Source: Chiloscyllium plagiosum (lineage: Eukaryota). From it: a DNA stretch of 43,879 nucleotides. A model generated the notes under the pieces. It was not told the DNA's origin, did no database searches, and saw nothing but the letters and a program-made list of their open reading frames with translations. Numbering within the stretch: the stretch's first letter is position 1; each line of letters starts with the position of its first letter. Shown here piece after piece: positions 1-43,879 of the stretch. A program made the translations under genes and the position numbers. The stretch is from the NCBI RefSeq assembly GCF_004010195.1, contig NC_057749.1, positions 11,655,496-11,699,374 on the forward strand, given 5' to 3'.

Positions 1-500
1 TTCTTCAGGTCCTTTCTGGCTATCCTGTATCCCTCCACTGCTCTGTCTGAATCCTGTTTCCTCAACCTTATGTATGCCTCCTTCTTCCTCTTTACCAGAC
101 CTTCAACCTCTCTCGTCAACCAAGGCTCCTTCACACGACCATTTCTTTCCTGCCTGACAGGTACATACATATCAAGGACACGTTGTATCTGTTCCTCGAA
201 AAAGTTCCACATTTCAATGACATCCTTCCCTGACAGCCTATGCTCCCAACGTATGCTCCTCAAATCCTGCCTTACAGCATCGTAATTTCCCTTCCCCCAA
301 TTATAAAATCTACCTTGTTGTGCGCACCTATCTCTCTCCATAACCAAGGTGAAAGTCACAGAATTGTGGTCACCATCACCAAAATGTTCACCCACTAACA
401 AGCCCACCACTTGTCCCGGTTCATTACCGAGTACCAAATCCAATATGGCCTCCCCTCTGGTTGGACAATCTACATACTGCGTTAGAAAAGCTTCCTGGAC
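1..500 (-). mobile_element. CR1-clade LINE fragment (ORF2, end of the APE endonuclease region), 5'-truncated, runs off the window start
   Basis: Minus strand reads LDLVLGNEPGQVVGLLVGEHFGDGDHNSVTF (APE DH motif) and is homologous to the CR1 at ~40850-41260. Abrupt junction to the GC-rich element near 500. Confidence 0.85.
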
Positions 501-1985
501 TCCTCTGGCAACCCAGCAAACCACCCATCCCTCCCACCTTCCGGCCACTCAAAGGCAGCCCACCCCATGCCCCTTCTGGCTCTCAGTTCACCACATGCCC
601 ACCTCTAGGACAGCCTGTCTGGTTTCCCCATACCCCCCCGCCCCTCAGAACCATAGCAATCAGGACGGCCTACTCACCTCGCACCTCCGGCTACCTCTAG
701 GACAACCCGCCCTAGTACCTTCCCAGGCTGACAGGGCTGAGGACAGCCTACCAGCCTCTCGGTCCACCCCTACATACATCTGACTCTCAGCCAGTCTGGT
801 GGACTGCCCTGACACCTTCTGGCCACTTCTAGGATAGTCCGTTCCCCCTCCATGGGGCAGTGGTGCACAGGGAAGCCCATAAGCCTTCTGGATCTTGGCC
901 AGCCCCTACGCACCTTCTGGCTCTCAGCCACTGACACACCTTCCAACTACCTCGAGAACAGCCTGCCTCGATTACCCCTTCTAGGAGCAACAGTGCTCAG
1001 AATGGCCTACCCACCTTCCGGCTCTCGGGGTGACCAGCATCAGGGTGGCCTACCTACCTTCAGGCTCTTGGGACAGCCTACCCACCTTCCAGTTCTCAGA
1101 ATGGCCTACTCACCCTCCAGCTTGCAGGGTGAAAGCTTCTGGGACAACCTTTGAGCCTCTCAGCTCATAGTGAGGCCTGGCAGACCCAGAGACATACAAG
1201 ACAGAGTAAACCCAACAAGCAACAAGACAGAGTCAATTACCAACAGTTCTCTCCAGAATGCAGAGTCCATTGCCAGGAATAGAGACCATTGCCAGAAACA
1301 GAGCACACACCTGAAGACAGAGTCCACTTCTGAAGGCAGCAAATACACACCCCACAGCGCGCGCGCGCACACACACACACGAGTTCAATCATCCATTGAA
1401 GCCTGGTCTATCCCCAGAGAACCAGGTCCATTCATAGGAATACAGTTCATTGTAAAAGGTGCAGTTAACTCACAGAGGATGGTCCACTCCAACAGGTAGC
1501 AAATGCTCACCTCCCAGCACACACAGAGACCTGGTCTACCCACAGAGGCCAGGCCTACTCACATGGGAACAGTTCATTTAGAAAGGTGCAGTATCTCACA
1601 GGGGCTCAGCCCAAACACCAAAAAGTGAAGGCACATGCAAACAAGAAAGAAAACCAGAGTGCATGGGCTAAATCTCCGCCACTTAAATCAGTATGGTCCT
1701 TTTCTCGAATCAAAAATAAAAGAATAACACAGGCTGTAACCAGCCTGTGAAACAACAGTCCCCTAATGAGAACTGAAATACACCTGTAACACATTGGCTG
1801 TGTAGATCAGCCAGTTTAGAAATCAGTCCTCAATTAAAAAAAGAATACCAGTTATCAAACTGGCTGTGTAAAAATCATCAAGTTCAGGAATCAGGTCCCC
1901 AAAAACAGAAACGAACAACAGTACTGACTGTGGCCAGTTTGCACAGTCAGTCCCCTAAACTAAGGAGATTATAATTCTCCTTGTT
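500..1985 (-). repeat. Unclassified non-coding element X, copy 1 (left end cut by CR1)
   Basis: Collinear with 3174-4595 and 14500-16100: degenerate ~28-bp GGACAGCCTACCCACCTTCCGGC repeats, then ~20-bp CAGAGTCCA(C/T)T repeats, ending in CAGTCCCCTAAACTAAGGAGATT..TCTCC. Strand inferred from the TATA-like and poly(A)-like signals. Confidence 0.75.
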
Positions 1986-2052
1986 TCATTATATTAAACA
2001 GTTTAAGTTAAAAAACAACAGTTAAAATGAAGAACAGTTTACAAAAACAGCA

Positions 2053-3173
2053 ATGGGAGACTGGTGAGCAAGATTAGGTCTCATGGAATACAGGGAGAAC
2101 TAGCCATTTGAAGTGGCTCAAAGATAGAAGACAGAGGGTGGTGGTAGAGGGTTGTTTTTCAGACTGAAGGCCTGTGACCAGTGGAGTGCCACAAGGATCG
2201 GTGCTGGGTCCACTACTTTTTATCATTTACATAACTGATTTGGATGTGAGCATAAGAGGGATAGTTAGTATGACTGGATGACACCAAAATTGGAGGTGTA
2301 GTGGACAGTGAAGAAGGTTACCTCAGGATCTTGCTCAGATGGGCCAATGGGCTAAGAAGTGGCAGATGGAGTTTAATTTAGATAAATGTGAGGTGCTGTA
2401 TTTTGGGAAAGCAAGTCTTAGCAGGACTTATACACTTAATGGTAAGATCCTAAGGAGTGTTGCTGAACAAAGAGACCTTGGAGTGCAGGTTCATAATTCC
2501 TTGAAAATGGAGTTGCAGGTAGATAGGATAGTGAAGGCGGAGTTTGGTATGCTTTCCTTTATTGGTCAAGGTATTGAATACAGGAGTTGGGAGGTCATAT
2601 TGCGGCTGTACAGGACATTGGTTAGGCCACTGCTGGAATATTGTGTGCAAATCTGGTCTCCTTCCTATCGGAAAGATATTGTGAAACTTGAAAGTGTTCA
2701 GAAAAGATGTATAAGGATGCCAGGGTTGGAGGATTTGAGCTATAGGGAGAGGTTGAATAGACTAGGGCTGTTTTCCCTGGAGCATCGGAGGCTGAGGGAT
2801 GACCTTACATAGGTTTATAAAATCATGAGGGGCATGGATAGGATAAATAGACAAGGTCTTTTCCCTAGAGCGTGGGAGTCCAGAACTAGTGGGCACAGAT
2901 TTAGGGTGAGAGGGGAAAGATAAGAGACCTAAGGGGCAATTTTTTCGTGCAGAGGGTGGTACATGTATAGAATGGGATTTCAGCGGATGTAGTGGAGGCT
3001 GGTACAATTACAACATTTAGAAAGCATCTGGATGGGTATATGAATAGGAAGGGTTTGGATGGATATGGGCCGGGTGCTGGCAGGTGGAACTAGATTGGGT
3101 TGGGATATCTGGTCAACATGGACGAGTTGGACCGAAGGGTCGGTTTCCGTGCTGTACATCTATGACTCCATGA
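2053..3173 (+). mobile_element. CR1/HER1-type LINE, 5'-truncated (RT C-terminus and 3' UTR)
   Basis: ORF 2339-2812 WQMEFNLDKCEV...LVRPLLEYCVQIWSP; upstream [10 protein letters not shown] motif; 3' tail CTGTACATCTATGACTCCATGA. Frameshifted. Confidence 0.95.
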
Positions 3174-4670
3174 ATATTTGCGGAGGGCGGGGGGCTGACC
3201 CCAAACTTCACCATACAGAAGAAAACAAAGGGGGAGAACGAACCTCAAATCCCACCTTAATATTATCAAGAATGAAACAAATCACAAACAGATAGTCCAA
3301 TAAAACAGTGCATATAACACAGACACCCCCAGCAACCTAGCAAACTACCCAGCCCTCCCACCTTCCGGCGACACAAAGGCAGCTCACTCTATGTGCCTCA
3401 TGTCCCTCCTGGCGACCTCTCAGACAGCCTGTCCTGTCTCCACACACACACCCTGCCCCAAGTACGACAGCGATCAGGATGGCCTACCCACCTTCCGACT
3501 TCTCTAACCGCCCTATCGCACCTTCCGGCCATTCAAGGATGGCTCGCCCCGGTACCTGACCAGGGTGACAGATCTCGGTCTGCTCCTATGTACTACCTGG
3601 CTCTCTCCCACCCTGATGCGCCATCCGGCCTGTTGACTGCCCTGACACACCTTCCGATCACCTCCAGGACAGCCCATCCCCTTCCTTGGGATGACAGTGC
3701 TCAGAGCAGCGCACAGGCCTTCGAATCTCAGCCTGCCCCTACGCATCTTATGGTGCTCAGCCATTCAGGCACCTTCCGACCACCTCTAGGACAGCCTGTC
3801 CCGATTACTCCTTCTCAGGACAACAGCGCTCAAAACAGCCAACAGCCTCCCAGCTCGCAGGCCTGTCAGACCCATGGACACACAAGGCAGTGCAAGTGAT
3901 AAGCCCAACAAACCAGACAGAGTCAATTAGCAACAAACAGAGTCCCTTACCATAAACAGTTCTCTTCAAAATGTAGAGGCCATTCCCAGGAACAGAGTCT
4001 ACTCCAGTATGCAAAGTGCATTGTCAGAAATAGAGTCCACTGCAATCTGCAGAGTCCATTGCCAAAAACAGAGTCCACTCTGGTATGCGCAGTCTACTCC
4101 TGAAGACAGCAAATACACACCCCACAGTACACACAGGTGTTAAGTCTCCATTAGAGAACCAGGCCCACTCTCAGGAACACAGTACATTGTAAAGGCGCAG
4201 TTAACTCACAGGGGTTTGGTCCACTCCCGAACTCCAGGATGCAGCAAATGCTCAGCTCCCAGCACCCACACACAGGTGTTCAGTCTTTACAGATGCCTAG
4301 TCCACCAACAAAGGGCTAGCGCTATCCACAGTAACAACTCATATGGAAAGGTGCACTCTCACAGGGGCTGAACCAAACACTAAAAAATATATGAAAACAT
4401 ATACAAAAAAAAGAAAATCAGAGTGCAAGGGCTAAGCCCTGCCACAAAATCAACATAGTGCTTTTCTCAAAAGTAAAAAAAGAATAACACCCAGGCTGTA
4501 CCCAGTCAGTGAAACAACCGTTCCCTAATGTGGGATGAATTATGCCTGAAACACATTGATTCTGTAAGAAATCAGTCCTCAAAAAAGGAATACCAAAGAG
4601 CACGCGGTGTCTACCAACACCCTTGAGCTGTTCAGGAAGAGGTGGGCACCACAGGGAGTGGAGTGCTTTC

Positions 4671-5333
4671 TGTGAGAAACGAAGCTCACTCACTTCAATA
4701 ATTTCAGTCTGAGACAAGATCTGAAGCAATCAGTATGTTTATTATATGCTTGCAAGCGTGGTGTCTAAAATAGACACACAGAGTTTAGCAAGTATATATC
4801 TTATATAGGATTCATTACTCCAAACCTGGTGCCCATTACTATTGCTTACCTCCTGCCTTATCCGGCCTTGTGCATAACATAGTACAAGTTTTATTTGGCC
4901 ATTTAACCACATCCTGCTGTGGTCCATTGTTAGGTATATCCTACTTCACTGCCATCTATTTCCCCCACTTGTGACATTTCCTCCCATTCCTCAACCATAT
5001 TGAACCTTATGACCTTTTAATTGGGGTTTGTTTTTTGTTTTTGCAGAAGTGGGAAACAGATGCTTATAACTACTGTTTGTACAAGCATATCTGGCTTAAC
5101 CTACATCCTCACAGCACCTTATCTATTTGTCTGTAACATCTACCATTGTTTGTAGGCACGTTTCATTCTTGTATGCACATTTTAGCTAATACAAAAACAA
5201 TTATATATTTCCTTCACATAGTTTTCATTCTTGTTGACTCAGCTCTTGGTTGAAACAATTATACACTAGTGTGAGTTCATTTACCTTGCATAAGTAATTA
5301 TGATTGCAGAAATAACACTACCTATATCGCACA
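4671..5333 (-). repeat. ERV 3' LTR
   Basis: Direct repeat of 12991-13651. On the minus strand, CCTATATAAG (TATA) near 4800-4809 and AATAAA at 4738-4743. Confidence 0.97.
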
Positions 5334-5351
5334 ATTTCCCCCTTTTTCTTT
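5334..5351 (-). promoter_or_regulatory. ERV polypurine tract
   Basis: Minus strand AAAGAAAAAGGGGGAAAT directly before the 3' LTR. Confidence 0.92.
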
Positions 5352-5383
5352 AATTATAATATGTTATCTTTTGCATTTTTCTT

Positions 5384-7250
5384 TTAAGCATCGCCCCCAA
5401 AATTCACAAGCATCATTCCAGAGATTTCATCCATCTTGGTCTCACTCACCCCCTCATTATTTAATCTATAAAGTTCCTCTGCCTGATTCCCTTTTAGGGG
5501 CATCTGTTTCATCAAGGCTGTCTCAATCAGTCTTTGGGTGAGCCCTTGTATACAGGGTATGATACAACAGTCAATGGCTACCAATACCCCGACTACTACT
5601 ATCAGGGAAGTAAGGATGGAAACCACCACCCCCTTCCATTTTCCAAAACAGGATTCAAGCCATCCCGTGAGAGATGTATCTACTCCTGAATTCTCAGCCA
5701 GTTCCTCTGCTAAGGTAGTCAATCCCCTTAAGGCCCATCAGGCGCAGTGTTATTAGGAATGAAGGTACAACAGCTTCCTCCTAAACATCTCTCTCACTCA
5801 CACACACCCCTTTTTCCATTAAAATCATATCAAGGGCCATTCTGTTTTCCCATGCCATCCTACTTGTGGCATCAAGCTGTTCTGATATTCCTTTAACCGC
5901 ATCTCTTGTATAATTTATAAACCGCTGTTGATTATAGAAAATATAATTTATCCAATCTACATTTTTATTAATTGTTACCCACCAAAAGAGAGCTGATTCA
6001 AAGCCTGCTGCAATCTGATTACGAACCTTGAACTCATCAGGCACTCCCCTAGGGACTCCTACAGAATCGAGATAAATCCTGTCATCGAACAAAGTGTCTA
6101 ACAGTGATCTCTTACTCCTTCTATTTTTCCCTACTATCTTTTCCTTCTCAAATGCCAGGGTAAATGGAATTGCCAATTGTACAATTGGACATACCCCTCT
6201 CCAATCCAGAGGTAGGGTGGGTCTCAATATTTTGCCTCCACAGTACTACCATAGATCCGCTCGGGGAACCTTCAGTGCTGAGTAGTTCCCTCCCTTGTCC
6301 GTTTCGGTGACATTCTTAATCTCTGTACATAATTTCAGCTCCCCCAAATCTCTGGACCGATTTGTACCTCGTTTACGCACACACGACGTGTGATTTCCGA
6401 TTGCGGCTGAAAACGTAGTGGGGGGCATTTGACTCTTTCTTCTCCAAGGGAGGGAACATCAGAGATAGGGAGGTACAGTTCCTATCATTCCATGCAGTCT
6501 TATCCTGATACAGGGCTACCATACATTTCATACCCTTTCTGTCTCGCTTCCACCCGAGCGGAAAGGGAACCACCTGGGCCACTGGCCTACCGGAGGCACA
6601 TGCATAGCAATTGCTTATTCAGACTTTTTACAGTATACTTTACCCATTCAACCCAGACATTTGCAGCCCCGTACCCAGTTTCTATTTCAATGGTCTGTTT
6701 TAAGTCCTTTACATCTATAATTTTTACTATTTTAAGGTCATTGGGAGGGGTGAAAGGTTGTACCTTATTATCCAGTAGTTCTGCCCGTTTTCCCTGTCCT
6801 ACGCTAATTCGAAAACAACAGCCCGACAAATCATTCCTGTTTGTTTTCATTTCTATCCCAAATGTTTCATTTAATTGTACCTGATCGATGCTCCCCAGAA
6901 TTGCTTCGTGCCATGCGGTTTTCTTTATCGCTAGGTATATTGGGTTACACTTTTTAATCGGGACAATCGAGAGCTGGTCGGAAGGGGGCCCGGAGTACTG
7001 TGACGAGACCATTATACCAAGTACCATCCCCGAGGCCATCCCCATAGGACTTAAGATGTATCTCTGAGCTGCGGTACTGTCTCTGATTATCTACATCCCC
7101 ACAGTTGACTAAGCTGCATGCATCAGCGTCTATTACTTGTGGATTATCAGACTCAGGGACCGTTAATAACACATATGAAAATGATATTTGACAAAATCCC
7201 AATACTAAGAGGGCTAGTATCATAACTCTAAGCATCCCCAGCATCCCCAG
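5384..7250 (-). pseudogene. env: Retroviral env (gamma-type SU/TM), frameshifted
   Basis: Signal peptide MLRVMILALLVLGFC; SU CxxC motif NCYACAS (~6595-6615, shifted frame); furin site RRSKR; immunosuppressive-domain-like ENRMALDMIL followed by GVC...GGSCCTFIPNN; transmembrane helix VVVSILTSLIVVVGVLVAI. Confidence 0.93.
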
Positions 7251-7251
7251 T

Positions 7252-7564
7252 GGGCGGCACGGTGGCACAGTGGTTAGCACTGCTGCCTCACAGCGCCTGA
7301 GACCCGGGTTCAATTCCCGCCTCAGGCGACTGACTGTGTGGAGTTTGCACGTTCTCCCCGTGTCTGCGTGGGTTTCCTCCGGGTGCTCCGGTTTCCTCCC
7401 ACAGTCCAAAGATGTGCAGGTCAGGTGAATTGGCCATGCTAAATTGCCTGTAGTGTTAGGTAGGGGGTAAATGTAGGGGGCACGGGTGGGTTGCGCTTCG
7501 GCAGGTCGGTGTGGACTTATTGGGCCGAAGGGCCTGTTTCCACGCTGTAATGTAATCTAATCTA
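7252..7564 (+). mobile_element. HE1-type tRNA-derived SINE, full length, inserted in the ERV
   Basis: GGGCGGCACGGTGGCACAGTGG (A box), GGTTCAATTCCC (B box), CR1-like tail GGGCCGAAGGGCCTGTTTCCAC, TAATC repeats. Near-identical to 37730-38052. Confidence 0.95.
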
Positions 7565-7673
7565 TCCTTGTATTCTAAAAATCGTGAAGTGCAAAAAGAC
7601 TTAATATACAATCCTACAGAAATAATCCCGCGCTCGCGTCGCCACTGTATAATCAGTTACTCAGTCTCTTTAG

Positions 7674-10600
7674 TCAGAGTTTCAGCGGTTCTTGGGTTGA
7701 TTCGACTGTCCAGACTTCTTCCTCAATTGGAGATTCCACTGGCCCTTTTATCTGAGTGTAGTGAGTCCAGCCTTTCTCCACCGTCCTTATTGCCGTTTTG
7801 GTAGTCAAAAGAGCCTGGTACGGCCCTTCCCAGTCCAGTTGTAATTTAGTCTCTGTCCATGATTTTACTAAGACCCAATCTCCCGGCCCGCTGGGATGAA
7901 CGGTGAATTCAAGAGGCGGAGTCTGTGCCAATAAACCCTGTTTCCTGAGGAAAGACAAAGAGGACAACAAGCCCAGTATATAGTTCTTTAAGAACAAGTC
8001 TTTAGTTTTGGGAATTGGCAATTCTCCATTCGTTCCCAGATAAGGTAATCCAAATAAGATTTCGTAGGGGGATAGTCCCAAGTCTTTCCTTGGGGCTGTT
8101 CGTACAAGAGAGCTATAGGTAAACATTTGGTCCAAGGGAGTCTGGTTTCTATTATCAATTTAGAAAGCTGTCGTTTGAGTGTTTGGTTCATTCTCTCAAC
8201 CCTTCCTGATGATTGCGGGTGCCATGGAGTATGGAAGTCCTAGGAAATTCCCAACCCTTTCATTACCCCCATAACACTTTAGAGGTAAAAGGAGTTCCTT
8301 GGTCGGAATCTATGTGGTTCACTAGCCCATAATCGGGGAATTATGTGCTCTAATATTGTTTTAGACACCCCTCTCGCAGTGGCAGTAGCTAGGGGGTATG
8401 CCTCAACCCAACCAGATAAGTGATCTACTATGACCAGCATATATTTCAGTCTTCCTATCTGGGTAGTTGAGTATAATCTACTTGTATACTCTGGAAGGGT
8501 CTCAATCCCGGGTCTCTTCCTCCCAGGGTATGTTTTCTCAAGGCTTTCTTATTTACCTTCCTGCATATTACACATCCCTCACATATTTGTTTAGCAATTG
8601 TATATATTCCTTTACATCCATATTCCCTAAGAACTAAATCACACATTGCTTGTACCCCCCAATTGCTGCCTTGATGTAAGACAGCCATAATTTCCTCGCA
8701 TCATCATTTTGTTTAACATTTCCCTTCCATCAGGTAACATCCAATGCCCGTTTGCTGTTTTTGCAGCCCCTAAATTTTTCAAATTCTTTTTCCTCTCTTT
8801 CAGTAAATATAGGAGCTTCCCGAGGACCTGGGACAGTAGGTATTAGGGAATGAATCTCCATTTCTTGTGGGTTCAGGGCTGCTTCCTTTAGCCGATGAAG
8901 TGGCTAATCTATTCCCCCTAGTTTCTGGTTCATTTCCTTTCTGATGACCATTTACATGTACTACTGTTATTTCTTGGGGGAGTAATAGGGACTCCAAGAC
9001 CCGTTTAATTAACTCCTCATGCTAATTCCTTCCCCCGGCCATTGATCAGTCCTCTTTCCTGCCATATCTTACCGAAAGTGTGCAAAATACCAAATGCATA
9101 TTTAGAGTCAGTGTATACTGTTCCCTCTTTATTTTCTAACGCCCTAAGGGCTCTTTCCAATACATAGAGTTCACAGGTCTGAGCTGACCACCCATTTGGC
9201 AACCTTCCTGCCTCTACCACACTACCTTTCATCCAGTCTACGACTGCATACCCATTATGTCTTTTCCCTTCAGGCACCCGGGATCATCCGTCTATAAAAA
9301 GTCGAGCTCCTGCATGAAGCGGAACATCTCTTAGGCCCATGCGGACCTTAGTTTGGTATTCTATAATGTCCAGGCAGTCATGCTCTGGATTCTGAGGAGA
9401 TTCTACTTCCCCTTTCCAAAGAAAGGCAGCTGGATTTAAACAGTTGTCCGTGACCAACACTAGATCATCCTTTTCTGTTAATATTGCCTCATTTCAGAAT
9501 CCGCGAGTCTGTCAACCATCGCTGAGCTTTTTGGTTTAGGATCACTCTCACTTGGTGTGGGGTGTTTATTATTAGGGCTTTCCCAAATGTAAGCTTTCTG
9601 CTTTTCTCCACCAACAGTGCAGTGGCAGCCACGGCCTGCACACACTCAGGCCAGCCCCGGGATACTGGATCCAATATCTTAGAAAGATATGCTACTGGCT
9701 GTTTCATTCCTCCCCACCTCTGGGTTAATACTCCCAAAGCCGCTCCCTTATTTACAGTAGCAAAGAGGTGGAAAGGTTTATCTAGAGAAGGTAAGGCGAA
9801 CACGGGGGCATGGATCAGATCTCTTTTGAGTTCCTCAACTAGTTCTTTTTCCTCATCATCCCAACTTAGACACTTTGGTTCCTCCTCTAATAGTTTGAGA
9901 TATAATTTCTTAGTCTTTTGAGTATAAGAATCAATCCACAATCTGCAATATCCCATTAGACCCAAAAATTTACGTAACTCCCGTTTAGTCCTGGGCAGCG
10001 GCATCCCCACTATTCCCTCTCTGCGTTCCGGGCTTAATTTTTCACTTTCCCTCACTAACTAAATGTCCTAAGTATTTCACTTCTCGCTTCACATATTATA
10101 TAGTTTGTTTTTAGATACTTGCAGTCCCTGCTGACCCAGGAAATTCAATAATTTGTTAGTGGCTTCTACTACTCTTTCTCTTCTTTTTCCTGTTACTAAG
10201 AGGTCGTCTACATACTGCAACAGGGTAGTTTCCTTGGGGCTGCTAAATTTCTCCAATATTTGTTCTAGCATCTGTCCAAATAAATTCAGGGATTCCATAA
10301 GCCCATTTGGGGGGGGGGGGTACGGTCCACCGTATTGCGGTTTCCATCCGGTCTTGGGATCTTCCCATTCAAAGGCAAACAAACTCCTACTTTCCTCCGC
10401 CAAGGGACAAGCCCAAAAGGCATCCTTTAAATCTATCACACTAAACCATTTGTGGTTATGAGGGTTCTTACTTAATAACGTGTAGGGGTTTGGCACCACT
10501 GGGTGCCTGATCTGTACTATTCGATTCAATGTTCTCAAATCCTGCACCAATCGATACGTTCCATCGGATTTCCGCACTGGTACAATTGGGGTATTATAAG

Positions 10601-11175
10601 GAGACATACATGGCTCCAACAGTCCATCTCTAATCAGTCCCTCAATTACTAGCTGCAGTCCTCGTTTACCTTCTATGGAAGTGGGATATTGTCGCTCACA
10701 GACAACATCCCCTTTCCTTTTTAAACTTATTTCTAAGGGAGGGTAGTTTTCCACGATTCCCTTCTCTAGCCCATACAATAGAGTCTCTCTCTGTCTCCAC
10801 ATCCTCTGTCAACATTACCATTTGTACAACTAATTCTTTTTCCTGAATTCCAATTTCCAGTCCTAAGAGGATAATTAAATCTCTCCCTAATTAGTTACTT
10901 TCTATATCAGGGATATAGAACAGTTCCCCTGTGACTCCATCCTTAGGACCTTCTATCATCATAGGTTCAAATACTGGAACAGTAAATCCTTCCCCTTTTA
11001 CCCCCAAAACAGTAATTGACCGTGTTGACATTCCTATTTTCTTTGGTTTAAAAAACAGCGATGACCGTGCTGCCCCCGTATCTACTAGGAAGACTACCTC
11101 TTCCCTACAGGGTCCCACCTTCAGGTTTATCAAGGGTTCCTGGTGGATCCCCGGGGGCAGGAACCCCTGACACCC
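7674..11175 (-). pseudogene. pol: Retroviral pro-pol (protease, RT, RNase H, integrase), disrupted
   Basis: Protease FLVDTGA; RT YRLVQDLR, IDLKDAF, LLQYVDDLL; RNase H SAQTCEL, YTDSKYAF, HVNGHQ; integrase H..WG..CEGCVIC, IDSDQG, WEGPYQ. Confidence 0.97.
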
Positions 11176-12676
11176 CTATTCTTCTTCAGAATTCATACCT
11201 GGAATTGCCCTTTCTTCCCTTTGTAGATCAGGATACTCCCGCTTAAAATGCCCTACCTTTCTGCAATAATAGCATCCTGCCTGTGGAGACATCCATCTCT
11301 GCCCCTGTCGCCTGAACCCTCTGTCAAATGCTCCCCCTTGTCCTCTCTCTCCCCGTCCTACATGCTGCCACCCGCCGCTCCATTTGCTCACTATTGGTTC
11401 CATTCTTTTCTTAACTACCTCATCAACCATAGCTACCAACATTTTTGCCTTCTGTTTTTGTCTCTCTTTACAAACACTTTGTGCCTCTTAACAATTCATC
11501 TAATAGTTTTTCACTTCACCCTTCTATAAATTTTCTCTATGTCTGGCCATGCCTTTGTCACAAAATGTACTTTCAAAAGGCTCTGTGCCACTGGGTCCTC
11601 AGAGCCAGAGTCAAATTCTGCGACTTTGGAACTGCCTCTCATTCCTTTTAGAATCAGGTCTTTCAATTCCTCATTTCTTCTCTATGCTCCAGGTTTTGAT
11701 TTTCCCACTGCAGGTCTCTGAGGGGAAACTTAGTCTCTCCCTGTCCAGCATCCCCAATCGGGCTGTTCCCTGTCCCATATTTTAAATGGCTGCTCCTCGT
11801 ATATGTCCCCTTTCTTCCCCAGTAAATAGTATATTCAAAATAGACATTAACATAGTCCATATATACAGACTGGGCCCCCAAAATTGATCAATTTGTTCAG
11901 ACAACCCTACTGGATCCTCAACCAGGACCTTCATCTCTTTAAATGTTCTGACCTCCCCACTGGTAAGGGGGGCACTTACAAATCAAATCTCTTTGTCCCC
12001 TAGCGGTGTCTCCTGAAGGGGATAAGTCTTTACGTTCTTCCTTTTTTTGTTTTTGTTTTTCCCCCTTAGGCTTTGGTTTAGATACTCCGGAGGCCTCCTC
12101 TACGTCTACTTTATCTTCCCTTTCTTTTGTTGAGGATTAAGGGTCAGGAACAAACAACATCCCCGTCCACCGCCCCTTCGTCGTCCTCTTGTGGGTCATC
12201 CGTTCCCTGTCCGTCTGTCTCTCAGTCTCTCCTCCTCCCCCATTTTCACCTAATCTGATTTTATGGTACGAGGGGGGCAAGCAGCCAAGAGGATCCCAGA
12301 GACTGGGTGGGGCAGAGGGGGAATCCCTTGTCTTTACTACCATCATTCCCAAACTGCCCTTCCAACAGGACACATAGTCCGCCTCCTCTTGACTAAAAGG
12401 TTGTTTTTCATTCACATACAAATCTAAATACTGACATACCCAATCCCCGAACCATACTTTGGCCAGAAGACAGCTGGACGAAGGATTGGTTCTTTGGTCC
12501 ATACGAAAGTAACAATATTTAATCACTTTCTTTTTATCTTTTTCCCCTTGTACAAGGGTTACTTGTCCATTCCCACAACATCCTCCCCAAAGGACTTTCA
12601 GGAGGAATATTACCAGGGACTTTTTCTTCCTTTACTTTGTCGCAGTTCGACTTACTTTGCCTCCCCTCCCCCCCAT
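11176..12676 (-). pseudogene. gag: Retroviral gag, disrupted
   Basis: Likely start MGGGEAK at 12676; matrix-like QYLDLYVNEKQPFSQEEADYVSCW; capsid-like PLTSGEVRTFK..EDPVGL; degenerate zinc knuckle CYYCRKVGHFKREY; TAG at 11176-11178. Confidence 0.9.
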
Positions 12677-12754
12677 TTCTCGGGGCCCTTGCCAGTCCCT
12701 CAGCGATTAAATACCCCTTTTCCCAGCCACCAAGGCAATACTTAAAAGTCAGTT

Positions 12755-12764
12755 TTCTTACCTT
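12755..12764 (-). promoter_or_regulatory. Putative ERV major splice donor
   Basis: Minus strand AAG|GTAAGAA in the leader between PBS and gag. Confidence 0.55.
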
Positions 12765-12970
12765 GGTCTGTGCACAGAGTTGCCTGGCCCCTTTTTGCCA
12801 TACTTTCTATCGACCTCCTTTCACTGCCTGATTCAGATGTCTCTCTTGTGGGATTCGTACCAGTTGCCTAAGGGAGCAGACCAAACCAGGACACAAGACC
12901 GCTCCTCAATTGGGAACGGGATGCATTTCCCAGTGTCCAGGGCAGCCACTCCCCCCAGGGATGGAAGAAT

Positions 12971-12988
12971 ATCCCGGACGAGCCCCCA
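12971..12988 (-). promoter_or_regulatory. Primer-binding site, tRNA-Pro
   Basis: Minus strand TGGGGGCTCGTCCGGGAT, the canonical 18-nt Pro PBS as in MLV, 2 nt after the 5' LTR. Confidence 0.97.
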
Positions 12989-12990
12989 GT

Positions 12991-13651
12991 TGTGAGAAAC
13001 TGAGCTCACTCACTTCAATAATTTCAGTCCGAGACAAGATCTGAAGCAATCAGTATGTTTATTATATGCTTGCAAGTGTGGTGTCTAAAATAGACACACA
13101 GTTTAGCAAGTACACATCTTATATAGGATTCACTACGCCAAACCCGGTGCCCATTACTATTGTTTACCTCCTGCCTTATCCAGCCGCGTGCATAACAAAG
13201 TACAAGTTTTATTTGGCCATTTAACCACATCCTGCTGTGGTCCATTGTTAGGTATATCTTCCTTCACTGCCATCTATTTCCCCCACTTATGACATTTCCT
13301 CCCATTCCTCAAACATATTGAACCTTATGACCTTTTAATTGGGATTTGTTTTTTGTTTTTGCAGAAGTGGGAAACAGATGCTTATAACTACTGTTTGTAC
13401 AAGCATATCTGGCTTAACCTACATCCTCACAGCACCTTATCTATTTGTCTGTAACATCTACCATTGTTTGTAGGCACATTTCATTCTTGTATGCACATTT
13501 TAACTAATACAAAAACAATTATATATTTCCTTCACAGTTTTAATTCTCGTTGACTCAGCTCTTGGTTGAAACAATTATACACTGGTGTGAGTTCATTTAC
13601 CTTGCATAAGTAATTATGATTGCAGAAATAACACTTTACCTATATCCCACA
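12991..13651 (-). repeat. ERV 5' LTR
   Basis: Direct repeat of 4671-5333, adjacent to the PBS. Confidence 0.97.
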
Positions 13652-14278
13652 TTTCTTACCCCCCCAACTCTTGATTTAATCCCTGCCCTCCCCTTCACTT
13701 TTAAAAAACAAAATCACACAGCATTGCCCTTTGATGAGAAGGGCACTGATTGTCACTGGTCATCCTAGTATTTCCTGTCTTCCTGGTGGTGGAAATTGAA
13801 TAAAGATTTGTACAGTTGTCGTCTTTCACTGTCTCATACCTGCATGCGCACAACATGGGTGCTGGGGAAAATATAAGCATGACCGCAGTTAGGCGGTAGT
13901 GTGGGAATAAAGGGGGGAGTGGGGGGAAGAAAAGAACATAACCAGGAGAGAGATTTAGACTCTCCTCAGTTTAGGGGACGGACTCTAAAAAATAAAAAAA
14001 AAATTTGTATATCTATTGTCTTTGACTGTCTCACCTGCACACACACACACGTGTGTTGGGGAAAATATAAGCACTACCACTGTTAGGTAGGTGTGGTGGG
14101 GGGGAAAAAAGAAAAAGAAATACCAGTTAATGAATCTGGCTTTGTAAACCAGCCATTTTTAAAATCAGGTTCTACAAAAGAAAAAGCAGAAACCAACAGC
14201 AGCAGTGACACACTGACTACGGCCCAGCCAGTACAGAGTCAGTTCCCTAAACTGAGGAGATTCTAAATCTCCTGGTTT

Positions 14279-16105
14279 TTTTTTTTATTTTAATAAACAA
14301 TAGACAGTTTACAAAACAGTGAACATTAACAGCTGTATACAGAGAAACAGCAATTTTCCAAGGAAGAAGGAGTGCCAAAGCCAGGCCTCAAACCCTACCG
14401 TCCAACTAGTTTTCAGGAAACGAGGACAAACCTCAAATCCCACTTTCCATCATCACAAAACAGTAACAAGTACATGTAACAGTCCAATTACATAAAAAAG
14501 TGCATAAAATACAGACCCCCCCAGCAAGCCACTCGTCCCTCCCAACTTCCGGCCACTCTAAGGCAGTCTGCCACTTCTGGCTCTCGGTCCACCCCATGTC
14601 ATGTCCAGTTCTCAGTCCACCCAGAGACCTTCCAACCATCTCTAGGACAGCCCATCCTACTTTCCCAACCCACCGCCAGGATGACAGCAGTCAGGACAGC
14701 CTACCCATCTTCTGGCTTCCCTAGCCACCCTTCACACTTTCCAGCCACCTCTAGGACAGCCCACACCAGTACCTGCCTGGGGTGACAGCGTTGAGGATGG
14801 CCTACCTGCCGTCTGGCTTTCTGTCTGCCCCTACATACCATTGAGCTCTCGCCCACTCCAATGCGCCATCCGGCCGGTGAACTGCCCTGACACTTTCTGG
14901 CCACCTCTAAGACAGCCCATCCCCTTCCCTGGGATGATAGCACACAGGGTAGCCCACAAGCCTTCTGGATCTTGGTCAACCCCAATGCACCTTCTAGTGT
15001 TTGGCTACCCTGACACCTTCCGACCACCACTAGGACAGCTCGTACCAATTACCCCTTTTTGGGGCAACACCGCTCAGAACAGCCTACCCACCTTCTGGCT
15101 CTCTAGGTGACTGGCATCAGGGTGGCCTCCCCACCCACTAGCTTTCAGGGTAGCCTACCCACTGTCAGGTTCACAGGACAGTCTATCCACCCTCTGGCTC
15201 TCAGGGTGACAGCTTTCAGGATGACCTGAGCTCCCAGTTCACAGAGCCTACTAGACCCAGGGACATAAGACAGTGCAGGTGATAACCCCAACAAGCAACA
15301 CGACAGTCAATTACCAACAAACAGTCCTTTCTGGTGCACCGTGTTTATTACCATAAGCAGTTCTCTTCAAAATGTAGAGTCCATTCCAGTATACAAAGTG
15401 CCTTGTCAGAAATGGAGTTCACTCCAAACTGCAGAGTCCATTGCTAAAAACAGAGTCCACTCCTGAAGGCAGCAAATGCACATCACACGTATTCAGTCTC
15501 CATAGAGTCCTGGCCTACTCACAGGAACACAGTACATTGTAAAAGCAGTTAACTAACAGGGGACTGAGGCAGAGTCCATTCCCAAACTACAGGATGCAGC
15601 AAATGCTCACCTCCCAGCACACACATAGGTGTTGAGTTTTTACAGAGGCCTAGTTACCCACAAAAGGGCCAGGCCTACCATACAGGACCAACTCATCCAG
15701 AAAGATGTATTTTCTCACAAGGCTCAGTCCAAACACCAAACAAGTGAAAATACATTCAAAAGAAAGAAAACCAGAGTGCAAGGGCTGAGCCCTGTCTCTA
15801 AATCAGCATAGTCCTCTTCTCAAAGAGTATCACACATACTGTAACTAGCCAGTGAAACAACAGTTCCCTAATGAGAACTGAGTTACACTTGAAAAACTGA
15901 CTGTGTAAATCAGGCAGTTTAGAAATCAGTCATCAATAAAAAAAGGAATACTAGTTAACAAACTAGCTAAATAATTCAGCCAGTTCAGGAATCACCCCAC
16001 CAAAAAAACAGAAACCAATAACAGCAGTAACACACTGACTGTAGTCCAGCCAGCATCAAGTCAGTTCCCTAAACTGAGGAGATTCTGAATCTCCTGGCCA
16101 TATTG
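14279..16105 (-). repeat. Element X copy 3 (uninterrupted, ~1.8 kb)
   Basis: Same blocks as copies 1 and 2. The left end reads ATTAAAATAAAAAAAAAAA on the minus strand (poly(A)-like); the right end has the dyad AGGAGATTCTGAATCTCCT. Confidence 0.75.
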
Positions 16106-16205
16106 GTCAGCCAGGCTTACCTGACTCTCCCAGTTTAGCAGAATATACTGACCATGGCCCACTTAGTCAGTCCCCTAAACTAAGGGGATTCCAAATCTCC
16201 TGGTT

Positions 16206-16327
16206 ATACATTTTTTTTCATACTTTACTTCCCATACTAATACCTAACTACAATAGTGCTTACATTTCCCCAGCACCCATGATAGGGGTGCAGATGTGAA
16301 ATACAACAGGTGTGCAAATCTTTATTC
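16206..16327 (-). mobile_element. Tx1-type 3' UTR stub with poly(A)
   Basis: Reverse strand GAATAAAGATTTG...CATGGGTGCTGGGGAAATGTAAGCACTA...AAAAAAAA matches 13798-13900. Flanked by ATCTCCTGGTT at 16195-16205 and 16328-16338. Confidence 0.8.
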
Positions 16328-16454
16328 ATCTCCTGGTTTATATTAGTCAGCCAGGGCTTTCCTGATTGGGGTTGTTAACCTGAGCTAATGACTTCAGAGT
16401 CAGAGTCAACAAGGTCAACCTGCAGCGACTAGTGTACTAGGACACATTCCTCTC

Positions 16455-16635
16455 TTTCATTTTATAGCCATTTAGATAATGATCTGCCCTCCTGTTTTTG
16501 CTACCAAAGTGAATAGCCTCAAATTTATCTACATTACACCTACCATTCATTTGGCCTCTCGGTCAGTTTGTCCAAATCATACTGAAGCATCTCTGAATCC
16601 ACCTCACAACACACACTCCCACCCAGCTCTGCATA
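16455..16635 (-). mobile_element. Old CR1 RT fragment
   Basis: ATCTGCCCTCCTGTTTTTGCTACCAAAGTGAATA resembles 33105-33140 (HFGSKN region). Confidence 0.6.
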
Positions 16636-17562
16636 GATTGTGATTGGACTTTCATTTGCTCAAATAGAAATGTGTCTCCAACCATTTTCCTCAATATTTC
16701 TCCGATTCTCTGGCTGTCACAGGGTCATGGGATTCTGCTCCAAAGACGGCAGCTTTTCCTTATCTTGTCCAAGTGATTGTTCATCATATGTGAGACATGG
16801 TACTGAGTGGTGGTCAGTTGTTTGACTGTGGGGGAATCCCAGGAATGAAATCAGCTGAAAATAGAAACCTGTTTGATCCTCTAGCTGAACCACTGAGGGT
16901 GATTGTAGTACTGGATAAGATCAGTTAACCAACCAACCAACCAATCAACTAGCTAGTTTGTCATGGAATCAAACTTTAGCACCTTCTAGAAAGAAGGAAA
17001 ATGAGTGGGAAAGCTCAACTGAAAATCAGAACTTCAAAGAAAGCTGGTCCTTCGATCAACATTGAGCTTGTGACAGATTCCAGAGCAAATATGGAGAGAG
17101 ACGGTCTCCCGTTATGAAGATTGGTCATTGTATGTCTTTTCAAGCCTTTACACTGTTCTCTGCAATTTGCTGCTTGAGGCATTGATCTCACGGCCGATAC
17201 TGTTTGAAATTTGAAATGAAACTGAAATTTGTGTTTTTATTTGAATCTTTCCTCCTCATCTCAAGTTTTTTTTAAGAAGAAACAAAGTAATTTCCCTTTG
17301 TGAGTTTTTGTTTAATTTTGCTGCATTGCTTTCATAATCTCCTCTACGTGCTATTCCCTGTCTGAGACACTAACCACAGCAGTAGGTCTCTGAAAGCTAC
17401 TGTCTGGAATCATTTGCTGTTCCAGCCTCAGCCAGTCAGAGCAAGCTGTTGCAATTCCTAATTCTGCATGCAACGTGAGTAAGATAGACAGTCAGCAGGA
17501 AATCACAATCAGACATTTCACTAACACACCCAGAAAAGGCTTTTGCTGAAAATGTGTTTTGT

Positions 17563-19453
17563 TTTTTTTAAAAATATATATTTTTTTCTTTATTTTTAAA
17601 TTTAACCCCCACACTACCGCCCAACTGCAGTAGTACGTATTTTTTCCCAGCAGCCATGGTGTGTGTGTACAGGTGTGAGACACAAGGTGCACGAATCTTT
17701 ATTCAATTTCCACCACCAGGAAGATAGGAAAAACATCCGAGTGGCCAGTGACAAGCAGTGCCCTTCACATCAAAGGGTAATGATGTGTGAAGGGGAGGGC
17801 AGGGATTAAATCAAAATAGAATTAGAGGGGGAAATAATGCACTCCACTCCCTGCGGTGCCCACCTCTCCCTGAACAACTCCAGGGTGTTGGTGGACACCG
17901 CGTGCTCCTTCTCCAAGGACACCCGGGCTCTAACGTAACCGCGGAAGAGGGGCAGGCAGTCGGCCCTAACGACCCCCTCCACGGCCCGCTGCCTGGACCT
18001 GTTTATGGCCAGTTTGGCCAGGCCCAGGAGCAGACCCACGAGGAGGTCTTCAGACCTGCCCTCCTTCCTCCGTACCGGGTGCCCAAAGATCAGGAGCGTG
18101 GGACTGAAGTGCAGCCAAAAACAGAGGAGAAAGTTTTTAAGAAAATCAAAAAGGGAGTGCAAACGCCCACACCCAATATACACGTGGTCCACGGACACCA
18201 CAGCGCCACAGAANNNNNNNNNNNNNNNNNNNNNNNNNNNNNNNNNNNNNNNNNNNNNNNNNNNNNNNNNNNNNNNNNNNNNNNNNNNNNNNNNNNNNNN
18301 NNNNNNNNNNNNNNNNNNNNNNNNNNNNNNNNNNNNNNNNNNNNNNNNNNNNNNNNNNNNNNNNNNNNNNNNNNNNNNNNNNNNNNNNNNNNNNNNNNNN
18401 NNNNNNNNNNNNNNNNNNNNNNNNNNNNNNNNNNNNNNNNNNNNNNNNNNNNNNNNNNNNNNNNNNNNNNNNNNNNNNNNNNNNNNNNNNNNNNNNNNNN
18501 NNNNNNNNNNNNNNNNNNNNNNNNNNNNNNNNNNNNNNNNNNNNNNNNNNNNNNNNNNNNNNNNNNNNNNNNNNNNNNNNNNNNNNNNNNNNNNNNNNNN
18601 NNNNNNNNNNNNNNNNNNNNNNNNNNNNNNNNNNNNNNNNNNNNNNNNNNNNNNNNNNNNNNNNNNNNNNNNNNNNNNNNNNNNNNNNNNNNNNNNNNNN
18701 NNNNNNNNNNNNNNNNNNNNNNNNNNNNNNNNNNNNNNNNNNNNNNNNNNNNNNNNNNNNNNNNNNNNNNNNAAATCAAAGAGGGAGTGCAAACGCCCAC
18801 ACCCAATATACAGGTGGTCCACAGATTCCACAGCGCCACAGAACAAGCAGTTGGGCTGGGAGTCCGTGAACCACCGCAATCTGCGGTTGCAGGGGACTGC
18901 TGCGTGCAGCATCCTCCACCCCAGATCCCCGAGAGAAAGGGGGAGGACTCCCGCGTAGAGGGCCCTCCACTGGGGATCCCCACCGCCCGGTGGCAAATGG
19001 GCACGCCAAGGTGTGTCCGGACGGTGGATGAGGGAGAAGAGGTGGATGGTGTGCAGCAGCAGTCTATACAGGACCAGCATTGTTACGTCCTTAAAAGGGA
19101 TGAAATTAAAATTCCGGAGGCGGCTCAGGTTGTGGGGCACAGGCTCCCGCGGGAAGTACGGGACCTTGGGGCCAATGTGAAATTCCATCCGGGCTGGGGT
19201 GAGCGCGGACGGGATCCCACCGCACACCTGAGCGTCCTCCAACTGGTGCACTACGTCGGGTCCGAGCACCGCCGTTTTAAGGCGTCAAATGGCGGTGGCC
19301 ACGTACCGGACATCTACCACTGCCCTGCTCGCTATGTCCTGCAGCAGCATCCAGCCCAGGCCCCCAGCACTCAGCACGTCCCCAACCCTGGTCACCCTCG
19401 CCGCCACGGCCCTCCCCTCTGACAGCCACTCGAACCCGCGAGTACGGAGGTGC
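17563..19453 (-). mobile_element. Tx1-clade LINE, 5'-truncated (ORF2 C-terminal zinc-finger region and 3' UTR)
   Basis: WRALY...GWRMLH...CLFCGAVESVDHLYIGC (RT-associated CCHC finger); stop at 17806; A-rich tail; CpG-rich. TSD AAAATGTGTTTTGT (17549-17562) / AAAATGTCTTTTGT (19454-19467). Confidence 0.9.
18214..18772. other. Assembly gap (559 N)
   Basis: Run of N. Confidence 1.
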
Positions 19454-19709
19454 AAAATGTCTTTTGTATGTGCATGGGCAGCTCACCACATTGCTTGCTG
19501 CCAATATTCTCTAATTACTCAGTCCATTGTGGGAGAGGAAAACCACTGCCTAGTATAAGTATAAGAGCCTCTTAGTTAACAAGATGTAGTTTATTGCATG
19601 TCAGCAACTAGCTGTAAGTTACAGAAACGTTGAGGAGGACTAGATATTGGGTTTCAACAATACTCTACCCAAGCTTTTCTGATTACCATTATTCATTTGT
19701 GTGAAAATG

Positions 19710-19842
19710 AAAATAGCTATAGTCTCAGAAGACCTTAGAGAGAGATGACTGTAGAAAGTTTAGGTTAGTTTGAGAGTCACCACACAAGGTTGAGAAAGTG
19801 AGGCTTCGTGCATTAAACCTGCCATCCAAGTAATGGAGCTAC
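19710..19842 (-). mobile_element. Possible highly decayed SINE remnant
   Basis: GAGAGTCACCACAC..AAGGTTGAGAA..CCTGCCATCCAAGTAATGGAGCTA resembles, from memory only, an old shark tRNA-derived SINE in reverse. Confidence 0.3.
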
Positions 19843-19924
19843 AGTGCAGCAGATGTTTCCTCTTGTGGGTCAATCTAGAATGAAATGTCATGACTTTTGG
19901 ATAAGTGGTGGCACAGTTTAAACA

Positions 19925-20163
19925 CAGATGAGGAGAAATTACTTCTTTTAAAGACACATGAATCTGAATTCACTACCCCAGAGTACAATGGATGCAAGGA
20001 CATCGAGTAAATTTAAGGAGGAGATAGACAGATTTCTAAAGGTCAGAAGGGTATGGACAGGCAGGAAAGTGGAGTTAAGGCCAAGATGAGATCAGCCATG
20101 ATCATAATAAACGTTGGAGCAGGTTCAGGGGGTTGAATTGCCTACTCTTCCTTAGTTCTTATG
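19925..20163 (+). mobile_element. Old CR1 3' end
   Basis: ATCAGCCATGATC...GGAGCAGG...GCCTACTC tail, shared with 22776-22850. Confidence 0.7.
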
Positions 20164-20886
20164 AGTGAAGTATTCCCCAGTGTATGCACAGAATTACAAC
20201 CATCACTTGTCCACCACCCTCTCAAACCAATGACTTTACAAATTCTGGCAATCTGGATGTTTCACGATTCTCCTGGATCAGGTTTTCTTTCTTTGCAGAC
20301 AGTACTTCATTAGATCTCTCTGTGCATAGCTATTTGATTTCCTGCTTTTCTGAAGCTGTGACCCCTTCTGTACATTTTATAAAAGTGACTTATTGTGTTC
20401 ATGTAATTCTTGCTTGACTTGAAATCACAATATTTGCTTTTCTCCACTAATCTATAGAGATCATTAAATCCTCTATTAAACCCCTGGATGCTGAACGTTT
20501 CTATTAAATCTTGCTCATTTACAAGTTTTATTCATTCTGGGTTGATAGTGATTGTCAAAATCTGTCAATACTTTTAAAGTCTTATGCTTTTTTAAAACTC
20601 TTAATGAGCTGTGACATCATCAGCTATACTCCCAATTATGCATAGAAACTTGTTTACTAGCTCCACATCTGATTTACTATCTAATTTGGAAGCAATTCTG
20701 CTTCTCTAAAATTAAGTTTTCTTGACATTATTATTTCTGATGCCATATTTTTCTCATATGACTATATATTTTGCTTGCTTAAGAGACTTGTATTTCTCAG
20801 TAATAGCAGTTAAATTGCTATTTGCTGCCCACTAGAAAGTTTTGCCCCATTTTGTACCTAGCACTGAATAGTAATTTTTTTCTCAG

Positions 20887-21764
20887 TGTGACGATGCTGC
20901 TCCTTTAACAAGGTTATGTTGTCCTTGGTTTTTTGAAAAGGGTGTGTAAAGGCAGAGGTGCCGGCCTGGCTACCAGAGATTGCCTGAGTCAACAATCAGG
21001 GGAGGCCTTTAGGTTTTTTTTTCAAAAACAGTTGTACAATGAAAGAGGAGTGGCCAATTCTCCCAGTTCAGGGACTTTTCTAATTTGGTTTAGTTTTAGC
21101 AGTTAGAAACAGCTGGGGACAGAGAAGCCGCTACAGTGAAAAGAGGTTCAGGCGACTGACTGTGTGGAGTTTGCACGTTCTCCCTGTGTCTGCGTGGGTT
21201 TCCTCCGGGTGCTCCGGTTTCCTCCCACAGTCACAAAAGATGTGCAGGTCAGGTGAATTGGCCATGCTAAATTGCCTGTAGTGTTAGGTAAGGGGTAAAT
21301 GTAGGGGTATGGGTGGGTTGCGCTTCGGCGGGTCGGTGTGGACTTGTTGGGCCGAAGGGCCTGTTTCCACACTGTAAGTAATCTAAAAAGGTTCCTTGCT
21401 TCAGCAAATGACCCCTGGCTGATCCTCTCTCTCTAATATCTCTCCTTTAAGAACCTGGGTTAAATTTACCTTTTTGCCAAAGGGTATGTTTATGGGGATG
21501 TTGCAGGAATTTGGAACTGGATCATTAAGTTGCAATAGAGTTAGTTGCATTTTCAGATAGGTTATGTTATTCTAAACTCTGTTTCCTTTTGCTTGTGTTT
21601 CATTCAGTGGTGTGTAAATAAATTGTTTTACTTGAAGCCAAGTAGTTTGACCAGCTCATCACTCCTGGAATATCCACCTTACATCTGCCTAAATCAACTA
21701 GCAAAGTTAGGGTCTGGGCTACTTTCTTGAAATGTTTTGAGGGGGTCTGGCCTGGTCCATAACA
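20887..21764 (+). mobile_element. Solo LTR related to the Gmr1-like element's LTRs
   Basis: TGTGACGATG...GGTCCATAACA termini match the reverse complements of the LTR ends at 23323 and 27292; internal AATAAA near 21618. Confidence 0.85.
21148..21385 (+). mobile_element. HE1-type SINE, 5'-truncated, inside the solo LTR
   Basis: Near-identical to 7322-7560; flanked by AAAAGAGGTTC / AAAAAGGTTC. Confidence 0.92.
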
Positions 21765-22129
21765 TTGGCAGCAATGGAGAATGCTAGTTCTTCAGGGTAA
21801 AATGGAGCATACTACCCTCATCCATCAAAGTGGAGGATTCCTCCTTTTTTGAACCTTCAATAAATTATACCTGTTTCACTGATTCTTGATCCTCAAAATT
21901 CAAATAAAATAAAGTGTCTTAATTGTGACTCTTATGAAGCAATTTTGGTAGTCTGAATAAAGTCATCTTCAAATGTTCTAGCTTCTTTAGGCTTTTAATT
22001 TACTCAGTTTTATTACTTGAATTACTGGCTATGCGATGCACCCAGTTCTGTGACCTTGGATTAATTTTTCTTTTGTTGACCCTTCCTTCTATTTTGTTGT
22101 GTATTGTGGTTCCCAGCTGTTATGGACGG

Positions 22130-22852
22130 AACACATGTAAATATAGTGAAGAGATTCAGAGGAGGCTTATTAGATTGATACATGGAATGAGAAGGTTATT
22201 GTATGAGGAAAGGTTGTCCAGACAGAACTTGTTTCCACTGGAGTTTCGAACAGTGAGGGGCAACTTGAAGCGTGTAAGATCCTGAATGATCTTGAAAAAT
22301 GAATGTTCATAGGATATATTCTCTTTTTGGTCAGTCAGACTAGATATACGGTGATAAAACTAAGTGTTGCCTTTTCAAGATGGCGGTGAGGAGAACTTAT
22401 TTTTCTCTGATGGTTGTGTGACTTTTAAACTCTGACTAAGAGGTAGTAGAAATGGGAGCATTGTGTATTTTTGAGGCAGAGTTAGATAGATTCTTGTTCA
22501 GCAGGACAATCAAAGGTTATCAGGATAGATGGGAATATGGGATTCAAAACACAAACTAGGATACATAGTCTCAAAATAAGGGGGAGCAGATTTCGAACTG
22601 AATTGAGGAGGAACGTCTTCACCCAAAGGGATGTGAATCTATGGAATTCCCTGCCCAGTGAAGCAGTTGATGCTAACTCATAGCATGTTTTTAAGGGAAA
22701 GAATGATTTTTGAACAGTAAAGAAATTAAGGTTTATAGTGAATGGGCAGCTAAGTGGAATTGAATCCACAAAAAGATCAGCCATGATGTTATTGAATGGT
22801 GGAGCAGGCTCAGTGGGCCAAATGGCCTACTCCTGTTCCTATTTCTTGTGCT
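22130..22852 (+). mobile_element. Two decayed CR1 3' ends in tandem
   Basis: IQRRLIRLIHGMRRLLYEERL (CR1 ORF2 C-terminus); the second copy from ~22560 ends GGCCTACTCCTGTTCCTATTTC. Confidence 0.8.
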
Positions 22853-22854
22853 CT

Positions 22855-23323
22855 TAACTATATTGTAAAACTTAACCAAATAATAGATACAGTAACTTTC
22901 ACTACTTAACTGTTTCAATATAGTAACATCCCATAAACACACCCCTTAGCAAAAAGGTGAATTCAGAAGAATAGATTTCTCACAGGTAACCGAGCAGCAG
23001 AGGGAAACCCAGCTTCTAGCTGTAACCGAGAGAGGGAAAAGAAAGCTTCTACTTCTTCAAAACTCCAGCAGTTTCTGCCCTGTTGTGACTCCACAGCAAC
23101 AGCGTAATGCTAAACCCAATGACCTGAAAAAAAACTCCAAAGACCTGGCCTGTGAGAGCTGGCCACGCCTATCCAGGCTGCTTCTATTGTTTCAACTTTT
23201 AAATATGCCAAAGCCTCACAAGTTGTTTATCTTCTCATAGACTGCTCAATACCTGTCCTCCCCAGTCTCTCTCTCCAAGAAACCAGGACAAAACAAATCC
23301 CTTAAAGCCACAGCATCATCACA
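22855..23323 (-). repeat. Gypsy 3' LTR (partial)
   Basis: Homologous to ~27830-28275; ends CATCATCACA next to the PPT. Confidence 0.8.
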
Positions 23324-25958
23324 CCTCCCCTCTTAAAGAAAAGAACCATTAATACATAAAGATTGCTTGATTTTTAAAAGTCCTTAGTCTTTTGCTATTA
23401 GTACACTACAATACATATACATTAAATTAACTCTAAGCATGAAGATATTCACTACGACAGTCTATTTCAGTCCAATTACTCCCATCACTGAATGCCTCCA
23501 TCTTTCTTCATCAAAGTTGCAACAATGCATTGGCAATTACATTCTCTCATCCTGCCATGTGTATTATTTTTAAATTGAATTGCAGCAATAATTGGCAGCA
23601 TCTGAACTGTCTGGAATTTTTTTCCTTACATTTTTCCAAAAAGTCTAAAGGGCTATGATCAGTATTTACAATTGTCTCAGACACATTCCTGGCAATATAA
23701 GTGTTGAAATGTTGTAATGCCAACACCAAGGTCAAGGTTTCCTTCTCAATCATGACATATTTCTGTTGATTATCATTCAATTTGCATGAAAATACCCAAT
23801 AGATCTTTCTATCTTCTTGTCATCTTCTTGCAAGAGAATGACACTGACACCCACATTATGACACTCGCATTAATAGCCACCTTGAATGACTTTGTGTAAT
23901 TAGATGTGGCTAACACTGAGGCAGTGGATAACACAGCTTTCAGGCTGTCAAATTCCTTCTAACAGCCCACTGTCCGCTGAAATTTACTGCATTTCTTCAG
24001 CAAGTTAGTCATTGGAGCAACCACATTATTATAATTCGGTACACGTTTCCAATAAGAACCATTCAATCCCACGAATCATAGTACTACCCACTTCGTTGAT
24101 GGTATGGGCAACTCCCACATAACCTTTGGTTTACATCCTGTGGAATCATCTGTCCATCTTCAGTAGCATGACACAGGAATGTGATTTGGGCTTTTGCAAC
24201 CTCACTCTTAGCCAGGTTTATCACCAAACCTGCCTCCCGAAATTGATCGAACAATTCCGATAGATGCTGCAAATCTTCCCATGTGTAACTAAAAATCACC
24301 AGGCCATCGATGTATACTATACAATAGGTAATCCAGAAATAATTTTAAATTGGTATTGTCCATTTGGTGTCACGAAAGCTGAAATTGTCTTTGCTCCTTT
24401 GGATAAAGGTACCAGCCAATATCCTCTGAGTAAGTCCAACTTACAAATATAAGTTGCCTGTCCAACCTTCTCAAACACGAAAGAGGGTAGTCCACACATA
24501 ATTGTTAGATACCATCTAGTTTTGGCACCATTGCTATGGATGTGCTCCAGTCTTTACAGCTCAATAATGTTGTTGTTGAGCAACCTCTTTCAGCAATCTC
24601 AATGCGTTCAATCTCTTAGAACCTGTAGCAATGGTAGGGGGTTAAATCTAGAAGGATGTTGCTTAATTGGAACAACATTTCCTATATCTACACCATGTAT
24701 AATTGAATTAGTACTTCACAATGTATTCCCACATATCTCACCATGTGATAGTAATAAATCTTTCAGGTCATTTTGATTTTCCTTTGGAAGGTAACTCAAT
24801 AATTTATCCCAATTTTTGAGAACTTCCTATTGTCCAATTTAATTTGAGGTCTGTCCAATTTCGAATCATCTGAACTTGGTTCTTCACTCAGTGTTGTAAC
24901 CAGTAACATATTCTCCTTTTGCTTTCCTTTCCTATCAAAATACCTTTTGAGCATATTCATATGACACACTCATTTCTTTCTATCTGGCATTATTATCAAA
25001 TAATTCACTTCACTGAATCTTCTTTCAATTTGAAACTTTGCTTTTAAAGGTTCACTGACCATTGGAAGGAACATTTATACTTCATCTCCATTCACAAAAT
25101 TGCAAACTTTTGATTTCTTGTCTGCTTCCTGTTACCAACACATGCTGTGCTGCTTTAAAATGCTGTCTAGCCAACTCACCACTTTTTTTAAGCTTTCCCT
25201 AAAATTTGATACCTGGCACAAATATGTGATCTCTGAGCTCCTACTCACTAACTTCTCTTTAATTAATTTCAGTGGCCATCTCACCTCTTGCCCAAAAACT
25301 AATTCAAATGGACTGAATTTGGTAGATTCATTTGGTGCATCCCTAATTGCAAAGAGTAAAAATAGAATTCCTTTATCCTACTCCTCTGGATAGTCTTGAC
25401 AATAAGCCCTCAACATAGTCTTTAAAGTTTGATGCCACCATTCTGATGCTACCTGTGATTTTGGATCATATACAGTGGATTTGAATTGTTTTATTCCTAT
25501 GCTATTCATAACTTCTTTCCCTTGATCTAATTATATCTCAGTGGGTACTCTGTATGTAGTTAAAAAAATAGTAATTCTTCTACAGTCCTTTTAGCTGTGA
25601 TACTGTGAAATGGATGGCTTCTGGAAATCTAGTAAACACATCCATTTGTCAGCAAATACTGATTCCCACTGTTGGTTTTAGATAAGGCCTCCTACATAAT
25701 CAATTAACACCCTTGTAAAAGATTCCTCAAATGTGGGAATGGGTATTAGAGATACTGGTTTTATCTCTACCTGAGGTTTTCCAATTACCTAACATATATG
25801 ACATGTCCAGCAAAATTCAACCACATCTTTGTGATGTCCAGACCAATAAAAATGGTTTTGTATTTTGGCTTGAGTTTTTCTTACACCCAAATTATCTTCT
25901 ACTGGTAATTCATGTGCTATCTGCAGCACCTTTATATAATCCACCAGTAATATAACTC

Positions 25959-26105
25959 AGAGTCATAGAGATGTACAGCATGGAAACAAACCCTATGGTC
26001 CAACCCATCCATACTGACCAGATATCCTAAATTAATCTAGTCCCATTGACCAGCACTTGGCCTATATCCCTCTAAACCTTTCCTGTTCATGTACCCATCC
26101 AGGTG
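25959..26105 (-). mobile_element. CR1 3' tail stub inside the Gypsy element
   Basis: AGAGTCATAGAGATGTACAGCATGGAAAC is the reverse complement of the CR1 tail at ~32515-32545. Confidence 0.85.
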
Positions 26106-27291
26106 AGATGAGATCTTATGACCTGAGGATTTGTCTTTTCCCCAGTTTCTATCCCTCACAGAGTGAAATTGATTTCAGAAGCTAAACTTTAATTTATGAA
26201 CCAACTCATAATTATTGGCCATTTCAGTTGCTAATCTTGCAGTTTTAACTCTCTGCTCTTCCACATGAATTCTCACGACTTCACAAATTGAATTTTTGAA
26301 CTCCTTCAAAATAATTGTCTCTCTAAGAGCATCGTATTTTGATTTATTTTCAATGCCTTTGTCCACCTATCAAAGTTACTTTGTTTGAGTCTTCAAACTC
26401 AGTGCACATTTGACCAAGTTCCCTTCTTAAATTCCTGAAACATTGTCTATAGGCTTCTGATGCTAGCTCATACACATTAAAGATGGCATTTTCACCTCAT
26501 TATACTTCCCAGATACCTCTTCTGGTAGTGATGGAAATACTTAATTAGCTCTACCTACCAACTTTGTTTGAATCAACAATGTTCATATGGTCACCGACCA
26601 TTTCATTTGTTTAGCCACTTTCTCTAATGAAAGGAAAAAGGCTTCTACATACTTCTCATCAAATGTAAGCAACACTTGGACATACTTAAACAGATCCCCA
26701 CCAGACCCTTGGCTACTATGGGATTGCTCGTCACCCCATCATCCGCCTCACTCGGCCTACTGTCTACCTTCACCTCTGCCCTTTTAAGTCAACTTTCCTC
26801 TCTAACTGTGAACTTCTAAAGTTCAAACTCTCTCTTTCTGCTTTTCTTCTCCCACTTTCTGCTTTTAATTGTAATTTGTAATTCAAACTGTTTCATTTCC
26901 TTTTCATGTTCAAGCTGCTATATCTTCAATTGAATTTTAGTCATATCCAAAGGTTATGATGGCACTTCTGGAAATCATAAATGTTGAGCCATTTGTCCAA
27001 CTATCTCCGCTTTTCGCGTGGGCAAAGGCAACCCCAACTCCAGTTGGTCTGTCAATTCGAAAGCTTTGCCTTGCTCATTTTCTGTAAAACTCACGATGTG
27101 ATTTCTTCGACCCCCGGAAAACTCTTAGTGACTAAAAGAGCCAGTACTACACAAAAGAACACCCTGTTTAAGCCAACTGAAGTTAACACCAGAAACAAAG
27201 TCCCAACACCTACAACTTGCTGCCTTTGAGTTCAGTAATCCTAAACCCAATCTGAAATTAGAGATTTTGATCCCAACAAGAGCCCTCGATT

Positions 27292-28275
27292 TGTTATGGA
27301 TCAGACAAGATTCCCTCAAAATAATTTAAGACAATAGCCTAGATCCTAACTTTTTCTTATGTTAAAGACAAATGTGATGTGCTGTGTTCCAGATGCAATT
27401 CGATTGGTCAAACTATTCTGCGTTAACCAAAACAGTTTATTTAAACGCCATAGTTAAAATACAACAAAATAACGTTAGGTGAATTGGCCATGCTAAATTG
27501 CCCCTAGTGTTCAGGGATGTGTGTGTTAGGTGCATTAGTCATGGGAAATGTAGAGCCTGTGTGGAGTTTGTACATTCTGTCAGTGTGGGTTTCCTCCGGG
27601 TGCTCCGGTTTCCTCCCACAGTGCGAAGCTGTGCAGATTAGGTGAATTGGCCATGCTAAATTGCTCATAGTATTCAGGGATGTCTAGGTGCATTAGTTAG
27701 GGGAAATGTAGAGTAATAGAGTAGGGGAATAGATCTGGGTGGAATAACTTCAGAGGGTCAGTGTGGACTTATTGGATCAAATGATCTGTTTCTACCTATA
27801 GGGATTCTGTGATGAACTCAGATTAATCTAACTCTTTTGGAAAACATAACTGAATAATAGATACACTAATTAACTGTTCCAATATCGTGACATCCTATAA
27901 ATACACCCCTTGGCAAAAAGGCAAATTCAGAAAAGTAGATTTGTCTTACAAGTTACCCAGTAGCAGAGACAAACCCAAGCATCTAACTGTAACCAACAGA
28001 GGGAAAAGAAAGTTTCTACTTCTTCAAAGTTCCAGCAGTTTCTGCCCTGCTGAGACTCCAACAGCAACTGCTTAATGCTAAACCCCAAAAAATTAGAAAT
28101 TCTCGTCTATGAGACCTGGCCACACCTATCCAGGCTGCTTCTATTGTTCCAACTTTAAAAGTAGCCCGAGACCTCACAAGTTGTTTATCTTCTCATAGAC
28201 CGCTTGACACCTGTCGCCCAATCTCTCTCTTAAAAAAAGGATAAAACACACCTCTTGAAGCCACAGCAATTTGAC
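27292..28275 (-). repeat. Gypsy 5' LTR (contains SINE pieces)
   Basis: TGTTATGGA...TGACA termini; degenerate Pro-like PBS next to it (minus TCGAGGGCTCTTGTTGGGAT). Confidence 0.8.
27474..27812 (+). mobile_element. Older HE1-type SINE fragments (two, partly duplicated)
   Basis: TTAGGTGAATTGGCCATGCTAAATTGC occurs twice; GGTTTCCTCCGGGTGCTCCGGTTTCCTCCCACAG core. Confidence 0.85.
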
Positions 28276-31155
28276 AACACAAACTAACCAAATCCCCATC
28301 AGTGCTCACTATGTAGTATACACAGACAAACCAAATTTCCATCACTTGCTCACTGTGTGGTACACACATACAAACCAAATCCCCATCACTGTTCACCGTC
28401 TGGTACACACATGCAAACCAAATCCCCATTACTGCTCACCGTGTGGTACATCAATGCAAACCGAATCCCCATCACTGTTCACCGTCTGGTACACACGCGC
28501 AAACCAAATACCCATCACTGTTCACCGTGTGGTACACACATGCAAACCAAATCCCCATCACTGTTCACCATGTGGTACACATACGCAAACCAAATCCCCA
28601 TCACTGTTCAACATGTACACGCACGCAAACCAAATCCCCATCACTGTTCACCGTGTGGTACACACACACAAACCAAATCCACATCGCTGTTCACTGTGTG
28701 GTACACACACGCAAACCAAATCCCCATCACTGTTCACCATGTGGTACACACACGCAAAGTAAATCCCCATCACTGCTCATCGTGTGGTAGACAGACGCAA
28801 ACCAAATCCCCATCAGTGTTCACCGTGTGGTACACACACGCAAACCAAATCCCCATCACTGTTCACCGTGTGGTACACACACGCAAACCAAATCCCCATC
28901 ACTGCTCACTGTGTGGTACACACACGCAAACCAAATCTCCATCACTGCTCACGGTGTGGTACACATACGCAAAATAAATCCCCATGACTGTTAACCGTCT
29001 GGTACACACATGCAAACCAAATCCCCATCACTGCTCACTGTGTGATACACACACACAATCCAAATCCCCATTACTGCTCACTGTGTGGTACACACACGCA
29101 AAATAAATCCCCATTACTGTTAACCGTCTGGTACACACACACAAACCAAATCTCCATCACTGTTCACCGTCTGGTACACACACGCAAACCAAATCCCCAT
29201 CACTGCTCACTGTGTGGTACACACACGCAAACCAAATCTCCATCACTGCTCACGGTGTGGTACACATACGCAAAATAAATCCCCATGACTGTTAACCGTC
29301 TGGTACACACATGCAAACCAAATCCCCATCACTGCTCACTGTGTGATACACACACACAATCCAAATCCCCATTACTGCTCACCGTGTGGTACACACACGC
29401 AAAATAAATCCCCATTACTGTTAACCGTCTGGTACACACATGCAAACCAAATCTCCATCACTGTTCACCGTCTGGTACACATATGCAAACCAAATCCCCA
29501 TCAGAGCTCACTATGTAGTATACACAGACAAACTAAATCCCCATCACTGTTCACCATGTGTTACAGACACACTCAAACCAAATCCACATCACTGCTCACC
29601 GTGTGGTACACAGACGCAAACCAAATCCCCATCACTGTTCACCATGTGGTGCACACACACAAACCAAATACTCATTGTTGCTCACTATGAAGTACACACA
29701 AACAAACCAAATCCCCATCACTGTTCACCGTGTGGTACACACACGCAAACCAAATCCCCATCACTGTTCACCATGTGGTACACTCAAACAAACCAAATCC
29801 TCATTGTTGCTCACTATGTAGTACACACACACAAACCAAATCCCCATCACTGTTCACCATGTGGTACACACATGCAAACCAAATCCCCATCACTGCTCAC
29901 TGTGTGGTACACACACGCAAACCAAATCCCCATCACTGCTCATTGTGTGGTACACACATGCAAACCAAATCCCCATCACAGCTCACCCTGTGGTACACAC
30001 AGACAAACCAAATCCCCATCACTGTTCACCATGTGGTACACACAAGCAAACCAAATCCCCATCACTGCTCACTGTGTGATACACACACACAAAAACCAAA
30101 TCCCTATCACTGCTCGCCTTGTGGAGTACACAGACAAACCAAAATCCCATCACTCCTCACCATGTGGTACACACACAGACAAACCAAATCCCCATCACTG
30201 TTCACCATGTGGTACACACAAGCAAACCAAATCCCCATCACTGCTCACTGTGTAGTACACACATACACACCAAATCCCCATCACTGTTCACCATGTGGTA
30301 CACACATACAAACCAAATCCTCATCACTGTTCACTATGTGGTACACACTCGTAAACCAATTCCTCATTATTGCTCACCATGTGGTACACACAGACAAACC
30401 AAATCCTCTTTGTTGCTCATTATGTAGTACACACACATGCAAACCAAATCCCCATCATTACTCATTTTGTTGTACACACACGTAAACCAAATCCCCATCA
30501 CTGCTCACTTTGTTGTACACACACGCAAACCAAATCCCCATCACTGCTCACTTTGTTGTATACACACGCAAACCAAATCCCCATCACTGCTCACCGTGTG
30601 GTACAGACACGCAAATTAAATCCCCATCACTCCTCACCATGTGGTATACACACGCAAACCAAATCCTCAACACTGCTCTCCGTGTGGTACATAGACGCAA
30701 ACCAAATCCTCATCACTGTTCATCGTAAGGTACACACAGACAAACCACATCCTCATTGTTGCTCACTATGTAGTACACACAGACAAACCAAATCCCCATC
30801 ACTGTTCACCATGTGGTACACACACGCAAACCAAATCCCCATCACTGCTCACTGTGTGGTACACACACGCAAACCAAATCCCCATCACTGCTCACTGTGT
30901 GGTACACACACGCAAACAAAATCCCCATCACTGTTCACCATGTGGTACACACAAGCAAACCAAATCCCCATCACTGCTCACTGTGTGGTACACACACAAA
31001 AACCAAATCCCCATCACTGCTCACTGTGTGGTACACACACAAAAACCAAATCCCTATCACTGCTCGCCTTGTGGAGTACACAGACAAACCAAAATCCCAT
31101 CACTCCTCACCATGTGGTACACACACGCAAACCAAATCCTCATCACTGCTCACCA
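28276..31155. repeat. Satellite array of a 43-bp unit, about 66-67 copies
   Basis: Consensus CAAACCAAATCCCCATCACTG(T/C)TCAC(C/T)(G/A)TGTGGTACACACACG; units start e.g. at 28841 and 28884. Confidence 0.98.
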
Positions 31156-31364
31156 AGTTGATAGTGTATAAGACATTCATCAGAATTAATCCTTTCAGAA
31201 TCATGCAACAACACAATTAAAATTAGTCACATAGTGGACTGAACATAATCCAGAACCAGCTCCTCAGTTTTCTGGCAATCGTCTTTTAAAAGTACACACA
31301 CCACAGAAAGCTGCAAATTCACAAGGAATTTGTGATGATAGTTTTTAGAATTTCACATTCCATT

Positions 31365-32548
31365 AAATGTGATCTATATGGACTTCAGTAAGGCTTTCAA
31401 CATGGGAGACTGATTAGCAAGGTTAGATCTCATGGAATACAGGGAGAACTAGCCATTTGGATACAGAACTGGCTCAAAGGTAGAAGACAGAGGGTGGTGG
31501 TGGAGGGTTGTTTTTCAGACTGGATGCCTATGACCAATGGAGTGCCACAGGATCGGTGCTGGACCCTCTACTTTTTGTCATTTACATAAATGATTTGGAT
31601 GCGAGCATAAGAGGTACAGTTAGTAAGTTTGCAGATGACACCAAAATTGGAGGTGTTGTAGACAGCGAATAAAGTTACCTCAGATTACAACAGCATCTGG
31701 ACCAGATGGGCCAATGGGCTGAGAAGTGGCAGATGGGGTTTACTTCAGATAAATGCGAGGTGCTGCATTTTGGGAAAGTAAATCTTAGCAGGACTTATAC
31801 ACTTAATGGTAAGATCCTAGGGAGTGTTGCTGAACAAAGAGACCTTGGAGTGCAGGTTCATAGCTCCTTGAAAGTGGAGTCACAGGTAGATAGGATAGTG
31901 AAGAAGGCATTTGGTATGCTCTCCTTTATTGGTCAGAGTATTGAGTACAGGAGTGGGAGGTCATATTATGGCTGTACAGGACATTGATTAGGCCACTGTT
32001 GGAATATTGCATTCAATTCTAGTCTCCTACCTATCGGAAAGATGTTGTAAAACTTGAAAGGGTTCAGAAAAGATTAACAAGGATGTTGCCAGGGTTGGAG
32101 GATTTGAGCTTTAGGGAGAGGCTGAACTGGCTGGGGCTGTTTTCTCTGGAGCATCGGAGGCTGAGGGGTGACCTTATAGAAGTTTACAAAATCATGAGGG
32201 GCATGTATCAGATAAATAGACAAAGTCTTTTCCCTGGTGTGGGGGAGTCCAGAACTAGAGGGCATAAGTTTAGGGTGAGAGGGGAAAGATATAAAAGAGA
32301 CCTAAGGGGCAACTTTTTCACACAGAGGGTAGTACGTGTTTGGAATGAGCTGCCAGAGGAAGTGGTGGAGGCTGATACAATTGCAACATTTAAAAGGCAT
32401 TTGGATGGGTATATGAGTAGGAACGGTTTGGAGGAATATGGGCCGGGTGCTGGCAGGTGGGACTAGATTGTGTTGGGATATCTGGTCGGCATAGACAGGT
32501 TGGACCGAAGGATCTGTTTCCGTGCTGTACATCTCTATGACTCTATAA
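31365..32548 (+). mobile_element. CR1/HER1-type LINE, 5'-truncated, same family as 2053-3173
   Basis: VIYMDFSKAF, KFADDTK, ORFs 31706-31987 and 32083-32466, tail CTATGACTCTATA. Confidence 0.95.
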
Positions 32549-35500
32549 CTGCATCATGTGGTAATGAATTCCACAGGTTCACCACTCTTTGGGTGAAGAA
32601 GTGTCTCCTCCTTTCCGTCCTAAATGATCTACCCCAAATCCTCAGACTGTGACTCCTGGTGCTGGACACACCTATCATTGGGAACACCCTTCCTGCATCT
32701 ACTCTGTCTTGTCCTGTTAGAATTTTATAAGTCTCTATGAGATCCCCCTCATTCGTCTGAACTCCTGCAAAAACAATCCTAACCTAGTCAATCTTGCAGT
32801 CCAGTCATTCCTGGAATCAGCCTGATAAACCTTCTCTGACTTCCCTTGAGAGCAAGAATATTCTTCCTTAGAAAAGGAGACCAAACTGCACACAATATTC
32901 TAGGTGTGGCCTCACCAAGGCCCTGTACAACTGCAACAACACATCCCTGCTCCTGTACTCGCAACCTCTTGTATTAAGGTCAACATACCATTTGCCACTT
33001 TACTGCCGTTGCACCTGCATGCTTACCTTCAGCGACTGGTACACAAGGACACCCAGGTCCAATTCCATACTCTCCTCTCCCAATTTACAGTCATTCAGAT
33101 AATAATCTGCCTTCTTGTTTTTGCTTCCAAAGTGAATAACCACACATTGATCCAAATTATACTGCATCTGCCATTGATTTGCCCACTCACCCAACCTGCC
33201 CAGATCATGCTGCACTTCACCCTCCCATCCAACCTGGTATTATCTGCAAACTTTGAGGTGTTACATTTTGTTCCCTCATCTAAATCATGAATATATATTA
33301 TGAATAGCTGGGGTCCCAGCACTGGTTCCTGAGGCATCCCACTAGTTACTGCCTGCTAGTTTGAAAAGGACCGACTAATTCCTACAGATTGTTTCCTCTA
33401 TCCATCTCAATATACTTCCCCAGTCCCATACACTTTAATCTTGCACAATAATCTCTTATTTGGGACTTTGTCAAATGTTTTTTGAAAGTCCAAATATACT
33501 ACATCAACTGGCTCCCCCTTGTCAACTCCACTAGTTACATCTTCATAGGATTTCAACAGATTTGTGAAGCATGATTTCCCCTTTATAAATCCATGCTGAC
33601 TCGGTCTGCCCTACCACTGCTCTCTAAATGCTCTGCTATAAAGTCCTTGATAATGGATTTGAGAATTTTCCCCACCACCGATGTTAGGCTTATTGGTCTA
33701 TAATTCTTTGTTTTCTCTCTACCTCCCTTTTGAATATTGGAGTGACCTTAGCTAGCCTTCAATCTGCAGGGACTGTTCCAGAGTCTATAGAGTTCTGGAA
33801 GGTGACCATCCAATGCATCCACTGTTTCTACAGCCCTTCCTTAAATACTCGGAGATGTAGATTATCAGGTCCTGGGAATTTATCCACCTTCAATCCCATC
33901 AATTTTCCCAGCACCATTTCTCTACTAATATTGTTGTCCCTCCCTTTCACTAAATCCTGCGGTCTCCAACATTTCTGGTATCTAATTTGCGTCCTTTTTT
34001 TAAAGGTTTGAACCAAAGTATGTATTCAGTTGTTTAGCCATTTCTTTGTCTCCTATTATATGGTTCCCCATTTCTGTCTGTAGGGGACCTACATTTGTCT
34101 CTACCAATCTCTTTCTCTTCATATATCTATAAAAACTCTTAGTGTTGGTCTTTATGTTCCCTGTAAGTTTACTTTCATACTGCATTTTCCCCTTCTCAGT
34201 CAATCCCTTGGTCCTTCTTTGCTAATTCTAAACTGTTCCCTGTTATCTTTCTTGGGCAATCTGTACGCTTCTTCCTTAGATCGGATATTATCTTTAATTT
34301 CCTTTGTAAGCCATGGATTGAACCTCTTACCCATTTTACTTTTGTGCCAGACAGTAATAAGCAGTTGTTGCAGTTTTCCCATGCATTCCTTGAATGTTTG
34401 CCATTGCCTATCTACTCTCATCCCTTTAAGTAACTCTTTGCAATCTATCAAGGCTAACTCATGCCTCATATCTTCATAGTTTCCTTTATTAAGATTCAGC
34501 ACCCTAGTTTCTGAATCATCTACCTCACTCTCCATCTTGATAAAAAAAATTCTATCGTGTCATGCTCATCCTCAAGAGCTCTTGCAGTTAGATTGACAAT
34601 GAATCCCTTCTCATTACACAGTACCCAGTCTAAGATGGCCAGTTCTCTAGTTGGTTCCTCCACATATTGGTCAAGAAAACCATCCCTATACACTCCAGGA
34701 ATTCCTCCTCTACAGTATTTTGGCTAATTTGATTTGCCCAATCTACCTGCAGATTAAAATCACCCATGATCACTGATATTCCCTTATCACATGCACCTTT
34801 AATTTCCTGTTAATGCCTTTCCCAACATCACCATCGCAGTTTGGGGGTCTATATATGAGACACCCACTAATGTTTTTGTCCCTTGGTGTTTCTCAACTCT
34901 ATCCATACAGAGTGCTCATTGTCAGAATATCCTTTCTCACTATTGTGTTCATTTCCTCTTTCACCAGCAATGCCACTCCACCGTCTTTTCCTTTTTGCCT
35001 GTCCTTCCTAAATATTGAATAGCCTGGGACATGCAGTTCCCATCCCCAGGCACCCTGCTCCATGTATCCATAATCCCAATTATATCGTACCCATTTACAT
35101 CTATCTGCGCGATTAATTCAGCCACTTTATTGCAAATGCTGTGCAAATTAAGGCACAAAGCCTTTAAAGCTTGTCTTTTTAACATTGTTTGTCTTGCTCC
35201 CTATATTTTTCTCAGTAGTCCTGTTTGAATTTTGTCCTTTGTTTCTCTGCCTATCACTTTTCTTACTCCCTTTTCTACCTTTTGTTTTTGTCCTTACTCC
35301 CTCTTTCTCTGACTCCTTACATAGGTTCTCATTCTCCTGGCATATTATTTTAAACCCTCCCCAACCACTCTAGCAAACACACCCCCTATGACATCGGTCC
35401 CAGATGTAACTTGTCCATTTTGTACACGTCCCACCTCCCCTGAACCAGTTCCAATGCCCCAGGAATCTGAAATCCTCCCTCTGACACCATCTTTTTAGCT

Positions 35501-37080
35501 ACATTTTCATTTGACATATCCTGTCGTTTCTACTCTGACTGGCACGTGGCACTAGTAGTAACCCTGAAATCACTACCTTTGAGGTCCAATTTTTTTTTAA
35601 AGATATTTTTATTAGAAATTTAACATTTTTACAAGTTTACAAAAATAAACAAAACTCTCAGATATAAACATTGATATACAATTAGCTCAAATATACAATA
35701 GCCAAAATTTGACAAAAAAAACAAAACAACAAAAAAAACTGAAAAGAAAAAAAAACAAACAAACAAAACTCAACTATCTACTAATCTAACCTACAACTAA
35801 CCAGGGTGTATATTTAAGTCTCTTACATGCTCGGGATGTGTTAGCATCAGATATGATAAAACCCGTATTCGTGCGGGATTCCTCCCCCGAGGGGCCGCGG
35901 ACCAGCCAGGTTTGTAATCTCAATTAAATAAAAGCCCTTGTTAGGATAGCCGAAATATCTGTATTTATGTAATTCAAAAAGGGCTGCCATATTTTATAAA
36001 ATAATTCGGTCTTTCGGTGCACCATATTTGTAAGGAAGTCAAGGGGAATACATTCCATAATTAGTCTGTGCCAATTTGAAAGTCCAGGGGGGCCCTCCGC
36101 CACCCAGTTCATCAAAATATTTTTCCTTGCACAGAAAGAAAGAATAGAAAATAGTCTCTTCCCGTACGTGTCCAGGGAGAGAAAGTTCGAAAAGCCCAAG
36201 AGGAGAGATACGGGGTCCACTTTTATTTCCGTTCCTAAAATAGAGGTCCAATTTTTTAACTTTCTTCCTCGCTCCCTGTGTTGTACTTTTAGAACATCAT
36301 CCCTTTTTTTGCCTATGTTGTTTGTACTGATGTGTCCCACGAGCACTAGCTATTCACCCTCACCCTCCCAAATGTCCTGTACCCACTCTGAGACATTCTT
36401 GATCCTCACATCAGGGAGGCAACATACCATTCTGGAATCTCATTTGTGGCCACAGAAACTCCTGTTTATTCGCCTTACAACTGTGTCCCCTCTATCTATT
36501 CTGTGGCACATTTTTTATCCCTCCCCTCTGCAGCAGAGCCAACTGTAATGCAATGAGTTTGGTTGCTGCTGCTTTCCCTTGAGAAGTCATTCCCCTCAAC
36601 AGTATCAAAACAGTAAGTCTGTTTTGCAGGGGAATGGCCACAGGAGATTCCTGCACTACCTGCCTATCTGTCTGTCTGTCTGTATCTAATGGTCATCCAT
36701 TCTCTTCCTGCCCGCAGAGTCTGAGCCTGTGGTGCAACTATCTCTCTGTACGTGCCATCCACGATACTCTCTGCCTCACAGATGCTCCACAGTATCCCCA
36801 GTTGCCGCTCCAGCTCTGAAACCCAAGCTTCCAGGAGTTGTACCTGCACACATACTGACCTGGGGGACTAGAACTGTCCCAGGCCTGCCACATGGAGCAA
36901 GACAAGGCTTTGAGCTGTCCTACCATGGTTCACCTCTTTAAATTAAACCTTGGAGAGTACTTTATACTAGATTAAATCCAGTTATCTGTGGCCTTTCTTT
37001 CCTGGTCTGTGTACCTCTCTTACAGATTAGAACCCGAAAAAAGTACTCTAAGTGATAGAATTTGTAAGGACTTACCTGCA
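32549..37080 (-). mobile_element. Near-full-length decayed CR1 LINE (ORF1 and ORF2, 3' end lost), interrupted by L1
   Basis: ORF1: Cys-rich start, LLEAWVSELERQL zipper, esterase-like HISTNNIG. ORF2: [43 protein letters not shown]. Confidence 0.9.
35596..36242 (-). mobile_element. L1-clade LINE 3' end (ORF2 C-terminus, 3' UTR, poly(A))
   Basis: CARKNILMNW...FYKIWQPFLNYI, typical of fish-type L1 ORF2 ends; TSD GAGGTCCAATTTTTT at 35581-35595 and 36243-36257. Confidence 0.88.
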
Positions 37081-37729
37081 TTACCCGCTACTCAGTTCTC
37101 TCCATTGTGGTAACTTACAGCAGGGCACGACCACTCACTTTCCCTTGCTTGTGATCCTCATCATGATTTTCTTCTTGTGGTTAGAGGACAGACGGAGGGA
37201 AACACTGAAATAGTGCTTGGGGTTTAACTGTCTCTTGACAACAGTCCCTCCACAAACCCCTGTTTGCAAATGCAAATCTTCACCCCAACTGTCAATCAGC
37301 ATCATCGTCTGCTGGATGCTTGTCTTCACGAAATCAGAGAGTGTCTTGCTGACGTCTTCCTTCTGTTAGTGGTGTCTGTGTCGATGTGAACCTTCACCCT
37401 GACAGCTAATCAGCATCGTCACAGTCCTCTGTTTACCACTTGAAACCTCATTGTTTATAGTTTGTTCATGACTGACAGCTAGGGACTGAGGAGAGTGACT
37501 GGGGACAGTTACCAAAAGTGATCTGGAAAAAGCGATCATGGGGAGTGATCTGGGAGAGTGACTAGTGAGAATCACCCGAGGTTGGGAGTGAGGAGAGTTC
37601 CAAAGGAAATGAGCCGCACCTTATCTCAGTGGTTGAGTTAGTTGTTCTGGGTTCTGCCTCTGAATGGCAGCCTGACTGTGAAAGAGCTAAACCATTATCA
37701 CCGGTCTACCTGTGAATGTCACTCAGTTG

Positions 37730-38052
37730 GGGCGGCACGGTGGCACAGTGGTTAGCACTGCTGCCTCACAGCGCCAGGGACCCAGGTTCAATTCCCGCCT
37801 CAGGCGACTGACTGTGTGGAGTTTGCACATTCTCCCCGTGTCTACGTGGGTTTCCTCCAGGTGCTCCGGTTTCCTCCCACAATCCAAAAGATGTGCAGGT
37901 CAGGTGAATTGGCCATACTAAATTGCCCGTAGTGTTAGGTAAGGGGTAAATGTAGGGGTATGGGTGGGTTTCGCTTCGGCGGGTCGGTGTGGACTTGTTG
38001 GGCCGAAGGGCCTGTTTTCACACTGTAATCTAATCTAATCTAACCTAATCTA
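37730..38052 (+). mobile_element. HE1-type SINE, full length
   Basis: A and B boxes, core, CR1-like tail and (TAATC)n end. Confidence 0.95.
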
Positions 38053-38437
38053 GAATATCTAAATGTTTAGGAATGGCAACTAATTATTTGGATGGATGAA
38101 TCTTGTCAGTTTGGAATTGTATGTTCAGATAATGATCAGTTTAATATTTGCTGTAATGCTACTGTAAAGTACAGCCTCAGTATGCCTGACTATGAGAACT
38201 GTCTGACTGATTTGACCAATTTTAAAGTCTAACTAGTTGCTGAGGCAAAGTACTCCATCATGAACACACCATCTCATACAGAATGTATTTAAACAAGCAT
38301 ACTACTAAGTATAGAACATATCCGACATTTCCTCAGCTTCTTACCTCACCACAATTAAAATGCTTGAGGGAGTGACTTGCATCAAAATGCAGTGACCTTT
38401 TATCATTCGCTCATGTGATATGGACACTACTAGTCAA

Positions 38438-38598
38438 AGAGTCATAGAGATGTACAGCATGGAAACAGACCCTTTAGTCCAACTTGTTCGTGCCAACCAT
38501 GTATTCTAAATTAATCCGTGTCATTTGCCTGCATTTGCCTCTTATCCCACTAAACCCTTCCTATTCATATACCTATCAAGATACCTTTTAAATATTGT
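38438..38598 (-). mobile_element. CR1 3' tail stub
   Basis: AGAGTCATAGAGATGTACAGCATGGAAACAGACC, as at 25959. Confidence 0.85.
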
Positions 38599-39550
38599 AG
38601 AACATACAACTTTACAGTGCAGTACAGGTCCTTCGGACCTTTGATGTTGCACCAACCTGTGGAACCAATCTCAAGCCTATCTATCCGACATTATTCCATT
38701 TTCATCCATATGTTTATCCAATGACCATTTAAATGTCCTTAAACTTGGCGAGTCTACTACTGTTGCAGGCAGTGTGTTCTACGCCCCTATTACTCTGAGT
38801 AAAGAAACTAGCTCTGACATCTGACCTATATTTATCATCCCTCAGTTTAAAACTATGTCCCCTCGTGCTAGCCATCACCATTCGAGTGAAAAGGCTCTCA
38901 CTGTCCACCCTACCTAACCCTCTGATTATCTTGTTTTATCTCACTTAAGTCACCTCTCAACCTTCTTCCCGCTAATGAAAACAGCCTCAGTTCCCTCAGC
39001 CTTCCCTCCATACCAGGCAACATCCTAATAAATCACCTCTGAACCCTTTCTAAAACTTCCACATCCTTCCTCTAATGTGGCAACCAAAACTGCATGCAAT
39101 ACTCCAAGTAAGGCTGCACCAGAGTTTTGTACAGCTGCAAATTGACCTTGTGGCTTCGAAACTCAATCCCTTTACCAATAAAAGCTAACACACCGTATGC
39201 CTTCTTAACAACCCTTCAACCTGGGTGGCAACTTTCAGGGATCAATGTACATGGACACAGAGATCTCTCTGCTCATCTACATTGCCAAGAATCTTGCCAT
39301 TAGCCCAGTACTCTGTATTCCTGTGAATCACCTCACATTTTTCCACATTAAACTCCATTTGCCACCTCTCAGCCCAACTCTGCAGCTTATCTATGTCCCT
39401 CCGTAACCTGCAACATCCTTCAGCACTGTCCACAACTCCACCTTAGTGTCATCCGCAAATTTACTAACCTATCCTTCTATGCCCTCTTCCAGGTCATTTG
39501 TAAAAATGACAAACAGCAGTAGCTCCAAAACAGATCCTAGTAACTGAACT

Positions 39551-39740
39551 AGGAGAAAGTGAGGACTGCAGATGCTGGAGATCAGAGCTGAAAAATGTGT
39601 TGCTGGAAAAGCGCAGCAGGTCAGGCAGCATCCAAGGAGCAGGAGAATCGATGAAGAAGGGCTTATGCCCGAAATGTCGATTCTCCTGCTCCTTGGATGC
39701 TGCCTGACCTGCTGTGCTTTTCCAGCAACACATTTTTCAG
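39551..39740. mobile_element. Penelope-like terminal fragment, foldback, with hammerhead-like core
   Basis: Perfect 15-bp TSD CCTAGTAACTGAACT (39536-39550 and 39741-39755); 64-bp inverted arms; loop TGAAGAAGGGCTTATGCCCGAAA. Confidence 0.8.
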
Positions 39741-39879
39741 CCTAGTAACTGAACTCCAGGTTGAACATTTCCCATCAATCACCACCCTCTATCTCCTTTC
39801 AGTTAACCAATTTCTTATCCAAACGACTAAATCACCCTCAATCCCATGCCTCTGTATTTTGTTCAAACATCTTATTGAA

Positions 39880-40071
39880 TTGGAATGTCATGTTGCAATT
39901 GTACAGGACATTGGTTTGGCCACTTTTGGAATACTGCATGAAATTCTGATCTCCCTGCCATAGTAAAGATGTAGCGAAACTTGACACAGTTCAGAAAAGA
40001 CTTACAAAGATGTTGCCAGGGTTGGAGGGTTTGAGCTATAGAGAGAGGCTGAATGGGCTGGGGCTGTTTTC
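39880..40071 (+). repeat. Inverted 192-bp copy of 41910-42101 (CR1-derived)
   Basis: About 6 mismatches to the reverse complement of 41910-42101. Confidence 0.9.
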
Positions 40072-41670
40072 ACACCAACCACTTTACCCTTATACGCCTG
40101 TTTGGTCACCTTCTCAAAGAACTCAATAAGGTTTGTGAGGCACGACCTACCTTTTACAAAACCGTGTTGACTATCCCTAATCAACTTATTCCTCTTTAGA
40201 TGATTATAAACCCTATCTCTGCCAACCTTTTCCAACACTTTACCCACAACTGAAGTAAGGTGCACTGGTTTGTAATTACCAGGGTTGTCTCTACTCCCCT
40301 TCTTGAACAAGAGGATAACATTTGCTATCCTCCAATCTTCTGGTACTATTTCTGTACACAATCACGGCATAAAGATCAAAGCCAAAAGCTCTGCAATCTC
40401 CTCTTTGGCTTCCCAGAGAATCCTAGGATAAATCGCATCTGTCTCAGGGGACTTATCTATTTTCACACATTCAAGAATTGCTAACACCTCCTCCTTGTGA
40501 ACCTCAATCCTGTCTAGTCTAGTAGTCTGTATCTCAGTATTCTCCTCGACAACATTGCCTTTTTCCAGTGTGAATACCGACAAAAAAATTATTTTAGCGC
40601 TTCGCCTATCTCCTCGGACTTGACACACCACTTCCCACTACTGTCCTTGACTGGCCCTAATCTGACTAAAGTCATTCTTTTATTCCTGATATACCTCTAG
40701 AAAGCTTCAGGTTCTTTCCAAAATCCTACCTGCCAATGACTTCTCATGTCACCTCCTGGCTCTTCTTAGTTCTGTCTTTAGGTCTTTCCTCGCTAGCTTA
40801 TAACTCTCAAGCACCTTAACTGAGCTGATCCTAACATAAGCCTTCTTCTCCCTCTTGACAAGAGATTATACTTCCTTAGTAAAGCATGGCTCCCTCACTC
40901 GGACACCTCCTCCCTGCCTGACAGGTACATATTTATCAGGGACACGCAGGAGCTGTTCCTTAAATAAGCTCCACATTTCAATTGTGCCCATCCCCTGCAC
41001 TTTCCTTCCCCATCATATGCATCCTAAATTCTCCCTAATTGCATCATAATTGCCTTCCCTCAATTATAACTCTTGCCCTGCAGTATATACCGATCCCTTT
41101 CCATCGCTAAAGTAAACATAACTGAATTGTGCTCACTGTCACTAACGTGCTCTCCTACCTCTAAATCTAACGCCTCGCCGGGTTCATTACCCAGTACCAA
41201 ATCCAATATGACCTCACCTCTTATTGGTCTGTCTACATACTGTGTCAACAAAACCATCCTGCACATGTTGGACTAAAACTGACCCATCTAAAGTAATCAA
41301 GCTATAGTATTTCCAGTCAATATTTGGAAAGTTAAAGTCCCCCATAAAAACTATTCTGTTACTCTCGCTCCTATCCAGAATCACCTTTGCCATCCTTTTC
41401 TCGATATTTTGGGAACAATTCAGAGTCCAATGGAAAACTCCCAATAGGGTGAATTTCCCATACCTGTTTCTAACCTCTGCCCAAACTACCTCATTAGATG
41501 AGTCCTCAAACATCCTTTCTGCCACCATAATACTGTCCTTGAAATCAATGCCATACCTCCCCCTCTTTTATCATTATTTCTGTTCTTACTGAAACATCTG
41601 AACTTGGAACCTGCAAATAACCATTCCTGTCCCTGCTCTATCCATGTCTCAGAAATGGTCACAACATCGA

Positions 41671-42145
41671 TAATTGTGCCACGCTCCACCATTTCCTCTG
41701 GCAGCTTATTCCATACATACACCACCCTCTGTGTGAAAAAGTTGCCCGTTAGCTCCCTTTTAAATCTTGCCCCTCACCACCTTAAACCTGTGCTGGCTAG
41801 TTTTGGACTCCTCTACTCTGGGGAAAGGCCTTGGCTATTCACCCTATTGTTGCCTGTCATGATTTTATAAACTTCTATAAGGTCACCCCTCAGCCTCCGA
41901 TGCTCCAGGGAAAACAGCCCCAGCCTATTTAGCCTCTCTCTATAGCTCAAACCCTTCAACCCTGGCAACATCTTTGTACATCTTTTCTGAACTGTGTCAA
42001 GTTTCGCTACATCTTTACTATGGCAGGGAGATCAGAATTTCATGCAGTATTCCAAAAGTGGCCAAACCAATGTCCTGTACAGTTGCAACATGACATTCCA
42101 ACTCCTATACTCAATGCGCAGTCCAAGAAAGGCAAGCGCACCAAA
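41671..42145 (-). mobile_element. CR1 ORF2 C-terminal fragment (separate copy)
   Basis: VWNKLPEEMVE; reverse complement resembles 31900-32380. Confidence 0.88.
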
Positions 42146-42604
42146 CCAGTCAAGCAGCTTACTTTGTCCTAGATGCTTTTAAGCTTCTTGAGTATGCAAA
42201 TTTTCTAAAAAACCTGTTCAGAGATATTTTTATACACATCTGGAGCCAGTTGGATGTGAACCCGGCCTCTTTCCTGACTCATTTTGAGATAATTGCAGCC
42301 TAGTCCCAATACGAGGCTAGTTTTAAGGATTTCCGGGATCCATTTTGTGGGATTATCTGTCTGTTATAAAGACAAAACTTTCCTATTACAAAATATAATT
42401 ACACTCTTGACAATTTGTAACCAGCCTGGGCTTTAAGCCCCAGGGTATTGTGATATGCACTAGGGAGTAACCAGTTAGTATCATTGTGTGTGGCATGGTG
42501 CAGAGTAGAGCATTAGTTCTCAGAGGGAGGAAGCTTTGAGATCAGGTTCCAGCTGTTGTCTCAACTTCTCAAACATTTGACAGTGTAATGTTTTCTGCCC
42601 ATAG

Positions 42605-42784
<180 letters not shown>

Positions 42785-42814
42785 TAACAATAAAATCCTT
42801 GTGTTGCCAAGGAA

Positions 42815-43262
42815 ATATAGAAAATATAAGCAGGAATAGGCCACTTGGCCCTATGAGCCTGCTCTGCTATTCAGTAATGATAAGGACTGATCATCCAACT
42901 CAGTATCCTCCTCCCAGTTTCTCTGCATAATAGCCTATATCTAAGTTCTTGAAAACATTCAGCATTTTAGCCTCAGCTGCGTGCTGTAGTTGAGAATTTC
43001 AACAGCTCACCAAATTTCTCTTTATTTCAGTCCTCAAGGGTCTACTCCATATCCTCCATCTGTGAGCCCTGGTTCTGGATTCCGCAGACATTGAGAACAT
43101 GTTTCCTGCTTTTACCCCTGTTTAAATTGTATTGGTTTCTATGAGAATCCCTCTCTCTTCTAAATATATCCCTCTCTCTTCTTTAGTAAATATAATTGTA
43201 TCCAATCCAGTCTCTTTTCAGCCCTGCCATCCCAGCACTCAGTCTAGTGATTTGATGCCACC
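42815..43262 (-). mobile_element. Old CR1 3' end
   Basis: GCAGGAATAGGCCACTTGGCCC..AGCCTGCTC is the reverse of the CR1 tail seen at ~22800-22845. Confidence 0.65.
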
Positions 43263-43409
43263 AGGAATTGGATACTCACTGAGGTGGCTGTGCTTTATTC
43301 TGAAACTCGATACAGATATTGACCTCCGTAAACTAAAGGCAACAGAATCACTACAAAATGTGTTGGACTAAATACGTAACTGTGAAGGACAATAGCAAGT
43401 TTAACTTTG

Positions 43410-43879
43410 TACTGACCTAGTTTTTTTTTAAAAGGTTACTTTTAGAGGGATGGCAGTGAAGGCAGTGCAATGTTCCTCTTGCAACACGTTTGAGGTGAGG
43501 GATGCCATGGTCGTCCCTGCTGATTACACTTGCAGGAAATGCACCCATCTCCAGCTCCTCCAAGACCGTGTTAGGGAACTGGAGCTGGAGTTGGATGAAC
43601 TTAGGGTCATTCGGGAGGCAGAGGGGGTCATAGATCGGAGCTTTAGGGAAGTAGTAACTCCAAAGATGGCAGATAGATGGGTGACAGTGAGGGGGACTGG
43701 GAGGAAGCAGCCAGTGCAGGGAACCCCTGCGGCCGTTCCCCTCAAGAACAAGTATACCATTTTGGATACTTGTGGGGGGGACTGACTTACCAGGGTAAGC
43801 AATAGGGTTCAGGATTCTGGCACGGTGCCTGTCCCCGTTGCTCAGAAGGGAAGGGTGGAGAAGAGCAGAGCAATACTAA
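43410..43879 (+). mobile_element. CR1 LINE 5' end, ORF1 (zinc finger and leucine zipper), runs off the window
   Basis: ORF 43450-43785 MAVKAVQCSSC...TCRKC..LQLLQDRVRELELELDEL, homologous to the ORF1 at 36600-36930. The early stop after a G run is probably a frameshift. Confidence 0.88.

Follow-up and report, generated by a model that had tools for sequence, protein, structure and literature searches.

A head-to-tail array of a 1.8-kb non-coding repeat at a TATA-type site common to LINE tails in Chiloscyllium plagiosum

How does a non-coding sequence of ~1.8 kb come to be stacked head to tail, with successive copies joined at one TATA-like position? The question is raised by an array at one end of a 43,879-bp stretch of the Chiloscyllium plagiosum genome (the window). 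An earlier note, made from the sequence alone, had proposed a non-autonomous poly(A) retroelement that inserts into the promoter region of its own previous copies.

Architecture of the array

The three collinear copies described in that note were recovered by self-BLAST and by MAFFT alignment with the inserts left out. They form a head-to-tail stack, with head starts at positions 16098, 14276 and 1984 of the minus strand. Copy 3 (14277–16098, minus strand), delineated by alignment and multi-copy depth, is the most complete and consists of a head, a T-rich stretch, two degenerate short-repeat zones, a T-rich tail, ATTAAAAT and an A-run; it contains 142 repeated 8-mer pairs, compared with 32 ± 8 (maximum 66) in 100 block shuffles. 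Copies 2 and 1, both on the minus strand, were defined by self-BLAST and alignment. The former (1985–14276) is present as three pieces (14099–14276, 3177–4594 and 1985–2052), and the latter (500–1984) is cut at ~500 by a CR1 running out of the window, with its 3' end outside. With the inserts left out, MAFFT identities are 75.8% between copies 3 and 2 (1535 columns), 75.6% between copies 3 and 1 (1435 columns) and 75.0% between copies 2 and 1 (1296 columns).

The copies are related in a star-like manner, with 147/123/122 private changes. At 25 sites the family majority differs from copy 3, and the family letter is found in copy 1 at 16 of 17 ungapped sites and in copy 2 at 16 of 18; letters specific to copy 3 are shared at 0 of 17 and 1 of 18 sites, all selected because copy 3 departs from the family there. 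The copies also have different large indels. A star pattern of this kind also follows from an old local duplication.

Additional heads are found as a partial head at 16204 and a 15-bp stub at 16337 (both minus strand), and a sixth one, absent from the earlier note, follows a LINE tail at 13941 on the plus strand. The partial head (~70 bases) opens a 106-bp duplicate defined by alignment (16099–16204, minus strand), in which it is followed by a decayed promoter remnant; it is 75–78% identical to the heads of all three copies, which favours none of them as the parent. In copy 2, a 54-bp head core (14224–14277, minus strand) is delimited by the depth bin 14201–14301 and by loose read ends at 14224 and 14277. 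It carries a conserved dyad, AGGAGATT-3-AATCTCCT, and the stem-loop is kept in all heads.

Copy 2 received two later inserts, a CR1-type LINE fragment and an opposite-strand LINE/provirus block. The fragment, in the copy 2 tail (2053–3171, plus strand), is 86% identical to 31402–32546; we take it to be of CR1 type, as labelled in the earlier note and as judged from known features of such elements. The block (4595–14110, plus strand) is bounded by a 14–15-bp A-rich duplication and comprises a LINE tail (4595–4669 and 13655–13930), split by a provirus (4671–13654), a 50-base head (13941–13986), an A-run and a second LINE tail. Insertion of this block at the same target as the unit was considered and rejected, ACCA being located at the end of the duplication and not in its middle.

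A dispersed non-coding family

Depth in contigs of three organisms bore out a dispersed, multi-copy, non-coding family, and it told strongly against occurrence at a single locus, which the note had named as refuting its proposal. Bins of the unit body reached 179–1,575, 77–876 and 73–1,330 times the depth of the flanks, values that represent summed depth and not copy number. Most of the contigs aligned to the body were less than 95% alike. The 54-bp head was covered at 1,450–30,000 times flank depth in three organisms and was 4–100 times deeper than the body median; the site is therefore part of a more extensive repeat family and is not peculiar to the unit. The head is also found elsewhere as tandem 60–70-bp monomers (joints going back 54). 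The sequence following it at other loci was a mixed consensus (agreement 0.47–0.48) that matched the window heads poorly, and was for this reason not taken as evidence that the target is an LTR. Searches with a 24-base head pattern retrieved 0 stretches from both metagenome and viral contigs. The 5' truncations expected in the note did not emerge, as depth in run X1 was 10,206–11,152 near the head end versus 10,106 at the tail, with no 3' bias, although this comparison is confounded by local divergence.

The statement that no ORF is conserved agreed with the Pfam, gap and protein-homology tests. When 18 read-through frames were searched against Pfam, 17 were without a match and one gave a sub-cutoff match (E 0.02). 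Only 12 of 73 internal gaps were multiples of three, and none of 182 candidates matched the longest ORF (193 aa) at E≤0.001 among the proteins of 106–338 residues searched. A coding origin of the unit was thus rejected on frame, gap and ORF-homology evidence. At gathering score Rfam yielded 0 matches over the whole window, and with a limit of E≤1 it yielded 0 over 13600–16500; over these two ranges there was neither support for an snRNA, tRNA, 5S or 7SL RNA origin of the head nor any ribozyme family, and a hammerhead core pattern had 0 matches in 400–17600 outside the provirus. The unit does combine a non-coding body with internal tandem repeats, as in SVA-like elements.

Oligo-dT RNA reads are in line with the proposed minus-strand polarity and A-rich 3' end. 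In run X21, 18 RNA reads end at 14276 in loose poly-T with a median of 57 letters, and over the unit tail the depth of first mates was 14–20 on the plus strand versus ~2 on the minus strand, the polarity being the same over the LINE tail (15.3 versus 0). The X21 signal may reflect internal priming on genomic A-runs, and a plus-strand RNA signal of similar size (~9) is present at 15514–15715. Minus-strand starts downstream of the TATA, predicted in the note, were not apparent as a start pile-up among 225 aligned RNA reads.

Junctions, promoter and LINE tails

The note placed the junctions at one position. Both visible junctions do lie at TATA|ACCAGGAG, and the A-run is confined to the one between copies 3 and 2, where ATTAAAAT is followed by 11 A (14276–14286) and then by CCAGGAG, the A-run starting within 2–3 bases after ATTAAA. 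The copy 2/copy 1 junction keeps this register but lacks poly(A). The variable A-tails that had been anticipated thus amount to two visible junctions, with 11 A after copy 3 and none after copy 2. A T follows at two junctions, not after copy 3.

A Pol II-type promoter piece (16337–16369, minus strand), recognised by its sequence, contains CCAAT at 16369–16365, corrected from 16362, and TATAAA at 16342–16337. As a further correction, a 119-bp LINE tail (16209–16327) is located between the TATA and the first head. With this tail left out, what we take to be an initiator-like A (by its motif consensus) lies 29 bases past the TATA. At other loci the head is joined straight to 16338, as found in 3 of 3 DNA runs (joints 14266/14275 to 16338). 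A decayed promoter remnant belonging to copy 3 itself (~16099–16126) aligns to the promoter without its CCAAT and TATA. Position 16438 is at single-copy depth in run X1, and a TG at ~16446 falls in that region.

The window contains four L1/Tx1-group LINE tails, of which two terminate at the TATA|ACCAGGAG site and two elsewhere. The one at 16209–16327 (minus strand) is a 5'-truncated 3' tail, identified by its match (z 24) to the 3' UTR of the LINE at 17565–19422, and is flanked by a 14–15-bp target-site duplication (left copy 16328–16342, minus strand; right copy 16195–16208). The partner LINE contains RT and zf-RVT with L1-like matches and was assigned to the L1/Tx1 group, the Tx1 label being that of the earlier note. 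The unit tail showed no similarity to the Tx1-type and L1 3' UTRs of the window (z 0.9 and 1.4). Scans for LINE proteins confirmed 0 of 293 candidate stretches in metagenome contigs and 0 of 3 in viral contigs.

Origin of the stack

The collinear stack, its junction register, the dispersed family, the site common to unit and LINE tails and the minus-strand A-primed RNA were observed. On this basis we favour, with a probability of roughly 0.55, the view that the unit is an SVA-like non-coding, non-autonomous retroposon whose head is the transcribed part of a LINE target, and which is carried by the LINE into the same site, under the CCAAT/TATA promoter, with the site rebuilt. The first ~70 bases of the unit would be the sequence just downstream of the TATA in an abundant LINE-targeted repeat, and its body, which contains short degenerate repeats, measures 1.75 kb and is A-rich at its end. 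Transcription by Pol II would start ~29 bases past the TATA and read to the ATTAAA/A end. A LINE protein would then bind the RNA via its poly(A), nick TATA|ACCAGGAG and reverse-transcribe there; LINE mobilisation at this site is invoked because the unit and the LINE tails share it. With a head that corresponds to the DNA beyond the nick, homology could create the 5' joint and leave the site rebuilt intact. Each new copy would probably rebuild the TATA-type site and take over the promoter, the newest copy lying under it and the older ones being displaced, so that stacks would grow from the promoter end. Heads that are intact, as site rebuilding needs, were observed.

Several points stand against this explanation. 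Copy 2 is without poly(A), there is no 5'-truncation gradient and, as head and target coincide in sequence, no target duplication can be ascribed to the unit itself; the unit tail is unlike the window LINE 3' UTRs and two of the four LINE tails lie off-site; and the promoter remnant of copy 3 is not predicted by the simple model. Moreover, the two junctions could be a single one copied by old tandem duplication. The element would then still be a dispersed retroelement, but its stack would derive from one founder tail-to-head junction multiplied by old unequal crossing-over, with no repeated targeting. The two visible junctions are not independent under such a model, and the equal pairwise identities (75–76%), the head monomers in tandem elsewhere, which imply that the sequence amplifies locally, and the 106-bp local duplication at the array top all accord with it. 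We nevertheless consider it unlikely, since the junction tails are unlike (11 A versus none), copy-3-specific letters are almost absent from the other copies at the selected sites (0/17, 1/18), the large indels differ and the breakpoint falls at a LINE target. A single-locus macrosatellite, which shares the head-to-tail arrangement, is barely tenable unless one giant array houses every copy, since in the three organisms the body is 73 to 1,575 times as deep as the flanks and most aligned contigs are <95% alike.

The order of CCAAT, TATA, head, T-rich end and poly(A)-signal-like motif is that of an LTR, and the even body depth suggests mostly full-length copies. The unit might correspond to the long transcribed region of an LTR element, either R or R-U5-leader, with the short promoter as U3, most copies having spread as LTRs and only the stacked ones being LINE-made retrocopies. 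This is rather improbable given that none of six LTR segments from the window proved similar to it (z≤3.3 in every case) and that ten primer-binding motifs were absent near the head (none in copy 3; one 9-of-10 match 950 bases into copy 1), with the provirus control recovered. In addition, no repeated TG start was seen, as 16438 is at single-copy depth in X1 (the opposite end of such an LTR would fall beyond the window), the A-run comes within 2–3 bases of ATTAAA, and the head is 4–100 times deeper than the body median. A plus-strand non-autonomous rolling-circle element (HINE/Helentron-like), terminating with a hairpin and CTGG ahead of a T-run, would explain the abundant head and the tandem arrays by common termini, and would suit the terminal stem-loop conserved in all heads, the T-rich flanks, the internal repeats and a terminus more abundant than the body. 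Such an origin is very improbable: in the cited part of their description, HINEs have 12–15-bp subterminal inverted repeats 2–4 bases from the 5' end (PMC4067079), whereas the best inverted repeat of the unit is 7 bp, at chance level (reached by 58 and 54 of 500 shuffles). The CCAAT/TATA/initiator spacing and minus-strand RNA polarity would also be left unexplained. As to the stem-loop, that of the unit lies 2–4 bases from the end, and that of HINE/Helentron elements 8–35 bases from the 3' end, with TT flanks and without target duplication.

Among known systems, the closest precedent for the favoured retroposon, within the portion of the account cited, is the crocodilian SINEU with Tx1-Mar (PMC4494074). 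SINEU has targets in common with Tx1-Mar and inserts in tandem, SINEU-2B carries a target-derived 5' extension and is possibly transcribed from its target, and Tx1-8_Crp and Tx1-4_AMi prefer LTR retrotransposons (PMC4494074). As the unit would be, SINEU is a non-coding poly(A)-tailed passenger whose target lies inside another repeat and is common to a Tx1-clade LINE; there are tandem insertions around a duplication, and SINEU-1, as far as that portion goes, is without 3' similarity to the LINE (PMC4494074). However, SINEU heads derive from U1/U2 snRNA (PMC4494074) and the unit head had no Rfam match; the unit is 1.8 kb, and its head, found at a TATA box and with one orientation throughout the copies, appears to be the downstream sequence of the target itself.

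Other likenesses, judged from partial accounts, are more limited. The hominid SVA is composite and non-coding, with internal tandem repeats and an A tail; an L1-type protein mobilises it in trans, and most of its new insertions are full-length (PMC3287187). No hexamer, Alu or SINE-R part was recognised in the unit and no homology is claimed; SVA inserts at a loose TTTT/AA motif, not at one site (PMC3287187). R2 and R2/R1 SIDEs of Drosophila are likewise non-autonomous, rely on a site-specific LINE and are expressed by co-transcription from the target, but are deletion derivatives with a LINE 3' end and a 5' ribozyme (PMC3414825); the unit shares no 3' end with the two window LINE 3' UTRs and matches no ribozyme family. 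HeT-A telomeric arrays are head-to-tail, with each copy relying on promoter sequence lying upstream, but HeT-A codes for Gag and supplies that promoter from its own 3' UTR (PMC5537684), whereas the unit promoter is external and serves only the first copy. As the parts are precedented (SINEU/Tx1-Mar, SIDEs, SVA), what is gained is a novel combination, together with a large repeat family for which no description was found, and not a new principle.

If the retroposon reading is true, a non-autonomous element can live without internal promoter or ribozyme, carrying the downstream half of its target and borrowing the upstream half. Its stacks would be ordered and datable, would provide a direct route from transposon target to satellite, and would allow a natural test of whether a vertebrate site-specific LINE makes its 5' joints under the guidance of homology. 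It is conceivable, though doubtful, that the system is a self-renewing landing pad with promoter capture, in which the target-derived 5' end rebuilds the target, the newest copy is always under the external Pol II promoter, and the same head feeds 1.8-kb stacks, LINE-tail stacks and 60–70-bp satellite-like arrays. The order of a stack would then record the order of insertion, and satellite-like arrays would be ~20-fold more expanded in one lineage than another. A structural variant from other loci, detected in RNA reads, matched copy 1 (17 of 17) more closely than either of the other two, a hint that there may be distinct source copies.

Unit copies and their shared site

Self-comparison of the window, together with an alignment from which the inserts had been removed, resolved three collinear copies of the minus-strand unit sharing 75.0–75.8% identity, in agreement with the three diverged collinear copies described in the earlier note. 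Copy 3 occupies positions 14277–16098 and copy 1 extends from ~500 to 1984; copy 2 is split into three pieces within 1985–14276. A motif search located minus-strand heads (the head being the first ~70 bases of the unit) at 16204, 16098, 14276 and 1984, a 15-base head stub at 16337 and an extra, plus-strand head at 13941. The register is identical at both tail-to-head junctions visible in the window, and the claim that the two share one position is thus upheld. Copy 3 ends with ATTAAAAT and a run of 11 A residues, whereas copy 2 ends with a similar AT-rich motif lacking the A-run; of the two visible ends, that of copy 3 alone has the previously proposed poly(A). The 3' end of copy 1 lies beyond the window, behind a CR1 element. 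A promoter remnant precedes copy 3.

The unit is non-coding. Pfam searches returned no match for 17 of its 18 read-through frames and a sub-cutoff match for the other, 12 of the 73 gaps in the copy alignment are multiples of three, and the longest ORF had no relatives among 182 candidates, all of which confirms that no ORF is conserved. Rfam yielded no matches to the unit. The body (the remaining ~1.75 kb) contains short, degenerate repeats: 142 pairs of repeated 8-mers were counted, versus 32 ± 8 in block shuffles.

A 119-base tail of the L1/Tx1-group LINE, enclosed by a 14–15-base duplication, follows the TATA and precedes the first head, and a second tail stops at the head on the plus strand (13941). 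Two more tails of the same LINE end near 14110 and 17565, not at the site. Judging from the sequence, the TATA-type site at the junctions is the putative target of this LINE. The LINE contains RT and zf-RVT domains with L1-like matches, and the named relatives of its fragment are gene models of Hemiscyllium, Pristis and Pristiophorus, which makes an elasmobranch source of the window most likely. A compound LINE insertion (4595–14110), with the order tail, 50-base head, A-run and second tail within a single 14–15-bp duplication, suggests LINE read-through into its own target. The short LINE tails at 16209–16327 and 13990–14110 both start at about an AATAAA motif that lies ~110 bases short of the LINE end, and may represent a short non-autonomous form. 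An assembly gap (18214–18773) falls within the LINE, with 71 bases duplicated on either side at 93% identity.

Dispersal and transcription

Four of 24 runs were aligned to positions 14100–17100 at 80% likeness. In three sets of DNA contigs from three organisms, the unique flank had depths of 7.1, 13.8 and 6.1; relative to these, the 18 body bins reached 179–1,575, 77–876 and 73–1,330 times (medians 595, 286 and 351). In the head bin the multiples were 12,636, 30,070 and 1,450. These are summed depths rather than copy numbers, and one set (X1) may come from the window's own organism. Depth of this order, also seen in two further organisms, rules out occurrence at a single locus, which the earlier note had named as grounds for abandoning its reading, and makes a single-locus macrosatellite exceedingly improbable. 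Depth at the head end of the body equals that at the tail, a comparison confounded by local divergence of copy 3, and the predicted 5' truncations are therefore not visible as a gradient.

Among the loose ends listed (24 of 3,692), contigs leaving the alignment at 14224 and 14277 (116 and 72 in X1, 186 and 156 in X13, 104 and 70 in X17) delimit a 54-base head core. Among the joints listed (15 of 1,256), those going back 54 bases with 12–14 AT-rich letters between indicate tandem monomers of ~60–70 bases, most strongly in X13, and those from the head to 16338, present in all three DNA runs, show that at other loci a head immediately follows this CCAAT/TATA piece. Elsewhere, the AT-rich spacers of the tandem 60–70-bp monomers of the head (14224–14277) are varied, and its relative depth differs ~20-fold between organisms B and C. 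The monomers resemble a young satellite grown from the LINE target.

RNA came from one single-cell poly(A) run, of which ~2 in 100 was read. Since 217 of the 225 aligned reads were <95% alike, they derive mostly from other unit copies. Eighteen reads have an unaligned poly-T stretch hanging off at 14276, and first mates over the tail have a plus-strand depth of 14–20 versus about 2 on the minus strand, with the same polarity over the LINE tail; minus-strand RNAs therefore end, or are primed, at the A-rich end of the unit. Internal priming may account for this signal, and a plus-strand signal of ~9 is also present at 15514–15715. The suggested minus-strand starts below the TATA did not appear as a start pile-up among the 225 reads of this run (14100–17100). 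Once the LINE tail is omitted, an initiator-like A is found 29 bases past the TATA. At 14311, 13 RNA reads match just the last ~35 unit bases and then diverge; these could come from a different element that shares this tail, perhaps the autonomous partner, or reflect chance similarity in T-rich sequence.

Origin of the stack

The unit family is real, abundant and probably retroposed. We favour, with a probability of about 0.55, the view that the unit is a non-autonomous retroposon and that its head represents the transcribed portion of the LINE target. Transcription would begin from the upstream CCAAT/TATA, the LINE protein would carry the unit RNA via its A tail, and insertion would occur at the site that the LINE itself uses; joining of the 5' end through homology would then restore the site and leave the promoter to the newest copy. 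These four steps are inferred, whereas the stack, its register, the dispersal, the shared site and the polarity of the RNA were observed. Against this model stand the tail of copy 2 without an A-run, the lack of a definable target duplication, a unit tail with no likeness to that of the LINE, the flat depth profile and the promoter remnant before copy 3, which it leaves unexplained. In a bolder and less likely extension, the landing site would renew itself with each insertion, every new copy would capture the promoter, and a satellite would be seeded as well.

The copies are star-like, with 147, 123 and 122 private changes, and at 25 sites picked because copy 3 departs from the majority letter of the family, that letter occurs at 16 of 17 ungapped sites in copy 1 and 16 of 18 in copy 2. 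One founder junction multiplied by old tandem duplication predicts the same pattern; we consider it rather unlikely. An RNA-read variant agrees with copy 1 at all 17 of 17 bases and fits the other copies less well, which hints at separate source copies. Somewhat less likely still, the unit might be an LTR element's long R region. Tests for an LTR as the target gave no support: the unit has no similarity to LTRs within the window, no primer-binding motif was found near the head and depth at 16438 is single-copy. A rolling-circle HINE is highly improbable, the subterminal repeats described for HINEs (PMC4067079) not being found in the unit.

Our retroposon model has parallels. SINEU and Tx1-Mar likewise share a target within another repeat and insert in tandem, and one SINEU subfamily has a target-derived 5' extension, comparable to the head in our model (PMC4494074); lacking an snRNA head, the unit is not a SINEU. 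LTR-targeting Tx1 families, treated in the same source, may bear on the comparison. SVA (PMC3287187) resembles the unit in build, and R2 SIDEs (PMC3414825) and HeT-A (PMC5537684) in promoter borrowing. The family was not found described in the literature searched, a scope outside which lay most subscription papers, Repbase and Dfam.

Other elements of the window

On the minus strand, positions 35598–36250 hold the 3' terminus of an L1-like LINE; its T-rich tail is similar in style to the unit tail, with a likeness not above that of shuffles (z 1.4). The LTRs of a minus-strand provirus (4671–13654) are 95.2% identical to each other. The provirus has a primer site of the tRNA-Pro type and a 4-bp duplication; its reading frames are broken and a SINE is inserted at 7252–7568. 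The stretch 20884–28270 has SINE insertions and a Gypsy-like interior, now decayed, flanked by LTR-like segments (20884–21765, and 22855–23315 matching 27829–28268), and positions 28286–31154 comprise a minisatellite with a 43-bp period, 66.6 copies and 84% matches.

Follow-up and report, generated by a model that had tools for sequence, protein, structure and literature searches.

Organization of the locus

The window, by which is meant the whole 43,879-nt stretch of DNA analysed here, is vertebrate DNA rich in repeats, for which the one named close protein match suggests a cartilaginous fish. It carries a repeat named X in three minus-strand copies that lie head to tail (Xc > Xb > Xa), as seen by self-comparison and alignment. 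X is a non-coding element of about 1.8 kb with internal sub-repeats, and the head of each copy opens with the motif AACCAGGAGA and a dyad. The parts of the array are:

508..1985, minus strand: Xa, with its head (motif and dyad) at 1941-1987 and its 3' end lost under a LINE fragment at 1-500
1985..2052, minus strand: 3' end of Xb joined to the head of Xa; AT-rich, without poly(A) (no A run above 3), and homologous to the Xc tail
3172..4595, minus strand: body of Xb, interrupted at 2053-3171 by a LINE fragment
14112..14277, minus strand: head of Xb, with the right TSD of an insertion at 14112-14125, a unit at 14224-14277, an initiator-like word at 14249-14255, the dyad at 14255-14273 and the motif at 14268-14277
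14278..16110, minus strand: Xc, about 1.8 kb; its A-rich tail (11 A) abuts the motif of Xb, and its head dyad is at 16077-16095
16161..16205, minus strand: a second, upstream head monomer, with an imperfect dyad at 16183-16201, an initiator-like word at 16177-16183 and a 3' TSD copy at 16195-16205

Pairwise, Xa, Xb and Xc are 73-75% alike, and no pair is closer than the others. Their alignment contains no conserved open frame, the six frames of Xc gave no Pfam match, and X has the lack of coding capacity of a non-autonomous LINE passenger. The LINE fragment within Xb (2053-3171) is CR1-like by eye and without a Pfam match. Of the two junctions between X copies, that at 14277 has a real A run and that at 1985 has no poly(A); the tails at the two points align with each other and may go back to a single inherited junction. 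A TSD cannot be delimited for Xc because X itself begins with the target monomer. Three other identities considered for parts of X (a Helitron hairpin, a ribozyme head and an ORF1 remnant) were dropped after Rfam, alignment and six-frame Pfam scans. RNA depth at the 3' end of X favours the sense strand (20.6 vs 3.7), a pattern that internal priming on A tracts gives as well.

The motif and the repeat head

Exact copies of AACCAGGAGA are found at 13940-13949 (plus strand), 14268-14277, 16196-16205 and 16329-16338 (all minus strand), and a fifth site with one mismatch is at 1976-1985 (minus strand); these sites, like the five dyads, had been described in an earlier, sequence-only reading of this DNA and are all where it placed them. 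Four exact copies compare with a first-order Markov expectation of 0.17 for the window, and nine copies with one mismatch with an expectation of 4.33 +/- 2.08 (nine or more in 3 of 100 shuffles). Neither count represents independent hits, because the exact copies at 16196-16205 and 16329-16338 are the two halves of one TSD and because all five sites are homologous, being copies of the approximately 45-nt 5' head of one repeat (33-38 of 41 positions identical). A profile built from the five heads found no sixth full copy in the window. Within the head, 32 of 38 columns are invariant, compared with a mean of 24.1 in the X body, where only 17 of 1062 windows reach 32, which suggests that the better-kept part is the whole head rather than the palindrome.

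It had been proposed that several A-rich tails end independently against this motif. Over the 22 nt before the motif, the longest A run is 9 at 14277 and 8 at 16205, as the proposal implies, but only 4 at 13939 and 3 at 1985, and the four supposedly independent tails reduce to two independent events, or at most three. The observation is in part borne out: it is real, yet was over-counted. An L1-like tail at about 35590 does not adjoin the motif. Rfam returned three matches over window positions 1-25000, all far under their gathering scores, and therefore no known RNA gene as the target. Pattern scans for the repeat head in metagenome and viral contigs gave no match.

Tx1 insertions at and near the repeat heads

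Four Tx1 copies (A to D) occur in the window, and the features that concern them are:

4582..4595, plus strand: left TSD of a composite Tx1 insertion, 14 bp with one mismatch to 14112-14125; an A-rich tract of Xb, not the motif
4596..4670, plus strand: 5'-truncated start of Tx1 copy A (end of ORF2), 90.7% to 17836-17910
4671..13654, minus strand: LTR element (LTRs 4671-5336 and 12991-13654, 95.2% alike), a later insertion into Tx1 copy A and outside the hot spot
13655..13938, plus strand: 3' UTR and decayed tail of Tx1 copy A, from self-comparison
13939..13990, plus strand: repeat-head piece of about 50 nt with motif and dyad, a 4-nt GAGA duplication, then an A run
13990..14111, plus strand: Tx1 3' stub B with its tail, starting at the A-rich tract of the Tx1 3' UTR
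16206..16327, minus strand: Tx1 3' stub C, about 122 nt with an 8-A tail; the only insertion at the motif that a TSD proves
16328..16450, minus strand: 5' TSD copy (16328-16338) and upstream region U, with TATAAA at 16337-16342 and CCAAT at 16365-16369
17549..19467, minus strand: Tx1 copy D, 5'-truncated, with a 14-bp TSD (17549-17562 / 19454-19467, one mismatch) in single-copy DNA; a control off the motif

The first six of these make up the composite insertion in Xb, in which a single 14-bp TSD frames, in order, the start of copy A, the LTR element, the rest of A, the 50-nt head piece, the A run and stub B. In the sequence-only reading the pieces at 4596 and 17563 were two Tx1 copies inserted away from the motif. 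This holds for copy D (17563), but the piece at 4596 belongs, as its 5' end, to the very copy that tails at 13939: the LTR element splits copy A and one TSD frames the composite, so both belong to one Tx1 element. The composite landed in an A-rich tract, not at the motif, and the head piece at 13939-13990 is best read as 3' flank carried along with copy A. On this reading the junction at 13939 would have been made at another locus and brought here by read-through and template switching, the cDNA of stub B having switched to the poly(A) of a second RNA, a read-through transcript of A with 50 nt of flank; the parent of A would therefore have lain at the same base of another head. The head piece is also 38/41 identical to the Xb head only 250 nt away, and it is possible that it is a local templated copy of that head. 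The idea that 13939-14111 is a monomer-headed short element was set aside as less likely, no separate TSD longer than 4-7 nt having been found for copy A.

The insertion of stub C is the clearest case. Its 11-bp TSD is exact (16195-16205 = 16328-16338), as had been noted before, and extends to 14/15 nt, including the TATA tract, if one indel is allowed, which is the length of the two other Tx1 TSDs (14 bp). Stubs B and C share their start point, the A-rich tract of the Tx1 3' UTR, in agreement with the prediction of microhomology (at the 5' joint of C) and template switching. Stub C, copy A and Xc share the orientation of the motif, and copy A and stub C join it at the same base, each with AT before AACC. 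Across the window, the motif is found at one of the three TSD-marked Tx1 sites and at two of the four tails, the two other TSD-marked sites being ordinary T/A-rich DNA. Against a null of four heads among 467-3785 AT-rich sites of the window, which is post hoc and treats the two events as independent, the rough chance is 0.003-0.025 for one of three TSD sites and 7e-6 to 4e-4 for two of four tails.

All Tx1 copies in the window are 5'-truncated, and only the C-terminus of ORF2 is present. It contains a zf-RVT domain (E=1.4e-5; 26.1 bits, below the 27.5 cut-off) and shows 32-34% likeness to fish proteins (P0086 and P0159) of a cluster that includes a protein named 'transposon TX1 uncharacterized 149 kDa protein'; its C-terminal 270 aa are 27-29% alike to a full-length relative of 1291 aa (P0148) with the domains Exo_endo_phos, RVT_1 and zf-RVT. 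The zf-RVT domain and the Tx1-named relatives support the assignment of copies A-D as Tx1-like, and the copies bear the marks of TPRT, namely a poly(A) 3' end, 5' truncation, and TSDs of 11, 14 and 14 bp. They share one 3' UTR family while occupying different target sites. In 238 reads the Tx1 RNA runs into poly(A) directly behind 13905, and the motif is therefore not a normal part of the transcript. A protein search for longer forms gave none among 401 candidates, and in the protein atlas the zf-RVT clusters are weak, with a recognition of 1926, below the 2300 mark. The Tx1 3' UTR pattern had no match in viral contigs, and protein-seeded scans of viral and prokaryote contigs found no relative. 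One metagenome contig (L001) that matched the 3' UTR pattern reads as bacterial DNA and was rejected as a chance match.

Abundance and nature of the target

Contigs from four runs, among them contigs of two related organisms (A and B), were compared with window positions 13660-18200 at 80% likeness, leaving out 17553-17607. The resulting depths are sums over contigs and not copy numbers. Single-copy DNA reaches 7-14 and the X body about 1,000-9,500; the head bin (14116-14267) stands at 48,033 and 180,704, and the Tx1 3' UTR at 414,000-682,000. Past 14277, the contigs enter not a T run but an AT tract, with a consensus that starts ATATATATTT (65 contigs at an agreement of 0.53 in run X1, and 150 at 0.67 in run X12). 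Most heads are thus empty, and are preceded by an AT tract that can be read, on the motif strand, as a TATA box. The un-inserted form of the stub C site, in which the head lies directly on region U (joint 14275->16338), was present in three of the four runs (3, 3 and 2 contigs). A contig from organism B spans stub C, so its insertion would predate the split of the two organisms. No joint between a Tx1 tail and the motif is among the 15 contig joints listed, beyond which there are 1337 further joints.

These data identify the target as a TATA-like tract at the head of an abundant repeat, a point that the sequence-only reading missed. In the un-inserted allele of the window, TATAAA begins at -28 and CCAAT at -55 relative to the A of the initiator-like word, the labels following the usual consensus words of the TATA box and initiator. 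The same spacing of TATA and initiator occurs at 5 of the 62 TATAWA sites of the window, and the promoter look that it gives the head is suggestive only. No pile of RNA starts is seen at the initiator-like word in a poly(A) single-cell run, where depth is 1-5, and neither LTR ends, a paired LTR, a primer-binding site nor a PPT was seen around the head (16098-16450) by eye or by self-comparison. Kinship of the head with an LTR-like stretch at 21059-21074 was tested and is not supported, the likeness being not significant (27 of 500 random pieces).

Does a Tx1-like family prefer this site?

The sequence-only reading inferred a possible Tx1 target here, at most a preference. What stands of it is a single hit proven by its TSD, together with a carried-over junction at that very base; what counts against it is that the other two TSD-marked sites are generic. 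Preference of a Tx1-like family for the site is plausible, and the bias would be a preference, not strict specificity. The explanation we hold with moderate confidence is that of a TATA-proximal hot spot in the promoter-like head of the repeat, at which a relaxed Tx1 endonuclease nicks the DNA while X is moved in trans. The TSD-flanked stub C shows a target-primed insertion at the TATA-like tract, with its second cut in the right dyad arm and the target rebuilt in front; the insertions share one orientation, the empty heads are flanked by an AT tract, and ordinary T/A-rich sites are used as well. Counted against this explanation are the lack of a delimitable TSD for Xc and of poly(A) on Xb.

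In this mechanism the motif would be the TATA-proximal part of a head that presumably works as a promoter (CCAAT, then TATA, then AACCAGGAGA with its dyad, then the initiator-like word) and that is carried by an abundant, possibly LTR-derived, repeat family. The relaxed endonuclease of a very abundant Tx1-clade LINE would nick the T-rich strand at or inside the TATA tract, reverse transcription would be primed at that nick, and the other strand would be cut in the right dyad arm, 11-15 nt further on. Passengers would enter in the sense of the promoter, and since the duplicated target would keep TATA and AACCAGGAGAT intact in front of them, the site would stay open to further hits. X could then be a non-autonomous poly(A) passenger of the Tx1 machinery, its copies stacking head to tail.

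The strongest competitor, which we consider possible but rather unlikely, is that there is no real preference, and that an ordinary Tx1 hit in an AT-rich tract is accompanied by inherited or copied junctions. The X array would then have grown by tandem duplication of one old tail-head junction, with slippage accounting for the T run at 14277, and 13939-13990 would be an inverted copy, made locally from the Xb head when the composite inserted. The alignable tails at 14277 and 1985 and the likeness of the 13939 piece to the nearby Xb head fit this account, as do the generic DNA at two of three Tx1 TSD sites and the great depth of the Tx1 3' UTR relative to single-copy DNA, given which hits in any abundant AT tract are expected. 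It is less easily reconciled with copy A and stub C joining the motif at an identical base and in a common orientation, for which the rough chance under simple AT-rich-site nulls is 2e-5 to 4e-4. Moreover, the Xb head is near the commonest form in the reads, so that likeness to it is no proof of a local source, and the X copies are too diverged, with no closer pair, to sit well with tandem duplication.

It is improbable, in our view, that the target is instead the monomer of a 60-70-bp tandem repeat (a mini- or satellite), with the promoter look due to chance and the X heads being stray monomers. Tandem copies of the 14224-14277 unit do occur, chiefly in organism B: contig joints return by 43-54 nt, 12-28 AT-rich letters lying in between, and the loose ends that flank the unit on either side run into a further unit. 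The excess depth of the head bin over the X body would also suit a satellite, and 'Sat, satellites' are named among Tx1 targets in the fig. 3 legend of PMC4494074. In organism A, however, contigs that pass 14224 most often go on into a different, non-tandem sequence (117 contigs, agreement 0.47), which was not found in the window, and the 54-nt return is seen in one contig only. The contigs prove two units, not arrays, and in the window itself the two adjacent monomers are 106 nt apart and the TRF list contains no such array.

Much the same low probability attaches to a dedicated Tx1 subfamily that recognises AACCAGGAGA together with the dyad, either as sequence or as an extruded hairpin. Such recognition has a precedent in the Tx1L endonuclease, whose nicking in vitro is described as almost confined to its own site (PMC1950540). 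At stub C, the TSD places the second-strand cut in the right arm of the dyad, and three of the five head copies fold better as DNA than 199 of 200 shuffles. But the copy with the proven insertion folds worst (z -1.14, with 28 of 200 shuffles as good), perhaps through later decay, and contigs of organism B carry other inner-arm letters (GGGT, GTGT and TGGG). The dyad had been held to keep its symmetry despite divergence, a claim that found no support in a covariation check: 37 of 40 cells pair and three are broken, with no compensatory and no one-sided standard changes, in five related sequences that give low power, and the arms, which differ at 3 of 80 positions, show no better conservation than the 18 non-palindromic nt beside them (5 of 90; Fisher p=0.72). 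A dedicated subfamily would also sit badly with copies A to D, whose one 3' UTR family is spread over different sites. The palindrome is probably incidental to the insertion preference, and the comparison of heads leaves the dyad unsupported as a conserved determinant of the target.

Relation to known Tx1 targets

According to Kojima 2015 (PMC4494074), Tx1 families prefer sites in DNA transposons (Mariner, Harbinger), LTR elements and satellites; site preference ranges from 13% to 90% of copies, and a family is called target-specific if one sequence type makes up more than 20% of flanks. The same paper describes how Tx1 families trans-mobilise SINEU to the same sites, often in tandem, and proposes transcription of SINEU from the flanking target, there without data on starts. 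The present locus would resemble the crocodilian Tx1-Mar with SINEU, Tx1-8_Crp and Tx1-4_AMi described in that paper, in that a Tx1 family prefers a position inside another repeat and passengers share the site; the repeats so used there are Mariner-N4, LTR retrotransposons and Harbinger. The putative passenger X differs from SINEU in being about 1.8 kb long and in lacking an snRNA head (no credible Rfam match), and the site here is a TATA-like tract. Tx1L of Xenopus laevis, which inserts at one site of the host repeat Tx1D, is likewise an APE-type LINE of the same clade (PMC1950540, PMC4494074), but it is stringent, whereas the family here lies at other sites in two of the three TSD-marked cases. 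PMC1950540 contrasts the stringent Tx1L with the promiscuous L1 and its consensus of 5'-TTTT/AA-3'.

A search of literature that extends to few subscription papers and not to Repbase reports found no account of the motif or of a shark Tx1 target, and the single match for the 11-mer is in a paper on microRNA loci (PMC6827902). By analogy, the locus would be a new example of the described Tx1 habit, working like Tx1-Mar and SINEU. For now it amounts to a modest, local case of behaviour already described. If the preference is confirmed, it would add one more target to the Tx1 list, and the locus would help to test directly whether a LINE endonuclease can read TATA boxes or open promoters in general and whether targeted elements borrow the promoter of their target.

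Human L1 is known for 3' transduction. The composite insertion recalls human L1 and SVA in its T-rich nick sites, TSDs of about 14 bp, carried 3' flank and chimeric structure, but human L1 is not known to have a repeat-specific hot spot of this kind. X, whose mobility is putative, also resembles SVA as described in PMC4494074 in being a non-coding passenger of about 2 kb with internal repeats. A bolder version of the favoured mechanism, which we regard as doubtful, is that a cartilaginous-fish Tx1 lineage homes on the TATA boxes of LTR-type Pol II promoters, through TATA shape or tethering to TBP/TFIID, always in the sense direction, so that each insertion would capture a promoter. X would then be an SVA-like 1.8-kb passenger that begins with the downstream half of the promoter and rebuilds promoter and target with each hop, giving self-extending arrays.

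Tandem repetition and folding of the X head

The head unit (14224–14277), which carries the motif and dyad at the 5' end of the non-coding repeat X, was also present in the contigs from the public sequencing runs X1 and X12, where it forms a 60–70-nt tandem repeat with varied AT-rich spacers. This tandem form is far commoner in the contigs of organism B than in those of organism A, and may represent a lineage-specific satellite derived from the promoter region of a repeat. In the window itself, the double-monomer head (16000–16206, minus strand) gave a good RNA fold (z −3.84; 0 of 200 shuffles), in part because of the inverted repeats it contains, and had no match in Rfam.

Tx1 copies and other repeats

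The window holds several other repeats:

4671–13654, minus strand, LTR element, LTRs 95.2% alike
20920–21760, LTR-like stretch, interrupted by a SINE-like repeat (21148–21386)
22855–23242 and 27829–28200, direct-repeat pair, 80% alike, enclosing degenerate coding-like DNA (old LTR element)
28230–31200, 43-bp minisatellite, about 60+ copies
35590–36350, minus strand, 3' part of a further LINE that by eye resembles L1
39587–39741, inverted repeat, MITE-like, 65-nt arms 98% complementary, 25-nt spacer

The LTR-like stretch and the direct-repeat pair were found by self-comparison. The LTR element at 4671–13654 interrupts Tx1 copy A, a 5'-truncated LINE piece, and therefore dates that copy; its reading frames are broken in the window sequence and, by eye, resemble remnants of retroviral pol and env. 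The A tail of the L1-like fragment lies away from the motif, the site in the X head where some Tx1 tails end.

Tx1 copy D, another truncated piece, contains a 559-N gap, and self-comparison revealed 71 nt duplicated on either side of it (18143–18213 and 18773–18843; 93%), which probably reflects either overlapping sequence in the assembly or a tandem pair of copies. The tail of copy D also carries a TATATAT tract flanked by two A runs (17563–17600).
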